A stretch of DNA of 63,837 nt from a virus (taxonomy: Duplodnaviria > Caudoviricetes). Shown one piece after another: positions 1 through 63,837 of the stretch. How positions within the stretch are numbered: position 1 is the first letter of the stretch; each line of letters begins with the position of its first letter. The notes under the pieces were generated by a model. It was given only the letters and a program-made list of their open reading frames with translations, was not told the DNA's origin and did not search any database. Position numbers and translations under genes: made by a program. The stretch is taken from positions 1 to 63,837 of the IMG/VR virus record IMGVR_UViG_3300032289_001441, one strand, 5' to 3'.

Positions 1-317
1 CCCTCCCTAAACTGAGCCCGCGAGCCTTCAAGCCGGATGTCGAAGACGAGCGAAGCAAAGACGGTGCATTCTTCGCATGGATTAGTTTGCGATACGACAA
101 TAGAGAATCTCGGACGAGCCTGACTGCCCAAGCCCCAACCAAACAAATACTTGTACGGCCGGTAAGTGTGGGGGCCGCTTGTGCAAGTGCCGAGATTCTG
201 CAAATCCACGCTATTCCAATCACTTGTCAGCCCACCGTAGCTGACTGGCCCAATCGTTGCCAAGCTGCACGTCGGCCGCTCGTGACACCAATATGTCCCG
301 CAACAAGGGCAGGCCAT
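1..317 (-). CDS. Partial Cys-rich minor tail/virion protein (MACPCC...), runs off window start
   Basis: Manual translation: ATG at 317, just after the stop of the upstream tail gene, open to position 1. Confidence 0.55.
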   Translation of the reverse strand, partial: MACPCCGTYWCHERPTCSLATIGPVSYGGLTSDWNSVDLQNLGTCTSGPHTYRPYKYLFGWGLGSQARPRFSIVVSQTNPCEECTVFASLVFDIRLEGSRAQFRE

Positions 318-318
318 T

Positions 319-1092
319 TTAAATCTCCAAGGAAATGTAGGTGGCGGTGTGCGTGCCGATCATAATCGTTGCAGTCTGCGTCGTGCCCGCTGTCACGATC
401 GTTGCGGTCTGCGTGGCTGCGAGCGTGACTATCGTAGCCGTCTGGCTGTTTCCGCTCGCTTTGAATGTTAGCGTCTGGGGAGCGCTGGCCGTCTTTATCT
501 TCATGGTGGTGGTTGTGACATTGATTGAGCAGTTAGACGTATTCAGCGAGGCGCTGACACTTGCAATCACATCTACGTCGGACGCAGAAGGAACGTATGT
601 GATCGTCCTGTCTGCGCCTGCGCTGGCGTAAGTCAGCGTCTGCGTGTCTGCTGACGAAAGGAATGTGATGGTCTGTGTTGGCGCGCTTCCGATGAAAGTA
701 ATCGTCTGCGTAGCAGTCGAAAAGACCGCAGTTTTCGACGACATCTGGAATGATACGAGATACCACTGGGTGCCGTCTTTGGCGACGTTTACGATGCGAG
801 TCGTGGTCGTGCCCTTCGGCGCGGGCAGGCTGACAATCTTGTTGAGGACGCTGACAGTATTCGGCGAGGTCGTGACGCCGTAGAAGGTTACGGTCTTGAG
901 CGTATCGACGGGCCACTCGCCGGCAGCGGTGCAGACGCGAAAGACCTTCGGCGAAAAACTGGAACCGCCGTCCTCCAGCGCTGTCGGAATCCGGCTCACC
1001 GGCCCGCCGAAGGGGATGGAGTCCACCTTCGCGATCGTGCTTTTAAGCTTCTCGCGAAGACTCTCGCCGATGAGGTACTTGCCGTCAGCCAT
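319..1092 (-). CDS. Minor tail protein, Thr-rich repeats
   Basis: Downstream of tape measure; TQT(A/I)T(I/F) repeats; TAATG overlap with upstream gene. Confidence 0.65.
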   Translation of the reverse strand: MADGKYLIGESLREKLKSTIAKVDSIPFGGPVSRIPTALEDGGSSFSPKVFRVCTAAGEWPVDTLKTVTFYGVTTSPNTVSVLNKIVSLPAPKGTTTTRIVNVAKDGTQWYLVSFQMSSKTAVFSTATQTITFIGSAPTQTITFLSSADTQTLTYASAGADRTITYVPSASDVDVIASVSASLNTSNCSINVTTTTMKIKTASAPQTLTFKASGNSQTATIVTLAATQTATIVTAGTTQTATIMIGTHTATYISLEI

Positions 1093-2186
1093 TAGGAAAA
1101 CCACCGGATGCCGAAGTTGGCGAAGTTAGTGCCGAAAGCCATTTCGGGCTGGATGCAGATGCGGTTGATGAGAACTTTTTGACTGGCCGGGTACGCGCGA
1201 GTGTTTCGCGGCGTCCCGTCGTCGTTGAGCGCAACTGGCTGGGCGGACGGCCTCTGCGTCCATCCGCCTTGGGTTGCGGGAACTGTAACCATCGCCCTCG
1301 TCCTTTTGGTTTGAGTCCCAAAAGCGTAGGTTTGTGGAGTTCCGGCACTGTTGAGTTGCACTTTTCCGGTGTCGTCGTGCTGAAGCGTCAGCGCTTCAAC
1401 ATCAACTTCATTCGGAGATGACAGGCCGTAGTTGATGATATTAAACCCCGTCTGCGGCACCGCCATGTCCCAGCCAATCGCCTGAAACCCATCTCGCGTG
1501 ATCGTCCAGTGAGCCCGCACTGCGAACCCGAATGTGACCTTGAATCCGCGAAACGTCGTGTTTCCGAACTGCTCCACGACTGGCTGCGACGATATGCTTT
1601 GAAGCATACAGCAGTGAATGCCGACGCTCAGATTTGAGAACGTGAAGATGTCGCTGTTTATATACCCACAGTAGGCCAGGAGCTGACTCATGTCTGAATA
1701 CGAATACTGGTCGATATTGATGTTAACGACCGGCTCGAGGCGAGTCACTCCGTCAACGAGATCGCCTACGGGGTTGACCGCCGGAATCCACGACCCCGAC
1801 ACACCGCCCGACACAGGCGAGCCGCCCCACGCCGCGATCTCAGTCAGCGACGTTGTCATTGAGTAGAGGGCAGGCCGCTGGGCAGGCGGCTGCGAGCCTG
1901 GGTCTACGTTGCCTATGCCGGCGCTGGTGCGATACTGCGCCGTGACGATCCGCACCATCCGGCTCTCGCCGTCGGCTTTGACATCCAGGCTGACGCACGG
2001 GATCGGATTGGCCGAGCCGAGCGGGTCGCCGATGTTAACGCCGACTACGTCGGAGATAATGAACGACTCGTTTGGCGAGTTGAGCAGAATCTTCCACGTC
2101 CGCGTGGCCTGATCAGCGAGCGAACCGCCATCGGAGCTGCGGCTGAAAGACTTCCCCTGCGCGAGTTCGGAGACGAGCTTCGGCAT
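1092..2186 (-). CDS. Minor tail protein (distal tail/hub position)
   Basis: 364 aa, coupled directly after tape measure gene. Confidence 0.65.
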   Translation of the reverse strand: MPKLVSELAQGKSFSRSSDGGSLADQATRTWKILLNSPNESFIISDVVGVNIGDPLGSANPIPCVSLDVKADGESRMVRIVTAQYRTSAGIGNVDPGSQPPAQRPALYSMTTSLTEIAAWGGSPVSGGVSGSWIPAVNPVGDLVDGVTRLEPVVNINIDQYSYSDMSQLLAYCGYINSDIFTFSNLSVGIHCCMLQSISSQPVVEQFGNTTFRGFKVTFGFAVRAHWTITRDGFQAIGWDMAVPQTGFNIINYGLSSPNEVDVEALTLQHDDTGKVQLNSAGTPQTYAFGTQTKRTRAMVTVPATQGGWTQRPSAQPVALNDDGTPRNTRAYPASQKVLINRICIQPEMAFGTNFANFGIRWFS

Positions 2187-5100
2187 TAGAGGAGGACTCC
2201 TGGGTTGTTGGCCTTGAGGTCGTTCCTGATTTCCTCAAGGTAGCCAGACTGCTTCCGCAACTCCGCCAAGTTCACGTCCTTCGCCGAATCGTCGCCTCTG
2301 ATGAGGCGGGTGAGTTCGCTGGCACCCTGACTCGTCGACACGTCGGAGACGTTCAGGGCGGCGCGGGATGGGCCTTGGAGGATTGCGTTCTGCCGCTCGT
2401 CTTGGAAGCCCTTGAGCATCGGGGCTACGGATTCCATCTGGTTCCGCATGGCTTGGCGGAGGAACTTGGTGGGGTCTTCGCCCTTGCCTCGCATTTCGGC
2501 TGCGCGGGCGTTGATGTCGGCCCCTGCGCCTTCGGCGAATTCCTTCTGGAATCGTTCGCGGTCGGTCATGCCCAGGTCGCGACCGCGGAGGGCGCGGTCG
2601 CGTTGGCTGCGGGTGTATTGCTCGTCGTCGATGGACTTGCGTTCGTCGCGAGTGCCGGCGTCGATGGCTGCCTCGTTCTCGCCGCGCATCCTGCGGTTCT
2701 CTCCCTGAATCCGTTTTCTCTCATCTATCTCCAAGTCTGTGAGTCCGCCCGTCGCCTCCTTCTCGGCCAGATCAGCCAAACGCTTGTCATTAGCCGCGAT
2801 TGCTTTGTTGTTCGCCGCGACGGCTGGGTCTCTCTCGATTTCCTTCCGCTTGTTGTCCAGATTGTCTTGTAGCTCCTGGGCACGCTGGCGGTCGCTGCGG
2901 AGCCGTGCATCGGCCTCGTCTCGCTCTCGGCGAGTCTTTTCGTTGGGGTTATTGATGTACCGCTGCTGTGCTTCGTTTGCCTGCCGCTCGCTGTCGGCCA
3001 TGATCTGGTTCGCCGCATCAATGCTGCGTTTGAACGTCGGGTCTTCGGCGGCTCGCTGACGACCCTTCTCAAGCTCCTTCTCGCGAGCCAAGATGCCGTT
3101 GTTGATGGCGTCAAGCTGCTTCCGCTCGGCGTCAGTCAACTGCCTCGCCATCATCTCTCGCTGCCGAAGCAGTTCGATCTCTCGCTTCGTCGCCGCGTCA
3201 AGTTCCGCGTTCTCGGCCTGATTGAGACCGCCGCCGATCCTGCTCTTTGCCTCAAGGTCTTGGCGGCGTTGAGTGATTGCCTCAAGTTCGCCGTTGATCG
3301 CCGCCATCTGCGGGTTCTGCTGAATCTCGCGACGGCGATTGTCCAAGTTGGCCTGGGCGTTTCCGAGCAATGCCCGGTCGTTGATCAGTCGCTGCTCGGC
3401 TGCATCCCTTGCCTCGCGGCCGCCAGCCCGCAGCGGGTTCTCCTCGAACGCTCGCTGTGCCGCATCCGCACCCTGCTCGGATCGCTGCAACGCCGAATCG
3501 CCGACCTTGCGAATGCGGGTAAGCGCGGCCTCGATGCCGGCGGCGGCCTCGGCGAGGGCTGCGGCGGCCTCGGAGGCTTTCTGGGAAAGCTCAAGGCTAG
3601 CTCCAGCGGCTCTGCTTGCTGCCTCTGCGGCCCTCAGGTCTGCTTCGGCCTTTTTGACGGCTGCGTCGGCGGCCGCTGTGTCGCCGCCTGCATCCCTGAC
3701 TTTTTGCAGCTCTGCCCTGGCGTCCCTGAGTTGCTGCTGCCGGTCGCCGACGCTGGCTGCGCTCTGCTCAACCCTCCGGCGAGCCACAAGCTCTGCATCG
3801 GCCGCAGCGCGGCCTCTCGCGATCAGGCCCGCTCGTTCGTTCCTAAACCGCTCGTTACCCTCCAGCGAAGCCGTAGCTTGGGTGAGGCGTTCCCCACCCA
3901 TCGACCGGCCGAGGCGCAGCTCCCTGGCTCTCGCTTCTGTTTCGGCCTGCTTGATGCGAACGGCGGCAACTTGCTGCTCGGCCTCTTTGACGATCGCCTC
4001 GCGCTGGGCTGGGTCTTCGATTTCCGTTGACATCTCTACAGCGCGGGCAAGTTTTGCGTCGGCGCTAGACAATTCAGCCGCCAGAGAATCAAGTTGCCTT
4101 TGGAATTCAGCGGCCCCAGGGACGCCGCGTTCGATCGCCTTTGCAACGTCCTCCTGGGCGGTTCGTATCGACCGCGCCGCGTCTTCAGACGCCACCGCCA
4201 CATTGATAGCAAGCGAGTCAATGGCTTTCTGGAAGGGCGCTTCCAGTTGCTCGAGGAGAGACTGGAGGCGTGCAATTGTTTCTGATGCCGTCGCGGCCGG
4301 CGCTGTCTGAATGCCAAGGAACGAATCTTGGGACGCCGGCCGAAGGCCGGCAATCATTCTCTCTATCGCATCCCTTTGGGATACAAGGGAGTCTCCTGCG
4401 CTTTCCGAAATCCTCCTTGCCCTGCCCTCTCTTTCCTGCTGCGTAAGCTCCCGTCCTCCTGGGCCGCTCCTGTTTGTAATGTTTCGCAGCGCCTCGTCGA
4501 AAAGAACCCTGCGAACGTCGGCTGGCGACTCGATTGGGCCAGTGCCCATCGGCCTTGACGCGACCGAGCTTCCAAGGAACCGTCGCGTTCTCTCCAGAAT
4601 CCCGCCAAAGCCCTGAGTTCCGAACTCGGCTCCAGGCAACTCAACGGGCCTGTTGCCGGCTGCCGTGCGGGCTCTCTTCTCTGCGGCGTCCGATTCTCGA
4701 ATGCTCTTCTGAAGCACCACAGAACGACCTGGGTCGGTCTCGGCTTCGAGTTGCTTCTGTAGTTTGTTTCTGTCAGCCCGCCCCCGTTGAATTTCTGGGT
4801 CTAGGTCGGCGATCCTGTTCTCTCTGACTTCTCGTTGCTTATTCCTAATGTTGGCAATCTCTCTACCGAAAGCCGCGCCGCCGTCAGCACCGGCAGAGCG
4901 AGTGCCTCGTGAAATAGAATCGCCAAGCGAAAGGAATGCTTGAGCAAGCTCCTCGACAAGCCCTTTCTGGCGGGCGAGGGCTTCATTGAGCGCCTTGGTT
5001 TGGTCTTCTGCTGAACGTCCGTTGTTTGCAAACTTGACTATGCCGACGGCAACCTGACCAGCCAAGACTGCACCAAGGCCGATGAATAACCCCGTCGTGC

Positions 5101-7345
5101 CGCCCAGCACGAATGCCAACTGCGTCACGTTGTTGCTGACAGCTCGCAACTTCTGGTCGATGCCGCCAGTTGAAGACATGAAGTCGTCGATGGCGAATGC
5201 GGCTTGATTGGCGGCGAGTGACAGATTGTCGAAACCGCCTCGTCCAACGTCGCCGGCACGCTGCATATCGCGACGGATGCGGCTGACGCTGCCGCCTCCG
5301 GCTTGAGACGTGGCATTCACAGCAGCGGCCCGCAAACGATCAATCCGCTGCCTTGTGGCTGGCTCATCACGAGTTCCAGCCGCCATTGCTTCTGCGATTG
5401 CGTTTCGCAGCGCATTAAATGCAGCCACCGCTGGGCCGCGCGCCGCCGCCTGCGTCCTTCCAAGAGCACCCTGCAAGGACGTTAACGCCGCAACTTCCCC
5501 TTGAAGGGCACGCTGATCAAGGCCCAGCCTGATTCCAGTGACTCCTTCGCCACCAAACGACGTAGCGAATTTCATCGCCGCCGACGCCCGCGAGGCATCC
5601 TGCGTCAGGAGAGTGAGACTGCGCCTCGCCGCCTCAATTTCGGCTGGAAGTGCGGCGGGAGCAGTCGACAGCCGCATGAAAGCCGCCTCGGCCTCGCGGA
5701 TGGCCGGTACGAACCTAGTCCGCAGGCCATCAGGCATGGTGTCGATCTGGCTTTTGAGCGACGTTATGCTGCCCTGAAGAACGGCGAGTTGGCGGCGCGG
5801 AGCCTCAATGTCCTGGCCCACCGCCGACGCGGCGGCTCGCCTTAGATTGTCTTCGTAATACCCAGCCCCGATGGGGGTTGAGCGCCCCTCGTTCGCCATT
5901 AAATCCGACTCGCCCTGATCCACTCGCAGGAAGCGCGATGCAGCCTCCGCGCGGAGCTGGGCGTCGGCCAACGCTTCTGTCCTCTGGCGGGCGTCCTCAA
6001 GCTGCTGGAGGTAGGCGCGGATGTCTTGCGAGCGCCCCTCGTTCGCCATCAAGTCTGATTCGCCCTGATCCACTTGCAGGAAGCGAGATGCTGCCTCCGC
6101 GCGGCGCTGGGCATCGGTCAGAGCCTCCGTCCTCAGACGAGCGTCTTCAAGCTGCTGAAGGTAGGCGCGGATGTCTTGCGAGCGCCCCTCGTTCGCCAAC
6201 AAGTTCGACTCGCCCTGATCGACTTGCAAGAACCGTGACGCCGCCTGCGCGCGGCGCTGGGCTTCGGCTAACGCCTCTGTCCTCAGACGAGCGTCCTCAA
6301 GCTGCTGGAGGTAGGCGCGGATGTCTTGCGAGCGCCCCTCGTTCGCCATCAAGTTCGACTCGCCCTGATCGACTTGCAAGAACCGTGACGCCGCCTGCGC
6401 GCGGCGCTGGGCGTCTGCCAAGGCTTCCGTCCTCTGGCGTGCATCCTCAAGCTGTTGCAGGTAGGCGCGGATGTCTTGCGAGCTGCCTTCGTTCGCAGAC
6501 TCTGCGGACAAGCGAACTCGCCGTTCGATCTCGTCGTTGAGACGCCGCTGAACGGCTAGCTGTGTCTCGTATGCCGATGTCGCTGCGGCAACATTTCCGT
6601 TGACGAGGAGCTTTTCGTTCTCAAGGGCCGCTGCCAATCGCTCTGTCTCTCTGGCGGCGGCAGCCTGTTGCTGCACCAACCCAGCAATGCCAGCCGACGC
6701 CATCGCCGCAGGTGCCATCTGAGCCGCTTCAGACTGGACGCTCGCAGATCGACGCATTTCAGCGGCCAGTTCGGGTCTCTGAAAGCGAAGCTCCTGCCCC
6801 GTCGCAAGGCCAGAGACCATCGCGCCCGCTTCTTTCATGCGGGACATTGCAGCGGTCGTAACCTCAACTTGACGAGCAACTCGCGAGAATTGATCGACAG
6901 ACGCAGTGCCTGTGCGGTTTATCGTATCGGCGAGCTTCTCGACCGATGCCTGGGCGCTTACTAGCGCCGGGTTGAACTCGCCTTGAACAGCCAGCGACAA
7001 CCGCCCGAACGATTTTGCCGACTCTGACAGAGGCTTATTGATCTGCTCCGAAGCAGAATACAAAGCCTGCATTCGCGTGACGGCAGACTGTAAGTCTGGG
7101 CCTTGAAAGCCCTTGAACTGGAGCTTCCTCGTCGAGATCGCCGCCAGCGCCCGCTCAAGCTTCTGCGCATCGGTGTATATACCCCGAAGCGAAGAAGACG
7201 AGCTAGCCTGGGCGCTTGACAGCGATCCCTGCATACTGCTCGCGAACTTCTGAACGTCTTTCGCGGCAGCGTTGAGCTTGCTCTGAAAGTCGGCCGTGTT
7301 CGCGGAGACGACTGCGCTGATTTTGCCGAGGTAGCCGTTTGCCAT
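2186..7345 (-). CDS. Tail tape measure protein
   Basis: 1719 aa Ala/Arg/Gln-rich helical protein following tail assembly chaperones; hydrophobic segment mid-protein. Confidence 0.9.
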   Translation of the reverse strand: MANGYLGKISAVVSANTADFQSKLNAAAKDVQKFASSMQGSLSSAQASSSSSLRGIYTDAQKLERALAAISTRKLQFKGFQGPDLQSAVTRMQALYSASEQINKPLSESAKSFGRLSLAVQGEFNPALVSAQASVEKLADTINRTGTASVDQFSRVARQVEVTTAAMSRMKEAGAMVSGLATGQELRFQRPELAAEMRRSASVQSEAAQMAPAAMASAGIAGLVQQQAAAARETERLAAALENEKLLVNGNVAAATSAYETQLAVQRRLNDEIERRVRLSAESANEGSSQDIRAYLQQLEDARQRTEALADAQRRAQAASRFLQVDQGESNLMANEGRSQDIRAYLQQLEDARLRTEALAEAQRRAQAASRFLQVDQGESNLLANEGRSQDIRAYLQQLEDARLRTEALTDAQRRAEAASRFLQVDQGESDLMANEGRSQDIRAYLQQLEDARQRTEALADAQLRAEAASRFLRVDQGESDLMANEGRSTPIGAGYYEDNLRRAAASAVGQDIEAPRRQLAVLQGSITSLKSQIDTMPDGLRTRFVPAIREAEAAFMRLSTAPAALPAEIEAARRSLTLLTQDASRASAAMKFATSFGGEGVTGIRLGLDQRALQGEVAALTSLQGALGRTQAAARGPAVAAFNALRNAIAEAMAAGTRDEPATRQRIDRLRAAAVNATSQAGGGSVSRIRRDMQRAGDVGRGGFDNLSLAANQAAFAIDDFMSSTGGIDQKLRAVSNNVTQLAFVLGGTTGLFIGLGAVLAGQVAVGIVKFANNGRSAEDQTKALNEALARQKGLVEELAQAFLSLGDSISRGTRSAGADGGAAFGREIANIRNKQREVRENRIADLDPEIQRGRADRNKLQKQLEAETDPGRSVVLQKSIRESDAAEKRARTAAGNRPVELPGAEFGTQGFGGILERTRRFLGSSVASRPMGTGPIESPADVRRVLFDEALRNITNRSGPGGRELTQQEREGRARRISESAGDSLVSQRDAIERMIAGLRPASQDSFLGIQTAPAATASETIARLQSLLEQLEAPFQKAIDSLAINVAVASEDAARSIRTAQEDVAKAIERGVPGAAEFQRQLDSLAAELSSADAKLARAVEMSTEIEDPAQREAIVKEAEQQVAAVRIKQAETEARARELRLGRSMGGERLTQATASLEGNERFRNERAGLIARGRAAADAELVARRRVEQSAASVGDRQQQLRDARAELQKVRDAGGDTAAADAAVKKAEADLRAAEAASRAAGASLELSQKASEAAAALAEAAAGIEAALTRIRKVGDSALQRSEQGADAAQRAFEENPLRAGGREARDAAEQRLINDRALLGNAQANLDNRRREIQQNPQMAAINGELEAITQRRQDLEAKSRIGGGLNQAENAELDAATKREIELLRQREMMARQLTDAERKQLDAINNGILAREKELEKGRQRAAEDPTFKRSIDAANQIMADSERQANEAQQRYINNPNEKTRRERDEADARLRSDRQRAQELQDNLDNKRKEIERDPAVAANNKAIAANDKRLADLAEKEATGGLTDLEIDERKRIQGENRRMRGENEAAIDAGTRDERKSIDDEQYTRSQRDRALRGRDLGMTDRERFQKEFAEGAGADINARAAEMRGKGEDPTKFLRQAMRNQMESVAPMLKGFQDERQNAILQGPSRAALNVSDVSTSQGASELTRLIRGDDSAKDVNLAELRKQSGYLEEIRNDLKANNPGVLL
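5881..6497. repeat. 150-bp (50 aa) tandem repeat x4 within tape measure gene
   Basis: agcgcccctcgttcgcc recurs at 5881, 6031, 6181 and 6331, degenerate at 6481. Confidence 0.95.
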
Positions 7346-7349
7346 CGCT

Positions 7350-7673
7350 TCATCCTTGAATTGGCGTGTTCAACTTCATCAGCTCGGCCATCAACTGTTG
7401 CTGCGATTGCTCTGGCTTGACAACAGTCGGGATGAAAGCGGCCTCGTCTGGAATATCGTTCTTCTTGTAGTGCCCAGACGATGCCATGATCACCCTGCAC
7501 AGTCTCGCCGTCTGGCCCCAGGGGTCAGGCAGCGGCCACCGCTGATCAAATGCGTACCACTCGGCGATCTCCTTGCTGTCAACCTCCTGCAACAGCCTCT
7601 TGACGCTCATCCCCAGAGTTGCGGCTAGGCGGAAGTAGAAACGTCGCTCTGGCCGAGCGGCGAATCTTCCCCC
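7350..7673 (-). CDS. Tail assembly chaperone, frameshift (G-T) C-terminal part
   Basis: -1 frame open from GGGGGAA (7673-7667) reading GRFAARPERRFYFRLAATLGMSVKRLL...; lies between chaperone and TMP. Confidence 0.75.
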   Translation of the reverse strand, partial: GGRFAARPERRFYFRLAATLGMSVKRLLQEVDSKEIAEWYAFDQRWPLPDPWGQTARLCRVIMASSGHYKKNDIPDEAAFIPTVVKPEQSQQQLMAELMKLNTPIQG

Positions 7674-7996
7674 AAGGCATCGACTGCCTCCTGAGTGAAG
7701 GCGTTCAGCTTCCAGCCAGCCTCGAAGAGGCGATTGATCACCACCGACGACTTCTTGCCGAGCACGTCGGCCTCGTCGTCACTGAAGAGCCGCTCGCCAT
7801 CCTCATCGCACAGGGCGAGCAGAAGGAAGCGAATGCGGAACGCCTTCATCTTCTGGTCGGCGTAGGACTCCTCGAAACGATCGCGGTCGGTGCCGGTGAG
7901 GACACGAAGAAACACGTCGCCCTTCCACTCAGGAACGGCGAACTTTTCCTTGCGAACGTCATCGACCGCCAGGATGCTTTTACGATCAAGTGCCAT
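7625..7996 (-). CDS. Tail assembly chaperone (lambda gpG-like)
   Basis: VPEWKGDV...LTGTDRD motif; position between tail tube and TMP; GGAG RBS. Confidence 0.8.
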   Translation of the reverse strand: MALDRKSILAVDDVRKEKFAVPEWKGDVFLRVLTGTDRDRFEESYADQKMKAFRIRFLLLALCDEDGERLFSDDEADVLGKKSSVVINRLFEAGWKLNAFTQEAVDALGEDSPLGQSDVSTSA

Positions 7997-8041
7997 TTCA
8001 ATCTGCTCCAAAAAAGTTCTTTCGGTGCGGCATCCTGCCGA

Positions 8042-8407
8042 CTAAGTAGCTTGATAATCAGTCATAAGAAAGCGAAGCGAACCCCGCACTATTTCGCCCG
8101 CCTGCGCGGACACAGATGCGGATTCGCAGAGCACGCGGCGGCTGATGCTGTAGCCAACCGAGTTGAACGAGAGAATGCCGACTTGCCTCACGAACACCCA
8201 AGGGTCGGCGTTGCTTGACAGGAAGTCCACAGTTATGGTGCCGCCGGATTGTTCCCCGGTCGGCACCATAAACGTGTATCCCAGGCCGTCCGTGGCGGCG
8301 GTCATGTTCGTGACCTCTGCTGTCGGCATCTCCACAGAGATACCCGTCAGCTTGCCGTTGAAGCCCATGAAGGAGAACGTCGCGCCGTGTGCGGTGGCCC
8401 CGGCCAT
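8042..8407 (-). CDS. Tail tube-like protein 2
   Basis: Beta-rich, similar layout to neighbouring 8428-8757; position. Confidence 0.55.
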   Translation of the reverse strand: MAGATAHGATFSFMGFNGKLTGISVEMPTAEVTNMTAATDGLGYTFMVPTGEQSGGTITVDFLSSNADPWVFVRQVGILSFNSVGYSISRRVLCESASVSAQAGEIVRGSLRFLMTDYQAT

Positions 8408-8427
8408 GTCGGGTCACCTCCAGGGCG

Positions 8428-8757
8428 TTAGGCCACCCGCCACGTCGCGTTGCCCTTGACGAGGTCGCCAACAGTGCCGCCGACGGACGAGGCCGTGAGG
8501 GTAGCGTTGCCGGTGAAGCTGACGGGGCCGGTGATGCTGATCGCTGCCGACTGCACCGTGATGACGTTCGCGGCGATGTAGTCGCAAGTGATTTCTCGCT
8601 GAACGAACGTCGGGACGTACTCGCGTCGGCTGCCCACGGCCTGACCGAGGTGCGAACCGTCGGCATTGTCGATCGTGTCGTTGACATTGAAGCTCGTGAT
8701 GGTGAGCGTCTGACCGCTGTAGGTCATCGACACGCCCATTGCTGCAATACCGGCCAT
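8428..8757 (-). CDS. Tail tube-like protein 1
   Basis: Small beta-rich protein after tail terminator; ends ..GDLVKGNATWRVA. Confidence 0.6.
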   Translation of the reverse strand: MAGIAAMGVSMTYSGQTLTITSFNVNDTIDNADGSHLGQAVGSRREYVPTFVQREITCDYIAANVITVQSAAISITGPVSFTGNATLTASSVGGTVGDLVKGNATWRVA

Positions 8758-8781
8758 AGTGCGCCTCCTTGCGCTAAAGTC

Positions 8782-9207
8782 TTATTCAGTGGCCTCAGAC
8801 CACCGAATCTGAAATAGTTGTCGAACCTCGTATGCGGGGGGGAGCTGGGCTCCCACGACTGCCGGGTCTAGATAGTCATCCGTCTCCGACACGAGCCGTA
8901 TATCACTAATTGTACTGCCTGCGAGTGTGCCGGTGCGTCCATCCAAAGCGAGTCGTACCTCATCCGCAAGCTCGCGTGCCGCGTCGTAGTAGAGCGCCCA
9001 GGAAGCGACCTGAAGGTTGACCACAGGCTGATACAGCGGCCCCCCGAGGGTGGGCTCTCGGGTTATGTTGTTCCGCTTGTAGATGCAAAATGGCAGGACG
9101 GCCGTTTTCGGCACGGCGATCGGAAATACCTGAAAGCCGACCAGCCTCGCCACTGCGGGGGTTGTGACCAGCCTCTGAAAAACGTGCTTTTCTGGAGAGA
9201 TGATCAC
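8782..9207 (-). CDS. Tail terminator/completion protein (DUF3168-like)
   Basis: VFP..P....LPF..Y, 'YDAARELADEVRLAL' pattern; synteny. Confidence 0.8.
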   Translation of the reverse strand: MIISPEKHVFQRLVTTPAVARLVGFQVFPIAVPKTAVLPFCIYKRNNITREPTLGGPLYQPVVNLQVASWALYYDAARELADEVRLALDGRTGTLAGSTISDIRLVSETDDYLDPAVVGAQLPPAYEVRQLFQIRWSEATE

Positions 9208-9941
9208 TGCGTTAGCCTCGCCAGCGTGTTCTCAATGGCAGCCTTCAGCGTGTTAAATACGGCCCCCTGCTGCTCGTCGATGGTCTTTTGCATCGCGTGT
9301 TTCGCAGGCATCGGTGCGTAGTCTTCGCCGGGGTGCAGCGTCACGGGGTGCATCTCCCCGTTGGTGACGCCGAAGTCATGCGGGTAGCCCTTGCCCATGC
9401 CGGCCTGCCGCGTGGCCTCGTTGATGCTGCCCATCAGGAAGTAATAGCCCTTCGACATATTCGCGAACTGCTGATTGTTCGCCGACGAGTGCCGCCGCAT
9501 CTTCCCGTTGATCATCTGGTGGACATTGAGGTACGTTCGCCGTCCCTTCGTCCCAGGCTTTCGGCGGTCGGTACCGAACTCGACAAGCCATGCGTGATTG
9601 CCCGAACCGTCCTTTTCTGTAGCGCTGCCGGTGCCAGTCTGCCACGGGCCGACGATAGCTACCGCGGCTGAGTCGTAGGTCTTCGTCTTGATCCTGACCG
9701 ACTTTTTGAGATTGCCCGTGGCGTTGCCGACCTTGGAGCGATACCCCCGCCGAATGTGCTCGGCGGCCTTCCTTGCCGCATCCTCAAGGGCTTTCGGTTC
9801 TCCCATCTTTGTGGCAATCGCCTGCAATTGCTCCGCCAGCTCGCGGATGCCGGCCGTTTTGACCGTGACGAACCCCTCGGCAAGCGACTTTCCTGTTCTG
9901 CCTCCGAAATCCCTCGGCGATCCTTGGCCTTGAGTAATCAT
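9204..9941 (-). CDS. HK97 gp10-like neck protein
   Basis: TGNLKKSV, HAWLVEFGT, PMPAKH motifs. Confidence 0.85.
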   Translation of the reverse strand: MITQGQGSPRDFGGRTGKSLAEGFVTVKTAGIRELAEQLQAIATKMGEPKALEDAARKAAEHIRRGYRSKVGNATGNLKKSVRIKTKTYDSAAVAIVGPWQTGTGSATEKDGSGNHAWLVEFGTDRRKPGTKGRRTYLNVHQMINGKMRRHSSANNQQFANMSKGYYFLMGSINEATRQAGMGKGYPHDFGVTNGEMHPVTLHPGEDYAPMPAKHAMQKTIDEQQGAVFNTLKAAIENTLARLTQ

Positions 9942-10258
9942 TTCGCTTCCTCCCTCGCCAGTATCTCATGAATCGAGCGAGCCTCTCGCTCAAGCACGCT
10001 GGAAATCTCCATCACGCGGCCACGCCACAGAAGGCGGTGCTGGTGCGTGATGCCGGGGAAGAATCGAATGCGAATGCGGTGAGTGACCAATGCGCCGGCC
10101 TGCTGGGCGGCGAAGTAGTCGGCCGCCCTGACGCCCATGATGCTGGCGTAGACCGTAGCCTCGTCCACCCAGGTCAGCGTCGTCTCGCCGAACGCGCTCT
10201 GCTGATCCACGGGCTTCTGGATCGTCACCCGCTCCCGCATGGTGCCTGAGTTGATCAT
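9938..10258 (-). CDS. Head closure/head-tail adaptor (SPP1 gp16-like)
   Basis: G.MRERVTIQ, THRIRIR, RL.W.GR..EI motifs. Confidence 0.9.
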   Translation of the reverse strand: MINSGTMRERVTIQKPVDQQSAFGETTLTWVDEATVYASIMGVRAADYFAAQQAGALVTHRIRIRFFPGITHQHRLLWRGRVMEISSVLEREARSIHEILAREEAK

Positions 10259-10261
10259 GGC

Positions 10262-10591
10262 TCACCCCATCCAGAGTGCGGTGTAAGTGCCTGATCCAGA
10301 GGGAGCCGATACCGTGATCGTCGCCGTGACCGGCAGGACGGCCAGCCGGCCCGCGGACACGTTAATGCTGCCGGCCAGCCGCAGGGCACTCGCGCCCGTG
10401 TTCTTCACGACCAACGTCGAGAGCGGAGTCGCGCCGACGATCTGCACCGACGCCGTGCCGACACTGCCATTGATCGTCTGTGCCGTCGTCAGGGCAGGGG
10501 AGAGGTGCTCCGAAAGGTTGCCGATGGTTAGCGAAGTCTCGTCGACATCGTGGTACACGGCGTCGATATCGATGCGGGCGCGAACGGTCAT
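10262..10591 (-). CDS. Hypothetical virion protein
   Basis: ATGA-coupled ORF within neck cluster. Confidence 0.6.
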   Translation of the reverse strand: MTVRARIDIDAVYHDVDETSLTIGNLSEHLSPALTTAQTINGSVGTASVQIVGATPLSTLVVKNTGASALRLAGSINVSAGRLAVLPVTATITVSAPSGSGTYTALWMG

Positions 10592-11226
10592 CGGTAGACC
10601 CCCTGGCTGGCGGCGGCGAGTAGCGTTTCAAACGTCTGCGGCACAGACTGAGGAGCCCCAGTGACGGCCGGTTGTCTCGTGTCGAACCAATGGGCCACGA
10701 GCAAAAGAATGAGGTGCTTGACCACTGGTGGCGCGGACTGCCCGTCGTCGCCGTAGCCCGCCGAGTACCGCACTGTCACCGAGTTCTCGTCTCCTCGAGT
10801 CGCCGGCCACGAGCGAGCCCACTGCGGGTAGATGCGGCCTGGGAGGACGCTGGCGTCGATCTGGAAGTCTGTGGCGCTCGAGAGTGTGCCGTAGGTGCCG
10901 TCGCCAGTGCGGTAGGTCACCGTCACCGAACGATCCAGCATCGGCAGCCGAGGCAGAATGATCGCCCAGACGGGGAACAGATCGTACTTGACCTCCCAGA
11001 CGGTCGTGCAGATCGTGATGTCCAGAACATCCTCGACGTACTGGCGAGCCACCGCGATCAGCGACTGGATGTAGAGATCATCTGCCTCTGTATCGACGCG
11101 GCAGTGCTGCTTGGCGAACGCCAGACTGACCGGCTCCACGGCCGGCGAGGTGATTCGCCGAAGGCTACGATACGGCGTGATCGTCGGCGTCGGGTTCTGC
11201 GGCGTGCCGAAGATAATCGTGTCCAT
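10588..11226 (-). CDS. Head-tail connector (HK97 gp6/SPP1 gp15-like)
   Basis: EPVSL..AK.H.RVD, Y.AGYG, ILLLVAHW motifs. Confidence 0.9.
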   Translation of the reverse strand: MDTIIFGTPQNPTPTITPYRSLRRITSPAVEPVSLAFAKQHCRVDTEADDLYIQSLIAVARQYVEDVLDITICTTVWEVKYDLFPVWAIILPRLPMLDRSVTVTYRTGDGTYGTLSSATDFQIDASVLPGRIYPQWARSWPATRGDENSVTVRYSAGYGDDGQSAPPVVKHLILLLVAHWFDTRQPAVTGAPQSVPQTFETLLAAASQGVYR

Positions 11227-11417
11227 TATCGCCTCTTCTTCTGTGCCGTCTTGGTCGTCATATCAGCCCGCTCGACGGCGGCCGGGGCGGCCTCGGCCGT
11301 CTCGACCTCCTGAATCAGCCCCCGGCGAATCAGGATGTCGCACATCCCAGGAGACCAGTCGTCGAAGACTTGCCCCTTCTCGTAGCAGTCGAAGCTCTGG
11401 AGGATGCGAATCTTCAC
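11226..11417 (-). CDS. Small head-module hypothetical protein
   Basis: GTGA overlap start at 11417; Y.KGQV..LI.RG pattern typical of small post-capsid genes. Confidence 0.6.
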   Translation of the reverse strand: MKIRILQSFDCYEKGQVFDDWSPGMCDILIRRGLIQEVETAEAAPAAVERADMTTKTAQKKRR

Positions 11418-12142
11418 TGGACGTGCCCCCAGGCGCTCTCCGGTGCCTTCTGCCCGTTTGTCCAATAATCGGTCGTGTGCTGCTGCACCTTGCCGCCCTC
11501 GACTGTCCTTGAGGGCCATGTAACCATCAGCTCGGCGTGTCCGACGCTGACGTGCGTGGCGAGCCCGAGCTTGTTACCGCAGGCCGCCCAGCTCTTCCAG
11601 AACGCGATGTCCTCGTCGATGTGGCCGCCCGTGAACTCGCCGTCGACGTTCGCCCTGGCAAGGAACCACGGCTTCTTCATCTTCTTGAGTGCGGCCGTGC
11701 GAAGGAACGTCAGACCGAAGTGCGCCGTCTCGACCGGCTGGACAACCTTCTGAAAGAAGTCGCCGTCCACCGTCGTCTTCTCGTCAACCTCGCTGCCGGC
11801 CAGGGCGAACATCACCGCATTGGCCTCCCGCTTGGTCTGGAGCGGCGCGATGGCGTCGTATCCAGAGTGCAGGAGCAACGCCAGCAACGCCTCGACCGTC
11901 TTCGAGCTGAAGACGGTGTCATAGTCGATGGTCAGGATGACATCGTTGTCGTCGATGACCTGTTCCATCGCCCGCTGAAGGCACTGGCCCCAGAAAGCAC
12001 CAGTCACCTTTACGGGGCTGATGCCGTGCGGGGCCAGAGCCGACGAGACACAGAAGAAATTGTCTGTGAATCCAAGTCGCGGGGTGCTCATCACCGCCGC
12101 GACTTTCATTTCCGCTTCGACGTTTCCGACTCGGACTAGCAT
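11414..12142 (-). CDS. Glycosyltransferase-like (GT-A fold) protein
   Basis: DYD (DxD) motif, HFG, EDIAF and VGH motifs. Confidence 0.65.
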   Translation of the reverse strand: MLVRVGNVEAEMKVAAVMSTPRLGFTDNFFCVSSALAPHGISPVKVTGAFWGQCLQRAMEQVIDDNDVILTIDYDTVFSSKTVEALLALLLHSGYDAIAPLQTKREANAVMFALAGSEVDEKTTVDGDFFQKVVQPVETAHFGLTFLRTAALKKMKKPWFLARANVDGEFTGGHIDEDIAFWKSWAACGNKLGLATHVSVGHAELMVTWPSRTVEGGKVQQHTTDYWTNGQKAPESAWGHVQ

Positions 12143-12218
12143 GGATCGCTCCTTGTATGGAGCGGGCGCGCATCCATGCGCCTTTGTCGGCCGTCATGGC
12201 CGTCCCGCAGTTCGGGAA

Positions 12219-12641
12219 TCAGCCTCGAATCCAGCCGATGCAACCAGCCTCGGTAGCAGTCGTCGGGGCATCGCCACGGGACAGCCGAGCCGCCACAACA
12301 GTGTTCACGCTGACCGCGGGGGTCGCCGTGACCTTGAGGTAACGCTTCTTGGCCTTCGTGTCGACATCCAGCTTCACGATGGCTGCCGACGCGGTGTCGG
12401 ACACAGCGGGGATCGTGAAGTCGGTGCCGCCGACGAAGCCGGAGACGTTCGAGTAGGCCGAGTTGTCGTCGGACTCCTCGATCTTCAGGACGCTGGCAAA
12501 CACCGTCGAGGCGTTGCTGGCCCGCAGGACAGTCACGCTGGCGTAGTCGTAGCCGAGCGTGTCAATCGTCAGGGTCACGGCACTCGAGCCGACCGAAGCC
12601 GGGACAGAGGCCACAACCTTTACATTCTGGGCGTGGATCAT
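12219..12641 (-). CDS. Putative capsid decoration/cement protein
   Basis: Directly after MCP; IDT.GY, ESDD, KRYL.V motifs. Confidence 0.6.
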   Translation of the reverse strand: MIHAQNVKVVASVPASVGSSAVTLTIDTLGYDYASVTVLRASNASTVFASVLKIEESDDNSAYSNVSGFVGGTDFTIPAVSDTASAAIVKLDVDTKAKKRYLKVTATPAVSVNTVVAARLSRGDAPTTATEAGCIGWIRG

Positions 12642-12681
12642 GGTCTAGGGGTTCCTTTCCTTGAGGTTTTGGTTGTTAGGC

Positions 12682-14034
12682 TCACGAGGCCGCGGTCTTG
12701 AGGGCAATCACAGGGCCAGCGGTCGTGTTGTCGCCCAGCGAGTGATGGTTAATGTCGAAGCGGAGCGAGCCCTGGAGGAGGATCTGGTCGGTCGTTGCGT
12801 ACACTTGGTCGTACAGCTTGACCGAGAAGTCCCGGCGGCGAGCGTAGATGCTCGACAGACCGAGGTTCGCGAACAGCACCTTCACCTTGCTCGGGTCGGC
12901 ACCAAGCGTGCCGTCCATGACGTGGACGAGGTTCACCGGGTAGCCGAGGAACTGCTCGTTCACGCCGCCACCGACGGACTCCACGGTGTTGCCGCCAGCC
13001 GCGTAGCGGAGGCGAGCCATCGAGGCCGCGAAGCCGGCCGGCGAGATGTAGAACGCTGCACCCTGGCGGGCATACAGCGGCATCTTGCCGATGAGCTTGA
13101 TGAAGTCGGTCACGGTCAGGGACTCGAAGCCCGTCGCACCCGTGCCGGCGGTCTGGACGGACGCGGTGTGCGTGCCGTCGTTGATCTTCGGCACAACGCC
13201 GTGGATTCCGCCGAAGCTGGAGGTGCCGTCACCCAACCAGCCGCACATATCCTGCTTGAGCGCCAGCGAGGTGCTGAACTCAAGCGCGACTGCGTCAGCA
13301 ATCGACACGAGAGCGTCTTCGACGATCTCGCTCGACATCCGCGTTCCGACGGCCAGCTTCTTCGCGATGAGCTGCACGTTCGCGTAGGTCGGCTCGCTCT
13401 CGCTCACCGCGGTGCCTTCGCCCACGAAGTAAGCCGAGGTGCCCGTAACCCGCTTGGGGATCACGAGGGTGTCGCGGGTCATGGTGACCTTCTCGACGTT
13501 GCTCGCCGCGAAGGTGCCGTAGTTTTCGACGAGACGAATCACGCGGGCCGCGAACTCTTCCGGCACCAGAGCGCCACCCGACGAGTTGCTGTTCTCACCG
13601 AGGGCACGGCTCTCGACGCCGTGATCCTTGCACCAACGGAGGTCGTCGGCGTTCTTGAAGATGTGAGCCCGCAGCCAGCGACCGCAGCGGTAGGCACTCT
13701 CGACAGCCTCGGGGCCGTCGTTGAACGCCCGCAGGGTGGTGTGGTGAGGCTGGATCGAACGAATCTCGACCTTCTTCTCCTCGACCTTGGCGGCCACTTC
13801 GGCGACCGGGGCCGGGGCGGGAGCGGCCTTCTCGACCACCGCACGCAGCTCGGCTTCCTTGGCGGCGATCCGCTCCTCGAAGTCGAGGGAGGTCTTCAGG
13901 TCGTCGGCCTGATTGCCGAGCGAGACGAGTTCCTTGGTCTGTTCGGCCGAGCGATCCTCGATGCCGCCCAGTTCGGTCATCCGAGCGGCCACTGCCGCTG
14001 CACGTTCCTGGAGACGCTTGAGATTCGACGCCAT
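12682..14034 (-). CDS. Major capsid protein (HK97 fold, N-terminal delta domain)
   Basis: Coiled-coil N-terminus, GG.LVPEE, VGEG, LGYPV motifs; AGGAG RBS before MASNLK. Confidence 0.95.
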   Translation of the reverse strand: MASNLKRLQERAAAVAARMTELGGIEDRSAEQTKELVSLGNQADDLKTSLDFEERIAAKEAELRAVVEKAAPAPAPVAEVAAKVEEKKVEIRSIQPHHTTLRAFNDGPEAVESAYRCGRWLRAHIFKNADDLRWCKDHGVESRALGENSNSSGGALVPEEFAARVIRLVENYGTFAASNVEKVTMTRDTLVIPKRVTGTSAYFVGEGTAVSESEPTYANVQLIAKKLAVGTRMSSEIVEDALVSIADAVALEFSTSLALKQDMCGWLGDGTSSFGGIHGVVPKINDGTHTASVQTAGTGATGFESLTVTDFIKLIGKMPLYARQGAAFYISPAGFAASMARLRYAAGGNTVESVGGGVNEQFLGYPVNLVHVMDGTLGADPSKVKVLFANLGLSSIYARRRDFSVKLYDQVYATTDQILLQGSLRFDINHHSLGDNTTAGPVIALKTAAS

Positions 14035-14185
14035 GATTTGCCTGCTCCTTAGTTTGAGCCGGCCAATCGCGGTGTGCGGCGGCCGGCGGGTGTACCCGCT
14101 AGCGCGCCGCGCTCTTGAATCCTCAAGACGCTCGCACTGCCCCTCACGACATCCGTCGCGAGGCAATGTGTCTACCTGTAGACTA

Positions 14186-16462
14186 TCAACCCTTTGGAAT
14201 GCTGTGCAACTGAGTGCGCAGAATTGTCGCCTTCAAGTTGGCGAGCTTCACTGCGATCTCTTCTGCCTGCTTCGCTGCCCGCATGTCCTCGGCAGCCTTC
14301 TCATCAACAGCCGGAGCCGGCTCGGGCTTCTTTTCTTCGCTCATACGCTCCTCGGGGATGATCCACAGTTTGCAAACCGCATCGGCAGCGATCTCACCCT
14401 GCACGATGTAGCATCTGCCTTCCTCGCTCTCGAAGAAGACGCAGTTGCTGCACTTCTTGCCGCTCTCGGCGAACGGATTCTCCGTCATGTAGTGGGCGTC
14501 GTTCTGCGAGAACTGACCGTACTCTTCGGCGATGGCCTCATATGACTCAGCCAGGGCGAGGTTCGCGGGCGAGAGCATGGATTCGTACTCCTCGCCTTCG
14601 ACGATATCGCGGTTGTCCATCTCGTTTTCCATCTGGGCGACTTTCGCCTCAGAAAAACGCCACGCCGCATCTCCGCCCCAAAGCTGCCACGCCGTGTAAC
14701 CTGGGGTCTCAGCACCCTTCTTCGCCCAGTCAGGCCGCTTGTCGACCTTGTGCCGGCGGAACCACGCCCTCATCTCGCGAACGTGATCTGGCGTCAGTTC
14801 TTCGCGGGCTGCGATCTTGCCGGCGCGGGCAACCGTCTCCGGCTTGAGCCCATCGCCCGATCGGCCCGCCTCGTGCAGGGCGAGACCTCGCTTCGCGGCG
14901 GCAGCCATGCCCGCGGTGGGCTTCAGGCTGACTGCCCTCTCTTCGACTTCAACTTCGTGGCTCCGCTCTTTCGACGACTTCGGGTGGTCGGCGGGCAGCA
15001 GATCATTGTCGGTGACGTACTTCGCGTCCCTTGGCTTGCCGTTTCGGAGGAGATACAAGTAGGCGTTGACTCTCGCCATCGCCCAGGCGGCCCTGCTGAC
15101 GCCAGCCCGGTGGCTGGTCGAGTATGCCCCAGACCCGCGGCGGTAGACGGCCAGCAACTGACCCAGCGTCGTCCTTGACCACGAAGGCTTCTCGTCTTCC
15201 CGCATCGCAGCGTTGTGATCTCGAACTTTGTTCTGGAGGCCCGCTCGAGCCGCCTTCGACAAGGTGATCTTGCCTCCCGCGTTCTTCGCCGACCCCGGCT
15301 TGTTCTTGTCGCTGCCCTTGATCTGATCTTTCTTGGGCGCGGGGGTCGACTGCGACTTGTCACCAGCGGCACGCTCCTCTCCCATGTCGGCTTCGGCGGC
15401 GGGCTCGTCGACTTTCTCAAGCTCCGAGACCATCACGACCACAAGGTAGTCCTCGGGCTCGTCGTCGTCGAACGGAGTGATGACAGCCAGCGGAGAATCG
15501 GCCGTCGCCGTCTGTCCCTGGAGCGATCCGTCACGCATGACGTACTCGACCCGGCCCATGCCGCCGTCCCACGACACGAAATCGCCCTCTGACAGCTCAT
15601 TCGGGGCGGCTCGCTGCTCTGGAACCACCGTCGGCGTCGAGCGACGGGCAATCCACTTCTCGCCAGCGTCACCGCCAGCCAGTTGCCACTCAATCCAGGC
15701 CGGCGTGCCCGACCAGCCCGTCACTTTCGCCGCCAAACAGCGTTCGTAGACCTCGGCGAGGTACAAAACCTCCTCGACAGACACGATTTCGCGGTTCGCG
15801 AGCCTCTCGGCAACGCAAATCAAGCGAGAATCGACGTTTTCTGCCCTCTGGGCCAGCTTCAGGCCGCGCTTCGCCGCGTTCGCCATCGTCTGAATGGGCC
15901 GGTGGCTCTCGCCGAGGGCCATTTCGATGGCTCGACGGCTCACAACCACGCTAGATGTGTCATAAGCAGGCCGTACCACGGGGCCGACATCCTCGAGCAG
16001 GCCGATCGCACGCACTTCGCGCTTGCGAATGCCTCGCTGGGGGTCTGTAGACCACGAGTCTCCATTGTCTCGCTTGATTGCGAAGGCGAAACTTGACCCG
16101 ACGACTGTCCGATCCGAAACCCACGCGATCACGTCGCGGCCGATGGAGGTGTTTTCGTTCGGCATGATCTCATAACGAAGACCATAGGGGTCTTTCGTGA
16201 GCTTCATCGTGCCGTTTCCGGTGCGGCCCAGGAGCAGATTGCGGTCGTGGTTGAACACGCCGATGACATCCGGCCCCTCTGCGAGCACTTCGTCGAACGC
16301 ATTCGGGTGAATGGTCTCCACAAACCCACCCAGGTTGCGGCTCTCGGAGTTGAAGACGGCAGCGTAGCCCGCGATCACAGGCTTCCGCTCGCCGTTCCCC
16401 ATGTCGCGATACTCAATCGTCGCGTCCGATACTGTCGTGCGCCGCTCAATTTCGTTGGTCAT
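14186..16462 (-). CDS. HK97-family prohead protease with long multidomain C-terminal extension
   Basis: GYAAVFN, F.E.I...AF, NHD..LLGRT, SSFAF, PAY motifs in first ~175 aa, followed by extra domains. Confidence 0.9.
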   Translation of the reverse strand: MTNEIERRTTVSDATIEYRDMGNGERKPVIAGYAAVFNSESRNLGGFVETIHPNAFDEVLAEGPDVIGVFNHDRNLLLGRTGNGTMKLTKDPYGLRYEIMPNENTSIGRDVIAWVSDRTVVGSSFAFAIKRDNGDSWSTDPQRGIRKREVRAIGLLEDVGPVVRPAYDTSSVVVSRRAIEMALGESHRPIQTMANAAKRGLKLAQRAENVDSRLICVAERLANREIVSVEEVLYLAEVYERCLAAKVTGWSGTPAWIEWQLAGGDAGEKWIARRSTPTVVPEQRAAPNELSEGDFVSWDGGMGRVEYVMRDGSLQGQTATADSPLAVITPFDDDEPEDYLVVVMVSELEKVDEPAAEADMGEERAAGDKSQSTPAPKKDQIKGSDKNKPGSAKNAGGKITLSKAARAGLQNKVRDHNAAMREDEKPSWSRTTLGQLLAVYRRGSGAYSTSHRAGVSRAAWAMARVNAYLYLLRNGKPRDAKYVTDNDLLPADHPKSSKERSHEVEVEERAVSLKPTAGMAAAAKRGLALHEAGRSGDGLKPETVARAGKIAAREELTPDHVREMRAWFRRHKVDKRPDWAKKGAETPGYTAWQLWGGDAAWRFSEAKVAQMENEMDNRDIVEGEEYESMLSPANLALAESYEAIAEEYGQFSQNDAHYMTENPFAESGKKCSNCVFFESEEGRCYIVQGEIAADAVCKLWIIPEERMSEEKKPEPAPAVDEKAAEDMRAAKQAEEIAVKLANLKATILRTQLHSIPKG

Positions 16463-16932
16463 GCCGTCACCTGATTCGCGAGGTAGTTGTCCAAACCGAT
16501 CTGCTCGATCACACGCTGCTTTGCTTCGATCTCGGCAATCGCACCTTCGCTGCCCTCAAGCAACTTGGCGAAAATCACGGCCGTAATCTCGTCTCCAGCG
16601 GCACGGCAGGCAGCCACATTGGCCCGCTCGGCATCTGCCGCGGCAGTTTCAAGTGCAAGATTGGCGGCGAGGATGCCCTCGAAGTCGTGGCGAGGCCAAT
16701 CAGGCTGCTCGTGATCGAAGGCCGGCTGCTCGTCGTAGTATTCAAGCCGCGACTGCACCTCATACAGATGACGACGCTCCTCTTCGGCTTCGCCGCGGCT
16801 CGTGTCGGCCAGCTTGCCGTACCCCCAGCGGTCGAAGTGCTCTGCCAGCGACTGATAGTGTTCAATCGCGGTCATGTGCAGCCGAACGGAGGCTTGCAGG
16901 GCGTCGATCACGCCTTCAGGTGCTTGTGGCAT
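16459..16932 (-). CDS. Bacterioferritin-like protein
   Basis: Aligns by eye to Bfr: WG..KL, E..EE..H, LALE, IG L.NYL..Q. Confidence 0.8.
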   Translation of the reverse strand: MPQAPEGVIDALQASVRLHMTAIEHYQSLAEHFDRWGYGKLADTSRGEAEEERRHLYEVQSRLEYYDEQPAFDHEQPDWPRHDFEGILAANLALETAAADAERANVAACRAAGDEITAVIFAKLLEGSEGAIAEIEAKQRVIEQIGLDNYLANQVTA

Positions 16933-18562
16933 CGGTTGTCAGGTGCTTGTCGCACCAGCCCTCAGTGACTGTCTCGTACTTCTGACCGCTGCGATGACAC
17001 TCAAGCAAGAGTTCCCGCGAGCGGTTCACCCAATCTGAAACAAACTTGTCAATGTCTCGACCAGTGGCCTCTGCGGCCTCGCGAAGTTCTTCTCGCATCC
17101 TCTGGCTCGTCTGATCGAACCACGTCGCGATCTTCTCGGGCTTGCTGCGGCGCTCGAGCACGCCGTCGGCCTCGACTGCGGCGAGTCGGCGAAGATTCGT
17201 CTTGAAGAGCACCTCGGCACCGGCGAGCTGTCGGGCGTCCTCGGCAACCGCCGGAGCGTCGGCGGCGGCCGGATCGGGCGTAGCGTCGACATTGCTGGGC
17301 GGCGCGGGAGACGCTTCGGGCTGCGGCTTCTGACCCGTCGGGTTCTCGGCGGTGAAAGCCTCGAGCAACTGCATATTGACCTGAATAAAACGCTTCTTGC
17401 CAAGGTCGTCTGGCAGCGGGTTGTAGCCGATCTGGGCGCGGATTTCGTCGATGTCCAGGGCACCGAGGTTTGCCATCTCCCGCAGGAACTGCGACCGCGC
17501 GGCATAGTCGCCAACCATCAAGGCGTTCGTGTCGAACTGGCAGAAATACTGCTTGTCATCGACCACGAGATCACGCCGGCACGCCATTTCCCAACGGCGG
17601 CACCACGGGATCAGGCTGAACGTGACGAAGTCGATGGCCGACTGCTCCACCGTCGAGAACCGCACATTCGACAGGTCGCCGATCAAATGGCCTGGAACAC
17701 GGTAGGCTCGTGAGACCTCCTCGCACTGGTAGCGGCGGGTCTCAATGAGCTGACTAGTATCGTTGCGCTGCTCGATCTGCTTGCGGTGGAAGCCGAACGG
17801 CATGACGACGGTTTTGTATGAGTTCAGCGGGCCTTGGTGAGCGTCGTTCCACTGCTCTTTGAACCGTGCCAGCACCTCGGGCTTGTGCGGCTGATCGGTT
17901 TCGATGTAGGTGCCGGGTTGTCCGTTGTTCCCGAAGAACGCACCCGAGTGCAGCTCGGTTGCTCGGGCCAGACCGATCGCGTCTCGGGACAGGGTCGTTG
18001 GTACAAAGCCTGTCACTCCGTCTGACGAGAGCCACCTCAGATGAAAAATCTCGTCCTGGCGATACTCGGTGATCTCGATCTTGGGCTGAATCGGCGTCGT
18101 CGGTTCGGTGTAGTAATACCGGAGCTTGCCGTTGGTGAGCCGCTTGACCTCCATCCGCGACGGATGCAGGGGGATCAGCTCGGTCACGCCGCCCTGCCGG
18201 CCGCCCTTGATGTGAGCGTAGGCGTTGCCCCAGAGGAGGAGCCAGCTTTGCATCAGCTCGCGGAACTCGAAGCCCGTCATCCACGAGTTGGGTTGATAGC
18301 AGATCACCTCGTGCAGATGCTGCTCTTCGGCGATTTCCTTGCCGCCGCCGGGGAGCCTGCGGTAGACGTTGAACGGGAGGCTGGCGATCGACTCCGACAG
18401 CACCCGCACGCAGGCGAGGACGGCCGTGCATTCCAAGGCCGTCTCAGGCGAGACCGTGACGCCCGATGCGGTGCGTCGGGTATTGGAAATCTCCTCGAAA
18501 ATGCGGGAGAGATTGCCGCGAAGCTCAATCAGATCGGAGACTTCCTCGTCGATCTTGTCCAC
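16916..18562 (-). CDS. Portal protein (HK97 family)
   Basis: V.ACV..LSESIASLP, PN.WMT.FEF, LLLWGNAYA, PLHP, EIFHLR motifs. Confidence 0.95.
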   Translation of the reverse strand: MDKIDEEVSDLIELRGNLSRIFEEISNTRRTASGVTVSPETALECTAVLACVRVLSESIASLPFNVYRRLPGGGKEIAEEQHLHEVICYQPNSWMTGFEFRELMQSWLLLWGNAYAHIKGGRQGGVTELIPLHPSRMEVKRLTNGKLRYYYTEPTTPIQPKIEITEYRQDEIFHLRWLSSDGVTGFVPTTLSRDAIGLARATELHSGAFFGNNGQPGTYIETDQPHKPEVLARFKEQWNDAHQGPLNSYKTVVMPFGFHRKQIEQRNDTSQLIETRRYQCEEVSRAYRVPGHLIGDLSNVRFSTVEQSAIDFVTFSLIPWCRRWEMACRRDLVVDDKQYFCQFDTNALMVGDYAARSQFLREMANLGALDIDEIRAQIGYNPLPDDLGKKRFIQVNMQLLEAFTAENPTGQKPQPEASPAPPSNVDATPDPAAADAPAVAEDARQLAGAEVLFKTNLRRLAAVEADGVLERRSKPEKIATWFDQTSQRMREELREAAEATGRDIDKFVSDWVNRSRELLLECHRSGQKYETVTEGWCDKHLTTDATST

Positions 18563-18563
18563 G

Positions 18564-20084
18564 CTAGAGCACCATGAGGGTTGGTTCGTCGGTGTTGCCG
18601 TGGTTCTCGCTGCTGGAGATACCGAGGGCCATGATCAGAGAGACCGCGCCGTCGATGCGGGCCGTCGAGTGTGAGTTCTTCTTTGTCGGCTTTATGTTCC
18701 CTGCATCGTCGATCTTGACTTGGACATTCGACATCTGCCACGCCAGGACTGGGTTGCCGGCGTGCCGGAGCTTTTTGCTGACGACGAGTGTCTCGAGCAA
18801 TTTCGAGGGAGCACTCATGCTGGCAAAACCCTGTCCAAACGGCTTAACGTCGATTCCCTCCGCTACCAGTTGCGTCGTCAGATGCACCGCATTCCAGCGG
18901 TCGATTGCAATACCGCGAACCGCATTCTTCTCGCAAAACGAGAGAATGTAATCGCGCACGGCGTCATAGTCAGTTATGTCACCATCCGTTAATTGTACCA
19001 AACCTGCGTCGGCCCACGCTTGATACGGCACTCGGTCTTCCTTCGACCGCTTGTGCGCGTTCTCCTCGGGGATGAAGAAGTGGGCGTGAAGGTCATACGT
19101 TCCATCGGCGTCAGGCCAGACCGCCACGAACGCCGTCGTGTCGAATGTGCTGGCGAGGTCAACGCCGCACCAGCATGGCCGCCCTGCCGTCGGCCGCAGC
19201 GGCGCGTTGTTGGCGTCCCAGGCACCGTGGCGAATCCACTTGGTTTCGGAACGCTGCCACTGGTCTAAATGCAAGGTTCTGAAAACGACCTCGTCGGCCG
19301 GCGACTCCTTCGCTTTCTGGGCAAATTGCTGGAAATACTCGGGTTTCAGCGTAATTCCATAATTCGGATTAGCCTTCTTCCACGTCTCCTCGATGAACGG
19401 ATCGTCCTCGGGGTCGGCGGCGTAGATGCACGGCAGGAACGAGTCGTCCTTCAGCACCCCGTCGCGAATCTTTACCGCCCGCTGCCAGTCCTTGTAGCAC
19501 GGGCCGTCCATGTCGGTGCCGGCCGTCGTGATGTAGATGGTGAGCGGCTGGCTCCTGGCACCAGTACCTGTTTCCAAGACATCGACCAGCTCGCGGTCTG
19601 GGAAGACATGATATTCGTCGACCAGCACGCAGCTCGGGTTGTAACCGTGTTTGGTGCCGGCCTCGCTCGAGATACAGAGCATCGTCGAGTTCTTCTCGGG
19701 GAACACGATGCTGTTGCGGTATATCTTGCACCGCTTCGCCAGCGACGGGCAGCTTTCGACGAACTGCTTCGCCGCGGTATGGAGAAGCGCCGCCTGCGAG
19801 CGGTCGCCGGCCGCGACGATCACCTCGGCCCCCTCGTCATCGCAGCAGAGCATATAAAGCCCAACCGCCGCGGAAATCGCTGACTTACCATTTTTGCGGG
19901 GCAAGGCGAGCAGGCTTGTTCGATATTGACGGAGCCCGTCGGGCTTCTTCGTGTTGAAAAGCTTGTCGAGGTACTCGTCCTGCCAGGGTTGCAGGACAAA
20001 CGGCTGCCCCGCAAAGTCGCCTCGACTGTGCTTCAGTAAGCCGATGAAATCGCGGATATCAACCACGCTTTGCGAGGAGAGCAT
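18564..20084 (-). CDS. terL: Terminase large subunit
   Basis: Walker A PRKNGKS, Walker B VLVDEYH, ITTAG, GVDLAS, RIDG nuclease motifs. Confidence 0.97.
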   Translation of the reverse strand: MLSSQSVVDIRDFIGLLKHSRGDFAGQPFVLQPWQDEYLDKLFNTKKPDGLRQYRTSLLALPRKNGKSAISAAVGLYMLCCDDEGAEVIVAAGDRSQAALLHTAAKQFVESCPSLAKRCKIYRNSIVFPEKNSTMLCISSEAGTKHGYNPSCVLVDEYHVFPDRELVDVLETGTGARSQPLTIYITTAGTDMDGPCYKDWQRAVKIRDGVLKDDSFLPCIYAADPEDDPFIEETWKKANPNYGITLKPEYFQQFAQKAKESPADEVVFRTLHLDQWQRSETKWIRHGAWDANNAPLRPTAGRPCWCGVDLASTFDTTAFVAVWPDADGTYDLHAHFFIPEENAHKRSKEDRVPYQAWADAGLVQLTDGDITDYDAVRDYILSFCEKNAVRGIAIDRWNAVHLTTQLVAEGIDVKPFGQGFASMSAPSKLLETLVVSKKLRHAGNPVLAWQMSNVQVKIDDAGNIKPTKKNSHSTARIDGAVSLIMALGISSSENHGNTDEPTLMVL

Positions 20085-20538
20085 CCATCGGATCGACGAC
20101 GACCTTCACGGCTCCGTAGCCGAGTCGGGTGCGATCGCCTGGGGTCAGGCCGAGGACGGTCTCGAGATGCCGAAGCGCCTCGCCGCACTCTTTTGCCTGC
20201 ATCGCCATAGCCACTGGCCGAGAGAAACGGATTGACCCGTCGGGTGCCAGAACCTCGACGTAGGCCGAATCCAACGCCTGGAGCTGCTGCGAGGCGTATT
20301 CCCACATGACGTAGGTCGTCGCGTATCGGGTGATGACGTGTTCGTCAGACTCGGCCAGGGTGCCCATGCCCTCCAGCCAGCTCACAACGCGGGAGAAAAT
20401 CTCCTGCGCTCGAGGCTTCAGCCACTCAGGGGCCGTGATCGGCGTAGCCGGGGCCGCGCCGAGTTCCTCGCGGTTCTTGGCGTGCTTCGATCCTCGCATC
20501 GCGAGGATGTGCTTCGGTGTTGGCGGGCGACCCTTCAT
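20059..20538 (-). CDS. terS: Terminase small subunit (P27 family)
   Basis: GRPPTP, PEWL, LGLTP..R motifs; immediately upstream of terL. Confidence 0.9.
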   Translation of the reverse strand: MKGRPPTPKHILAMRGSKHAKNREELGAAPATPITAPEWLKPRAQEIFSRVVSWLEGMGTLAESDEHVITRYATTYVMWEYASQQLQALDSAYVEVLAPDGSIRFSRPVAMAMQAKECGEALRHLETVLGLTPGDRTRLGYGAVKVVVDPMDALLAKRG

Positions 20539-20790
20539 GCCTACAAGCCTATCGACAGGCTACTGGGCCACGCAAAGGAGTCGAAAACCGCTGGACTGCT
20601 GGCCGGCGAACAGCCGGCCAGCGAAAGGGTCAGTTTTGTCCGCGTGCCTTCCTCCTTGGACATGCGGTCTGCCCTGCGCGACCCTCGGGCAGGGCACCCC
20701 CCATCGGTAGGGGTAACGCTGAAGCCCCTCTCGGCTGGTCGAAAAAATCAAGGCTGCGCGCCCATTCTTCCGACACTCATGGTATACCTA

Positions 20791-20818
20791 TTGTGTCCGC
20801 GGAAAGGGATGCTAGGAT
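20791..20818 (+). promoter_or_regulatory. Putative sigma70 promoter (extended -10) for island
   Basis: TTGTGT-16-TAGGAT with TG; GATGCTAGGATA is identical to the promoter at 22456. Confidence 0.55.
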
Positions 20819-20877
20819 ATGTGGCGTGTGGCCGATTGTCGGTCACAGTTTTTCAACACGAAAAGAGGATTGAAACT

Positions 20878-21777
20878 ATGAAAACCGCAACCCGTAAGGC
20901 TTCCCCCCGTGCAATCCAGATTATCCGCGAAAACGGTTATATCGTGCGGATAATCGATAAAAACTATGCTACCGTCGAAGGTGGTCGGCTGCCCCATAGG
21001 GTTGGCGTCAAGAGGCTGTTGGGGGATGGTGACGCAAACCCGAAAACCGCGAAAAATAAGGTTGCAACCCGTGGCCTATCCCTATTTCCCCACCGCGGGA
21101 TCGGGTTTGGCAACGTGTGCCAGTTTGCGAAAAACTGTGTTGCAACGTGTCTGGCACATCAGGGGCAGGGTAGCGTCCCGAGTGTCGCGGGCGCGCGTGT
21201 GGCGAAAACTGTGCTATATCACATCGCGAAGGATTGGTTTTTGAAGAAGCTTCACCGGGAATTGGATAGTTTTCGTCGCAGCCGGCCGGAAGACGTGACG
21301 GTAGGTGTGCGCTTGAATATGTTTTCGGATATTCCGTGGGAGGAGCATGGTGTGATCGATACGCACCCTCTTGTAAGTTTTTACGATTACTCGAAAGACC
21401 CAAGCAGATTCGGTCTTATCCGCCCAAATTATTGGGTAACATTCTCGCACGATGGATTGAACACGGAAGACAGCATCCGAGTTTTGCGCGCGGGTGGGAA
21501 TGTGTCGGTCGTGTGGCACACTACCGAACCCGATCTTATGGCAACCTATGGGAATTCGGCCGCATGCGGGAAAGCCGCACATCGTCAACTTCTCCCATCG
21601 TCTTGGAACGGATTTGAAGTCATCGACGGCGGGGAAACGGATTGGAGGTGGGAAGACCCGCGCGGGGTTGTGGTGGGGTTGCGGCTGTTGGCGAAAACGT
21701 ATGCCAGCCGCAATCGTGCGATACGGTCTGGATTCTCGCCGGCCGTCGATATCAAACTGCCGATACTGGGCCGATAG
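20878..21777 (+). CDS. GP88-like protein (Cys motif CxxAxxCxxxC)
   Basis: N.KT.K, VC.FA..C...CL, RLN..SDI.W, FYDY.K, Y.VTFS, DG..D.R.DP.G.VVGL motifs. Confidence 0.7.
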   Translation: MKTATRKASPRAIQIIRENGYIVRIIDKNYATVEGGRLPHRVGVKRLLGDGDANPKTAKNKVATRGLSLFPHRGIGFGNVCQFAKNCVATCLAHQGQGSVPSVAGARVAKTVLYHIAKDWFLKKLHRELDSFRRSRPEDVTVGVRLNMFSDIPWEEHGVIDTHPLVSFYDYSKDPSRFGLIRPNYWVTFSHDGLNTEDSIRVLRAGGNVSVVWHTTEPDLMATYGNSAACGKAAHRQLLPSSWNGFEVIDGGETDWRWEDPRGVVVGLRLLAKTYASRNRAIRSGFSPAVDIKLPILGR

Positions 21778-21789
21778 GCTACTGGCAAA

Positions 21790-21825
21790 CACCTCCGGCC
21801 GCGGGGCTGCCAGCGGCCGGAGGTG
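21790..21825 (+). terminator. GC hairpin after GP88-like gene
   Basis: cacctccggccgc...gcggccggaggtg inverted repeat; no U-tract. Confidence 0.4.
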
Positions 21826-22021
21826 ACCAGCACACACGCACACACACACGCTCGAACCTCAGGGGCTGCCAGCGGCCGGAGGTGACCAGCACACACGCAC
21901 ACACACACGCTCGAACCTCAGGGGCTGCCAGCGGCCGGAGGTGACCAGCACACCAGCACACCAGCACACACACACACACGCTCGAACCTCAGGGGCTGCC
22001 AGCGGCCGGAGGTGACCAGCA
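21803..22021. repeat. ~59-bp tandem repeat (3 full + 1 partial) with (CA)n tracts
   Basis: ggggctgccagcggccggaggtgaccagca starts at 21803, 21862, 21921 and 21992. Confidence 0.95.
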
Positions 22022-22024
22022 TAG

Positions 22025-22118
22025 CCCCGACCGTGGAAACGAGCACCAACCCCGACCGTGGAAACGATACGATATCCCCGACCGTGGAAACGAGCACCAA
22101 CCCCGACCGTGGAAACGA
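22025..22118 (+). repeat. Four copies of 18-mer CCCCGACCGTGGAAACGA
   Basis: Exact copies at 22025, 22050, 22076 and 22101 (25-26 bp period). Confidence 0.95.
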
Positions 22119-22124
22119 TAGACC

Positions 22125-22409
22125 ATGAAAATCGAAACTGACGAATGGCTCCCCGTGATCGATGCCGGCAAGCTTGCCGGGTTGGATAAAACAACCGCGC
22201 TGCGCCTCGCGCGATCACTTGGGATCGTGCATACGTTTTTCGGCGTGAACATCATGCGAAAAGCAGACGTTGCAAAACTCGAAACCAACCGCCGCCGGCC
22301 TGGAAATCCCAACTGGATCGAATCGTGGGACGGCGCAGCCGCCGATGGTTCGCGAGGCGGTGAGGCTGCAAAAAAGGCCCGTACAGCGAAACGAGCACCC
22401 CGACCGTAA
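22125..22409 (+). CDS. Small HTH (excisionase/MerR-like) protein, left of array
   Basis: L...DA.KLAGL...T..R pattern; similar to 35628-35918. Confidence 0.65.
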   Translation: MKIETDEWLPVIDAGKLAGLDKTTALRLARSLGIVHTFFGVNIMRKADVAKLETNRRRPGNPNWIESWDGAAADGSRGGEAAKKARTAKRAPRP

Positions 22410-22438
22410 GAAACTTTCCACCCCAAAAGATTTTAGGG

Positions 22439-22466
22439 TTGACACAACAAAAGACGATGCTAGGAT
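22439..22466 (+). promoter_or_regulatory. Sigma70 promoter at head of cassette array
   Basis: TTGACA-16-TAGGAT with extended -10 TG. Confidence 0.75.
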
Positions 22467-22529
22467 AACACACAACACGGGAGGCACGTTGCCCCCCGAT
22501 CATGGAAACCCCCAACGAGGAAACGAGAC

Positions 22530-22769
22530 ATGACGGCTAAAAGCGACTCGCTTGTGCTGGAGAAGATGCGGCGCGGAATGGTGCTCTCGCAAAACAGTCA
22601 GGGAAACTACTGGCTCTTCGACGGCGGCGAGGTTGCCTGCCGCGTTACCGTCGATGCGGCCGAGCGTCTGATCGTCGCCATGAAAATCGTTCGCGACTAC
22701 AAAAACAGCGGCGCGTTCGGCATCAACTGGATGCCGGCCACGCAGCCCGATAGCACCGGCACCAACTGA
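22530..22769 (+). CDS. Hypothetical protein (array)
   Basis: GAGGAAACGAGAC-ATG leader. Confidence 0.75.
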   Translation: MTAKSDSLVLEKMRRGMVLSQNSQGNYWLFDGGEVACRVTVDAAERLIVAMKIVRDYKNSGAFGINWMPATQPDSTGTN

Positions 22770-22820
22770 ACCCCGACCGTCGAAACGATTCCACCCACAA
22801 CCCCTAAGAGGAAACGAGAC

Positions 22821-23018
22821 ATGACCAAGCTGGAGCGCGAACTACTGAAAGAATGCGAGACGATTGCCGCGGCCGATGGGCTGCGACTTGCCGATGTTCT
22901 CCGCGACTGTCACCGATTCTGGTGCGGTGCTGGTCGCAGCCTCAAGCCGCGGGGCTGGGCTGCCCGTGCCGCGGCGGCGGCTCGACTCGTCTCTCGGTTC
23001 AATTCGATAACTGCCTGA
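22821..23018 (+). CDS. Hypothetical protein (array)
   Basis: GAGGAAACGAGAC-ATG leader. Confidence 0.7.
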   Translation: MTKLERELLKECETIAAADGLRLADVLRDCHRFWCGAGRSLKPRGWAARAAAAARLVSRFNSITA

Positions 23019-23071
23019 CCGCAAACACACCCGTCCCTGGAAACCCAAACCCCCACCGAGGAAACGATCCC

Positions 23072-23323
23072 ATGATCATCGAAAACATCGACGACACATA
23101 CCCCGCCCAGTTTCGCATGGCCGGCACGGGCGAGATCATCGTGCCCGAGAGCGACGGCGGCACGGCCACGCTCCTGCGACAAATCCGCTGCATTCTCGAC
23201 GGCCACGGCACCCTGGATTTCTGCCCGACCACGGGCGAGTTGATCATTCGCACGGGGCTCGACGTTCAGATGGGCGGCGAGTTGGTGCCGATGGGTGATG
23301 ACAGCGACAGCGACGATGATTAG
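23072..23323 (+). CDS. Acidic hypothetical protein (array)
   Basis: GAGGAAACGATCCC-ATG leader. Confidence 0.7.
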   Translation: MIIENIDDTYPAQFRMAGTGEIIVPESDGGTATLLRQIRCILDGHGTLDFCPTTGELIIRTGLDVQMGGELVPMGDDSDSDDD

Positions 23324-23404
23324 ACTACCGCGCGACACAACGGCCACCGGCACGTTGCCGGCGGCACCCCCGACCGAGAGAACCCCGACAGAGGAAACGA
23401 GACG

Positions 23405-23638
23405 ATGAAACACGACATCCGACCCGGCGACCGCGTGGCCTACTCTGCCAAATTCCTCCGCTCTATCGGCTGCCGGACCGGCCCGATGCCGTTCGCCCGC
23501 GGGCGGGTGATCGCGTTGCGGCATTACGCCGGCGCGACGTTGGCGACGGTGGCGTGGAACGATCCCGTGATGCCCGACAGCGTGAACGTCGCCAATGTGA
23601 TTGCCGTCGCTGATATCGGCCTGGAATGCGTTGAATAG
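23405..23638 (+). CDS. Small SH3/KOW-like hypothetical protein (array)
   Basis: PGDRV..RG.V...V.W pattern; hairpin leader. Confidence 0.7.
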   Translation: MKHDIRPGDRVAYSAKFLRSIGCRTGPMPFARGRVIALRHYAGATLATVAWNDPVMPDSVNVANVIAVADIGLECVE

Positions 23639-23724
23639 ACCCCTGCTCAAGACAAACCCCGCCGGCGCGTTGCCGGCGGGGCCGACCGTGGAAACGAGAG
23701 AACCCCCCAAGAGGAAACGATCCC

Positions 23725-24927
23725 ATGAACACTGCAACCTTGAACGCTATTTCTCACAGCGATCTGCCCGCCGCGATGGCAGCCGTCGCCCGGTTTGCCG
23801 CCGGCAAGAGGTGCCCGCGGCCGATCCTGCAAAACGTGATGCTCTCGACCGGCGTGGCCGGCACGATGGTCGCAGCCACCGATCTGGAAACGCTGTGTGT
23901 TGTCCACATGCCCGGTGGCAGCGGCGACGGCAAGACGCTCCTGCCCGCCAGCATGGCGAAGCAGATCGCGAAGGAGAAGTGCTGCACGGTCGAATGCGAC
24001 GATGCCGGCGAAGACTCGACCGTGTCTGCCTGCGGCGTGACCGCGGCGGCCGGGGATACGCTGGAGTTTCCGCATTGCTGGCCCCTCGACCCGGCGGCTC
24101 CCGCCGTCCGCATTCCGTTTGAGGTTGTCGATCAGATCGACGGCGCGTGCTCGCCGGCCACCGATACGGAATCGTCCCGATACGCTCTCGGCGGGGTGCT
24201 GCTCGAAACCTCCGGCGATGACAAGCTCTATGCAATCGGCACGGATGGTCGCCGCCTTCACGCTCTGGGAGCCGCTGCCACGGTCGATGCACCGCTGATG
24301 GCAGTTGTCAGGCCCGGTGCCGTCGCGGGCTTCCTGAAGGCAGTGCGGGCCGTTGCCGCGGAAGTCTACGGGTTGAAGGGCAAAGCCCTTGCCGGCCGCC
24401 TGGAAGGGGATGCCGTGGAAATCCGCGCCGCCGCTAACACGGTGGAGTTCAAGTGGTATTCCCGCGGCTATACCGTCACGGTGAAAAGCCTCCCGGTCGA
24501 AGGCCGGTTCCCGAGGTGGCGGGATGTTTTCCCCGCGGGGTGCTGCGATGCCCCGGCCATCCGCATGGATGCCGGCGAAGCGGCGAAGCAGTTGAAGCAG
24601 GCAAAGGCTGCGACAAACGAGCAATGCCGCGGGGTGTTGTTCGCAGCCGGCCGCATGACCGCGGGGACAGTCGATGCCGGCCAGTATTCCGCGTGGATCG
24701 CGGGCGGCATGGGCGGCATGGGCGAATGCCAGCCGGTCAAACTCGACCCCGTTTATGTGCTCGCCGGCATCGCAGCCATCGATGCCGTCAAGGCTCCCGA
24801 CCAGTATCTGATCCATGTCAGAGACGGTCAGTCTGCCTGCTACATGCGGGCAGCCGGCGGCCACGATGCAAACGAGAAGGGGCAGGCCGGCCTGACGGTT
24901 GTGATCATGCCCCTTGCCGCCGATTGA
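23725..24927 (+). CDS. DNA polymerase III beta sliding clamp-like protein
   Basis: DnaN-type motifs PIL.NV, ATDLE, SRYAL.GV, TDGRRL, EGRFP.W..V.P. Confidence 0.85.
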   Translation: MNTATLNAISHSDLPAAMAAVARFAAGKRCPRPILQNVMLSTGVAGTMVAATDLETLCVVHMPGGSGDGKTLLPASMAKQIAKEKCCTVECDDAGEDSTVSACGVTAAAGDTLEFPHCWPLDPAAPAVRIPFEVVDQIDGACSPATDTESSRYALGGVLLETSGDDKLYAIGTDGRRLHALGAAATVDAPLMAVVRPGAVAGFLKAVRAVAAEVYGLKGKALAGRLEGDAVEIRAAANTVEFKWYSRGYTVTVKSLPVEGRFPRWRDVFPAGCCDAPAIRMDAGEAAKQLKQAKAATNEQCRGVLFAAGRMTAGTVDAGQYSAWIAGGMGGMGECQPVKLDPVYVLAGIAAIDAVKAPDQYLIHVRDGQSACYMRAAGGHDANEKGQAGLTVVIMPLAAD

Positions 24928-25021
24928 TTGCCCCCGAGTAAGACAAACCCCGCCGGCACGTTGCCGGCGGGGTGGCCCCCGTGGATGGAAACCTAAACCC
25001 CTAGAACGAGGAAACGAGACG

Positions 25022-25315
25022 ATGACTAAGACAACCAACAAACCCGCCCCCCGCAAGTTCACGCCGGCCACCGGCATCGGCTTCGACCTCACGGTCGAGG
25101 ACAGCGGCTACGGTCTGAAAAACGAGCCGGCAGTTGTGCTCTGCCTGCACACGATCTACGGCACCCGCGTGTATGGGCCGTTCGTGAACATTGCCGCCGC
25201 CCAGGCGTGGATCGGCAGCGATGCAGACGAGACGCTGGTCGTGTGCTACGGGTCGAGCCGCGACTGGTCGCTTCACGCCACAACGATGGAGGTGGACGGA
25301 CACTACCGCGACTGA
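25022..25315 (+). CDS. Hypothetical protein (array)
   Basis: Hairpin plus GAGGAAACGAGACG-ATG leader. Confidence 0.75.
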   Translation: MTKTTNKPAPRKFTPATGIGFDLTVEDSGYGLKNEPAVVLCLHTIYGTRVYGPFVNIAAAQAWIGSDADETLVVCYGSSRDWSLHATTMEVDGHYRD

Positions 25316-25398
25316 CCGGCGGCGGCGGGGGGTGGCCGGCGCGTTGCCGGCCACCCCGAGCGAGAGAACCTAAACCCCTGGAATGAGGAAACGAGACG

Positions 25399-25698
25399 AT
25401 GCCTGCAACACACCGAAAGAGCCGCCGCGATTATCCAGACGGCATTCTGGCGATCTATGACAACGGTGGCAGAACCGTAGACCGCTACTGCGTTGTGTAC
25501 GCTCCGTTCGCACTGGACGGGCGAACCTACTACCCAACTCTTCACATGAACGCCACGCCGACGCACCCCGCCGGCTACGGCATCCACGGCGAGTACGAGC
25601 GACGGCCGCGGCGGCTCCCAGGCGACCGCGTGATCTCGCTCGACGCGCTCCCCGAGGAGTGCCGGCGATGCGTCGAGGATGATCTGCGAGCCGACTGA
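25399..25698 (+). CDS. Hypothetical phage protein (YDNGG.T.DRY motif)
   Basis: Hairpin leader; motif seen in small phage early proteins. Confidence 0.75.
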   Translation: MPATHRKSRRDYPDGILAIYDNGGRTVDRYCVVYAPFALDGRTYYPTLHMNATPTHPAGYGIHGEYERRPRRLPGDRVISLDALPEECRRCVEDDLRAD

Positions 25699-25801
25699 CG
25701 GCCGCCCCTGGAACCGCCGGTGCCCGTGACCGGCGGCGAGGGGGATGCCGGCATCGTGCCTGCCCCGACCGAGAGAACCCGAGAACAAAGGAACCCCGAC
25801 T

Positions 25802-26221
25802 ATGGCAACGAAGAAGGCAGCGACAGAGAAGAAGGAATTCCGCGTCAGTCGCATCTGGACGGTGGAATACCGCTCCTATGCATTCGTCAAGGCGTCGAAC
25901 GCCGAGGAGGCCGCGAAGCTGGCCCTGGATGACGATGACTACAGCGATCAGGAGTCGCTCGATGGCAGCGACGGCCCGACCGAGATCGACGAGATCGTGG
26001 AGATCATGCCGGATGGCGGCGAGATCGAGCACGACATTCCGGTGGCAGACGAGGCCGAATACGCGGACGTGGCCTGGAGAGTCGAGGATATCAAGGAGCG
26101 CATGCCCGACTGGAGCAACAAGCGGTGCGCGAAGTGGCTTGAAATGAATGCGGACGCGATTCAAGTCGCGATGATCGATGCCGGCGGCGACGAGATCGAA
26201 CGAAGCCTGCCCCGCGAGTGA
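25802..26221 (+). CDS. Acidic hypothetical protein (array)
   Basis: AAGGA RBS, degenerate leader; V.ASNAEEA..LA motif. Confidence 0.75.
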   Translation: MATKKAATEKKEFRVSRIWTVEYRSYAFVKASNAEEAAKLALDDDDYSDQESLDGSDGPTEIDEIVEIMPDGGEIEHDIPVADEAEYADVAWRVEDIKERMPDWSNKRCAKWLEMNADAIQVAMIDAGGDEIERSLPRE

Positions 26222-26296
26222 TGACAAACCCCGGCCGGCGGCACGTTGCCCCGGCCGGCGAAACGAGACGAACCCTGGAACGAGAGGAACTGAATC

Positions 26297-26620
26297 ATGG
26301 CCGAGGCCCTGAAACTGATCTGCACGTTGAAGACGCACATAGTCGGCCCCGAGGGCGACTTTATCCCAGCCGGCACCCCCGTGCAGGTGATCGGATGGGA
26401 TGACGATGGCAAGAGCATCGAAGTACGCACGACGGCGCACGTTTATGTGGATGGCTGGGCTGGGATGTATGACGCGATTGAGGCTGGCGAGTCAACCGGA
26501 TTGATCGGCAGCGGCCTGTATGTGCCGGTGCCACCGGAGGCTCTCGTCTACAGCGAAGACACTCACATGACGTTGCTGAACGAACGCAAGAAGGCACGGC
26601 GCGAAGCCTGGGCCGACTGA
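26297..26620 (+). CDS. Hypothetical protein (array)
   Basis: Flanked by identical 38-bp hairpin elements. Confidence 0.75.
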   Translation: MAEALKLICTLKTHIVGPEGDFIPAGTPVQVIGWDDDGKSIEVRTTAHVYVDGWAGMYDAIEAGESTGLIGSGLYVPVPPEALVYSEDTHMTLLNERKKARREAWAD

Positions 26621-26689
26621 CTGACAGCCCCGGCCGGCGGCACGTTGCCCCGGCCGGCGAAACGATACCCCCGCAAGAGGAAACGACAG

Positions 26690-26935
26690 ATGAACCCGAC
26701 CATGAAACTGACCCCGACCGCCGGCCTCGCCACGCTCATGTGGTTCGCGCCGGCCCCGGCACCCAACGATATCGCCGCGATCATGCTCTCTCGCATTGTC
26801 GAGGCCCATGAGGCCGCGATGGAGGCGAACGATCTGCTAGCCGCGGGCGTGATCAGCACCGACCGCTACGAGCGGGCTGCGAATGATCGTGATGATGCTA
26901 TCGATGCCGCTGCGGAATTTCTGGGAGCACGATAG
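26690..26935 (+). CDS. Hypothetical protein (array)
   Basis: Hairpin plus GAGGAAACGA leader. Confidence 0.7.
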   Translation: MNPTMKLTPTAGLATLMWFAPAPAPNDIAAIMLSRIVEAHEAAMEANDLLAAGVISTDRYERAANDRDDAIDAAAEFLGAR

Positions 26936-27015
26936 CCCCTGGTGAAGACAATCGGGGCCGGCGCGTTGCCGGCCCCGTGGATGGAAACGAGAACCCCGTA
27001 GATAGGAACCAGACA

Positions 27016-27303
27016 ATGACAACCAAGAAACGGATAACGAAAGCGGAGCGAGCTAACCGCGACGGCATGATGCGGAAAATCGAGTGGTCGCGGATTCTCG
27101 TCCTGCGATGGTTGATTGAGGCTGGCTGGAGCAATCGCCGGCTGGCGAATACCTGGGCGACACTGGAGAGCGAGACAGCCCGCCTCGTCATCTCGCATTC
27201 GGTGCCGGATCACAATTGGTGCTGCGAAGTCGAGGTGGCTGGGATCGTGAAGGAGACGATGCTGGCGATCACGTTCACGCCTTGGGATGAGGTGGCCCGA
27301 TGA
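27016..27303 (+). CDS. Hypothetical protein (array)
   Basis: Hairpin leader, AGGA RBS. Confidence 0.7.
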   Translation: MTTKKRITKAERANRDGMMRKIEWSRILVLRWLIEAGWSNRRLANTWATLESETARLVISHSVPDHNWCCEVEVAGIVKETMLAITFTPWDEVAR

Positions 27304-27494
27304 AACCCATGCTGCCCTGGTGGAGTTGCTCCGCGCTGATCCTTGACGGTGAAGACGAGATCGATCTGGACGTTGACGTTCAGGCGGCAGATGCCGAGGC
27401 GGCCGAATACGATGCCCGAGAGCAGTGGATAGATCATGGGCACAATCCCGAGAAGGTGCGGGTGCGGATTATTGAGTGGAGGGTCGAGGAATGA
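27300..27494 (+). CDS. Acidic hypothetical protein
   Basis: ATGA coupling. Confidence 0.6.
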   Translation: MKPMLPWWSCSALILDGEDEIDLDVDVQAADAEAAEYDAREQWIDHGHNPEKVRVRIIEWRVEE

Positions 27495-27745
27495 GAAACG
27501 CGAACGGCCACGATCTCTATGTAAGCGATGCCACCTACGCGATCTCGCCACTGGTGCCGCGGGTGCTCCTGCGGTGCGAGCGGTGCGGGTGCCTGGGGGT
27601 CGGCATCATCGAAACGCAGGGGGACCGCGACTATGCGGCGACGATGGATCGCGAGTTCGATACGGGCGAGTGGTGGCACTTCGATGCGCTGCGGATCATC
27701 GGGTCGGCAGCCGCGGAGTGTACGGGCGCACACCACAATAAGTAG
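27491..27745 (+). CDS. Hypothetical protein with CxxC
   Basis: ATGA coupling, GAGG RBS. Confidence 0.6.
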   Translation: MRNANGHDLYVSDATYAISPLVPRVLLRCERCGCLGVGIIETQGDRDYAATMDREFDTGEWWHFDALRIIGSAAAECTGAHHNK

Positions 27746-27781
27746 ACTACCGCGACAGACAATGGTCTGCATTTTGTAGGG

Positions 27782-27810
27782 TTGACACACAGTCGGACAT
27801 AGCCGATAAT
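27782..27810 (+). promoter_or_regulatory. Sigma70 promoter
   Basis: TTGACA-17-GATAAT; upstream context ttt..agggttgacac shared with the 22439 promoter. Confidence 0.75.
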
Positions 27811-27873
27811 GATTGCACATGCGGAGGCACTGTGCCGATGCTGGACTCGAGTCCAACGATGGAGGATAGAGCG

Positions 27874-28056
27874 ATGAAGAAGAACAACACGCAGGAATAT
27901 CGTGGCTACAAAATCGTGCGGCTGCCTCGACGCTGGGTTGTGCTGAACAAATGCGACAGTCAAGTGGCTGCCTTTAGCACACTCTCAGCCGCCAAGGCCC
28001 AAATCGATCGGTTTGTTGACCCTACTGATGCCAGCGACTACGGATGCCCGATCTGA
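27874..28056 (+). CDS. Hypothetical protein (array)
   Basis: GGAGG RBS; EYRGY.I..F.TL.AAKA.ID pattern. Confidence 0.7.
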   Translation: MKKNNTQEYRGYKIVRLPRRWVVLNKCDSQVAAFSTLSAAKAQIDRFVDPTDASDYGCPI

Positions 28057-28121
28057 CCGGCCATCGCCCGCTGGCAACTGGGCCAGCGGGCAACACGAAA
28101 ACGAGACACAAGGGCACACAG

Positions 28122-28331
28122 ATGAGCAAGGTTCTCAGCGACTTGGCGAAGCGGCACCCCGAGAAGATCGACAGCATCGATCGCGACGATACCGGGTGGA
28201 TCATCAACCTGACCGATGCCTGGGTCGAGGACAGCGACCCCGCCCAGGCGAGCCATATGATTTTCGAGGACACGGTCGCCCAGTGCGTTGCCGCCTTCCG
28301 TTCCATCCGCAAAGCAAGGAAAGGCGAGTGA
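28122..28331 (+). CDS. Hypothetical protein (array)
   Basis: Variant hairpin plus AAACGAGAC leader. Confidence 0.65.
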   Translation: MSKVLSDLAKRHPEKIDSIDRDDTGWIINLTDAWVEDSDPAQASHMIFEDTVAQCVAAFRSIRKARKGE

Positions 28332-28334
28332 CGC

Positions 28335-28649
28335 ATGACCGGCTACCAACTCTCCCCCAGGATCACGCTCCACCCCGGCGACCGCTTCCGCGTGGCCGGC
28401 GGCCCGTACTACCGGCTGGCATCCGGCGAGAAGGTGCCACTCGCCGCCCGTGGCGTGTTCACGCTGCTGGCGGTCGATGCCGGCCGGCGTGGCAGGGTGC
28501 AGCTACTGGCCTACGGTGCCGGAGGCTTCGCGGTGATCCACGTTGCCGGCCGGCGGCGGTCGCGGGTTCCTGGGCTCGTCTGCCGGCCTTACCGGGTACG
28601 GAGGGTGGGTGCTCAGAAAAATCCGCGAGGCCGGAGAAAATCCGCTTGA
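28335..28649 (+). CDS. Basic hypothetical protein
   Basis: ORF following 28331. Confidence 0.6.
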   Translation: MTGYQLSPRITLHPGDRFRVAGGPYYRLASGEKVPLAARGVFTLLAVDAGRRGRVQLLAYGAGGFAVIHVAGRRRSRVPGLVCRPYRVRRVGAQKNPRGRRKSA

Positions 28650-28675
28650 CTACTGGTGGAGAGTTTGTTTAGGAT
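28646..28675 (+). promoter_or_regulatory. Sigma70 promoter
   Basis: TTGACT-18-TAGGAT. Confidence 0.6.
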
Positions 28676-28757
28676 TGACCCGCGACGAGACGATACTAGA
28701 AGGGGCACGTTGCCCCGGCCGTGGAAACGAGAAACCCCCGACAGAGGAAACGCGACG

Positions 28758-29084
28758 ATGAAGACCGTGAAATACACCATGTCCGACCATCTTTTCGAGC
28801 TGCACGACAACCTAGTGATCAACTACCCAGGCCGGCTGGCACCCGTCGCCACAGTGACCGCGATGGCAGCCGTGGCGAACGTGGCTCGCCGGTTCCGGCT
28901 GCGGTCGGTGGCCCGCTACATGGCGGCCTGGGCCTACGACATTGCCGATGTGCCGATGAAGGCGGATGCGTTCGATGCCCATGAGCGGCTCATGCCTTGG
29001 GCATGGCACAAGAGCCGGCCTGCCCTGCGTTGGTGGGTCTATGCCGAGAAGGCCCGCGCGGTGCTGGCGACGATTCAAGGCTGA
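28758..29084 (+). CDS. Hypothetical protein (array)
   Basis: Hairpin plus GAGGAAACGCGACG-ATG leader. Confidence 0.7.
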   Translation: MKTVKYTMSDHLFELHDNLVINYPGRLAPVATVTAMAAVANVARRFRLRSVARYMAAWAYDIADVPMKADAFDAHERLMPWAWHKSRPALRWWVYAEKARAVLATIQG

Positions 29085-29146
29085 TCCCCGCCGGCACGTT
29101 GCCGGCGGGCGGGACACGAGAAACCCCCGAACGAGGATACGAGACG

Positions 29147-29506
29147 ATGAGCCGAATGAAAAATGCGATCATTGCCTGTTGGGATGCGGACGCGATCCCC
29201 GTCCCAGGTGGCACCGTGAAGAAGTGGCGGGCGGCGGGCCATGCGGCCCCGACAATCCGAGTGCCCGTGACTGGCTACAACGGGCAGACGATCATGCTCC
29301 GCGCCATGCGGCACCGTGATGCCAGTGCGATGGCTATGCGGCTGGAGGGGTCGAGCGACGGCCGCCGGCTATGTCGCGAACTGACTGCCCTGCGGAAGTA
29401 TCGGTACATGGCTTTGCCATGCCGATGCGGTGCCTGCGGTGTTCGCGGGCAGCGGCACTTCTTTGTGAATACCGGGGCGGAGACGCTCTGCGTGAATTGT
29501 GGGTGA
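29147..29506 (+). CDS. Hypothetical protein with C-terminal Zn-ribbon (CxxC..CxxC)
   Basis: Flanked by identical 35-bp hairpin elements. Confidence 0.7.
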   Translation: MSRMKNAIIACWDADAIPVPGGTVKKWRAAGHAAPTIRVPVTGYNGQTIMLRAMRHRDASAMAMRLEGSSDGRRLCRELTALRKYRYMALPCRCGACGVRGQRHFFVNTGAETLCVNCG

Positions 29507-29590
29507 TCCCCGCCGGCACGTTGCCGGCGGGCGGGACAGATACGAAACTACACTACCCCCGGCCGGGGGAAACCTAAGAGGAGAGCGACG

Positions 29591-30535
29591 ATGAAGACGG
29601 CAACAAAAAAGGTGACCTACACGGCGACATTTCAGGAGAGCATCGCGGGCGCGGTGCTGGTGAACGTGGCTCGCAATCGGCGGCGGCTCGACCTGGGCAA
29701 TCTGCCGTCTGGCGTGATTGACTATCTCAGCCTGAAGAAGTCGGGCAGCGGGTGCTGGGTTTTCGATATCGATGGGCATCAGAAGTTTGATGATCTCGTC
29801 GCCTGCGCCGAGGTGACCGAAAAGAAGCAGGGCAAGAAGAAAGCACCCCGTCGAGCTACCGCGACATTTACCGTCGAGTCTTACAACGTCGAGCAGATTG
29901 AGCCGGCCGAGCAACTGCCGAATACATGGGGCGACGGTGCGAAGTGGGGCGTGAGCGACTGGTATGAGGAGTTAGAGACTGCAATCGCCGCTGCCCTCGT
30001 CCGCGGCAAGAGCTATGCCTGGACGACCGGATGGTATTCATCCAAGAAGGAAATCATGTCGGCTCGCATCTCGCAGCGTGGCGGCGAGATCACCGTCGAG
30101 GTGAGCGTCAGCGATGACTTCGATACCGAGGGTCGCGGCGAGCGGACGATCAAGTTCACCAAGCGGCTCGACCGCATCCGCGAGGCACTTGATGCCGCGG
30201 CAGATGCCGCCGAGAGCGACCGCCACGAAAACCAGTGCTATCACGGGTTCAGCGTAGGCCAAAAAGGTGCCTGGGAATTCACTCTAATCCTGCCCAATGG
30301 CGACGGATATCTGATGGACTCGCCGCCGGGAGACAACTATCACCGCTGGGGCTGGCAGGAAGTCGAGGACGGTGAGGATCGGCCGGCAGAGATTTCTGCC
30401 GATGACGCTGCGAGCCTCCTGGCGGCCGCGCACAGTTTCATCGACGGCGAAGTGTCAAGCCGGAAGCAGTGGGCAGTGGTCTGCGGCGGCGGCGAGTGGA
30501 CGATCCGGGCATGGGAGGACGAATCCGATGCCTGA
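29591..30535 (+). CDS. Hypothetical protein (314 aa, array)
   Basis: Hairpin leader, GAGGAG RBS. Confidence 0.8.
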   Translation: MKTATKKVTYTATFQESIAGAVLVNVARNRRRLDLGNLPSGVIDYLSLKKSGSGCWVFDIDGHQKFDDLVACAEVTEKKQGKKKAPRRATATFTVESYNVEQIEPAEQLPNTWGDGAKWGVSDWYEELETAIAAALVRGKSYAWTTGWYSSKKEIMSARISQRGGEITVEVSVSDDFDTEGRGERTIKFTKRLDRIREALDAAADAAESDRHENQCYHGFSVGQKGAWEFTLILPNGDGYLMDSPPGDNYHRWGWQEVEDGEDRPAEISADDAASLLAAAHSFIDGEVSSRKQWAVVCGGGEWTIRAWEDESDA

Positions 30536-30818
30536 CTTCAACATCGAATCGCACTGGTGCTGCTCGACCGCTCGCCACTGGCAGGCAATCATCGACGGGC
30601 ACCGAGTCGCCTGGGAACCCCTGCCGCCGTCCGCGAATGTCGGCTACGGGTTTGTGTGCGACTGCAAGGGGTACAAGTTCAGGAAAACGTGCCGGCACGT
30701 TAAGGCGGCAGAGTCGATGCGATGCGGATGGCAGGCATTCGTCCACGGCGGCGAGCAGGTCGATGGTCGATGCCCGCGATGCGGCGGCGAGGTGACGGCA
30801 GAGAGCTATGCGGTCTGA
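30528..30818 (+). CDS. SWIM zinc-finger protein
   Basis: CxC...CxH (CDCKGYKFRKTCRHV) plus C-terminal CPRCG. Confidence 0.75.
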   Translation: MPDFNIESHWCCSTARHWQAIIDGHRVAWEPLPPSANVGYGFVCDCKGYKFRKTCRHVKAAESMRCGWQAFVHGGEQVDGRCPRCGGEVTAESYAV

Positions 30819-30882
30819 TTGGGATGGCAGCCAGCGCGGCTGCCCCCTGGAACGTGGAAACCTAGAGACGAGGAGAACGACG

Positions 30883-31038
30883 ATGGCAAAGAAGAAGGCA
30901 GCGAAGAAGGCGACAACGAGCGGCAAAGCGGCAGACGTTCTGCCGGGGATGCCGGGTAAGTTTGTGGTGATGAGCATGAGTGGTAAGCAGAATGAGGCAA
31001 TCGCCGCAGCGATGCGGAAGATGCTTGGCGGCGGTTGA
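30883..31038 (+). CDS. Small basic protein
   Basis: GAGGAGAACGACG-ATG leader. Confidence 0.6.
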   Translation: MAKKKAAKKATTSGKAADVLPGMPGKFVVMSMSGKQNEAIAAAMRKMLGGG

Positions 31039-31139
31039 GCCGACCCCCCGCTCCCCCCGCACGGCGAAACGCTGGCGGGGATTGCGGCGGGCCAGCGTGG
31101 CCCCGAGCGTGGAAACCATAGAAGACTAGGAGAGCGACG

Positions 31140-31409
31140 ATGACAGCGACGGCGAAAATCACACTGCGGATCGACAGCAACATCCAAGGCGATGCCCGCG
31201 TGGAGCTATGGGAGGTGTGCTGCGGGTCATACCCCGTGATCGAGATGAGCGACGACAGCGACATCGACTTCGATGCCTGGGAGGTCAAGCAGATCGACGG
31301 CACCAGCGGCGAGCGGTATCGCGACGAGCAGGAGACGCTCTGCCACTGCATCTACCGCATGGGCTATCTGATCGACGGATACGGCAGCGACGAGTGGATC
31401 ATTCAGTAA
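31140..31409 (+). CDS. Acidic hypothetical protein (array)
   Basis: Box plus AGGAG leader. Confidence 0.7.
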   Translation: MTATAKITLRIDSNIQGDARVELWEVCCGSYPVIEMSDDSDIDFDAWEVKQIDGTSGERYRDEQETLCHCIYRMGYLIDGYGSDEWIIQ

Positions 31410-31462
31410 CAGAACCAATTCCCCCAGCCGGCCCCGGCCGGCGAAACCTAAGGAGCATGACG

Positions 31463-31708
31463 ATGACGACAACAATCAAGCTGACGAACCGCTGGCAGAC
31501 GATCTGCACGGTCGGCTACACGGGCGGCGTGAGCCGCGACGAAAACCGCTCCGCTCACGGTGGCGTTTGCCACTGCCAAGCGAGGCGGGCGAAGGACGGC
31601 ACGATCATGGGCAGAAAAGTGAACAGCAACGGCAGGCACGAGGAGGTCGGCGAGCCGTTCGCGATTGACGAAGATCGCGTGCGGCACTGGGCAGCGATTG
31701 GCGGCTGA
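31463..31708 (+). CDS. Hypothetical protein (array)
   Basis: ccggccggcgaaac plus AGGAG leader. Confidence 0.65.
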   Translation: MTTTIKLTNRWQTICTVGYTGGVSRDENRSAHGGVCHCQARRAKDGTIMGRKVNSNGRHEEVGEPFAIDEDRVRHWAAIGG

Positions 31709-31768
31709 CCCCCGCCCCGTGGAAACCTTTACCCGATTACCCCATGCCGCCCCGAGCGGCGAAGCGAG

Positions 31769-32341
31769 ATGACCATGCCATACTCGACTCATGTCTCCGA
31801 ACTCCGCACAGCGCGGCTGCGGCCATACGTCGCAGCCGCCTGGGCGGAGGCCGGAAGCTATTCGACGGATGACCTCGCGGCCATCGTCGGCCGTGCCGGT
31901 CGCCGGCAGAGCCTGCGAGCCGAGGCCGCCTGGAAGTTTGCGGACGAGGCGGCGACTGAGGCCGAGGAGCGGGATGCCGCCGACGCCGAGAAAGCCGAAC
32001 GAGAGGCAGCGGAGCTGGCTGAATATCTCGCGAGGAGGGCGGCAGTCGATGCCGCCCGCCGGGGGGCCGAGGCCGCCTGCGCCGCCGCAGGCTGGACGAT
32101 GACTTGGAGGCATGGCAGTGCCGGTGGCTCGATGTATTTCTGGATCGTTGGCCCTGGCGACGACGACGAGCGGATGAGCCTGCGGATCAGCGACCACATA
32201 GCCCCCGGCGGGGCAGGGTGGAGCGACGAACGGCAGGAGCGTCACGCCGAGCCCGATCTGAACATTGTGATTCGCCGCGGAGCGGGCGGCGAGTACACGC
32301 ACGATTTGACCCCGCTCGTGGAAACGATTGGCAGCAACTAA
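31769..32341 (+). CDS. Hypothetical protein with S.Y...LRISDH motif
   Basis: 190 aa ORF with box upstream. Confidence 0.7.
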   Translation: MTMPYSTHVSELRTARLRPYVAAAWAEAGSYSTDDLAAIVGRAGRRQSLRAEAAWKFADEAATEAEERDAADAEKAEREAAELAEYLARRAAVDAARRGAEAACAAAGWTMTWRHGSAGGSMYFWIVGPGDDDERMSLRISDHIAPGGAGWSDERQERHAEPDLNIVIRRGAGGEYTHDLTPLVETIGSN

Positions 32342-32381
32342 CCCAGCCGGCCCCGGCCGGCGAAACATCAGGAGCACGACG

Positions 32382-32576
32382 ATGAGAAACTTGAACATCA
32401 CTATCAGCGCGGAGGAGGAGGAGGCATTGCGGCGGTCGATTGCCGGCCTCGTCGCGGACGAGCGGCAACGGTTCTTCGGCCGGAAGCGGCAGAGCAAGAT
32501 GGAGCAGGCAGCCGAGCGTCTCTACGAGAAGATTTTTGAGCGCAGCCCGTGCGGATCTTCGCAGCCAGTCAAATAA
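32382..32576 (+). CDS. Hypothetical protein (array)
   Basis: Leader nearly identical to that at 31423. Confidence 0.65.
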   Translation: MRNLNITISAEEEEALRRSIAGLVADERQRFFGRKRQSKMEQAAERLYEKIFERSPCGSSQPVK

Positions 32577-32603
32577 CCCCCGACCAACGAAACGAACACA
32601 ACC

Positions 32604-32960
32604 ATGATGGGAATAAACATCAACGACAAGACGCAGCCCTTCACCGCTCAGATTCTGAGCGGCGAGAAGACGGTCGAGACGCGGCGAACCAACTCGCTGC
32701 ACCCCTATGTGGGGCAGCGGGTAGGCATCGTCCGCACCGGCCGTGGCAAGGCGACAATGGTCGGCTACGCGACCATTGGCGAGCCGATCCGCTACGAGCA
32801 CCAGAAGCAGTTTGCGGCCGACTACGCTCGCCACCGGGTGGCGGCGGGCTCCCCGCATGACTGCGGCACCGATGGCAAGTTTGGCTACATCCTGATCGAT
32901 GTTGAGGCGACTACCCCCAGGCCGGTGACGAGCCGCGGGATCGTGGCGAGAAGAATCTGA
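32604..32960 (+). CDS. ASCH/PUA domain protein
   Basis: QPF...ILSG.KTVETR signature. Confidence 0.8.
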   Translation: MMGININDKTQPFTAQILSGEKTVETRRTNSLHPYVGQRVGIVRTGRGKATMVGYATIGEPIRYEHQKQFAADYARHRVAAGSPHDCGTDGKFGYILIDVEATTPRPVTSRGIVARRI

Positions 32961-33044
32961 CAGAGCACAAAAAACTTTTTGTGCGACCACAAAAAACATT
33001 TTCCCAGCGACAGCAAAAACACGGCGAAAACAAGTTTTCTGAGA

Positions 33045-33061
33045 TTGGCACGCTGTGTGCA
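33045..33061 (+). promoter_or_regulatory. Candidate sigma54 (-24/-12) promoter
   Basis: TTGGCACG-CTGT-GTGCA, GG-N10-GC spacing, preceded by A-tracts. Confidence 0.5.
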
Positions 33062-33125
33062 ATAGCAACACCCGACCGAGCAAACGATAACCCTAACCCT
33101 AACCCCTAGTACGAGGAAACGAGAC

Positions 33126-33746
33126 ATGACCACGAAGACAAAGAAGCACGGCGTGATCGTCACGATTGGCGGCAAGCACAACACGAAGACGGTCTGGAAC
33201 CGCGGCCACCGGATGATCACCTACCGCAGGCAGCCGAGGCGTATCCGGTTCAGGTCGAAGATGGTGAACGACAAGAATCAGCACCTCTGCGGAGGCTGGG
33301 GATTCGCCGGCCTGGAGGACAACAACCTGTGGATCGAGCGGCAGCTTATCGCCGGCCGGAAGCCGTTCGGTGTGATGTTCTTCTGGGGGCCGGAACTCGA
33401 GCACGGCGAGCACATCGCCTGCGCCGAGCGTCTGCGAGCCGCCGGCCTCGTTGTCCGCGAGGGGGCTGGGTTCGTTAAGGGCACGAGGATCGTGGAAGCC
33501 TGCCACGACATTCGCGTGGCCGACATCGGCGACATGGGCGAGTTGCTCGCCGATTACGTCAAGGCACTCATCCCAGAGTACGAGGACGATCTTCGCGACG
33601 AGTTCAAGCGATACGGTGGCCGGCGGCTACGCTCCTTCATGGGCAAGCGTTGGGATACCGAGCATAACCCGCTGTGGCTGACCGGCCTCATCCTGGGCTA
33701 CCCCGTCGAAAACACGATCAGTTGCTATCACGAAGCGGTTTCGTGA
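33126..33746 (+). CDS. Hypothetical protein (GLILGYP motif)
   Basis: GAGGAAACGAGAC-ATG leader. Confidence 0.75.
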   Translation: MTTKTKKHGVIVTIGGKHNTKTVWNRGHRMITYRRQPRRIRFRSKMVNDKNQHLCGGWGFAGLEDNNLWIERQLIAGRKPFGVMFFWGPELEHGEHIACAERLRAAGLVVREGAGFVKGTRIVEACHDIRVADIGDMGELLADYVKALIPEYEDDLRDEFKRYGGRRLRSFMGKRWDTEHNPLWLTGLILGYPVENTISCYHEAVS

Positions 33747-33816
33747 TCCACCCGCGCTCGAGGGCCGCCGCCACCCCCGAGCGTGATAACCCCGAGCGGC
33801 GAAAGCAGAGGAGACG

Positions 33817-34197
33817 ATGACAAAAGAAGGATTCAGGATCGACAAGAAGAAGAGAATGTCGAAGAAGGCAGTCTGTGCCTACTTCGGCGAGCGCGGGATG
33901 CCGGTATCCCCCGCCGAGGTGGCCTTCCACGCGGTCGGCACGTTCACGAGCAGGAAGTGGGATCACGAGCACGGCGGTCGCTCGACCGATGAGCTGGAGA
34001 CGATCCCCGCCCTGGCCGTGATCATCAAGGAGCGTCCGAAAGGCATCTGCGACTGGGGCGATACGGACGATGGCCGGATGGATGTCTATGCTCTGAACGA
34101 CATCTACGGCGAATGCCAGGATGACGTTCCGGCACCGAAGTACGCGATCGCTGCGGCGAAGAGGGCGGCCCGACCGACGAAACGAGGTGCGACATGA
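33817..34197 (+). CDS. Hypothetical protein (array)
   Basis: Box plus GAGGAG RBS. Confidence 0.7.
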   Translation: MTKEGFRIDKKKRMSKKAVCAYFGERGMPVSPAEVAFHAVGTFTSRKWDHEHGGRSTDELETIPALAVIIKERPKGICDWGDTDDGRMDVYALNDIYGECQDDVPAPKYAIAAAKRAARPTKRGAT

Positions 34198-34475
34198 AAA
34201 AAGACGACCGCGTGATGCGGGACTATGTGATGGGTGGCAACTACGTTGGCACAGTCGCGACGATCTGCTCCCTCCGAGAAAACGGGTGGAGCGTCGAAGA
34301 GATTGCAGCCCAGATGCCAATCATCGGCAAGACCTGTGGCAACGAGGCAATACGAGCGGCCGGCTTGAACGGCGGGCCTCGAGTTAGTTCGCTCTACGAG
34401 CACATGAACCTGTTCGGAGAGCAATTGTGCGAGAGACTGCGTGAACTGCGGACGATGGACATTTCCACCAACTAA
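34194..34475 (+). CDS. Hypothetical protein
   Basis: ATGA coupling, GAGG RBS. Confidence 0.65.
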   Translation: MKKDDRVMRDYVMGGNYVGTVATICSLRENGWSVEEIAAQMPIIGKTCGNEAIRAAGLNGGPRVSSLYEHMNLFGEQLCERLRELRTMDISTN

Positions 34476-34488
34476 GGAGACCCCGACC

Positions 34489-34665
34489 GTGAGAAACCGA
34501 ATCACGCCCTACGAGGCCGGCTGGCTGACATTCTTGGTCAGCTCCGGCATCGCCAGCGAGGCCGACTGCCGCGCCGCGATGAATCGCGTGGCCCAGGAAG
34601 CCCTCGACGAGATCAATCGCCTGCGGGCGAAAAAGAGGGCTGGAAAACGTCGCAAGGATCGATAG
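34489..34665 (+). CDS. Small hypothetical protein
   Basis: AAGGAG RBS, GTG start. Confidence 0.5.
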   Translation: MRNRITPYEAGWLTFLVSSGIASEADCRAAMNRVAQEALDEINRLRAKKRAGKRRKDR

Positions 34666-34727
34666 GCTACTAGCCGATAGTAAATAGGCTACCAAGGAAG
34701 ATTAACCACGAAGAAAGGAGGCTCAGA

Positions 34728-35039
34728 ATGAGCCATGCAGCAGGAGATACGGTTTGGGTAGGCACGTCTCATGTCGGATACGACGGGCTCTCTCGCGGCC
34801 ATGTGCTGCGAGCGGACGTTGTCGCCGTCATCGACGGGTCGGTGATGATCAGATACCCCGCCAGCGGAACGATCCGAGCGGTCGAGAAGACAGCCGAGAC
34901 AATCTGCGACAGTGAGTCGGACGCCTGGGCGGCAGTGGCTCGCGAGCTGACTCAGGCCCGCGACCGCGTGCAGGCTGGAATCGATGAGGCGACCGCCAGG
35001 GCGGCCGGCAGTCGCGTCGGGGAGGCCGTGCCAGCATGA
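34728..35039 (+). CDS. Hypothetical protein
   Basis: AAGGAGG RBS. Confidence 0.7.
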   Translation: MSHAAGDTVWVGTSHVGYDGLSRGHVLRADVVAVIDGSVMIRYPASGTIRAVEKTAETICDSESDAWAAVARELTQARDRVQAGIDEATARAAGSRVGEAVPA

Positions 35040-35238
35040 ACCCCCGAGCGTGGAAATGGGTCATGGATGACCTGATCCGCACGCTCGTGCTCGTCAGACT
35101 CGGGCAATTGCTCGGGTCTGAGAGCACGGCGGCGCGGGCCGTCCACGATCTCGTCGAGGCTGTTTTTTCGATTGTCAGATGATGGGATGGACGCATAGAA
35201 TGACAACCCTACCCGAGCATGGAAACGAGAGGATCACG

Positions 35239-35628
35239 ATGAAATACGTTCTGAGCGACATTGCCGGCGAAAACTTCCGGCTGGCCGATGGGATGTGGAG
35301 CGAGGAGATCGACCTCGCGGAGCGGTTCTCGTTCGACGCCGCCCAGGTGCGGATCGAGGAACTGGCCGCGGATGGCGTTCACTGCAAAGCCGTCGAGACG
35401 CACGGCAGGAAGCGGAAGACATCCGAGTCGATCGTCAACCGCGTCACCAAGGCGCTCGACAAACTCGAGCGCCAGTGGGAGGGAAAAACAATCGGCATCG
35501 GCTACGAGGTCGATGTCGAGGTTGGGCAGATCATCCTGACCCTGGAGCCCGATGGAGAGCCCGAGCTTTCCTTGAACATCAGCGTAGACATCTCCGGCGT
35601 TTTCGTCGGGGTCGGAGACGAGAACTAA
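35239..35628 (+). CDS. Hypothetical protein (array)
   Basis: cccgagcatggaaacgagagga leader. Confidence 0.7.
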   Translation: MKYVLSDIAGENFRLADGMWSEEIDLAERFSFDAAQVRIEELAADGVHCKAVETHGRKRKTSESIVNRVTKALDKLERQWEGKTIGIGYEVDVEVGQIILTLEPDGEPELSLNISVDISGVFVGVGDEN

Positions 35629-35918
35629 TGGCAACCATCGAGATCAAAGAATATCTGACAATCCAGCAGGCCATGAAAGCTCTCGGATGCCCCCGGCGAA
35701 CGCTAGCCAGGGCGGTGTCGCGGGCGGAGGCGGCCGGCAAAAAGATCGTCGAGGAGTTCCTGGGCAAGCCGGTGATCCACAAGTCGAAGATCGCCGTGCT
35801 CAAGGAGTTCTACTACCCCTACGGCTCGCCGGCCCACCAGAAGATGGTGAAGCAGTGGGGGGCAGCCGGTGGCGCGCAGAAGCGAGTCAACCGGGAGAAG
35901 GCCGAGCGGCGTCGTTAA
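35628..35918 (+). CDS. Small HTH (excisionase/MerR-like) protein, right end of array
   Basis: YLT..QA..ALG....TL.R pattern; similar to 22125-22409. Confidence 0.7.
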   Translation: MATIEIKEYLTIQQAMKALGCPRRTLARAVSRAEAAGKKIVEEFLGKPVIHKSKIAVLKEFYYPYGSPAHQKMVKQWGAAGGAQKRVNREKAERRR

Positions 35919-35927
35919 AGGCTGCCT

Positions 35928-36215
35928 TTAGCATGAGTCCCTCGCCGTCCGTTTGCTATGGCATGGCTTGCATAACGTCCTGAGATTCGACAGCGCGTCT
36001 GTGCCACCCTTCGACTTCTCCACGATATGGTCGATGTCGGGGCTGCCCGTGACGAGCAGCCCGCACAACTGGCAGATGCCCATGTCGCGAGCGATCACGG
36101 CCAGCCGGGTTCGCCGCCACGCCGCGGTGCAGTAGCCGCGGGCTGCCGCCGTCGGCCGCTCCTGCCCCCGTGCAGGGGAACGATCAGGACGGTAGGTCGG
36201 TATTCTTTTCGGCAC
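35928..36215 (-). CDS. HNH endonuclease (packaging-associated, HK97 gp74-like)
   Basis: W...R..V..RD..CQLC, DHI, GG..NL..LC..CHS.RT. Confidence 0.9.
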   Translation of the reverse strand: MPKRIPTYRPDRSPARGQERPTAAARGYCTAAWRRTRLAVIARDMGICQLCGLLVTGSPDIDHIVEKSKGGTDALSNLRTLCKPCHSKRTARDSC

Positions 36216-36528
36216 GAGCCTGCTCCTGCCACCCGAGCATAAGAACCTGATGGGCTTGGCGGCGCTTCCACCACTCGACTATCGCCTTGACGATCAGTTG
36301 GGCGAGCACGCTGATTAGGATCGCGGCGATGACTGAGCCGTACTGATCCCTAGCCCGTAGGCGTAAACGAGCGGAGAGCACCTCGTCCATGCGGTCGGGC
36401 GGCGCGTCGGTTGGGAACTCTTCGACTGCCCATTCGACGAGACGGTCGCGGAGGGCAGGGTGCGCTGAGAGGCGAATGCCTCCTGCACGCGAGACGTAGG
36501 TCTTCAGCGTTTCGTATCTGGCGGGCAT
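36184..36528 (-). CDS. Hypothetical membrane protein
   Basis: One hydrophobic helix. Confidence 0.6.
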   Translation of the reverse strand: MPARYETLKTYVSRAGGIRLSAHPALRDRLVEWAVEEFPTDAPPDRMDEVLSARLRLRARDQYGSVIAAILISVLAQLIVKAIVEWWKRRQAHQVLMLGWQEQARAEKNTDLPS

Positions 36529-36785
36529 GTGCCGTCCTTGCATGGCGCGGAGGACGACGTGACTTTTCCCGTTCCGTTACAGACGGGGCACTTGGAAGTG
36601 ACTCGAGAATCGCCGACGACTCCCGTTCCGCGGCAATTACTACAGTCGGTTTTGATCGCGGGGGCAGGCTTGGCCTGGGCCAGGAGCGAGTATCTGCCGG
36701 CCACCGCAACGAATGGCCGAAGGTCTTCGGAGGCGCTCGAGCAGCCAGAGAGCAGGGCGGCGAGCATGAGGATGCACTTATACAT
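36504..36785 (-). CDS. Putative lipoprotein with DnaJ-type CxxCxGxG zinc finger
   Basis: LLSGC lipobox; CSNCRGTG and CPVCNGTG. Confidence 0.65.
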   Translation of the reverse strand: MYKCILMLAALLSGCSSASEDLRPFVAVAGRYSLLAQAKPAPAIKTDCSNCRGTGVVGDSRVTSKCPVCNGTGKVTSSSAPCKDGTCPPDTKR

Positions 36786-37782
36786 TGCCAGTGGCTCCGT
36801 ATGAGGCGATCTGACGGCGAGGCCAACCCGCAACGCTAGAGAGCGCGATGATGCTGCCGCATCGGTCAATCGTGTCCGCGAGTGCCCAGTAGCTGCCCTC
36901 TGGGATCAGAACATCTTCCATGCCGAACACGCGGCGATCGCCCGAGTTCCAGACAGCCCATTGATTGTTCCACAAGACAAGGGCTTGACCCCATTTGCGG
37001 ATGGTCTCAGGCCGATCGTCATATCCGAGCCAGTGTTGCGCATGAGCCCAGCGGCCGACCTGACGCGCTACTCCAAACTCTCCGCGGACACGCTCGAATG
37101 CCATGCCCGAGCAGTTGAAAATTCCCATGCCCGACGCCAGGAAATCGCGCACCTGTTCACGTCCCTTCAAGAACGTGGCCGTCCTTGCAACGTGCCGCTT
37201 TGTCTCGGCTGCGATGTTCGCTGGAGGTGGTGATGCGCCGTACATCGTGTGCGTGCGATCGGTGTATTGAGTCAGGTCGATCTTCAACTCTGGGTACGGT
37301 TTGCGAACAAGGAAACCGCGCTCGCAGGCGACCTTCGCCGCTTCACTGCAAACCCAGCCGTCGCTTGAGTAGCCCCTCCACCACCACAGACTCTCCTGGG
37401 CGATCGGCCATTCCTTGACGCCTGCGGCCGGCATCTCTGGAGTGCCCTCGACCCTCCCCGTAGCCTCGTCTGGCAGCCCGCTCGCAACCTCGCAGGCGAT
37501 CGTCACGGCGAGTGCTCGCGATGCGGCGGCAGCCACGCAGTCTCCGGTGAGCTGGGCGGCACCTGGGAAGCAGCCGGGAAAAACTCGCTCGACAGTCGGG
37601 AACAGGAGCGTCAGCTTGCCAGCACCGACATTCTCAAGCCCCCAGTCATAGGCAACATTCGCTCCGTTGGGGTCGCCGCCGTAGCGGAGAACGTAATCGG
37701 CGAATACCTCGTCTGCACGAGGGTCTACTCGAGCGCCTTGAACGCCGCGGTTGTATGCGTCAAGCGGGTCGAACTCAGCCAT
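36778..37782 (-). CDS. Papain-like (C1-type) cysteine peptidase
   Basis: Q..GDCV, WAHA...GYDD, WNNQW catalytic-like motifs. Confidence 0.65.
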   Translation of the reverse strand: MAEFDPLDAYNRGVQGARVDPRADEVFADYVLRYGGDPNGANVAYDWGLENVGAGKLTLLFPTVERVFPGCFPGAAQLTGDCVAAAASRALAVTIACEVASGLPDEATGRVEGTPEMPAAGVKEWPIAQESLWWWRGYSSDGWVCSEAAKVACERGFLVRKPYPELKIDLTQYTDRTHTMYGASPPPANIAAETKRHVARTATFLKGREQVRDFLASGMGIFNCSGMAFERVRGEFGVARQVGRWAHAQHWLGYDDRPETIRKWGQALVLWNNQWAVWNSGDRRVFGMEDVLIPEGSYWALADTIDRCGSIIALSSVAGWPRRQIASYGATGNV

Positions 37783-38269
37783 CAGTGCCCACCTTGAAAA
37801 CGTAGGTGAGCACGTTGCACGCCGCAGTCAGCTTGGCGCGGGTATCCTTGTCGATCGCCTTCACGTCAGCCCCGGCGGCACTCAAGAACACGGCGTCGAT
37901 CGCCTTGTCCAGGCCGGGGTACTTGCCGACGTTCTTTTTCTGGATGGCAAGCTGAAGCGAGCCGGCATGGAACACGGTGAACTTGTCGGTGTCGCCGATG
38001 ATCGGTGTCGATCGCTCGCCGTCCTGCGTGAGAACGAACCGAGTCGCGTCGTAGAACGCAGAGAGGTACTCACGGTCGCCAACCAGCATCTTGGGCAGGA
38101 TCGCCTTCAGTTCAGTCGCCCAGGCGAGCTGCTCGGTAGTCGGCTTCTCGGCGACAGCGACGGCCGCCGCCGGCTGCGGCATCTGAGGCCACTTCATGCC
38201 CAGCTCACCGCCACGCCACGCGAAAAACAGGATGATTCCGGCCACGATGTGCCTCGCTTCAAGTCTCAC
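37775..38269 (-). CDS. Hypothetical protein with N-terminal signal/TM
   Basis: Hydrophobic N-terminus; coupled. Confidence 0.65.
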   Translation of the reverse strand: MRLEARHIVAGIILFFAWRGGELGMKWPQMPQPAAAVAVAEKPTTEQLAWATELKAILPKMLVGDREYLSAFYDATRFVLTQDGERSTPIIGDTDKFTVFHAGSLQLAIQKKNVGKYPGLDKAIDAVFLSAAGADVKAIDKDTRAKLTAACNVLTYVFKVGTDG

Positions 38270-38538
38270 TTGTCGCTCCCGGCCACCAGGGCCAGCGTCA
38301 GGGTGTCAATGGCGGCCCTCTGTGGGCTCTTCTCGTCGCCCAGCAGGCCCGTGCTGTTCAGCCGGGTGCGAACCAGGGCAAGGTTTGAAATGGCTTCCTG
38401 ATAGCTCACAGACTCGCCCAGCGAGGGGACGGCCACCGCGGGCAGGCTGCCCCAGACCGACTTGACCACGGCGACGATCTTGGGCCACGCCACAACGACG
38501 GCCGCGATGATCGCGGCACCAATTTGCTCGTATGTCAT
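38266..38538 (-). CDS. Small membrane protein (holin candidate)
   Basis: N-terminal TM helix. Confidence 0.5.
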   Translation of the reverse strand: MTYEQIGAAIIAAVVVAWPKIVAVVKSVWGSLPAVAVPSLGESVSYQEAISNLALVRTRLNSTGLLGDEKSPQRAAIDTLTLALVAGSDK

Positions 38539-38828
38539 TTGATTTCCTGTGCGACGAGTGCGAACCAGTTAACGAGGGCCAAACCCTCGGGTGTTTTGAT
38601 GACGGCTTCGATCAGCCCAAGCACGTCGTTGTCTTTGTTGGTAGGAGTCTTGTCGGCAGCCAGCCGGAGGGCGGCGATGATCGCAACGGCCTTTTCGGCG
38701 GGCGTCTTCGCGACGGAGATGGCCTCTAGCTTCGCGAGCAGGGGAGCCCACTGAGCCAGGAGCGCGATCTTCCCCACGATGGATAACGCACCGTAGGCAT
38801 CGCCGAACTTCTCTTCACTTGCGTCCAT
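38535..38828 (-). CDS. Hypothetical protein
   Basis: Coupled ORF. Confidence 0.6.
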   Translation of the reverse strand: MDASEEKFGDAYGALSIVGKIALLAQWAPLLAKLEAISVAKTPAEKAVAIIAALRLAADKTPTNKDNDVLGLIEAVIKTPEGLALVNWFALVAQEIK

Positions 38829-38997
38829 TGCGATTCCGCTCCAGAAACTCTTGGTAAGCCCGACTAGCCGTCCGCCCCTCGCTCGTCAGCTTGCCGCGAG
38901 AGTACGGTTGATCGCGAACCAAGGCCATCAACGGAGTCGAGTCGTTGCCGCGGCGACTCTCGAACTCACGCTTGTCGATGTCCTCTTCGTCGGTCAT
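38815..38997 (-). CDS. Hypothetical protein
   Basis: Coupled ORF. Confidence 0.55.
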   Translation of the reverse strand: MTDEEDIDKREFESRRGNDSTPLMALVRDQPYSRGKLTSEGRTASRAYQEFLERNRNGRK

Positions 38998-39188
38998 CAG
39001 TCACCATGAACCATGAAATTCACGCCGTCGTAGGCGTCGTCGAATACCGCCCTGGCAAACTCGCGAGCCTCAGTCTTGCCGATCTTTCGCCCGAACGTCC
39101 AAATCTCGTCATCGACGATTTCGTCGCCTTTGCTGATCGTCAGCCGCGCCTCTGTCGGAGCAATCACGAGCCGTACTTCTGCCAGCAT
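38997..39188 (-). CDS. Hypothetical protein
   Basis: AAGGAG RBS. Confidence 0.6.
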   Translation of the reverse strand: MLAEVRLVIAPTEARLTISKGDEIVDDEIWTFGRKIGKTEAREFARAVFDDAYDGVNFMVHGD

Positions 39189-39462
39189 CGTTGTCTCCTT
39201 GGGTAGGTAGTTTCATTCTACCAAGACGCAGCTCCCTCTCGGCGGGATGCCAGCCAGCGCGAATCTTCGCGCATTCCAAACGAATCTGAGCCTCGGTCGG
39301 CAAAAAGCACTCCGGTGCCGTCCGCTCGGGCAGCGACAGAATCACGGTCGCCGCCGCCAGCTCGTCAGCCGTGAAGTCCAGCTCGACGCATATTTCCTCG
39401 AGCGTCGAGTCGCCCTTCCATAGACGCCGCAAACTGCGCTTCTGGTTTGCGGTCAACTTCAT
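39109..39462 (-). CDS. HTH-like hypothetical protein
   Basis: LW...T.EEIC.EL; PT...I...A..I.A.W.P.ERE.R similar to 41785-42129. Confidence 0.55.
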   Translation of the reverse strand: MKLTANQKRSLRRLWKGDSTLEEICVELDFTADELAAATVILSLPERTAPECFLPTEAQIRLECAKIRAGWHPAERELRLGRMKLPTQGDNDAGRSTARDCSDRGAADDQQRRRNRR

Positions 39463-40331
39463 GGGAGAATCGCGATGTACCTCGAGCCTGGATTCAGAAA
39501 AAGCTGGTAGCCGGCCTGCTGCATCGCCTTGTGGTGGAAGACGTGCTCGCAGTCGCCGCCCTCGTAGACGCCGGCTAGATACGCCTCTCTGCGGTATAGG
39601 CAGAGTCCGCCGAACGCCGAATTCATCGGGATCGGGTCGCTCCCTACCGGCGGCATGAGCGCGTGAAACCAGTTGTGAGCGCGGCTATCTTCCCACCAGT
39701 TAAGACGGGAAGCCCAGCTATCGTAGGCCGCGATTCCAAACGGCCCCTTACCATTGCCTTCATCCCGCATGAACAGCGAGTGGCTCGCCATCGCCCCAGG
39801 CTCCCGCCTGTGAAACGATTCGCCAAGCATCTCGCAGAACCACCCGAGGCTGTTGAGCACGCCGTCGACACTGAAGCCGCCATGTGGATCGGTGTCCAGC
39901 ACCATGACGTAGCCGGCATCGGCCGCGTTTCTCCGCACCCACTCCTGGCACTTTGTGCGGCATTTCGCCAGCCGCACAGTCCTCTCAGGTTCAAAACCCC
40001 TTGAGTCCTCGCCTCCGAGCGTATCGTGCTCGACAGTCACCCACTGCCGGATGGCGAAGTGGTCAAGCACCTTTGCCGTCTCATCCGTCGAATCATTCTC
40101 ATAAATGTAGAACGAGCAGTCGCGCCACAAGCCGGCCAGCTCGTCGACAAGGCGGAGCGTATTGGTTAGGTAAGGCATCGCGTTACGGCAGATGCTGACC
40201 ACTGCCAGCTTCTGCCGGCGGGCCTCGACGCGACCGTATTCGACGTGTTCCTTGTATGACTTGACGTAATCGACATCCCAGAAATCCTCTGGCCGGCGAA
40301 CCGTCATGCCGGGTCGGTATCGAAAGCTCAC
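39459..40331 (-). CDS. Glycosyltransferase (CAP59/GT69-like)
   Basis: YENDS.D.T, R..RLA..R, LD.D, SAFGG..LY, CEHV.FH, NP motifs. Confidence 0.75.
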   Translation of the reverse strand: MSFRYRPGMTVRRPEDFWDVDYVKSYKEHVEYGRVEARRQKLAVVSICRNAMPYLTNTLRLVDELAGLWRDCSFYIYENDSTDETAKVLDHFAIRQWVTVEHDTLGGEDSRGFEPERTVRLAKCRTKCQEWVRRNAADAGYVMVLDTDPHGGFSVDGVLNSLGWFCEMLGESFHRREPGAMASHSLFMRDEGNGKGPFGIAAYDSWASRLNWWEDSRAHNWFHALMPPVGSDPIPMNSAFGGLCLYRREAYLAGVYEGGDCEHVFHHKAMQQAGYQLFLNPGSRYIAILP

Positions 40332-40945
40332 TTGAGCGCCTCCAGCATGGCGGCCTTGCGGTCGGGGAAACAGGTGGCGTGGAAAAAGCGACAGTCCGCA
40401 AAACCCCTGGCGTCTCTGCGGTGCGGGTTCCATTCATACGGCAGTTGCGCCCAGGCCCGGCCCGCGGGCACCTCGACGGTCGTGGCGTCGGGGTCGCCGC
40501 CGAGGGCTGCGATGAGAGCCGCCTGCTCCCACCAGCCGCTCGAGCGGCGGAACCCTGTCAGAGGCCAGAGGGACAGGAGCAGCTCCTCAGATTCCTTGCG
40601 AGCGATCCACACGCCGCAGTTTGGGACGGCACCGTCTTCGGTGTGATGAACGACAAGGCCCATCGGGGCGTCGGCGGGCAAGTCGTCAGCGATGTCCCGA
40701 CCGTAATCAAGAATCACAACGTCGGCGTCAAGCCAGAGCACCGTGTCATAGCCGGCAGAGAAGAGCGAGACGATCAGCGGCACCTTCCCCCAGGATGGCG
40801 GCCTGTTCATCGTAGAAAACTGATCGCCCGACGGAACGAACAAGTCATACCCGTGCGTCTGTGCGTACCACGCGAATGTCGGCAGCGATATGTCCAGCAG
40901 TTCGGCCATCGGCCCCATCCCGAACGTACAGAGTGCCTTCTTCAT
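40328..40945 (-). CDS. Glycosyltransferase (GT34/MNN10-like)
   Basis: W.KV, WLDAD, N.GV, WEQAAL motifs. Confidence 0.8.
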   Translation of the reverse strand: MKKALCTFGMGPMAELLDISLPTFAWYAQTHGYDLFVPSGDQFSTMNRPPSWGKVPLIVSLFSAGYDTVLWLDADVVILDYGRDIADDLPADAPMGLVVHHTEDGAVPNCGVWIARKESEELLLSLWPLTGFRRSSGWWEQAALIAALGGDPDATTVEVPAGRAWAQLPYEWNPHRRDARGFADCRFFHATCFPDRKAAMLEALK

Positions 40946-41463
40946 TGCTTCCACCCCATGAATAAGACGCGACCCTTGCCATCGGCGTCGGTCGCCGTGT
41001 GCGCGAACTTCGCCGCAATCGCCTGCTGCATCTCTGGCGGGAGCTGCTCGTAGTCGTGGATCGCTAGGCCGCTCGCGATCTCGGCGCAACCCAGGTACTC
41101 GAAGAAGGCCGCCGGCCCGTGGACAGCGTCGTGGAAAACGAAGTCGAACTGCCCCGGCAGGCAGGAGGACAGGAATTCGCCGGCACTGGCCGCCACCGGC
41201 TTGATGTTCGTGAGTCCGAGCGTGGCCCAGTAGGTTGCTCGCATCGCCTCCGAGACCGTGTCGCACAGATCGACGGCGGTGATCGTCGAGCCGGGGGCCG
41301 CCCAGGCCATCGCCGCGGCCGATCGGCCCTCGTGGCTGCCGAGTTCAAGGATTTGCCACGCCTGCCCTTCGACGGCCTCGCAGAGCATCCGAATATGCTT
41401 TCGATCGGTCGTCATCGGGTGCGAGTCGTCTAGGGAATCGACGAATTCACGCCAGCCTGTCAT
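40942..41463 (-). CDS. Class I SAM-dependent methyltransferase
   Basis: LELGS..G.S, FDFVFHDA.H, HDY motifs. Confidence 0.8.
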   Translation of the reverse strand: MTGWREFVDSLDDSHPMTTDRKHIRMLCEAVEGQAWQILELGSHEGRSAAAMAWAAPGSTITAVDLCDTVSEAMRATYWATLGLTNIKPVAASAGEFLSSCLPGQFDFVFHDAVHGPAAFFEYLGCAEIASGLAIHDYEQLPPEMQQAIAAKFAHTATDADGKGRVLFMGWKQ

Positions 41464-41753
41464 GGAAGAGTCTCCAGAAATGCCTTTGCCTCGGCCGCCG
41501 ATGTCACGACGGCCACTGGGCATCCTGCCGATGCGAGTTCCCGCATCCGGTGATTCTGGATTTTCGTCGGCTCTTCGCCTGGGCGTTTGCACTCAAGCCA
41601 GACGGCGCGGCCATCCTTGATCATCAGCACGTCGGGCACGCCCGACATGGTGAATGCGTTGCCGTGGAACTTCGTGACCCAGAAGCCCGAGGCGCGTCCC
41701 TGCGCCATAACATTGGCAACTATGGTTCGCTCCAGGGGAGCTTTCCGTTGCAT
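41460..41753 (-). CDS. VRR-NUC domain nuclease
   Basis: G.PD, E.K.PG...T..Q motifs. Confidence 0.85.
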   Translation of the reverse strand: MQRKAPLERTIVANVMAQGRASGFWVTKFHGNAFTMSGVPDVLMIKDGRAVWLECKRPGEEPTKIQNHRMRELASAGCPVAVVTSAAEAKAFLETLP

Positions 41754-41759
41754 TCTCTG

Positions 41760-41788
41760 ATTGTCTTACACGGTAGTCCCGTGGTCAA
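41760..41788 (-). promoter_or_regulatory. Sigma70 promoter
   Basis: TTGACC-17-GACAAT on minus strand. Confidence 0.6.
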
Positions 41789-42129
41789 GAAGAAAAGACA
41801 TACTGCTCGCGATGAAAGTAGAAGTGGGGAACCTCGAAAGGCTTGTGGCGGCAGCCTACCCGTCTGGCCTCGCGCTCTGCGGGCGTCCAAGTCGCCTGGA
41901 TGGCGGCTGTCGCTTCGGCTATTTCTTCCAAAGTCGGGTCGGGGGTCTCAGTGACGCGAGGTGCGTTGAATCGCGGCGGCCGGCGTCCGAGTGCGTGCTT
42001 ACGGGCGAGGTTAAACAGGTGGCCGCGTGTGCAGCCGAGTTCGGCACAAATCTGATCGCTCCGCATCTCGCTCTTCCAAAGTCGGACGAGGTGTTTCAGG
42101 TCGATTGGGGGGCAGTGCATGCGATTCAT
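41785..42129 (-). CDS. HTH (GcrA-like N-terminus) protein
   Basis: L..LW.....QI..ELG.TR pattern. Confidence 0.55.
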   Translation of the reverse strand: MNRMHCPPIDLKHLVRLWKSEMRSDQICAELGCTRGHLFNLARKHALGRRPPRFNAPRVTETPDPTLEEIAEATAAIQATWTPAEREARRVGCRHKPFEVPHFYFHREQYVFSS

Positions 42130-42145
42130 CCTTGAGAACGAGGGG

Positions 42146-42763
42146 TTACGAAACAGAGTCATCCAGGGCGGCCTTGTACATATAGCTTTCGTCGCGAGAT
42201 ACATCCCATTCGCCGCTCTCGCAGCGATAAATCTCTGACTGCCCCCGGTATCCACGATCCCGCGGATTTGGGTTGCCGCCGACGAAGTAAGCATCCTTCC
42301 ATGCGATTCTGTTTGTCGGCAACGCGCAGAGGTTGCCGTTGTCCAGTGCGAGCACATGAGCACACTTGTTCTGCTCCGGCCGCAGGACGAACCCAGGCTT
42401 CTCTGCCGAGTCGGGCAGCCAGTCGACGGTGAAGAGATAAGCCCCAGGCTGCGAGCCGCTGCGTGTGTATGCAATGCACCTGTGGTCTCGCAAGTAGTCG
42501 AACACATGGACTATCGGGCGGCTCGAGAAGCAGTCCCATAGCTGGCAGTCGCCCAGCGGCATCTCGACCGCATCGGGACGCAGGGCGATGGCGTGGATCG
42601 GGACGCCACGGTAATGGGCACCGCTGATCATCATGCAGTGGAACCCAAGGGCACGTCCGCCGACGCTCTGAATCGCGAATGCGTAAGCCTCTTCGACGCC
42701 GCTTGAGTCGGCGATATGGGGGAGTCTTACCCAGCATCGGAGCGTTGGGATGTCGGCGTTCAC
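42146..42763 (-). CDS. Conserved phage hypothetical protein
   Basis: GTGA start; NA.IP, GRAL.FH, QLWDCFS, Y.FTVDW, PTNR motifs. Confidence 0.7.
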   Translation of the reverse strand: MNADIPTLRCWVRLPHIADSSGVEEAYAFAIQSVGGRALGFHCMMISGAHYRGVPIHAIALRPDAVEMPLGDCQLWDCFSSRPIVHVFDYLRDHRCIAYTRSGSQPGAYLFTVDWLPDSAEKPGFVLRPEQNKCAHVLALDNGNLCALPTNRIAWKDAYFVGGNPNPRDRGYRGQSEIYRCESGEWDVSRDESYMYKAALDDSVS

Positions 42764-43263
42764 TTGAGTCGCTCCAGAAGCTTGCGGAGCGTGGCGGATC
42801 GGTCGCTCCACAATCCGGCAAATGACTGACGGCCATCGCACGCGACATTAAGACTCGCTTCAACGTCACACGCCGACACAGCCATCGTGATCGCCTCCCG
42901 CTCCTCGTCGGTCAGCGTACACTCTTTCTGCACACTACCCTCGCTGGGTGTCGTGTCCCGATTCGTATTAGTGTTCGCGCGTTTCTCGTCGCTTTTCTCA
43001 TATGACTGGCTCTCCCATTCCGGCCGCAGCCTGACGAGCAGCGATCGCATTACGCCGTAGACGCTCATGCTGGCGATTCTGCCGTCCTCGACCACACACT
43101 CGATCGCATCGATCTCCGCCTCGGACATGGCTTCATCCATCGTCACGGTCACGTTGCCGTCGCAGACAGAGAGCGTGGCGTCTTGGTCTGCAAGGCGGCG
43201 GATGGCATCGCGGAGGCGGGCGATTTCAGCTACGGCATCTTTCAGCATCTCGCGATTAGTCAT
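42760..43263 (-). CDS. Hypothetical protein
   Basis: Coupled; LTDEEREAI motif. Confidence 0.65.
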   Translation of the reverse strand: MTNREMLKDAVAEIARLRDAIRRLADQDATLSVCDGNVTVTMDEAMSEAEIDAIECVVEDGRIASMSVYGVMRSLLVRLRPEWESQSYEKSDEKRANTNTNRDTTPSEGSVQKECTLTDEEREAITMAVSACDVEASLNVACDGRQSFAGLWSDRSATLRKLLERLK

Positions 43264-43487
43264 TTTCCACTTTCCAGAATGGCACGGTCAGCCTCTTCGG
43301 CAGAGAACGACGACTTCGCGTACTTCAGATCGACGACGTTGGGGTAGTGCCGCATGAGTCGCTTCGCCTCGTCACGAACCGCCTTCGGGATTCGCTTGAT
43401 GCCGTTCTCGATGTACGGCGTCGACAGACGGAAGAGAAACTCTCTCACGTTAATGACGGCACGAGTGCGTTCGTAGGGGAGCGTCAT
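43260..43487 (-). CDS. BPSL0761-family-like protein
   Basis: MT.P.ERTRA, RIP..VR..A..L.RHYP signature. Confidence 0.7.
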   Translation of the reverse strand: MTLPYERTRAVINVREFLFRLSTPYIENGIKRIPKAVRDEAKRLMRHYPNVVDLKYAKSSFSAEEADRAILESGK

Positions 43488-43708
43488 CGACCTTTCTCCA
43501 TCTCAATGAGACGCTCATCAAGAGACTTGTTCACGTCTCTCAGCGCCTCAATCAGCACTCGCTGCTGCTGGTTTTCTTTGACCAACGCATGGAGCCGGTT
43601 CTCGCGATGCACATAGGTGCCGCGGTGCCGCTCAAGCTCGGCACGCAGTTCGCGAATCTCGCGGCGGTTGAATAGCCAGTCAAGAACCTGACCAATCAGA
43701 TCGTTCAT
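43484..43708 (-). CDS. Coiled-coil hypothetical protein
   Basis: Coupled ORF. Confidence 0.6.
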   Translation of the reverse strand: MNDLIGQVLDWLFNRREIRELRAELERHRGTYVHRENRLHALVKENQQQRVLIEALRDVNKSLDERLIEMEKGR

Positions 43709-43805
43709 GTTCGCTCCCAGGCGTTGACGGTCTCGCTGTGTGCTCCCTCGCGAGCTAGGGGCGGCGGCAGACGAGAACCGCCGCCCCCAGCGTGGCGAAG
43801 ACGTA

Positions 43806-44132
43806 TCAGTTGCTCGTGTAACGAAGGACGGCGAACCAGCCGCGGCGAGTCGGCGAGTAGCTCACGCCGCGCTCGACGATGCGGTAACGACCGCGGACAG
43901 CTTCGGAGTAAAAGCACGCATTCTTCTCCGCAGCCTCGGGGCTGACCGTCGAGAAACCGATACCCTCCCGGCGACCGCCGAGGACGCGGCAGTGCTTGAG
44001 CTGACCCGTGCGGGCACACTCATCGGCCGTCGCCTGGGCGCTGACCACGGTGGTCGTCGTCACGATGACGTTCTCGGCCGAGGCGATCGTCGTGGAGCAG
44101 GCGATGGCGAACGCAAGAAAAAAGGAACGCAT
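43806..44132 (-). CDS. Secreted hypothetical protein
   Basis: Signal peptide; AAGGAGG RBS; own promoter. Confidence 0.7.
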   Translation of the reverse strand: MRSFFLAFAIACSTTIASAENVIVTTTTVVSAQATADECARTGQLKHCRVLGGRREGIGFSTVSPEAAEKNACFYSEAVRGRYRIVERGVSYSPTRRGWFAVLRYTSN

Positions 44133-44174
44133 GGGAATCCTCCTTGAAATGAAACGGGAAACAAACCGGCCGGC

Positions 44175-44203
44175 ATTGTCTGGCGCGGTAGCCTGACTGT
44201 CAA
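44175..44203 (-). promoter_or_regulatory. Sigma70 promoter
   Basis: TTGACA-17-GACAAT on minus strand. Confidence 0.7.
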
Positions 44204-44205
44204 GG

Positions 44206-44412
44206 CTAATCAATGCCTTCGACGAACTTGCGCATCTCCGTCGCGTAGACCTCGACTGACTCTGCTAGCAGATAAGAAGCAGTCGCCAGCCCGTGGGCAT
44301 CAACTTGCTGCGCAGCCTTCGCAGTCGCCTTAATCGCCGGAATCGTCGTAGACAACATTCTCTCGATGTTCATCATCCGCATCGCGATGAGGATTTTGTC
44401 TTCGGGGGTCAT
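44206..44412 (-). CDS. Hypothetical protein
   Basis: ATGA coupling. Confidence 0.55.
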   Translation of the reverse strand: MTPEDKILIAMRMMNIERMLSTTIPAIKATAKAAQQVDAHGLATASYLLAESVEVYATEMRKFVEGID

Positions 44413-44816
44413 GCCTTGTGCGCCTCTCGCCACGTCCCATCGGGCATCCGGTCGAAGGTCGCATAGAGAATCCCCAGGCGGTTTGCGAGCGATACCATCG
44501 TCGGCCGGAACACGGCGACGTACTCGTGGTCGCGGAAAACGCCCTCCGTCCGCAGGCCGGCGGTGCAGAGCGTAGCCACTCCGCGGCGGCGGTAGGCCGG
44601 CGAGACGAACGCCTCGAGCGTCGGTATCTCGTTCCACATCTCGCTCCTGGCCCAGCCAATGATTTCGCCTTGATCTAGGCAGATGGCGATCGTGCCGGTC
44701 ACGGTGCCGGCGAGCAGTGCCCGTTGGAAATCGGACTCCGGCCGAGTCAGGTGATCGGCGATGAATCGCCGCTCTGAGGATCGCAGATGGTCGGTCTTGA
44801 GAACGAAGAGTTCCAT
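44409..44816 (-). CDS. GNAT-family acetyltransferase
   Basis: FV.P.YRRRGVAT acetyl-CoA motif. Confidence 0.75.
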   Translation of the reverse strand: MELFVLKTDHLRSSERRFIADHLTRPESDFQRALLAGTVTGTIAICLDQGEIIGWARSEMWNEIPTLEAFVSPAYRRRGVATLCTAGLRTEGVFRDHEYVAVFRPTMVSLANRLGILYATFDRMPDGTWREAHKA

Positions 44817-45490
44817 TACTTCTCAAGCTCCCGCAGCACGCTCTCGATAATCGGGTTGCGGACGATGTCGCAGCCCTTGAACTCGATGACCCCGACGCCC
44901 TTTAGTCCCGAGAGCCGCTGCATCACGTCGATGAGTCGTCGCTCGCTCCTGGGGAGGTCGGACTGATCGGCATCGCCAGTGATGATGATCTGGCTGCCCT
45001 GGCCCATGCGGGTGAGGAACAGCTTGAGCTGCCCGAAGGTTGCGTTCTGGGCCTCATCGAAGATCATCACTGACTTGTTGAACGTCCTGCCGCGGAGATA
45101 TGCCAGCGGCGCGATCTTGACCGCCCCGCTGATCCGGTCGCGGGTATGGCCGCGTTTGCCGGCGATCCTCTCGAGCGCGTCGAAAAAGGGCACGAGATAC
45201 GGGCCGACTTTCTCCTCCGCACTACCCGGCAAGTAGCCGAGCTGCTCAGTCGCCACGCTCGGCCGCGTGATCACGATATTCTCCACCTTCCCGTCAACGA
45301 GCTGCTGCACGGCGTAGCCGCTGGCGAGGTGTGTTTTCCCCGTGCCGGCTGGGCCGAGCACGAACGTGATCACGCTCCTGCCGATCACCTCGAGCGCGTG
45401 GGCCTGGGCCTTCGTGCGTGCGGAGTAGCCCTCCGGCGGCGGCGGCGGTGCGGGCTTCTTTTTGGCTTGGCGTTCGCGCTTGCGGGTCAA
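44816..45490 (-). CDS. phoH: PhoH-family ATPase
   Basis: GPAGTGKT, LGYLPG, YLRGRTF, DEAQN, TGD..QSD, DIVR motifs; TTG start. Confidence 0.92.
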   Translation of the reverse strand: MTRKRERQAKKKPAPPPPPEGYSARTKAQAHALEVIGRSVITFVLGPAGTGKTHLASGYAVQQLVDGKVENIVITRPSVATEQLGYLPGSAEEKVGPYLVPFFDALERIAGKRGHTRDRISGAVKIAPLAYLRGRTFNKSVMIFDEAQNATFGQLKLFLTRMGQGSQIIITGDADQSDLPRSERRLIDVMQRLSGLKGVGVIEFKGCDIVRNPIIESVLRELEK

Positions 45491-45747
45491 GGTGCAGTCC
45501 TTATGAAGATGGGGCCGTTCTCGCCGACATACGCTCCGAGCGTGTTGAAGGACAGGAACTCGTCGGCCTCCTCGTGCGACATCCCGTCGCGGTCGACGAG
45601 TACCTCGATGCACTTGTCGTAGTCGTAGACGGCGACGTGTGCGTGATGATGGTTCAGCGTGTAGCCGATGAATGCGTCCTCAAGCCCGTCAGCCAGGAGG
45701 GCTTCTGGGTTGATCTCGCCGAGAGCTTCGAGCAGTTCTTCGTTCAC
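45487..45747 (-). CDS. Conserved phage hypothetical protein
   Basis: ADG..DAFIG, FN..GAYVGE..P motifs. Confidence 0.75.
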   Translation of the reverse strand: MNEELLEALGEINPEALLADGLEDAFIGYTLNHHHAHVAVYDYDKCIEVLVDRDGMSHEEADEFLSFNTLGAYVGENGPIFIRTAP

Positions 45748-45832
45748 TTCACGATCCTGAATTCAGAACATCCGCACTTCGGGCACGGGCCGTTCGACTG
45801 CTTCGGTTCGTTGCAGCGGTTGCAGAAGCGGG

Positions 45833-46078
45833 TCATGGGGACTGCCATTCGTAAACGGCGTAATCCAAACTCAGGTCGCTAAGAAAATCATCGCCTGGGT
45901 AGCTGCTCCTGAATCCAACAAGGCCGTACTGACCTTTGCTCGTTCGCACCGCGCCCAAAAGGTCTTCAATTGCAATGACCGGCTCACGGCTCCCATCAAG
46001 CGGGCCGCCGTAGAACTCAGGGATAGCAAACAAGGTGCTTGACGAAGGTTCTAGGCGTAGGTGCGCTGTTAGGCTCAT
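45833..46078 (-). CDS. Hypothetical protein (GGP.DG motif)
   Basis: ATGA coupling. Confidence 0.55.
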   Translation of the reverse strand: MSLTAHLRLEPSSSTLFAIPEFYGGPLDGSREPVIAIEDLLGAVRTSKGQYGLVGFRSSYPGDDFLSDLSLDYAVYEWQSP

Positions 46079-46290
46079 TGCCGCTGCCTCCACTCAAGCC
46101 AATCGGCCGCCTTCTCGAGCCACGCCGCGGCTCGCCGCAGAGCCTCTGGATTTTCGCTGTAGTCGTGGTCATCCTCAGTCGGCGGAATTGAGTCGAACCG
46201 AACGTCGACATACGGTGCCGCCCCCTCTTCGTCGCGGCAGATCAGAGCGAAACGCTCGTCGTCGATGTCGATGGGGTCTGGTGCGTTCAT
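46075..46290 (-). CDS. Hypothetical protein
   Basis: GGAG RBS. Confidence 0.6.
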   Translation of the reverse strand: MNAPDPIDIDDERFALICRDEEGAAPYVDVRFDSIPPTEDDHDYSENPEALRRAAAWLEKAADWLEWRQRQ

Positions 46291-46402
46291 TCGTCATCTC
46301 CCGTCATGTAGGGCAGGAGGCTGAAGTAACAGACGGCCCCGACGGCAACGAGCAGAGTCGTGACGTTGAGCCAGATGCTCATGTGTGATTCGATGGGTGT
46401 CA

Positions 46403-46699
46403 TCACTCACCATTCAGGAAGCCGAGCCATGTTCGGGCCGGCTTCCGCAGCTCGGCGACTTCGGCGAGCAGGCTGTTGATCGCCGTCTCGGCGTTCTCAA
46501 GCCGAACAGTCAACGCAGCGACTGACTTCGTCAGCGCGACAACCATGCGGTCGGTCGATTCACCCTCCTCGCGGAGTTCGTGAATCGCCTGGGCGATGCC
46601 GGCGATGGTCTTCTCAACGCTGCACTCGGGATTCCTCTTTGCCACTAGAAAACCTCCTTGCTTGAAGAAACGAACCAGAACAGAAAGCCGGTCATTCAC
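46403..46699 (-). CDS. Hypothetical protein
   Basis: GTGA coupling to csrA. Confidence 0.55.
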   Translation of the reverse strand: MNDRLSVLVRFFKQGGFLVAKRNPECSVEKTIAGIAQAIHELREEGESTDRMVVALTKSVAALTVRLENAETAINSLLAEVAELRKPARTWLGFLNGE

Positions 46700-46884
46700 G
46701 ACGCGGCCTCCTCCGTTTTCGGAGGAGCACGGTAGATCAGTTCCTCGCGGATGATCTTGACGTGCTTGGGTGCGTCGATGACGAGCCTGACCGTCTTGCC
46801 GACGACAGACTCGACCGTGATCTCGATACGCGGCCGATCAAGAATGAGCTTCTGACCGGGCCTACGAGTAAGACAGAGAGCCAT
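46696..46884 (-). CDS. csrA: Carbon storage regulator CsrA/RsmA homolog
   Basis: L.LTRRPGQ.., I.ITV, VRL.IDAP..V.I.REEL signature. Confidence 0.88.
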   Translation of the reverse strand: MALCLTRRPGQKLILDRPRIEITVESVVGKTVRLVIDAPKHVKIIREELIYRAPPKTEEAAS

Positions 46885-46918
46885 GTGGGGAATCCTTTCC
46901 GCTGTGGTGCCCAGTAGC

Positions 46919-47398
46919 CTAACGAGTGGTGCCACTAGCGTCCAGATGTTTTCTGCACGCTTCTTTGACTGTCGGCCGCGGGTGACTTTCAGCCGCCCAC
47001 TTTAGGTAGTCCAGGCCACGCGGCTGCCGCTCCACCTCGGGCAGCGTGAGGCCGGCGAACCGACCGTCTCGCAGCACGAACGTGCGATCCTGCGGCTTCA
47101 GGTGCCCCTTGACCGCCTTGACCCACTGGCCCGTGCCGCAGAACACGCACGACAGATACCAGTCACCGCCGTCCTCGTGCAGGATGTCGTGGCACTGGGT
47201 GTTGCACGCGGCGTCCGCGCAGTCGTAGGTGTGATCGATCATGCCGATGGGGAGGATCGCTCGGGCAGGCAATTCCCCTATAAAGAAAGGCTTTTCCTCA
47301 GGCTCCTTTTCTGGAGCGGCCTGCGGCGCGCCTGTCCGCTTTGGGCCACACCGTTTTCTGGTCGGCTCATCGGGAGAGATGTCGAATAACAGGCTCAT
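46919..47398 (-). CDS. Hypothetical protein (Zn-binding plus G.F.G..L.EV..YL.W domain)
   Basis: Cys clusters; C-terminal motif. Confidence 0.6.
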   Translation of the reverse strand: MSLLFDISPDEPTRKRCGPKRTGAPQAAPEKEPEEKPFFIGELPARAILPIGMIDHTYDCADAACNTQCHDILHEDGGDWYLSCVFCGTGQWVKAVKGHLKPQDRTFVLRDGRFAGLTLPEVERQPRGLDYLKWAAESHPRPTVKEACRKHLDASGTTR

Positions 47399-47679
47399 AG
47401 GGAAGCAACCTCCTTGTCCACGATGGCTGGAAAGCCGTCGTCCATCCAAGCGTTAAAGCCAAGCCCATAGACCCGACGAGAGACGAAAACGCCGTAGCCA
47501 ATGAGCATCTCTGCCGTGGGCAATGGCCCAGCCTTCGATACTATTTTTGGCGGCAATGCGCCGACAATAACGTCGCAGCGGCGCACAATCCACATCTCGC
47601 CATACTGCTGCACTGTGTAGACGCCAGCGGGGTCAACCTCGCACCCCACAAACGTCATCGGAGGGTGTTTATTGCTCAT
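47395..47679 (-). CDS. Hypothetical protein
   Basis: ATGA coupling. Confidence 0.55.
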   Translation of the reverse strand: MSNKHPPMTFVGCEVDPAGVYTVQQYGEMWIVRRCDVIVGALPPKIVSKAGPLPTAEMLIGYGVFVSRRVYGLGFNAWMDDGFPAIVDKEVASL

Positions 47680-49331
47680 ATCGGGAACTCCATGCGGTAC
47701 TTTTCTCGGGGGTCGTGGGCCACGATCAACTTCTGCTTCGCCCTGGTTACGGCGACGTACTCGATGCGGCGTTCTTCATCGTGCCGCTCCTGGCTGTTTT
47801 CCTCGCTTTCGCGGATTCGGCGGCCGACGCTGGAGAGGACGATCACTTTGGTCGCCTCCTGCCCCTTGACCGAATGAACCGTGCCGATTTTGACCTTCGG
47901 ATTCGACACATGCTCAAGGCCGTATCGCTTGGCGGCAGAGGCCCACTTCGTCCCACCGTCGGGCAGGCCGCTCCAGGCACCAGACGTGATCGCATCGCGG
48001 AGCTGCTCGGTGGCCCCGACCGCCGGCAAGTCCTCGGGAAACAGGATGTCGAAGCGATCCCGCAGCCCCTTGTTCCACTGGCTCTTCGACCCTCGCATGA
48101 GCCACGTCCGTCCATCCGATGTCTTACTCGGCAGGATATCAATGGCCTGCGTCCACTCCTCGGCAGTAGCCCCCATGCCGTGCTGGAGCTTCCAGAGGGC
48201 CGCCATGCCCAGATCGCGGTTGTAGGAGCCCTGCTTGGCCTTCACACGCCGGAACGGGACGCCAACGTCGTCAAGGATCGCGGCGATCCGACCGACGTGC
48301 CTGTTTGTCCTGGCGATCACCAGCGTCTCCTCCCGCGGGTCGATGTCGGCGAGGTCATCCTCGAAGTTCTCGCTTTCCTCGACGTAACCGTCGTGATCGG
48401 CCGGCGCGATCCCCCGATCCCAGTAGTCGTGGCCCAGCCGCTGGAGGCACCGCTCGCCCAGCTCGAGGATCGGCTTCGCACAGCGGTAGCTCTTCGGCAT
48501 GACCTTCTGATTCTTCCCGACATCCCACGACATGAAATACTTGCTCGACGCCCCCGCCCACGAATACAGCACCTGAAACGGATCACCGACCGCCCAGGCC
48601 CACTTGCAGGCGTCTCCCGTCAGCAGCCGCTGGCAGGCCATGTCCAACAACTTGCTGGCATCCTGGGCCTCGTCAAAAATCCACCCGACAACCGTATCCG
48701 GCACCAGCCCCTCGGGGGCCACCAACTCAGGCCCGGTGCTCGGGTAGTTCCTGACCCCGACGAACCGGCAGAGCATATCGGTGAAGTCGGTCTTTCCATC
48801 CAACCGCTTCGCCGCCTCGTACATCTCGATCCGCTTGATCACGTCCTCTGCCCCAGGAGCGTCTGGAGACTGATCTGCCTCGACGATCTGCCGCAGGGGC
48901 ACGACCATGCTTCTGGCGAATGACCAGTAATTGAGCGCAGCGGCCGCCACAGGGTCGCCGATGTACAGAGCCACTCCACCGTCGTCCTCATCGATTGAAC
49001 ACTGCACATCGCTTCCCAAAGCCTCAGAGACCCATTTGTCGTCCTCTTTGCCGCCGCCCAGCACTTCACCCTTCTGAATGCCCAACTGTTTGTAGGCCAC
49101 GCTGTGGGCCGTCCTGAACCAGCCGTGGCGCTCAAGGTCGCCCTGCTTCATCCCCCAGGCCGACGCCGCGCGACTCGCGGCCTCCGACCTCGCAGCCCGC
49201 GTGAAGCTAGAGAATCCAATGGCGAATGGGTTGCCTGAGACCTCTGGGCGATCTAGAGCCTTCTCGGCGATGTCCAGCATCATCCGAGTTTTGCCCGTTC
49301 CAGCCCCTCCGATGACTCTTGCTACCTGCAT
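47676..49331 (-). CDS. UvrD/REP-like SF1 helicase
   Basis: GGAGTGKT, DEAQD, GD..Q..Y.W.GA, SYR, T.H..KG.E, YVAVTRAK. Confidence 0.92.
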   Translation of the reverse strand: MQVARVIGGAGTGKTRMMLDIAEKALDRPEVSGNPFAIGFSSFTRAARSEAASRAASAWGMKQGDLERHGWFRTAHSVAYKQLGIQKGEVLGGGKEDDKWVSEALGSDVQCSIDEDDGGVALYIGDPVAAAALNYWSFARSMVVPLRQIVEADQSPDAPGAEDVIKRIEMYEAAKRLDGKTDFTDMLCRFVGVRNYPSTGPELVAPEGLVPDTVVGWIFDEAQDASKLLDMACQRLLTGDACKWAWAVGDPFQVLYSWAGASSKYFMSWDVGKNQKVMPKSYRCAKPILELGERCLQRLGHDYWDRGIAPADHDGYVEESENFEDDLADIDPREETLVIARTNRHVGRIAAILDDVGVPFRRVKAKQGSYNRDLGMAALWKLQHGMGATAEEWTQAIDILPSKTSDGRTWLMRGSKSQWNKGLRDRFDILFPEDLPAVGATEQLRDAITSGAWSGLPDGGTKWASAAKRYGLEHVSNPKVKIGTVHSVKGQEATKVIVLSSVGRRIRESEENSQERHDEERRIEYVAVTRAKQKLIVAHDPREKYRMEFPI

Positions 49332-49405
49332 GACGCAAAACCTCCTTGTTGTAAATACCTGAAAACAAACACGTTATGAACACTGACGCCGAATCGGCGT
49401 CTTTT

Positions 49406-51262
49406 TCAGAATTCCGCGTCAGTCGTAAGTCCTTGTGTAGAAACGAGTTGCGACTCAAGACGCAGAATACGGACTTCCTGAGAGGTTTTTTCACCCTCGA
49501 CCCCTATCGCAACCCCCGTATTAAGGGCGAATTCCCCGTCAGCCGCCGTTGCCCCTTCGGCAAGCGACTGAACAGCCTCAACCCACTCAGGAGAAAAGAC
49601 GGTGAACGAGTGCCGCACCGTCCCGAATGAGTGCCGCCGCTCGGGGATATCGCCAGCCTGCATCTTTGTGCAGATCAGATGCCTCATCCTAATCCGCTCG
49701 CCGGCCTGCACGTCGTGCGTGCGTCCGATGTCCTCCCAGACCTTAGTCCACTTGAACCAGAGTTCATCCGGCTTCACCCAGCACGGGCGACCTGACACGT
49801 TCGGCTCCGGCTTATCCTCGTCCCGCGGCTGGGTCGCCTTCCCGAACGTCTCCAGAAGGTAGGCAGCCAGAGTGGCGAACCGGAGGCTCGAGGCTCCGAC
49901 ATGGATGTCGGCTTCCTTGTCCGCCTGCTTCTTGTCCACAAGCTTCTCGACGAGGCCACGAATCTTGGGCTTGCTCTTGCCGCCCTCCTGCCCCCTCCAG
50001 ACCCGCTCCCACTCGCCGCGGTCTCCGTCAAGTATCACCCGGCGAGTTGCTGAGAAGACCTTGTTCGCCACCTTCGTGGCCGACCGGAATTCGTCGAACG
50101 CGAACGTCACCTTGCCCTTGCAAGGCGTGTCCTTCCACTGGCTGACGCAGAGAACGATCTCGGGCGGGTCAGATTGAATCATCTGAATCTCCCAGCACCC
50201 TGGGAGCCACTCGCCCTCAGACCAGCCATCGACAGGCTTCCACTCAAGCCCCTGCATCGCGTATCCGCTGACGGGCTTCTTTACATCCCCTGCGGCAGAC
50301 TTCTCGCCGATCTTCTTCGCGGTCTCCTCGATGTCAGCTTTTTTCTTTGGCACGATCTCGCCGGCCTGCTCCAGCTCGCGGCGATATGAGACGCACGAGT
50401 GGACGATGCTCCACACCTCTTCGCGAGACTTCGGAGGCTTGCACCTCTGCAAGTTCGTGTTCCAGACGAGGCCGAAGATGTCTTCCTGTTCGTCGTCATC
50501 CTCGTAGTAGTCGTTCCGCATCACCATCTTCGTGGCGAGGGCTAGCAGGGTTGGATGCCGATACCCTTCACCAACGTCACCGTGGATGACTTGCCGCGAC
50601 GATCTCGCCTTGGCGCTCGGCCTACCCTTCACCTGACCGCTGACAATTGAGCGGGCCAAATCCTCGGGCACCCGCGCAAGCTCCACCTCGTCGATTCGGA
50701 GCGTCGGCTTCCACTTGTATTGCACGCCCTTCCAGTGCCACGAGCACGGGATCACGCTCTGCGAAGCCTTCTTGCCGACGCCGAGCCGAACCTCGAGGCC
50801 GTTCGGATACACGACCGCCTTTTCGATCTGGCTGAACCGATCATCCCAAAGGAAGAGCCGGTGCTCAGATCGGCCTGACGAATAAGTCGGAGTCGCGATC
50901 CTCGTCAGACCGATCTGCTCGGCATACTGCTGCGCGGCTGGATCGTCCCATTCGATGTCGATGATGCCCGTTGTCGGCCCCAGGACGAGGCCGATGTTGA
51001 ACGGCACGCCGTCGCGATCGTACTCATCAAGCCAAGCCGCAACGTCATCCTCTGTCCTGGCAACTCGATGCTGCCATCCATCTCCGCCGGCTGGGTGTTT
51101 CCCGCACTGCTTCTTCACGGCACCTTCGATATGGTGACCATCTTTGCCGCAAGTGCAGAACCCATCCGGCGTGATGCCGTGAAGCTTCGCCACCCGGCCG
51201 CCTACTGCAATCATCGCACAGGCTTCCTTGAACACCGCGTTCACGTCGAACTCAAAGGCCAT
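49406..51262 (-). CDS. Bifunctional primase-polymerase (Prim-Pol) protein
   Basis: C.CG..CGKHP, NIG...G, DIE.D, SGR..H..F; PriCT-like EG.R..L..LA and N...C.PP..EV. Confidence 0.8.
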   Translation of the reverse strand: MAFEFDVNAVFKEACAMIAVGGRVAKLHGITPDGFCTCGKDGHHIEGAVKKQCGKHPAGGDGWQHRVARTEDDVAAWLDEYDRDGVPFNIGLVLGPTTGIIDIEWDDPAAQQYAEQIGLTRIATPTYSSGRSEHRLFLWDDRFSQIEKAVVYPNGLEVRLGVGKKASQSVIPCSWHWKGVQYKWKPTLRIDEVELARVPEDLARSIVSGQVKGRPSAKARSSRQVIHGDVGEGYRHPTLLALATKMVMRNDYYEDDDEQEDIFGLVWNTNLQRCKPPKSREEVWSIVHSCVSYRRELEQAGEIVPKKKADIEETAKKIGEKSAAGDVKKPVSGYAMQGLEWKPVDGWSEGEWLPGCWEIQMIQSDPPEIVLCVSQWKDTPCKGKVTFAFDEFRSATKVANKVFSATRRVILDGDRGEWERVWRGQEGGKSKPKIRGLVEKLVDKKQADKEADIHVGASSLRFATLAAYLLETFGKATQPRDEDKPEPNVSGRPCWVKPDELWFKWTKVWEDIGRTHDVQAGERIRMRHLICTKMQAGDIPERRHSFGTVRHSFTVFSPEWVEAVQSLAEGATAADGEFALNTGVAIGVEGEKTSQEVRILRLESQLVSTQGLTTDAEF

Positions 51263-52100
51263 TCTGCACCTCGCTTTCGACCAAGGCAAAGCCTTCGGCG
51301 GGAGTCATGTGCCATCCACAAAACTGAATCGCCGTTGGCTTTAAAGAGAATTCGTCCCGAGGGTCTGCGAACTCCCAGGTCTCGTCGGGGCACCAACCGT
51401 AGCCGATATCGTCGTCTGCGCGATTCAGCCAGCCGTCAAGCTTGAAACCACCTGGACTACCCTTGTACCTGTCGTTGACAACTGCACCGTAAAACATCCA
51501 CGGCGAACCGATGATGATTGCGGTTGGTTCTCTGTATCCAAGAACTACCGCGTCCCTCAGACGAATCTTTTGCTCTAGGCTAAAGGAGCCGCGGTCGCAG
51601 TTTGGAAGAATTACGACGTTAACTGTGCCAACGGTGAGATAGTTAAACATTTCGCATCTGAAATCGATGCGAAGAATGGAGACATTGCTAGACTCGCCAC
51701 CCCCAATCTCGCTGACCTCTTTAGTTGCGTAATCGCTTTTTGATGTCGCGAGGTATTCCACCGAAAAGCAGCAGTGACGAAACACCTCGCCCCAGTCGGC
51801 GTGAAGCTGGCTCTTGTAGGCCACGCCCCGGCGAACAACCTGATCTTTGTCGCCGCCGATATCCTCAAAAGCCGATTTGGGCAGAAACTCCTTCGCTTTT
51901 TTACCGGCGTTGCATTTTCTACACGCCGTCACAAAGTTGTCGGGGTTGTCTTCGCCGCCTTTAGAGAACGGATCGCCGTGATCAACCTCAAGATCAGCCC
52001 CGTCCTTCCTGGCCCATCCGCAGTAGACGCAGCGAAAGTCGTCCCTCTGGAATACCATCCAGCGAATGCCGGCTGGGATGTTTTTTCTTTTCCTATCCAC
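51252..52100 (-). CDS. HNH endonuclease with C-terminal extension
   Basis: R..VF.RD.F.C.YCG, LEVDH..P.SKGG, N..TAC..CN..K; AAGGAGG RBS with GTG start. Confidence 0.85.
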   Translation of the reverse strand: MDRKRKNIPAGIRWMVFQRDDFRCVYCGWARKDGADLEVDHGDPFSKGGEDNPDNFVTACRKCNAGKKAKEFLPKSAFEDIGGDKDQVVRRGVAYKSQLHADWGEVFRHCCFSVEYLATSKSDYATKEVSEIGGGESSNVSILRIDFRCEMFNYLTVGTVNVVILPNCDRGSFSLEQKIRLRDAVVLGYREPTAIIIGSPWMFYGAVVNDRYKGSPGGFKLDGWLNRADDDIGYGWCPDETWEFADPRDEFSLKPTAIQFCGWHMTPAEGFALVESEVQNGL

Positions 52101-52318
52101 AAAGAACCTCCTTGTTATCGTTGTTGAAAGAACCCCCCGCGGAGCCGCCATCGCTGACGGCCCCGCGGGGTTTAAGTTCGCCATCGCAGGCCCGCGAGAG
52201 TTGGCACGGGTGATCTGCGACGACTTCCTCGAGTTACATAGCCACGTCGAGGCATAGGCTGCCGGCACGCAGGGCGATGTAGACCGGCGTGTCTCGCCGC
52301 CGGCCCGACGGCAAAGAA

Positions 52319-53101
52319 CTACTCGTCGCCCAGGTCGGCAGCGTTCACAGTGGCCCCGGCGGGAGGCGCGTTGAACATCGCGGTCAGCGGGCCGTGGTAG
52401 ACCTTCAGAGCGATGTCGCCCTGCTCTTCGCTGATCGTGCCGACGGTGCGGAAGACGATCTGCGAGTAGGGCTGGCCTCCAGAGTTCTTGACCTTCTGGA
52501 GCTTGAGGCCCACGACGCACTCGTACATGAACGACGGCAACTGCTTCTTCCTGGGCAGCCAGTTACCGAGCGAACCGGGGCCGACGGTCACGAGGATCGG
52601 CCATGTCTCGCCTTCGCGGAGAATCGCGAGCACGCGGCTCTCCTTGACCTTGCGAGACCGCCCGCCTGTCTTGCCGCTCCCCCAGCCGAACTCAGGGCCG
52701 GTGGACAGGGCCGCCCAGTCGTAGCGACGGTCGCCGATCCGATACTTCTCGAGCGCCTTCGGGTCGCAATCCCCGAGATCATCAGAGACGCGGTAGCCGA
52801 TGATCAGATCGTGAGACACGATCACCGGACGCATCTCGGACGGGTCATCCTTCGGCCACAGGGTGCCACGCTTTCCCTCGGCAACGAGCAGGCCGACGAT
52901 CTCGTCGGTCGTCTCGATGTTGCCTTGGTTGTCGATCGACCAGATCGTGCCGCCGCCGGCCGGCGTCGGCACCTTGACGAGGTCTTGCTCACGCATCGGC
53001 TCGCCTTCCAGATTGGCCTGGATGATCCGCGCCTGCCGAGAGTTCGGCGAGAGCGCGGGGTAGTCGATGTGCTTCACATCCGTCGAAATTGCTGTGCTCA
53101 T
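52319..53101 (-). CDS. Putative ssDNA-binding/replication protein
   Basis: Position in SNF2-primase module; K.P..GG..W, P.S...W, YS...F; acidic tail. Confidence 0.55.
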   Translation of the reverse strand: MSTAISTDVKHIDYPALSPNSRQARIIQANLEGEPMREQDLVKVPTPAGGGTIWSIDNQGNIETTDEIVGLLVAEGKRGTLWPKDDPSEMRPVIVSHDLIIGYRVSDDLGDCDPKALEKYRIGDRRYDWAALSTGPEFGWGSGKTGGRSRKVKESRVLAILREGETWPILVTVGPGSLGNWLPRKKQLPSFMYECVVGLKLQKVKNSGGQPYSQIVFRTVGTISEEQGDIALKVYHGPLTAMFNAPPAGATVNAADLGDE

Positions 53102-53172
53102 GGTTTTCTCCTAGAGCGGTTATCGATCCATCAACACGCCGCCCAGGCAACACGCCCAGGCGGCAACGCTTG

Positions 53173-53460
53173 TCACCAGCCTTCGCGGTCAAGCCGCGTG
53201 ATGCAGTCCTCTTCCATCCGCCCGCCCTCTTCGGCCGTGATTACCCCGTTCTCGACACGGGCATCGATCGTCCGCATCGCCCGCTGGTAGCCGGCGTTGC
53301 CGGGGGAGTAGCGAGGGCAAGAGTTCTGCTGGATCAAGACATCCCCGTCGGGCAGCGGCAGCGTGTATGACGAGACCTTGAAGCCACCCTCCCACTCGAT
53401 CGTGGTGCATGTGCCGCCGTTGGGGAGGAACTCAACGTGTCGCGAGATGACCTTGCTCAT
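53173..53460 (-). CDS. Hypothetical protein
   Basis: Coupled ORF. Confidence 0.6.
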   Translation of the reverse strand: MSKVISRHVEFLPNGGTCTTIEWEGGFKVSSYTLPLPDGDVLIQQNSCPRYSPGNAGYQRAMRTIDARVENGVITAEEGGRMEEDCITRLDREGW

Positions 53461-53918
53461 GCGTCACCTCTGACAGTGAGGTGACGAAGGACAGGGTGGA
53501 CGTACTCGCTAACGACCCCGGCGAACGGCGTTCCTTCCGCCCACGGCTGGCGGGCATCCTTGCCCGCAGCCTTGTGCATCTCCTTGAGCACAGACTTCAA
53601 TTGGCTCGTGTTGACGCCAATGAGCTGCTTTTCCATCCCTGCTGCCCTTGCCGCAGCCAAGACAGCATCCTTGTTCTCAGCCGTGGCGGAAATGGAGTGC
53701 TCCCACTCCACCCGCCAACTCCTTCCAGCGACCCGAACTCCGTCGAGCCTCCCGGCCGTCATCTCCTCGACGGCGACTCCTGCAAGCGACTCCCGTCGCT
53801 TCTTCAGTTCCTTCACCGTCAGCTCGGCCGCGTCGATTTCGCGGTCGATCTGGGCGATTTTTTCAAGCGCGGTCGAGAGCGCGCTGTCTTGTTCGGTAGC
53901 TTGTGCAAATGACATCAA
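53457..53918 (-). CDS. Coiled-coil phage replication-module protein
   Basis: N-terminal coiled coil; VN..QL...L motif. Confidence 0.6.
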   Translation of the reverse strand: MMSFAQATEQDSALSTALEKIAQIDREIDAAELTVKELKKRRESLAGVAVEEMTAGRLDGVRVAGRSWRVEWEHSISATAENKDAVLAAARAAGMEKQLIGVNTSQLKSVLKEMHKAAGKDARQPWAEGTPFAGVVSEYVHPVLRHLTVRGDA

Positions 53919-55251
53919 TCACGTCCTTTCGATTGGAAAGTGCTTCATACACGCGGCCGTCGGCCGTTGTCTTGCCGTGTAGCTGTGCAACGAGACTAAA
54001 AAACCGCGTGCTTCGTTCCTGGCCCGGTCGGTGGAGTCGGGCGATGGCTTGCAGCCACTCGGAGAGCGAATGGCCGAGGCTATAGAAGCAGCCCACGCTG
54101 GCGCGAGTGAGGTCAATGCCGATTCCGCCTGACTGAATCTGAGCAACCAGTACGGCGGTCTTCCCGGCCTGCCACTCGGCAAGGTTGTCCACTTTACCCG
54201 ATAGCTCACTCACCGTGCGACCCAGTTGATCGCAAACGTGGAGCACGCTGTCGATGTCTGATCGGAATCGGCAGAACACGACCAGCGGCTCGTCCGCGGG
54301 CATATCCTCGAGCATCTCCGCGAACGCGGCCCGCTTCGACGGCGTCTCGTCGATCTGCCTCGCGGCGACGGTATCGTCGAGACGCATGAACCCGCTGGTG
54401 GCCTGGAGCATTCGCAGGAGGCCGACCATCGCGTTCTGCGGCGTGATGAAACCTCCGTCGACCTCGGCACAGAAGTCCTTCTCCAACTGGGTGTAGACCT
54501 TGCCTTCTTTGACCGTCATTTCGACCGGAACTTCGACGTGATGGATAGGCGGCAAATCAAGGACATCTTCGCTCTTCCGTTGGAACGTCGTGGCCGCGAC
54601 TCTGGCCGCAAATTGTTCCTTGTTGCGCCAGCCGATGACCATGCCGGGGATCGCTGGATTCGTGATCGCGTAGGTTGCCTTGAAGAGGGTATACGTCGTA
54701 CCGAAGGTGGTACATTCCGGCGATTCGACGGCTCTCCAAGTCCCGTAGGCGTCAAGCGGCGACTGAGCCAGGAGCGTGCCCGACAGTCCAATCCGCTTCG
54801 CGGTCGGGTTCTTTTTCCCCATCTTCGCCGCCCACTTGCTCGCGGCCCCCGACGGCGACTTGAGTCGGTGAACCTCGTCCCAGACGAAGCAGTCCCAGGA
54901 AACCTTTTCGATTTCCTTGATACGCCAAAGACTCTCGTAGTTGCCGACGATGATCACTGGAGACGTATCGGCCATCGCGGCAATGATCTGCCGGCCTTTG
55001 TCGGCCGAGGTGCCGCGGTCAAGCAGGACGATCCGAATCTCTGGCAGCCACATCGACACCTGTTTTGCCCAGGCAGGGATCACGGCCTTCGGGCAGCCGA
55101 CCAAGATGCGCCGAAACGAGCCGGCGAGCATCGCCAGCTTGATGATCTCGAGCGCCACGCGGGTCTTGCCGCAGCCCATTCCGAGCCACAGAAGAGCGTC
55201 ACGGCGACCGCTCGCCCACTCAATCGCTTCCTTCTGATGTGTCCAGAGCAT
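53863..55251 (-). CDS. SNF2-family (SF2) helicase
   Basis: MGCGKT, DEVH, LSGT, GIGIDL, QA.ARLHRPGQ. Confidence 0.93.
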   Translation of the reverse strand: MLWTHQKEAIEWASGRRDALLWLGMGCGKTRVALEIIKLAMLAGSFRRILVGCPKAVIPAWAKQVSMWLPEIRIVLLDRGTSADKGRQIIAAMADTSPVIIVGNYESLWRIKEIEKVSWDCFVWDEVHRLKSPSGAASKWAAKMGKKNPTAKRIGLSGTLLAQSPLDAYGTWRAVESPECTTFGTTYTLFKATYAITNPAIPGMVIGWRNKEQFAARVAATTFQRKSEDVLDLPPIHHVEVPVEMTVKEGKVYTQLEKDFCAEVDGGFITPQNAMVGLLRMLQATSGFMRLDDTVAARQIDETPSKRAAFAEMLEDMPADEPLVVFCRFRSDIDSVLHVCDQLGRTVSELSGKVDNLAEWQAGKTAVLVAQIQSGGIGIDLTRASVGCFYSLGHSLSEWLQAIARLHRPGQERSTRFFSLVAQLHGKTTADGRVYEALSNRKDVIDVICTSYRTRQRALDRA

Positions 55252-55278
55252 CCTGCTGCACTCCTTTGCGTGGGCAGG

Positions 55279-55307
55279 ATATTAGGCTACTAAAGAAGAT
55301 CGGTCAA
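55279..55307 (-). promoter_or_regulatory. Sigma70 promoter for replication operon
   Basis: TTGACC-17-TAATAT. Confidence 0.65.
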
Positions 55308-55843
55308 GCGAGGTTTCGGTGCCGACCTTTTTTTGTGCCGGCCGTTTGCAGCCGGCGGGCTAGAGACACGTTTGCTTCGCAGGCTGATCGCGAGAAAATC
55401 CAGCATCGGCTGCGGTTGTTTCTCGCGTTGGTGAGAATCCTCGCCACGATCTTCCCCTGCTGCGCCATTCTGGGCGGGAACGTCCAGTGGACGTTCATAA
55501 TCTCCGCGGCCTCGCCGGTCGAGATGGCATCGCCGAATGCGATCTGGTGCTTGAGCGCGGCCAGTGCCTTGACCATCGGCGGCCGTAGGTCAACGCCGGC
55601 ACGAGGCCGCTTGCCTGAGCCGCCATGCTTGAGCTGCTCGGAATATTCCTCCCAGTCAGCCTCGCACTCGGCAAGCGAGTAGACCGTGAAGACCCGCTCG
55701 GGGTCGCTGACTACCGGGGATGCCAGGGTGCGGGTCGTCAGGAGTCCCTTTGCCACCATTCTGGCCGGGGTCGTCCAATGCACGCCGAGGAGGCACGCGG
55801 CCTCCCAGGAGCCGATTGCTTGATCGATCTGCTTCTTTGCCAT
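55304..55843 (-). CDS. DNA-binding protein with two tandem HTH-like repeats
   Basis: Internal duplication AI...EAA....VHWT.P.RM...G....R.L. Confidence 0.75.
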   Translation of the reverse strand: MAKKQIDQAIGSWEAACLLGVHWTTPARMVAKGLLTTRTLASPVVSDPERVFTVYSLAECEADWEEYSEQLKHGGSGKRPRAGVDLRPPMVKALAALKHQIAFGDAISTGEAAEIMNVHWTFPPRMAQQGKIVARILTNARNNRSRCWIFSRSACEANVSLARRLQTAGTKKGRHRNLA

Positions 55844-56047
55844 GCTGTCTGCTTTCCGGCGGGCTGGCCGCCGATGAAGAATACCCGCGTGGCCCGCCCA
55901 AAAGCCAAATCTCGCCTAGTCGTCACGGCTCCCCTTGACGAGTGGAGGATAGGGGATTTGAATATAGGCGTCTGACACCCCTGCATGGTGCCAGACCGGA
56001 GGGCAAAAAGCCAGCCGCCACAGATAGACACATGGAGGTGCCTGCTG

Positions 56048-56251
56048 ATGCCCCGCTACAAGGTTATTTGCGAATGGTCGGACGCTGGGATCGAGGATGC
56101 CGACGAGATCGTCGTGGTGACGCCCACGCCTGCCCAGGCCGTGGAGAAGGCCCGCGAGAAGTGGCTTCGAACAATCGGCTCACGGTGGCCTCACTGCCGC
56201 CTAACAAGCGCTTTTGTCCTGACGCCGGAAAAGTTTTCGGAACTCTCATAA
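56048..56251 (+). CDS. Hypothetical protein
   Basis: GGAGG RBS. Confidence 0.65.
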   Translation: MPRYKVICEWSDAGIEDADEIVVVTPTPAQAVEKAREKWLRTIGSRWPHCRLTSAFVLTPEKFSELS

Positions 56252-56270
56252 GGGAAACTCTCTTTCCCAA

Positions 56271-56306
56271 CGCGCCCCCCCAAGGGGGGGCGCGTGTTCT
56301 TTTTTT
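56271..56306 (+). terminator. Intrinsic terminator
   Basis: cgcgccccccc-aa-gggggggcgcg followed by T-tract. Confidence 0.75.
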
Positions 56307-56347
56307 CTCGCATGGAAGTGGTACTCCTTTTGAAGGAGAGACACCCC

Positions 56348-57202
56348 ATGCTCTTGCACCACGTCCTGCGTGATCTCTACGCGCCGCTGACAGGCGTCAG
56401 CGACCGCACGATCACCCTATACGGATACACACTGCGATCGTGGGGCGAGGTGCTCGGGCGACCGCCAGAAACCACCGATCTCGATGAGTTGTCGGTAGCC
56501 CGGTTTCTGGCCCGCCGCGTTCGCGAGATGTCGGCTGCCACGGCAGCCAAGGATCGCGCCCAAATTCGCGCTCTCTGGGAGTTCTGCGCCCGCAGAAAGA
56601 TCTGCGACACTTGGCCGCAAGTGCCCCGCATCATCGTCCCCGAGCGAATCCCCGAGGCATGGCTGACCGACGAGATGAAGTCGATCATAACTTCCGCCGC
56701 CCAGGAGCAGGGCCGCATCGGCGGCTTCCCCGCGGCGGCGGTGTGGAAGGGAATTTTACTGCTGTGCTACGACACGGGCGAACGGATAGCGTCGGTCGTC
56801 GATGTGCGCGCATCCGACGTGCGTGGCTGCAACGTGATCTTCCGCGCCGAGGAGAGGAAGGGCAGGCGCCGCGACATCATGCGCGAGATCAGCGTGGAGT
56901 GCGCCGATGCGCTCCTGGCGATTCGCCGTGGCCCCGACGACACGGCGATTCCTTGGGATCGGCACCGCACATGTCTCTGGCGAATATTGAAGATCATCCT
57001 TCAGCGAGCTGGACTGCCCAGCGATCGGCGGTGCAAATTTCATCGCATCCGCAAGACCACCGCCTCCTACTACGAGGCGGCCGGCGGCTCTGCGCAACGA
57101 CTACTTGACCACTCAAGCCCCGCGGTGACGAAAAAATACCTCGACCCGCGAATCGTCAGCCCAGGCGTGCCTGCACCGAGCGTCCTGCCCCGCGTGGTCT
57201 AG
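56348..57202 (+). CDS. Tyrosine recombinase/integrase
   Basis: Catalytic R (TGER), K, HxxR (FHRIR), H (LDH), Y (KKY); AAGGAG RBS. Confidence 0.9.
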   Translation: MLLHHVLRDLYAPLTGVSDRTITLYGYTLRSWGEVLGRPPETTDLDELSVARFLARRVREMSAATAAKDRAQIRALWEFCARRKICDTWPQVPRIIVPERIPEAWLTDEMKSIITSAAQEQGRIGGFPAAAVWKGILLLCYDTGERIASVVDVRASDVRGCNVIFRAEERKGRRRDIMREISVECADALLAIRRGPDDTAIPWDRHRTCLWRILKIILQRAGLPSDRRCKFHRIRKTTASYYEAAGGSAQRLLDHSSPAVTKKYLDPRIVSPGVPAPSVLPRVV

Positions 57203-57311
57203 GCATCGGAGTTCCACTCGTCCGACATATCTCCGAGTGTCTCCGCAGCGAACATGAGGGCTTGGGCGACGATCGCGATTGCTATTGCGATGGCTGCGAG
57301 AAGTTTCGAGA

Positions 57312-57581
57312 TCAAGCTCCAACCTCGATGTAAACGCCGTCAGCGAACTGGTAAATCCGCGAGCTATCAGACGCAAGATAAAGCAGGCTCGCCAGCCCGA
57401 CTGCCGGGAACGACGCCGTGCTGGCGAATCTAGCAATCGAAGAAAAAGTCGCCACCGCACCAGCACCGGATCGATAAAACAGACGACCGTCGGCTTGGTT
57501 CACGGCGATGACGCCGTTCCCGAGCGAACTGGGCGTGTTTCCAGCCGTGTTGCTGTACGGATTGCGAACGACGTTTGCCAC
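57312..57581 (-). CDS. Small tail fibre-associated protein
   Basis: Paralogous to 61111-61401 (FP.VG..LY.A.D.SR..GVY.E.G). Confidence 0.65.
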   Translation of the reverse strand: MANVVRNPYSNTAGNTPSSLGNGVIAVNQADGRLFYRSGAGAVATFSSIARFASTASFPAVGLASLLYLASDSSRIYQFADGVYIEVGA

Positions 57582-57583
57582 GG

Positions 57584-58291
57584 TCAGAACGTCCCAGAGT
57601 CGATCGTGATATTGTCGATGCTGCCGCCCGTGATGTTCACGTTATTCGCGGCCTGAGTCGCCATGCCGCCGAGGCCGAGGTTCGTGCGAGCGGCGGCTAC
57701 GTCGGCGAGATCAGAGAGGTTCGACGCCTTGGCGAGCTTGCCGCCGATGCTCGCCGAGATCGTCGTGGAGAAGCTGGCGTCACTCCCTAAAGCGGTCGCG
57801 AGTTCTGCCAGTGTGTTGAGGGCTTCCGGTGCCCCGTTTACGAGGTTCGCCACTGCCGTCATGACGAACGAGGTGTTCGCTATCTTCGTGGATGAGTCGC
57901 CCGCCGTCACGTTGGGGGTCGTGGGCGATCCGGTAAGGCCCGGAGATGCCAGCGGCGCATATGTGCTGCTCGCAGAAGCCTGCGAGAGATAGGTGCTGCT
58001 CGCAGATGAGATCGTCAGGTATGTTGATCCAGCGGTAGCGGTGGTCAGGTAGTTCGCGAGTTGCGACGACACGTCCACGGCAGCGACCGCCGAGGTGACA
58101 TAGCTCTTCGTAGCGAACGTCCCGTCGCCGCCTATGACGATTACGCTTGTTGCATTCCCGTCTTGGCCCAGACCCTTGCCATACATCAGGTTGCCGTCCA
58201 CCTCATTGAACGCAAGCTCACCGTTGAGGAGCGTAGCTGGCGCCCCCGGCTGGCCGCTAACCCGCCTCTTAATTCTGATTCGATTCGCCAC
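57584..58291 (-). CDS. Tail fibre protein
   Basis: GELAFN, IANT.FV, APEALNTL.ELA.ALG, NLSDL..AAR.NLGL motifs. Confidence 0.8.
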   Translation of the reverse strand: MANRIRIKRRVSGQPGAPATLLNGELAFNEVDGNLMYGKGLGQDGNATSVIVIGGDGTFATKSYVTSAVAAVDVSSQLANYLTTATAGSTYLTISSASSTYLSQASASSTYAPLASPGLTGSPTTPNVTAGDSSTKIANTSFVMTAVANLVNGAPEALNTLAELATALGSDASFSTTISASIGGKLAKASNLSDLADVAAARTNLGLGGMATQAANNVNITGGSIDNITIDSGTF

Positions 58292-58303
58292 GATGCTTGC
58301 TCC

Positions 58304-58594
58304 TTAAAAGTTGCCAGCGTCGACAACCACGTCACGCTCTGGGTAGTTTTGCCACTTGCCGCCGCTGCCGTATCGAAGGAGGTCGCCCTCCGCGACGTTG
58401 CTCAACTGCACGTCACTCGCCGCTGATAGCGCGTTGCCGGGAGGGCCGATCACGCCTTGCGGCCCCTGTGGCCCGATGCCGCCGCCTGCCGTGGCCTCGA
58501 CGACTGACGATCCGACGGTCGCGGAGATGCCCCCCGAGGCGGCGACGGTCGCCGTGATCGGCTGCGAGTTGACTGTCGCGGTGATGTTGCTCAT
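58304..58594 (-). CDS. Tail-associated protein with short collagen-like stretch
   Basis: GPQGPQG..GPPG; GD.L.Y..W.N. Confidence 0.65.
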   Translation of the reverse strand: MSNITATVNSQPITATVAASGGISATVGSSVVEATAGGGIGPQGPQGVIGPPGNALSAASDVQLSNVAEGDLLRYGSGGKWQNYPERDVVVDAGNF

Positions 58595-58914
58595 GCGTAG
58601 ACCTCTACGGTTCCACTGAGGGCCGTTCGCTGCACGCTGCCGGGAGCAGTCCAGTCGAGTTGCCACCCGTATGTGCCAGCCGCGAGCGAGGCAGTCTGCG
58701 TGTCGGTGAGACTCACGGAGACTTGCCCTGCGGCGGCGTCTGCCAAGGTGGTCGTGAAGGGAATCACGGTCGCTCCGGTGACGAGACTCGTCACGTTGGC
58801 TGAGACTGAGTAGGAAGCCAGCGACACGTTGAAGTCGATGAGAGTCGAGAAGTCGCCGCTCTTTTTGAATGCCAGATTCATCGTTCCCGGCAGCAGGCTG
58901 AATGTGTTAGTCAC
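58591..58914 (-). CDS. Tail/baseplate-associated protein (BppU-like)
   Basis: G.V..SLT..QT..L..G.Y.W.L; L.G.V.V motifs. Confidence 0.6.
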   Translation of the reverse strand: MTNTFSLLPGTMNLAFKKSGDFSTLIDFNVSLASYSVSANVTSLVTGATVIPFTTTLADAAAGQVSVSLTDTQTASLAAGTYGWQLDWTAPGSVQRTALSGTVEVYA

Positions 58915-59075
58915 TGCACTCCCTCCTCCAGTTGCTCGATCTCTCGCCTCCGCTCAACGGCCATCCGCACCACCGCGTGCGCCTCTGCCAACGCTCGCGG
59001 CAACACGCTCGCAGCACGCCACAGGCAGTAGCTGCCGATGGTGGAGCAGATCAGGAGTTCAAGGAGGTGTTTCAT
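58911..59075 (-). CDS. Small membrane protein
   Basis: Manual translation MKHLLELLICSTIG..., coupled on both sides. Confidence 0.45.
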   Translation of the reverse strand: MKHLLELLICSTIGSYCLWRAASVLPRALAEAHAVVRMAVERRREIEQLEEGVQ

Positions 59076-61102
59076 TACTCAGCCCACACGGTCACGCCGC
59101 CGTTTAGTTGATGATCGCCTGCGCTATTGCAAGATTTTCGCCATCTGACCTTTTGCCCAGCAGAAATGCTGGCCGTGACATTAAAGCTGCCTCGCCCAAT
59201 AAACAGCGTAGAAACGACAGAACTAAGTGCGTTGTTCCAAATCTGGATTTCCATAAGGTCATCAGTGTCGCCCGAGTTGTCGGTGGTGCTTCCAGACGCT
59301 CGGAAGGTGGCGGTTGCCAGTGCCTCAAAAACGAACGGGAAAATTTCGTTGCAACCATTGCGGGATATTGCCGACCCGCGAGTGAATTTGGATGCGGCGG
59401 TACCTGAGCCAGTCCAGTTCGCAGTGTCGCTGCCGCTAATCGCAAGCAGAACGCTGTTCGGCGTTCCCGTCGCCGTGCCACTATACGTTCCCGTGCCAAC
59501 CGCACTCACGCCAGCAACTCTCACCGTGTATGCCGTGCCGTTAGTCAAGCCGGTCAGCGTGTAGCTAGTGCTTGTGCTCCCGGTGGACACAGTTTGAGCC
59601 GAGCCGCCTGACGGCGTGTATTCCACGGTGTATCCGCTGATAGCAGACGTGCCGGGTGCAGACGGTGCCGTCCACGCGAGCGATAGCTGTGCGTTGCCTG
59701 CCGTGGCCGTGAGAGATGTCGGTGCGTTGGGAGGTGTTCCAGCAATCGGCGTGACGCTGCTACTTGCAGCCGTGTATGTGCCAGTGCCATTGCTGTTCAT
59801 CCCTGCCACTCGGAACACATACGCGGTTCCATTCGTCAATCCCGTCACCACTTGGCTTGCAGTAGTAGACGCGGTGCGGCTGAACGTCGTCCAAGTTGAT
59901 CCAGAGTTGCTGCTGAACTGTACGGAGTAATCGGTGATCGCGCTGCCGCCGTTGTATGACGGTGCCGTCCATGTCAGCGACACCTGTGCGTTGCCGCCAG
60001 TCGCTGCCAGCGAAGTCGGGGCAGACATTGGCCCAACGTCAGGGAACGCCGCTGTCGGGACTGTGATTGTCGCGCTCGTGTACGAGCGATTGTTGCCGAC
60101 GGTCCATCGAAACTCGTCTATAAAACCGTTCAGCGACGTGCCTCCGGCTTGTGAGCCGATCCAAACGGAGCTTGGATTTGCTACCCAACTGGTGCTATCT
60201 GTCACCGTCCCGACCAGAGTGCCATCGATATACAGACGATTCGTTGAGCCGGTTCGGCTGACAGCAATGTGCTGAAAGGTGTTTGCCGAGAACGACAGCG
60301 AGCCAAACTGGACGGGCCAATTCGTGTTTGCGCCGCCCATCCACAATTGACCGCTGCCTGACAGATTTATGCCCAGCATGAGGTAGCCGTTTGCGTTGAC
60401 ATTTCCTCCGATGATCCAGCCCTGCGCTGTAGCGGATGCAAGATTCTGCCACCACTCTATGCAGAAATCACCGCTCATGTTCAGGGCAGAGCTTCCAGCG
60501 ACGGCGATGTATTGTCCACTTCCGGCAATGCTGAACGATCCGCTGCCGTACTTCTTGGTCGAAGTGCTGACGCTCGCTCCGCTCGCCGTGACAGTGCGAG
60601 CGTAGGACGAGGAATCAGCCAGCGAGTCGGCACGGAGCAACAGTTGGACGCTACCAAACAGCGGATCGCCCGCTGTGGGCGTGACCGCACTTGATGCAGC
60701 CGTATACGCCCCCACGCCTACACCGTTGACCGCAGCCACGCGGAAACGCACTGCCTGTCCGTTGCTCAGTCCCGTGACGGTCGCGGTAGTTGCCGTCGAT
60801 GCCGCCGCCGTAAACGTGGTCCACGTCGCTCCGTTGTCGGTGCTGAACTGCTCCCGGTAGTCCGTGATAGGTGCCTGTGCGATCACGCCAGTCGGAGCAG
60901 TCCATGAGAGCGATGCCTGCGCGTTGCCTTCGGTTACGGTGAGTCCGGTGGGTGCAGGCGGCACGAACAATGCACGCAGCACAGCGTCCTCGCCGCCACT
61001 CGCAGCAAGTTCCCAGACATTATTGCCCGCGTATGTGTAGCTTCGCCCGTTTTGCGTGCTGGTCGCGCCGATTGACGGGTTGCTCGGGAATGAGAATGGC
61101 AT
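59075..61102 (-). CDS. Fibronectin type III plus LamG/ConA-like lectin virion protein
   Basis: Three FN3 repeats (L.WTAP..ITDY..GL.NG..Y.FRV) around DF.IE.W..HIA..R..LYIDG..G.IDE.R. Confidence 0.85.
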   Translation of the reverse strand: MPFSFPSNPSIGATSTQNGRSYTYAGNNVWELAASGGEDAVLRALFVPPAPTGLTVTEGNAQASLSWTAPTGVIAQAPITDYREQFSTDNGATWTTFTAAASTATTATVTGLSNGQAVRFRVAAVNGVGVGAYTAASSAVTPTAGDPLFGSVQLLLRADSLADSSSYARTVTASGASVSTSTKKYGSGSFSIAGSGQYIAVAGSSALNMSGDFCIEWWQNLASATAQGWIIGGNVNANGYLMLGINLSGSGQLWMGGANTNWPVQFGSLSFSANTFQHIAVSRTGSTNRLYIDGTLVGTVTDSTSWVANPSSVWIGSQAGGTSLNGFIDEFRWTVGNNRSYTSATITVPTAAFPDVGPMSAPTSLAATGGNAQVSLTWTAPSYNGGSAITDYSVQFSSNSGSTWTTFSRTASTTASQVVTGLTNGTAYVFRVAGMNSNGTGTYTAASSSVTPIAGTPPNAPTSLTATAGNAQLSLAWTAPSAPGTSAISGYTVEYTPSGGSAQTVSTGSTSTSYTLTGLTNGTAYTVRVAGVSAVGTGTYSGTATGTPNSVLLAISGSDTANWTGSGTAASKFTRGSAISRNGCNEIFPFVFEALATATFRASGSTTDNSGDTDDLMEIQIWNNALSSVVSTLFIGRGSFNVTASISAGQKVRWRKSCNSAGDHQLNGGVTVWAE

Positions 61103-61110
61103 GATGACCT

Positions 61111-61401
61111 CTAGTTACCGATCTCGACATAGACTCCAGACGAATCGAACCGAAACACTCGACTCGTGTCAGTTGCGATGTACAGCGTGCCGCTGGCCCC
61201 GACTTCGGGGAACCCCGCCGTGGTCGCTGCTTCGACGATGTTCGCGGAGCCGCCGCCACCGGAGCCGACGGCCACCGGCTGGTTTGATGCGTTGCCGATG
61301 TACAAACGCCCGTCTGCGGCATTCCACGCCGGTTCCCCGTAGCTCAACGTGGGAGTTGAGCCAGCGACGTTCGAGCGTTTTACTTTTACGATTTTTGGCA
61401 T
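61111..61401 (-). CDS. Small tail fibre-associated protein
   Basis: KRS.V.G..P.L.YGE..N..DG.LY.G N-terminus. Confidence 0.7.
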   Translation of the reverse strand: MPKIVKVKRSNVAGSTPTLSYGEPAWNAADGRLYIGNASNQPVAVGSGGGGSANIVEAATTAGFPEVGASGTLYIATDTSRVFRFDSSGVYVEIGN

Positions 61402-63837
61402 CAGGGCACCGTAAGAGTTGCGGCGTTGCTGTTCACGGTCGTGTAGCTGGCCTTGCTAAAGACCGCTCGATACCTCTTGCCGCTATCGGCAGAAACAGGC
61501 GTGAGCGAGAGCGGGCTGCTGACGGCCCCGCTGATGTCAGTCCATGTCGCACCGCCGTCAGACGACTGCTGCCACTGGATGGCAGGAGAGCCGAATGTCG
61601 TCGTGGCGGACGAAGAGAACGTCGCGGAGAGGATACCGCCAGTGTCGATGAGCGACCCTCCGATCGACGCGGATTGGGTCGAAGATGGGCTTCCTGCTTC
61701 AAGCAGTACCTTTTGGGAGGCAGAGACAGGCAAACTCCCGAGTTCGTTAGCGGCGGTCATCGAAAACGTGCGAGTCGTCCACGACAACCCTTGGTCGTCC
61801 GACGTGTAGATGGTTCTGTTGTTTGCTGTGCCGGTCGGCACATACATTACACGAGAGCCGCTGACGAAGAATCTGCCGCTAGTCTGACCTTGGGCGACTA
61901 AGTAAATCGATGCGGATTGACGCAACGCCCAGCTCGCCCCCGCGTCGTTGCTCGTGTAAAAGCCAAGGCTACCCGCCGCCACAAGTCGCGAGCCGACGAC
62001 TGCGACCGCCATGTCGTAACTGCTCCCCGGCAAATCGCACGCCGTCACAGTCGGAGTTGTTGCGTTCGCGTTCGCGTAAGACAGAAGAAAAATGGAGCGT
62101 GAGTTTGTATACTCGCCGTAAACGGCAAAGTAATTCTCAGCCAGAGCGTCAAAGCGAGTCAGACCGAACGAACCGCTTGCACCAGTAGAAAAAATGTTTG
62201 TAACTACAGGCTGACCCAAACCAATTCGCGTTCTAATATTATGCCCAATGACGTTGCCGTCGATCGTGTAGTCAGCATACGAGACGATCCTGTTGCCAGA
62301 CTGCGCCAGTAGCGACTCGGACTCGCCGCCCCAGCATTGAGTCCACGTCACACCGTCGGCTGAAGACGCCGAGCCTGTGCTTGTGTACGCCGTGTTGACT
62401 ATCAGAAACCCAGAACCCGGCACTGAGATCACGCTAATGTAACGATTGTTGTTACTACTAGCCCCATAAAAAACTTGACTACTTCGCGGCGTCCACGTCA
62501 CGCCGTCAGTGCTGGTAGCATACTGCGTCCCTGACGATGGAACTGGCAGGCGATTGGTCAGGTAGACGCCGTCGTAGTAAGCCACACGCGACCAGCGTGC
62601 CGCCACGGGCAGTGCGAAATTCTGCCTAGTCCAGTTAATTCCGTCGCTTGAGGTGGCGATGTAGTCGCCACCGTAGTCGGCGTTGTTTGGAGTGGCAAAC
62701 CATTTGCCGCCAACAAAGCTTATGCCTTCCCACGAACCAGTCGGCAGGCTGAACGCGGTTGACGAGAACTGCGACACGCTCGCCGTCGTATTGCTGGGCT
62801 GCTGCGACACGGTTATGACATCTGTGGGTACAGTCAGAGTGGCTGCATTCGACCGCACCGTGTTCCAGCCAGACTTTGTGAACTTCGCCCGATACCTCTT
62901 CCCGGTGTCGCTGCTCGTCAATCCGGTCAACGCCAGCGATGAGCCTGTCTGACCGCTCAAGTCTGAGTAGTTCGATCCGCCGTCGGTCGAGATTTCCCAC
63001 TGGATAGTCGGTGCCCCTGCGGGCGACGAGGCCGCAGACGTGAAGGAGGCAGAGTAATTAGGGGTGGTGCCCGCGACCGGCTGGCCGGTCTGGCTGGATG
63101 GCTGAGTCGTGACGCTGATCGGTGCCACTGCGAGAGTCGCCGCGTTGCTCGTGGCGTCTGAGTAGCCGCTCGAAGACACGATGCAGCGATACCGATAGCC
63201 GTTGTATCCGGTCTCGGTGATGCCAGAGAGCGCGTAGCTGGCCGAGGTCGCTCCAGTGATGTTCGTCCAGTTCGTGCCGTCTGGCGACGACTGCCACTGA
63301 TAGGACAACCCAGTGCCGGGTGTCGTGGCCGAGACGGCGAAAGTAGCTGACGTGCCGTTCGTGAGAGAGACGTTCTGCGGCTGGACGATGATCGAGATCG
63401 ACGCAGAGATAGTCAGCGTAGCCTCGCCGCTGGTCAGCGTTGCCGTCGGAGTCAGTTCCACGACCACCGCCGGGAGCCAGCCATTGACCGCAGTACCTCC
63501 GGTTCCGGCAGAGCCGCTGGTGATAATCACGCGATACTTGTCGCCGTTGTTCGCTGCGAAGCTCAAGTCTGCGAGCGAAAGGGTCGCCGAGAGTCCAGTG
63601 GCAATGTTCGTCCACGATCCCGCACCGCCCGCCTGCCTCTGCCACTGATAGAGGAGTTCTGCGTTTTGGGTTGCAGACGCCGTGACGCTAAAAGTCGCTG
63701 CACCAGCCACCGCCGTCTGGTTGCTTGGCTGCACCGAGATCGTGATCGTCGGAGTCGTCCAGTCTTCGATCGACGTTCGACGCCACTGATCCGCACCGCT
63801 TGCTACATAGAGATAGTCTGAGTCGTAGCTGAGTGCC
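61401..63837 (-). CDS. Partial large Ig-like/beta-propeller tail protein (start outside window)
   Basis: Repeated QP..., YQWQ, G.KYR, A.LT Ig-like units; S.DG.TW (BNR-like) repeats. Confidence 0.8.
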   Translation of the reverse strand, partial: ALSYDSDYLYVASGADQWRRTSIEDWTTPTITISVQPSNQTAVAGAATFSVTASATQNAELLYQWQRQAGGAGSWTNIATGLSATLSLADLSFAANNGDKYRVIITSGSAGTGGTAVNGWLPAVVVELTPTATLTSGEATLTISASISIIVQPQNVSLTNGTSATFAVSATTPGTGLSYQWQSSPDGTNWTNITGATSASYALSGITETGYNGYRYRCIVSSSGYSDATSNAATLAVAPISVTTQPSSQTGQPVAGTTPNYSASFTSAASSPAGAPTIQWEISTDGGSNYSDLSGQTGSSLALTGLTSSDTGKRYRAKFTKSGWNTVRSNAATLTVPTDVITVSQQPSNTTASVSQFSSTAFSLPTGSWEGISFVGGKWFATPNNADYGGDYIATSSDGINWTRQNFALPVAARWSRVAYYDGVYLTNRLPVPSSGTQYATSTDGVTWTPRSSQVFYGASSNNNRYISVISVPGSGFLIVNTAYTSTGSASSADGVTWTQCWGGESESLLAQSGNRIVSYADYTIDGNVIGHNIRTRIGLGQPVVTNIFSTGASGSFGLTRFDALAENYFAVYGEYTNSRSIFLLSYANANATTPTVTACDLPGSSYDMAVAVVGSRLVAAGSLGFYTSNDAGASWALRQSASIYLVAQGQTSGRFFVSGSRVMYVPTGTANNRTIYTSDDQGLSWTTRTFSMTAANELGSLPVSASQKVLLEAGSPSSTQSASIGGSLIDTGGILSATFSSSATTTFGSPAIQWQQSSDGGATWTDISGAVSSPLSLTPVSADSGKRYRAVFSKASYTTVNSNAATLTVP

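Follow-up and report, generated by a model that had tools for sequence, protein, structure and literature searches.

A conserved hairpin and a leader unit link the small genes of a one-strand island in an uncultured temperate phage

The sequence analysed here is the complete record of an uncultured phage, 63.8 kb long with 61% GC, and the whole of this stretch (63,837 nucleotides) is referred to as the window. The phage is temperate and siphovirus-like, and its phage type is not that of the T4-type myoviruses. It carries an island of small genes that are all read in one direction, together with the following features:

20338-21777 and 22125..36242, + strand: gene 1 and the one-strand island of about 36 small genes
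21803..22021, + strand: 59-bp tandem repeat, 3.5 copies, at the island start
22021..22124, + strand: tandem box units CCCCGACCGTGGAAACGA, four copies with a period of 25-26, directly upstream of gene 2
22439..22466, + strand: sigma70-like promoter P1, TTGACA-16-TAGGAT, 10/12
27782..27810, + strand: sigma70-like promoter P2, TTGACA-17-GATAAT, 11/12, followed by the degenerate hairpin GGCACTGTGCC
28335..28649, + strand: gene 18, an Arg-rich 104-aa protein with a predicted Tudor/KOW-like beta-barrel
28646..28675, + strand: sigma70-like promoter P3, TTGACT-18-TAGGAT, 9/12, kept downstream of gene 18 in the relative G001

A first-pass annotation had described the island as an array of about 30 ORFans, which is borne out, since 31 of the 37 called island proteins lack a Pfam or PHROG match at the thresholds used. 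Most island genes have a coding-type GC3, and the long ORFs on the - strand are antisense shadows (GC1 > GC3), so that the island contains no real - strand genes. Gene 7 is clamp-like and gene 2 encodes a small HTH-like protein with a basic tail; HTH assignments are weak, as gene 2 has no Pfam match and all Pfam matches of gene 36 fall under the curated cut-offs. The island is probably a hyperplastic early region, its early status being our own reading, and none of the 67 ORFs scanned encodes a phage RNA polymerase or sigma factor. Assemblies of many relatives stop near the 59-bp repeat at the island start. Scanning positions 20000-37000 for promoters returned 7 promoter-like sites against 3.1 expected, three of which (22439, 27782 and 28646) lie in hairpin-adjoining linkers, the linkers longer than 5 nt numbering 23, and P1-P3 are each directly upstream of a hairpin.

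The hairpins that recur between these genes belong to one main family (type A), with a second module (type B) further downstream:

22478..22498, + strand: type-A copy 1, 13 nt past the P1 -10 element, stem of 9 bp including one A.C mismatch; 32.8 bits
23343..23365, + strand: type-A copy 2, 19 nt past the gene 5 stop codon, kept with gene 5 in G004 and G024
23657..23681, + strand: type-A copy 3, apex G variant (G.U), between genes 6 and 7; 46.9 bits
24947..24973, + strand: type-A copy 4, 3' of gene 7, stem near-identical to that of copy 3
25329..25357, + strand: type-A copy 5, 13-bp stem of different sequence
26230..26260, + strand: type-A copy 6, before gene 11, 1-nt bulge in the stem
26629..26659, + strand: type-A copy 7, stem as in copy 6, with which it flanks gene 11
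26953..26977, + strand: type-A copy 8
28702..28716, + strand: type-A copy 9, short 6-bp stem, downstream of P3 and gene 18
29087..29109, + strand: type-A copy 10, 2 nt past the gene 19 stop codon
29509..29531, + strand: type-A copy 11, 2 nt past the gene 20 stop codon
31416..31466, + strand: type-B module with the hairpin GCCGGC-CCCG-GCCGGC and a GAAAC leader; 88% identical to a further copy (32335-32385)

All type-A copies share the pattern GGCRCGTTGCC, which starts at 22483, 23349, 23664, 24955, 25338, 26240, 26639, 26960, 28704, 29093 and 29515. It occurs 11 times in the window, always on the + strand and always between called genes of the one-strand island, as had been proposed, against a chance expectation of 0.13; none of 100 shuffled sequences reached 11 copies and the reversed pattern had no match. 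The hairpin consists of a continuous stem of 6-13 bp, free in sequence, closed by the fixed apex GGC-RCGUU-GCC with a loop of 3-5 nt. The stems quoted earlier are present as written, and the claim that structure is conserved over sequence is upheld by covariation: within the window 85.1% of 121 stem cells pair, changes affect both partners in 6 of 11 pairs, 16 cells are compensatory (6.5 +/- 1.8 in shuffles) and the covariation score was reached by 0/500 shuffles. A covariance model run with filters off recovered exactly these 11 copies at 32.8-46.9 bits; since the next match (19.1 bits) is the reverse strand of a true copy and the best unrelated match scores 18.0 bits, no type-A hairpin exists elsewhere in the window, in agreement with the earlier reading. 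The island holds no excess of GC-rich hairpins of any kind (72 of 296 window-wide), which sets the type-A family apart from hairpins in general. Rfam gave no match at gathering score in the window and none at E <= 1 in 21700-36300.

Placement relative to the genes is equally regular. Nine of the 11 hairpins begin 2-19 nt past the upstream stop codon, within the range of about 0-30 nt noted before, and the remaining two (22483 and 28704) come after a sigma70-like promoter instead. Neighbouring copies are often each other's most similar, and genes 7, 11 and 20 are each bracketed by near-identical copies; copies 10 and 11 are 97% identical over 38 nt, so that gene 20 is flanked by direct repeats. 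An intrinsic (Rho-independent) terminator on the + strand was considered and rejected, as the 10 nt after the stem hold 0-2 T in all 11 copies. At 9-13 bp the stems are shorter than a classical RNase III site would have, and a + strand U-tract is absent, so that the hairpins fit neither processing nor termination in their textbook form. The two strands fold with similar energies and, once the top R:T pair is set aside, G.T and A.C mismatches occur equally often (6 each); by these measures the hairpin may also act in ssDNA or as a cruciform.

The second component of the linkers had been described as two separate parts, a box and a leader. This requires correction: in 167 intergenic regions from 10 islands, box-type (n=135) and leader-type (n=65) copies yield the same consensus, and both are versions of one unit of about 24 nt, CCCCGAnCGnnGAAACGA. 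The order of elements that had been noted is found throughout, with a G[AG]AAC box within about 35 nt 3' of all 11 hairpins and the exact leader GAGGAAACG behind 7 of them, variants standing behind the other 4. Most island genes are preceded by 1-3 copies of the unit, the last of which supplies the SD (GAGGAAACGAGACG-ATG). The unit is strongly oriented: GGAAACGA has 18/18 copies on the + strand within the island, GAAACGA occurs 30 times on the + and 0 times on the - strand, and GGAAACGA is not enriched in the 3-Mb MAG G024 outside its phage contig. Arrays of box units like the one upstream of gene 2 recur at the same island-start position in relatives.

The clade is large, with 122 terminase relatives, and the composite module is present on 18 viral contigs. 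When the covariance model was extended to relatives, as had been suggested, it gathered 40 matches from 15 sources (the window and the loci of 14 relatives), in which 91.1% of stem cells pair, changes affect both partners in 7 of 11 pairs and 59 cells are compensatory against 20.0 +/- 3.2, a value reached by 0/500 shuffles; controls with a slid register pair at 31-68%. The apex thus stays constant while stems diverge with compensation across phages of 74-95% terminase identity. G001 carries the apex variant GGTGCGTTACC, with the loop retained and a C-G pair changed to T-A. Three of the 40 matches lie on the opposite strand, namely two loop-flipped copies on the G024 contig and one L071 locus matching both strands, which means that the hairpin does not strictly depend on the orientation of its loop, or else that these copies are in decay. 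In the orthologous hairpin of G024 the loop is inverted over an unchanged stem, a DNA-level event at the hairpin. The number of hairpins ranges from about 1 to 11 among relatives, and since G001 keeps the unit of about 24 nt with type-A hairpins largely absent, hairpin and unit can be uncoupled.

The genes themselves are far less stable. With genes in relatives called by a crude GC3/SD caller, 9 other islands lack a homologue of most window genes at 22.5-34.2 kb, and clusters 18, 20 and 6 stand in different orders; gene content between the elements is neither fixed nor colinear. The outcomes named beforehand as refuting the cassette proposal, such as absent covariation or colinear gene content, are thus not what is seen. 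Gene content and order vary widely, in keeping with the gain, loss and shuffling that had been surmised, and the linkers are the conserved DNA: of 77 nucleotide matches to 13 further phage records, 70 fell mostly in linkers, which make up 15.5% of the query. The hairpin is kept 2-24 nt past the stop codon of clusters 5, 6, 19, 20, 45 and 62 despite differing downstream neighbours, and the last 12-16 nt of the leader are kept with clusters 7 and 62 despite differing upstream neighbours. In this comparison the hairpin moves with the gene that it follows, and the terminal 12-16 nt of the leader accompany the gene that they precede. Homology breaks at variable points between the hairpin 3' arm and the leader, with no single fixed position.

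The reading that we favour, to which we give roughly an even chance (about 0.5), is that the linkers are RNA-level punctuation combined with a translation module, and that their conserved sequence also serves as homology patches for the shuffling of ORFans. The island would be transcribed by the host RNA polymerase into long + strand transcripts. The composite linkers comprise a hairpin belonging to the 3' end of the upstream gene and 1-3 copies of the unit, the last bearing the SD of the downstream gene. The hairpin would act as an RNA signal that punctuates transcripts, in that it attenuates them, is cut, or protects the 3' end of the upstream message; its fixed loop predicts a specific reader, either a protein or an RNase that recognises sequence. 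The leader unit would be a standardised translation-initiation region. Because the linkers are the only DNA conserved across otherwise unrelated ORFans, they could act as short homology patches that phage or host recombination machinery uses to delete, insert and reorder genes, and recombination at the linkers may be the cause of the mosaicism rather than a mere coincidence. Breakpoints at gene borders are also expected, however, from selection after random illegitimate recombination, and the opposite-strand matches, the short stems with no U-tract and the similar folding of both strands likewise count against this reading, as does the distribution of gene 18, its best candidate for the reader.

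Gene 18 is the most widely shared gene in the variable part of the island and adjoins P3 with its hairpin. It could be the factor in another arrangement, in which the hairpins are attenuators or terminators and an antitermination factor reads through them via the fixed loop, in the manner of lambda N/boxB. RNA hairpins read by a protein are built in this way, with a fixed loop above a freely varying stem, and gene 18, with its Arg-rich tail and predicted Tudor/KOW-like barrel, is the candidate factor. The model (pLDDT 84.8) gives its low-rmsd best superpositions with the RNA-polymerase-binding Tudor domains of UvrD/PcrA and with KOW domains (Z 5.5-6.0, rmsd 1.3-2.3 A), followed by NusG and CarD (Z 4.9-5.0, rmsd 2.6-2.9 A), but all of these lie below Z 8, the range of common arrangements according to the superposition tool's own note, and Foldseek returned nothing at E <= 0.001. 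Moreover, gene 18 was not found in G004 and G005 (both 100% complete) or in G024, all with type-A hairpins, and is present in G001, where hairpins are of the variant kind only; there is thus no strict co-occurrence. One site per gene also far exceeds the usage of N-type systems and the hairpins lack a U-tract, and antitermination is in our view a long shot. The unit of about 24 nt could alternatively be a DNA site for a phage regulator, by analogy with stoperators, which serve cluster A mycobacteriophages as such sites; bound by a small HTH protein (the product of gene 2 or 36), the unit would silence the island during lysogeny or at a later stage of infection, and the hairpin would be a separate matter. 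The unit is asymmetric, one-strand, intergenic and present at most island genes, four tandem copies stand directly upstream of gene 2 with similar arrays in relatives, the phage carries an integrase, and the unit persists in G001 where type-A hairpins are mostly missing. Against this stand the weak HTH assignments and the fact that the copy nearest the start codon doubles as the SD, for which a role in RNA or translation is simpler; we consider a regulator site unlikely, if somewhat less so than antitermination. That the hairpins are - strand intrinsic terminators, halting antisense transcription into the island, is the least probable of the proposals. On that strand the 10 nt that follow the hairpin hold 5-6 T in six of the 11 copies, as the complement of the conserved AAGACAAAC flank, and a scan flagged three of those as terminator-like, but the other five have 0-4 T, the apex G variant turns into a C.A mismatch, a terminator needs no fixed loop sequence and there are no real - strand island genes to halt, the convergent - strand genes being at 36.3 kb, 7-14 kb from the hairpins in the far-left part of the island.

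Other proposals concern the hairpin as DNA. It might be a selfish or neutral REP- or MITE-like repeat spread by duplication, with the apex kept by recent common descent, as the resemblance of adjacent copies and the varying copy number would suggest. A constant apex over compensating stems among such divergent terminases does not sit well with this, nor does strictly intergenic, one-strand placement; in addition, no REP-like multicopy host appears among the matches listed, the 19-nt hairpin core having single matches in at least 120 unrelated genomes, and we regard a selfish repeat as very unlikely. Slightly less probable still is an integron-like system, in which the 3' hairpin of each ORF folds in ssDNA and a dedicated recombinase captures and excises genes as circles. 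The hairpin could equally form in ssDNA, it moves with the upstream ORF as attC does, some genes are bracketed by near-identical copies, and the loop inversion in G024 took place at the DNA level. The phage also encodes a tyrosine recombinase, but this integrase (56294-57202, N-terminal SAM-like domain) is the window's sole recombinase, lies 20 kb from the array beyond the replication genes, matches the NCBIfam models XerD, XerC, XerA and PRK00283 at only 30-41 bits against cut-offs of 220-335, and has no match to the IntI or integron-integrase equivalog model; conservation is at the apex and not at paired basal core sites, and the homology breakpoints vary. A related and improbable idea, on a par with antitermination, is that the linkers form a dedicated phage cassette system whose portable unit is leader, ORFan and 3' hairpin, the apex being read both as RNA, for message fate, and by a recombination activity that recognises the structure in extruded or single-stranded DNA. 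If so, the loop inversion in G024 would be the footprint of a DNA activity, and the island would be an integron-like capture platform in a lytic-cycle early region that works without IntI. The earlier proposal of a modular expression and/or recombination unit is supported as to an expression unit on small one-strand genes; its second half, a dedicated recombination system, is not supported, given a generic integrase 20 kb away, no IntI, a conserved apex and no fixed breakpoint. The early timing and the anti-defence roles suggested for the genes are likewise surmise.

Early regions hold most of the unexplored small genes of phages, including anti-defence and host-takeover genes, and how such genes are exchanged fast without broken expression is poorly understood. 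The linker is better conserved than the genes that it joins and can be searched for with a covariance model and the 24-nt unit; in a large uncultured clade, it therefore provides a handle for finding ORFan cassettes in metagenomes.

Several known systems resemble these linkers. Integron attC cassettes are arrayed in one orientation, each a promoterless ORF that ends in an imperfect inverted repeat, with conserved paired core sites at the hairpin base and a variable centre. The island shares the promoterless ORFs, the 3' inverted repeat and the single orientation; it differs in having no IntI, a conserved apex in place of basal core sites (as the 40-match alignment displays) and no fixed crossover point. 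Integron identity was rejected, as there is no integron-type integrase beside the array and no basal core sites. In the early region of T7, RNase III hairpins lie between early genes and after early promoters on the transcript of the host polymerase, and cutting produces discrete, 3'-protected messages; a site of this type needs about two helical turns of (interrupted) duplex and no particular loop sequence. The placement of the hairpins is alike, whereas T7 stems are longer and interrupted and those described here are continuous, with a fixed-sequence loop, and at 6-13 bp fall short of that duplex length.

Closer analogues are the SAS and ESAS elements of cluster K mycobacteriophages (Pope et al. 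2011, PMC3203893), the function of SAS being still open (PMC12699233). Like the leader, they are short, oriented motifs that include the SD and stand just before the start codons of some non-structural genes; an inverted repeat precedes about half of them, and their count varies among relatives. The 13-bp SAS consensus given there is unrelated in sequence to the 24-nt unit and has no match in the window at <= 2 mismatches; at <= 3 mismatches it has 9, where 19.1 would be expected, and no island start codon has one. ESAS consist of 17-bp inverted repeats whose arms are conserved and whose spacer varies, whereas the hairpins here have a fixed apex and covarying arms and are tied to the upstream gene. 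Membership in SAS/ESAS was rejected for the missing consensus and the varying arms.

The nearest counterpart is the promoter-early stem-loop (PeSL) cassette of the T4-type phages RB49 and phi1, for which recombination between modules, terminator activity and mini-circles have been demonstrated experimentally (Arbiol et al. 2010, PMC2839356). Both systems repeat an intergenic layout of stop codon, stem-loop, SD and start codon, cluster in ORFan-rich hyperplastic regions whose flank genes differ between relatives, and offer short homology patches for recombination, with no dedicated recombinase known. PeSL modules each carry a sigma70 early promoter, present here in three linkers only, their stem-loop has no fixed loop in contrast to the 11-nt apex found here, they lack the additional repeated unit of about 24 nt, and their hosts are T4-type myoviruses rather than a temperate siphovirus-like phage of 61% GC. 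By analogy, the linker system is PeSL-like without a promoter in each module. Given these published analogues, the principle is not new; what is new is the recognition of box and leader as one unit, the linkage of hairpin and leader to particular genes and the concentration of conservation in the linkers, which make a concrete test system for PeSL-type modular shuffling beyond the T4-type phages.

The 63,837-base window, rated 100% complete in IMG/VR, is a whole virus record. It encodes a terminase, a portal, a protease-capsid fusion, a major capsid protein and tail proteins, together with a 1,719-aa protein of tape-measure size, two helicases, a primase-polymerase, PhoH, an HNH endonuclease and a tyrosine integrase. 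Nearly all of the structural, replication and integrase genes lie on the - strand, and no RNA polymerase or sigma factor was found among the 67 window ORFs scanned against Pfam. A ferritin-like (Dps-type) gene is located between the portal and protease-capsid genes (16459-16932), and two weak glycosyltransferase-like genes are present in the structural (11414-12142) and replication (39459-40433) arms. The + strand island, at ~20.3-36.2 kb, is marked by a reversed AT skew and comprises 37 called genes, most with a GC3 of 0.7-0.86, like the structural genes, which is the coding signature of a 61% GC genome; long - strand ORFs within the island are antisense shadows (GC1 > GC3). The first-pass annotation had described an array of about 30 ORFans, and indeed 31 of the 37 island proteins have no Pfam or PHROGs match. 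The matches obtained in the island are:

Gene 1: GP88-family protein (Pfam/PHROGs)
Gene 7: clamp-like protein (phrog_947, E 4.5e-17)
Gene 9: PHROG of unknown function
Gene 28: ASCH domain, borderline
Gene 31: DUF433, weak match
Gene 36: HTH, weak match

Megablast against GenBank phages returned nothing matching the window, which has no close cultured relative; the best cultured terminase match reaches 44.5% identity, and IMG/VR holds 122 terminase relatives at 70-99% identity. Gene 21 has relatives in other phages at 33-49% identity only. For the clamp gene (gene 7), tblastn of viral contigs confirmed no relative, and blastp identified a homologue in the related genome G002. The MAG bins holding terminase relatives belong to four unrelated lineages, and a 19-mer of the hairpin gave scattered single matches among the genomes listed.

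Within the island, the type-A hairpin, an intergenic structure with a fixed apex over a variable stem, and the linker that it forms with the ~24-nt units preceding the next start codon, constitute a real, statistically solid and uncatalogued element. The apex GGCRCGTTGCC occurs in 11 copies, as had been counted initially, all on the + strand and all intergenic (0.13 expected), each at the top of a stem of 6-13 bp with a minimum free energy of -12.7 to -34.1 kcal/mol. The proposal that structure is kept over sequence was borne out in the window, where 6 of the 11 stem pairs vary on both sides and the observed covariation was reached in 0 of 500 shuffles. A covariance model built from the 11 window copies and run with filters off recovers these copies with scores of 33-47 bits, and no other match exceeds 19 bits, in agreement with the absence of intergenic copies outside the island noted at first. 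Rfam gave no match at the gathering score in the window and none at E <= 1 in the island. Hairpins of any sequence are not more frequent in the island than in the rest of the window (72 of 296 window-wide), so the signal is the type-A family and not GC-rich palindromes in general.

Relatives carry 1 to 7 type-A hairpins per whole record or island, and a search of 15 sources with the model yielded 40 matches at E <= 0.001. In the resulting alignment, which is almost ungapped and, being fitted to the model, biased toward its structure, 91.1% of cells pair and 7 of 11 pairs vary on both sides. Compensatory cells number 59, against 20.0 +/- 3.2 in shuffles (reached in 0 of 500), and shifting the register lowers pairing to 31-68%. 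The three G-C/C-G pairs below the loop are almost invariant. At the top pair, 28 copies have A-U and 12 have G-U. A variant in genome G001, GGTGCGTTACC, has T-A in place of one of these 'invariant' C-G pairs and an unchanged loop. Taken together, the near-invariant closing pairs and this variant indicate that sequence is fixed in the loop and in the pairs closing it, the remainder being conserved as structure only. Two opposite-strand matches on contig C18 of G024, a 3-Mb MAG (L086 7063-7101 and 6183-6221), have the 3-nt loop inverted relative to gene direction, and one of them, identical in its stem, is orthologous to the hairpin that follows gene 5 in the window; at the DNA level, the segment between the two arms of the inverted repeat has flipped. 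A third opposite-strand match comes from the L071 locus, which scored on both strands.

Other structures were observed in the same intergenic position. In a larger one, GC-rich stems (CCCCCG...CGGGGG) are nested around a loop that contains GAAA, and the box follows; this structure lies upstream of gene 24 (31039-31139) and is repeated four times in a row in G025 (L093 8368-9590). Ahead of genes 25 and 27 stands a third type, GCCGGC-CCCG-GCCGGC; several hairpin families thus occupy one slot in the island. Upstream of gene 29 is an unusually A+T-rich spacer of 165 nt (32961-33125). It includes a perfect hairpin at 32965-32984, whose arms are A/T-rich, and a -24/-12-class promoter-like site (TGGCACGCTGTGTGCA) near 33046; this sigma54-like candidate was discarded, since no such site was found ahead of the gene 29 homologues of G004 and G007.

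The first-pass annotation placed a box and then a leader after the hairpin. These elements are present, but their separation did not hold: start-proximal (n=65) and farther-upstream (n=135) motifs share one ~24-nt consensus, CCCCGAnCGnnGAAACGA, the leader-unit consensus having been drawn from 167 intergenic regions in 10 islands. The copy nearest the start codon carries GAGG as Shine-Dalgarno (SD) sequence; in copies farther upstream, GTGG or GGCG is usual instead. The window contains 18 occurrences of GGAAACGA, always on the + strand and inside the island, GAAACGA is found 30 times on the + strand and never on the - strand, and - strand genes lack the unit. Outside the phage contig, G024 shows no enrichment of the unit core (51 forward and 62 reverse occurrences; the reversed control gives 54 and 66). 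Pairing of loop and box (CACGUU with AACGUG) was rejected, since window boxes are mostly ACCGUG and loop variants occur without matching box changes. An alternative promoter in the box (ECF-type or -10-like) was likewise dismissed, as inspection did not reveal a second element recurring at a suitable distance. The features that frame the transcription of the island are:

21803-22124: 3.5 copies of a 59-bp tandem repeat, then four tandem unit copies (period 25-26), between the GP88-family gene and gene 2
22439-22466: sigma70-like promoter just upstream of a hairpin
27782-27810: sigma70-like promoter just upstream of a degenerate hairpin copy
28646-28675: sigma70-like promoter just upstream of a hairpin

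Comparable tandem arrays are found at the island start in relatives, and the repeats at 21803-22124 may represent a genome end or a packaging, origin or regulator-binding region. Many relatives' contigs end ~0.6-2 kb upstream of the terminase, near this repeat region. Genes 2 (22125-22409) and 36 (35628-35918), which bracket the island, encode small HTH-looking proteins with Lys/Arg-rich C-terminal tails, and gene 2 lies directly 3' of the tandem box array. In G003 and G006, both classed as direct-terminal-repeat genomes, the contig begins just before the island, which starts within ~1.5 kb of the contig start; this agrees with, and does not prove, an early region at the genome end that enters first.

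Comparison of 10 islands, with genes called by a crude in-house caller and clustered at >=30% identity over >=60% of length, links the parts of the linker to different genes. The hairpin is retained 2-24 nt past the stop codon of clusters 5, 6, 19, 20, 45 and 62 when the next gene differs, and the last 12-16 nt of the leader are retained at clusters 7 and 62 when the previous gene differs. The hairpin is therefore attached to the 3' side of the upstream gene, and the leader with its SD goes with the gene downstream. Homology stops at variable positions between the hairpin 3' arm and the leader. Gene content varies as anticipated, most window genes at 22.5-34.2 kb being without homologue in the nine other islands; clusters 32-37 (34489-36135) are conserved and colinear across the islands compared, and clusters 18, 20 and 6 are rearranged with respect to other shared genes. 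Where the window aligns to relatives by BLASTN, blocks start or stop in hairpins (29102-29531 with L082; 23030-23364 with L083). A composite apex and core pattern identified 20 loci in 18 viral contigs; window 22400-34400 matched 9 of 13 of these records, and 70 of 77 nucleotide matches fell mostly within linkers (15.5% of the query). Genes 18 and 6 were the only two to match as genes. Genes 7, 11 and 20 each lie between two nearly identical linkers (identity up to 97% over 38 nt). None of these 13 further module-bearing records is close to the window, and with no close island relative a recent gene gain or loss event was not caught.

As far as sequence comparison goes, covariation shows that the hairpin forms, and it is neutral as to which molecule forms it. 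Folding energies are similar on both strands, and mismatches outside the top pair (G.T 6 and A.C 6 in 25 distinct hairpins) are uninformative on strand. We favour a + strand RNA, because the copies are co-oriented with the genes, lie in the 5' leader of primary transcripts and after stop codons, occur in an island devoid of - strand genes, and have an apex G variant that pairs (G-U) on the + strand only. Fixing of the loop while the stem varies freely is the build of a hairpin that a protein or a specific RNase recognises. A textbook terminator is not matched, since a + strand U-tract is found at 0 of 11 hairpins (10 nt contain 0-2 T); read on the - strand, six hairpins of the 11 show 5-6 T in 10 nt, and three of these were flagged as terminator-like by the scan. 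A textbook RNase III site needs a longer stem than these hairpins have. As neither fits and the loop is fixed, we chose the term 'punctuation': the hairpin would attenuate, cut or protect the 3' end of each upstream message, the leader unit would provide a standard translation start, and linkers would supply the homology through which genes are swapped. We give a probability of about 0.5 to this combined reading, an RNA-level punctuation and translation module whose conserved linkers also serve as homology patches for ORFan shuffling; both the hairpin function and any recombination mechanism are putative.

Gene 18 (28335-28649), which encodes a 104-aa protein with an Arg-rich basic tail, was considered as a reader of the hairpin. 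It belongs to a conserved family of Arg-rich phage proteins of 100-110 aa (60-92% identity), and its 161 homologues lack Pfam domains and any name more specific than 'hypothetical protein'. Its predicted fold is a Tudor/KOW/SH3-like beta-barrel (pLDDT 84.8). The tightest superpositions of the model are with RNA-polymerase-binding Tudor domains of UvrD/PcrA and with KOW domains (Z 5.5-6.0, rmsd 1.3-2.3 A), NusG and CarD scoring lower (Z 4.9-5.0, rmsd 2.6-2.9 A); this modelled resemblance may be taken as a lead only. Foldseek returned nothing at E <= 0.001, a wide structure search (VIA) gave Z <= 7.1, and Protein Atlas gave unnamed viral clusters only (best score 0.86). On the structural results and the lack of strict co-occurrence with hairpins, the candidate was rejected; gene 18 was not found in the hairpin-bearing G004, G005 and G024 and is therefore not an obligatory partner.

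Among known systems, dedicated integron-type recombination, raised at the outset through the analogy with attC cassettes, was set aside: integrase, location of the conserved part and crossover are all unlike those of integrons. The SAS/ESAS motifs of cluster K mycobacteriophages share placement and an open function with the linkers (PMC3203893, PMC12699233), but differ in sequence and anatomy. The closest in layout and evolutionary role are the PeSL stem-loop modules of T4-type phages, which differ in having a promoter in each module and no fixed loop (PMC2839356). The recombination role of PeSL modules is backed by experiments in T4-type phages (PMC2839356), and it is on these experiments, together with the comparative patterns described here, that gene swapping through linker homology is proposed. 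The linker element is uncatalogued, yet PeSL-like in kind rather than wholly without precedent.

Follow-up and report, generated by a model that had tools for sequence, protein, structure and literature searches.

Hairpin-bearing intergenic cassettes as probable regulatory spacers and recombination joints in the early-gene block of an uncultivated tailed phage

A block of small early genes separated by cassettes

The window, by which we mean the whole stretch of DNA analysed (63,837 nucleotides), is a complete tailed-phage genome of 63.8 kb from an uncultivated, high-GC phage group known from metagenomes, one run being labelled freshwater. Among the best reference matches listed for its terminase, identities were 42.5–44.5%, all to phages of Firmicutes-type hosts. 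A T4-type myovirus as carrier was rejected on the 63.8-kb genome size and on terminase identities of at most 44.5% among those matches. About 35 small genes with intergenic cassettes between them form a block on the + strand, in which 18 of 36 genes had no homologue in the first six relatives and nine of ten proteins scanned had no PHROG match. The block and the promoter and repeat elements associated with it are as follows.

22125–35918, + strand: hyperplastic early-gene block g1–g35 (ORF lists and Shine-Dalgarno-guided gene calls)
22023–22123, + strand: four tandem 25-nt units with a GTGGAAAC box in each, 5' of the first early gene (repeat families D4 and D12)
22439–22466, + strand: sigma70-like promoter with a family hairpin directly 3' (10/12 consensus positions)
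27782–27810, + strand: sigma70-like promoter, then a variant hairpin (11/12 consensus positions)
28646–28675, + strand: sigma70-like promoter cassette between g17 and g18, kept in relatives (consensus scan, relatives' alignment)

The cassettes consist, in order, of stop codon, GC-rich hairpin, (GT)GGAAAC box, Shine-Dalgarno leader and ATG, and a few of them include a sigma70-like promoter. Folding of the 27 spacers longer than 20 nt yielded hairpins, one family of which is defined by the apex GGCRCGTTGCC, with 11 occurrences, all on the + strand, compared with 0.13 expected by chance. The GGAAACGA motif (18 copies vs 2.46 expected) and the GTGGAAAC motif (10 copies vs 1.61 expected) are likewise confined to the + strand. 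A consensus scan found five promoter-like sites on the + strand across the 27 block spacers; on both strands there were seven, compared with 2.8 ± 1.4 in shuffles.

Covariation was assessed on 31 hairpins (28 distinct) from seven sources. Both sides had changed in 7 of 11 stem pairs, paired cells amounted to 89.9% compared with 71.7% in shuffles, and doubly changed cells numbered 49 compared with 18.5, a value reached in none of 500 shuffles. The stem of the family hairpins is therefore under selection. Their apex is constant and the stem base variable: GGCRCGTTGCC is present in nearly all family hairpins found, although the shared proteins of the carrier phages are only 30–60% identical, and this constant apex is a concrete candidate protein-binding site. 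In a second hairpin family, hpD is identical over 21 nt at seven or more loci.

Intrinsic terminators combine a GC-rich stem with a run of T on the transcribed strand. The cassettes resemble them, and phage morons, in having a GC-rich hairpin directly 3' of the stop codon and in giving a few genes their own promoter, but differ in the absence of a T-run 3' of the hairpin on the coding strand. No T-tract was flagged 3' of the family hairpins on the + strand, and three hairpins were terminator-like on the − strand only; these results do not support a classical terminator role. At the RNA level, the most likely role of the spacers is to punctuate the early transcripts and to drive translation, while attenuation, RNA processing or stabilisation are possible tasks of the hairpin.

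Near-identical hairpin pairs bracket genes

Four pairs of closely similar hairpins bracket genes in the block. Our analysis reproduced the positions and lengths given for them in a preliminary description of this DNA (33 nt with one mismatch; 38, 35 and 25 nt identical), as well as the genes inside them: the clamp, recognised by its PHROG match, and ORFs 26297–26620, 29147–29506 and 31463–31708 with 31769–32341.

23649–23681, + strand: pair A copy 1, hairpin 5' of the clamp gene (33 nt; the single difference is the R of the loop)
23725–24927, + strand: g6, sliding-clamp-like, 400 aa (phrog_947 'DNA polymerase processivity factor', E 4.5e-17)
24940–24972, + strand: pair A copy 2, hairpin 3' of the clamp gene (33 nt; same single difference)
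26229–26266, + strand: pair B copy 1, hpB (38 nt identical to copy 2)
26297–26620, + strand: g10, 107 aa, no family, inside pair B (ORF call, PHROG scan)
26628–26665, + strand: pair B copy 2, hpB (38 nt identical to copy 1)
28758–29084, + strand: g18, 108 aa, absent from G001 and L125, present in L131 (comparison with relatives)
29082–29116, + strand: pair C copy 1, hpC (35 nt identical to copy 2, including the preceding TGA stop codon)
29147–29506, + strand: g19, 119 aa, CxxC-rich C-terminus, inside pair C, absent from L131 (comparison with relatives)
29504–29538, + strand: pair C copy 2, hpC (35 nt identical to copy 1)
31423–31447, + strand: pair D copy 1, hpD, second hairpin family (25 nt identical, within a 51-nt stretch at 88%)
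31463–32341, + strand: pair D segment, comprising g24 (31463–31708), a spacer with hairpin hpF and g25 (31769–32341) (ORF calls, folding)
32342–32366, + strand: pair D copy 2, hpD (25 nt identical, within the 51-nt stretch at 88%)
22483–28714, + strand: five more GGCRCGTTGCC-family hairpins, apices at 22483–22493, 23349–23359, 25338–25348, 26960–26970 and 28704–28714 (motif search, folding)

The Pfam clamp match of g6 is weak and below cut-off. No match to g6 was found in the complete relative G001 or in G003, its counterparts in G002, G004 and L071 are only 30–37% identical, and in the relative L124 a 93%-identical clamp lies between the same pair A hairpins, which there share a run of 39 nt. 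The clamp is an accessory gene in this phage group. Tandem gene duplication does not account for the pairs, because the window's genes include no paralogues.

Similarity is related to adjacency but bimodal

Spacers were compared with one another using 26 of the 27 longer than 20 nt, the 353-nt repeat-bearing spacer at 21775–22127 being omitted. Adjacent spacers reached a mean local score of 36.2, compared with 25.1 ± 1.9 in permuted order (0 of 20 000 permutations reached 36.2), and for 12 of the 26 a neighbour was the best partner. The flanks alone of the 11 window hairpins gave a weaker signal (adjacent identity 0.55 vs 0.42, p = 0.024), which fell short of significance in G002 (p = 0.086) and in smaller sets. 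Across the 16 of 26 sources with at least two hairpins, exact shared runs of ≥ 25 nt occurred in 7 of 53 adjacent pairs and in 0 of 112 non-adjacent pairs (Fisher p = 2.7e-4), counts that are not independent because the sources are related; a rank test over all hairpin pairs was not significant (p = 0.20).

The earlier observation that distant copies mostly diverge holds, but most adjacent copies diverge too: whether copies are adjacent or not, the median shared run is 13 nt. Similarity is bimodal, neighbours being either near-identical or unrelated, and there is no gradual decay by distance. Because near-identity is sporadic, blanket homogenisation of neighbours is disfavoured as a general cause.

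Single-element, relocated and hybrid arrangements in relatives

The cassette motifs offer a practical means of marking out mobile gene modules and of retrieving relatives, and served the latter purpose here. About 25 related phage contigs (six viral, one from a MAG and 18 metagenomic) have cassettes in common and different genes between them; the six viral contigs share both cassettes and some genes with the window. Empty-site alleles, with one element and the bracketed gene absent, had been predicted from the window, and the relatives' alignments contain them for pairs B, C and D. In each case, the single element combines the 5' flank of window copy 1 with the 3' flank of copy 2.

For pair C, L131 reads g18–hpC–leader without g19, and L125 and G001 read g17–promoter cassette–g19 without g18. 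For pair D, g23 of L131 is followed by one hpD, whose 5' flank resembles that of copy 1 and 3' flank that of copy 2, and g24 and g25 are absent. For pair B, a gene of L124 whose 3' end resembles that of g9 is followed by one hpB and then by the leader of window copy 2, with no g10 at this site; a 97%-identical g10 lies ∼500 nt upstream of the single hpB in another context, and has thus been relocated. The window is itself the empty site for unrelated genes held between two hpC copies in G001 and G002. Pairs of the same hairpin type surround different genes in the window, G001, G002, G006, L124 and L126, and indels and replacements among the relatives are bounded by cassettes (alignments A1 and A3–A6).

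The single-element alleles of pairs B, C and D, together with the complete relative that lacks the clamp, mark the bracketed genes as indel modules bounded by the elements. This part of the preliminary interpretation stands; homogenisation of neighbours as a general cause is disfavoured. A population devoid of empty sites, with element similarity unrelated to adjacency, had been named as the outcome that would speak against that interpretation, and neither was encountered.

The g18|g19 spacer is a hybrid in which hpC is joined to the promoter-cassette leader that precedes g19 in relatives (L125), and the two cassettes of which it is made each occur on their own in relatives. Such a composition suggests that cassettes recombined unequally; in this one reconstructible case, an unequal crossover of non-allelic cassettes from two parental arrangements fits at least as well as circle integration. 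Breakpoints vary, falling after the hairpin, at the Shine-Dalgarno sequence, at ORF ends or inside the 3' coding end. Any phage mosaic would show gene-boundary breakpoints, since recombinants with disrupted genes are selected against.

In three other runs, contigs from relatives link the window's cassettes in further combinations. In these, g8 (X4 25370→25774) and g28 (X4 32950→33752) are skipped, with 2–13 letters between the sides, and the same may hold for g26 (X4 32384→32602); all joints were taken at 85% likeness, and some may be mis-placed on paralogous cassettes. The run contigs, built at k = 31, cannot show junctions across the 35–38-nt repeats. The window's two hpC copies have in common a variant of the 3' flank that was not observed in L131, and some local conversion may therefore also act.

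Spacers as probable regulatory elements and recombination joints

We consider it probable, at roughly 0.7, that the hairpin spacers serve both as regulatory spacers and as recombination joints through which related phages gain and lose early genes and pass them among themselves, in a manner similar to that described for T4-type phages. This reading draws on the directly observed cassette anatomy, stem selection, single-element alleles, hybrid spacer and g10 relocation. The spacers recur every 300–1200 nt in one orientation and are common to relatives, and so provide portable homology. Non-allelic spacers would recombine within one genome or between co-infecting relatives, and such events would insert, delete, stack or relocate gene modules. 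A near-identical bracketing pair would then be the direct repeat left behind, both copies descending from one position-specific hairpin, and recombination between the two would excise the gene cleanly. The enzymes, the direction of each event (gain or loss) and any circular intermediate are conjectural parts of this scheme; a search of the window for RecT, ERF or resolvase genes found none, and the recombination machinery may be the host's own.

Alternative explanations

Local gene conversion or concerted evolution could instead homogenise neighbouring hairpins without any gain or loss of the intervening genes, leaving the pairs uninformative on mobility. Consistent with this, the hairpin 5' of the window's clamp resembles the one 3' of it (0.86) more than any G002 hairpin, its positional counterpart L115:1128 included; the copy downstream of the clamp is equally close to its own G002 counterpart. 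The window's hpC copies also have common flank variants not seen in relatives. However, for hpC, L131 and L125 suggest two different parental genomes as the origins of the two copies, and conversion sits poorly with the bimodal similarity, in which most adjacent pairs are no closer than distant ones, with the hybrid-flank single-element alleles of pairs B, C and D, and with the presence of the same hairpin type around unrelated genes in different genomes. We therefore regard it as an unlikely explanation of the pairs. That they have no recombination history at all, being functional look-alikes held by selection on one optimal regulatory hairpin or assembly artefacts at repeats, seems highly improbable. 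Hairpin conservation across genomes is strong, as the many identical hpD loci illustrate, but identity within the pairs is not confined to the stem and includes unpaired flanks as well as the stop codon, whereas same-family hairpins in the same genome vary freely in the stem via compensatory changes. In the source run, Logan contigs do end within pairs B and C and thus give no independent confirmation of order across them; the paired architecture nevertheless recurs in independently assembled contigs of other samples.

Integron cassettes are promoterless small ORFs in the same orientation, each with an imperfect folding palindrome, which move as one-site circles. In the early block, too, small ORFs are arrayed in one orientation and each is accompanied by a hairpin with a covarying stem, and the folded hairpin could be the site of an Xer-like tyrosine recombinase that moves genes as one-hairpin circles. 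The window does encode a tyrosine recombinase at 56294–57202 (35 bits, above the Pfam cut-off), which is also present in three of four relatives searched, and the position of g10 differs between the window and L124. Yet this recombinase lies 20 kb from the array, with no integron-type integrase beside it, and its NCBIfam matches are all to Xer-type models and score far under the cut-offs (41 vs 330 bits); no specific integron-integrase model was listed for it at E ≤ 0.01, and the ordinary reading of its role is lysogeny or dimer resolution. In attC sites, conserved inverse core sites stand at the stem base and the centre is variable, the reverse of the conserved apex and variable base seen here, and breakpoints at several cassette positions contrast with a single fixed crossover point. 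An integron-like site-specific system is thus very unlikely. We give equally little credence to its extended form, in which a dedicated phage protein, perhaps the Xer-like tyrosine recombinase at work on folded single-stranded DNA, would recognise the apex GGCRCGTTGCC, and the early region would be an active integron-like platform for capture, excision and reordering instead of a passive substrate of homologous recombination.

Relation to known phage cassettes

Cluster K mycobacteriophages carry start-associated sequences (SAS, and extended SAS or ESAS), a 13-bp asymmetric repeat 5'-GGGATAGGAGCCC at translation starts, which overlaps the ribosome-binding site directly 5' of start codons, is suspected of a role in translation initiation and is preceded by an imperfect inverted repeat at about half of the sites (PMC3203893). 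The window's cassettes are similar in placing a one-orientation repeat at the ribosome-binding site before start codons, together with an inverted repeat, but the start-associated repeat here is GAGGAAACGAGAC-like, not the mycobacteriophage 5'-GGGATAGGAGCCC. The portions of that report available to us describe neither a role of SAS/ESAS in gene gain or loss nor near-identical neighbour pairs (PMC3203893).

The closest known system is the promoter-early stem-loop (PeSL) cassettes of T4-type myoviruses (PMC2839356, PMC4122927), of which the window's cassettes are a new variant in an unrelated phage lineage. As far as the cited accounts extend, both are short composite elements at intergenic positions among the small, mostly ORFan genes of a hyperplastic region, both contain a stem-loop and end 3' in a Shine-Dalgarno sequence and start codon, and in both, cassettes delimit the indels and replacements that distinguish related phages, and genes are bracketed by two cassettes. 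The conserved core of PeSL is a strong sigma70 promoter in each cassette, with a variable stem-loop (PMC2839356), whereas most of the window's cassettes lack a promoter and their core is formed by the hairpin apex and the GGAAAC box. The carriers also differ, the window being a 64-kb genome that is not T4-type. In RB49, the cassette-bracketed genes yield mini-circles (PMC2839356).

In a limited literature search, reports of accessory-gene shuffling via repeated regulatory cassettes mainly concerned T4-type myoviruses. Finding the same logic in an unrelated phage group with a different, mostly promoterless cassette of constant-apex hairpin and GGAAAC box suggests that cassette-mediated modular exchange is a convergent, general route of early-gene turnover in phages, whose early genes often serve host takeover and counter-defence. 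Here, the same sites can be seen in natural alleles as empty, filled, stacked or relocated.

Early block and cassette anatomy

The genome (63,837 bp, rated 100% complete, ∼61% GC) is arranged as two minus-strand arms flanking a block of small plus-strand genes, here named g1 to g35 in order. Megablast of the 22–34 kb region against reference phages gave no match.

Left arm, − strand: large terminase, portal and prohead protease
22.1–35.9 kb, + strand: early block between the two arms, ∼35 small genes
Right arm, − strand: PhoH, UvrD-like helicase, Prim-Pol, HNH protein, SNF2 helicase and tail-fibre-like proteins

Cassettes between the early genes run in a set order: stop codon, GC-rich hairpin, (GT)GGAAAC box, and a leader ending in a GAGGA-type Shine–Dalgarno sequence and ATG. 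The apex motif GGCRCGTTGCC occurs in 11 copies, all on the plus strand, against 0.13 expected, and the box occurs as 10 GTGGAAAC and 18 GGAAACGA, likewise all on the plus strand. Other hairpin families, hpD, hpE, hpF and hpG, fill the spacers at 30.8–33.8 kb. The block also holds 7 promoter-like sites vs 2.8 ± 1.4 in shuffles; a hairpin lies directly 3′ of the following:

22439–22466: promoter-like site
27782–27810: promoter-like site
28646–28675: promoter-like site

A plus-strand T-run is absent from all hairpins, and three hairpins are terminator-like on the minus strand only. At 24947–24973, 26953–26977 and 22478–22498 (− strand), an AAGACAA leader before the hairpin supplies the opposite strand with a T-rich tail, so that those hairpins score as antisense rather than coding-strand intrinsic terminators. 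A search of all Rfam families over 21.5–36.5 kb (E ≤ 1) returned no match.

Near-identical hairpin pairs

The preliminary description reported four near-identical pairs of elements bracketing genes, and re-reading the sequence confirmed all of them; hpB, hpC and hpD denote the hairpin types of pairs B, C and D.

Pair A, 23649–23681 and 24940–24972: 33 nt with a single difference, in the loop; brackets clamp-like g6
Pair B, 26229–26266 and 26628–26665: 38 nt identical; brackets g10
Pair C, 29082–29116 and 29504–29538: 35 nt identical, stop codon included; brackets g19
Pair D, 31423–31447 and 32342–32366: 25 nt identical, embedded in 51 nt of 88% identity; brackets g24 and g25

PHROG and Pfam scans of the bracketed and neighbouring genes found no family except for the clamp (g6, phrog_947, E = 4.5e-17). 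Foreign composition of the bracketed genes was not seen, their GC of 0.61–0.68 falling inside the block range of 0.54–0.70. Tandem gene duplication as the source of the pairs was rejected because the window has no paralogues.

Likeness between neighbours extends beyond these pairs. Of the 27 spacers exceeding 20 nt, 26 were compared (the 353-nt repeat-bearing first spacer being left out); adjacent spacers had a mean score of 36.2 vs 25.1 ± 1.9 in permuted order, a value reached in 0 of 20 000 permutations, and the best-matching partner was the neighbour for 12 of the 26. Hairpin flanks alone gave a weaker signal than whole spacers (adjacent identity 0.55 vs 0.42, p = 0.024). In the 16 sources (of 26) that have two or more hairpins, exact runs of at least 25 nt around the apex were shared by 7 of 53 adjacent pairs and by none of the 112 non-adjacent ones (Fisher p = 2.7e-4; since the sources are related, the counts are not independent). 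The median shared run was 13 nt in both classes, with no significant difference in a rank test (p = 0.20). Likeness among hairpin pairs is bimodal, a pattern more in keeping with discrete events than with neighbours being steadily homogenised, one of the two origins initially proposed; the near-identical neighbours stand, and homogenisation is disfavoured as their general cause.

Runs of same-type hairpins can exceed pairs, since two related phage loci, L125 (6872–8737) and L128 (6098–7054), each carry three hpD hairpins ∼440–1380 nt apart. In a further related locus, L124, a near-identical hpB pair (6028–6103 and 6362–6441) surrounds an unrelated 87-aa gene; the second copy has gained one G in its 5′ arm and the pairing C in its 3′ arm, a compensatory insertion.

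Selection on the hairpin stem

We aligned 31 hairpins (28 distinct) from the window and six relatives, anchored on the apex. Among 11 stem pairs, seven change on both sides, three are invariant and one varies on one side. Stem cells were paired in 89.9% of cases vs 71.7% in shuffles, doubly changed cells numbered 49 vs 18.5 (0 of 500 shuffles reach 49), and slid registers gave 32–68% pairing. These figures show the hairpin stem to be under selection. The constancy of the apex is partly by construction, the hairpins having been picked by its 9-nt core; a one-mismatch apex search found a few variants. In L123, a reverse-strand locus on relative contig G006, the hairpins of two spacers (3208–3294 and 4105–4179 of the reversed locus) have an inverted apex, their coding strand reading GGCAACGTGCC, the reverse complement of the usual motif. 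Recombination between the two arms of the stem may flip the loop; alternatively, the apex may be recognised in double-stranded DNA and not as an RNA loop.

Relatives and gene content

Scanning viral contigs for the apex plus box gave 105 stretches, and six of those loci, with at least two copies of the 11-mer, have DNA and proteins in common with the block. A terminase search added one further phage contig, inside a metagenome-assembled genome (MAG), and a search with protein g17 added 18 metagenome contigs; the clamp protein, compared with viral contigs by exact peptide words (too strict a criterion), gave no relative. Homologues of g0–g35 were found in the first six relatives for 18 of the 36 genes and none for the other 18, of which g8, g10, g11, g18, g23 and g25 are present in metagenome contigs. 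Hairpin types follow one another collinearly in the window and in relatives G001 and G002, and the intervening genes differ.

Close terminase relatives (L118–L122, 61–90% identical) lie in MAGs that are labelled as four unrelated bacterial lineages: Chakrabartia, Solirubrobacteraceae, Planctomycetaceae and Microbacteriaceae. Host assignment from these labels was dropped because they disagree; the phage contigs were probably mis-binned.

Single-element alleles

Empty-site alleles, predicted in the preliminary description, were found in relatives for pairs B, C and D as a single element with the bracketed gene absent, but no clean empty site was found for pair A; the initial interpretation is in part supported. 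For pair C, locus L131 lacks g19: its order is g17, a promoter cassette, g18 (87–88% identical), a single hpC and then the downstream leader. L125 and the complete genome G001 lack g18 and have g17, a promoter cassette and g19 (93–94%). For pair D, g23 (88–89%) in L131 is followed by a single hpD whose 5′ flank matches window copy 1 and whose 3′ flank matches window copy 2; g24, hpF and g25 are absent. For pair B, L124 carries a gene with a g9-like 3′ end, one hpB and then the leader of window copy 2. No g10 lies there; a 97%-identical copy is found ∼500 nt upstream, set among other cassettes.

For pair A, the clamp family was not found in G001 or in relative G003, in L124 a 93%-identical clamp is bracketed by the same pair, and the clamps of G002, G004 and L071 are only 30–37% identical. 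The converse also occurs: at the corresponding place G001 and G002 have two hpC copies with unrelated genes between them, for which the window is the empty allele.

Origin of the pairs

The spacer between g18 and g19 in the window is a hybrid in which hpC is joined to the leader found in front of g19 in L125, there as part of a promoter cassette; the switch point is the box just 3′ of the hairpin. The window order is therefore as expected from unequal crossover between L131-like and L125-like genomes. In such an event a g18–hpC arrangement would have recombined with promoter cassette–g19–hpC, and g18 and g19 would be alternative occupants of one slot, each with its own copy of the slot's hairpin on its 3′ side. 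The reverse route would be equally possible, with the L131 and L125 arrangements derived from that of the window by deletion between repeats, and integration of a circle with one hybrid cassette, the other origin initially proposed, would give the same product as crossover. Breakpoints elsewhere take other positions: g10 is bounded by breaks exactly at its ends, in G002 the break falls within the 3′ end of a g19-like gene, and a contig from sequencing run X4 has its break at a CGAGAGAACC repeat. A fixed-site recombinase would fit such varied positions less well than exchange driven by homology or microhomology.

An integron-like reading of the cassettes appears highly improbable, as they lack three features that define such systems. 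The closest match is to the PeSL cassettes of T4-type phages, which are composites of promoter, stem-loop and Shine–Dalgarno sequence in hyperplastic regions, mediate RB49/phi1 indels and yield mini-circles (PMC2839356; PMC4122927). The window cassettes seem to work alike, but strictly speaking they fall outside the PeSL class: most are without a promoter, the part conserved at their core is the apex of the hairpin, and the phage does not belong to the T4 type. There is also an anatomical likeness to the SAS/ESAS repeats of Cluster K mycobacteriophages, which are reported to have no known function (PMC3203893).

Contigs from sequencing runs

Logan contigs of the likely source run match the window exactly and end inside pairs B and C; their k of 31 is too short to reveal deletion or circle junctions across these repeats. 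Their depth was 22.2 for segment 26237–26657 and 26.9 for segment 29087–29533 vs 30.6–36.3 for neighbours, a single figure per contig that is unable to rank genes; the lower depth could reflect a sub-population without g10 or g19, and we treat it as a lead rather than evidence. In relatives' contigs from three other runs of two studies, window cassettes are joined in other combinations, some with 1–21 letters between the sides; the joints were accepted at 85% likeness, and some of them may be misplaced onto paralogous cassettes.

Other features of the genome

56294–57202, + strand: Xer-like tyrosine recombinase, SAM-like N-terminal domain and catalytic domain
2186–7345, − strand: 1719-aa ORF in the structural arm, without significant Pfam family
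21803–22123: tandem repeats just 5′ of the first early gene

The Xer-like recombinase is the sole plus-strand gene of a minus-strand region and is kept in three of four relatives searched. It suggests a temperate or plasmid-like lifestyle, and any tie to the cassettes is putative. No RecT, ERF or resolvase families and no tRNA genes were found in the window. The 1719-aa ORF may encode a tape-measure or large tail protein. In the repeat region, four tandem 59-nt repeats, two of them identical and each with an arm of an 11-bp GC stem at its start, abut four tandem 25-nt units that carry the GTGGAAAC box. An 89-nt source-run contig from this repeat has a depth of 125 vs ∼36 for neighbours, and the array may be an origin or operator array.
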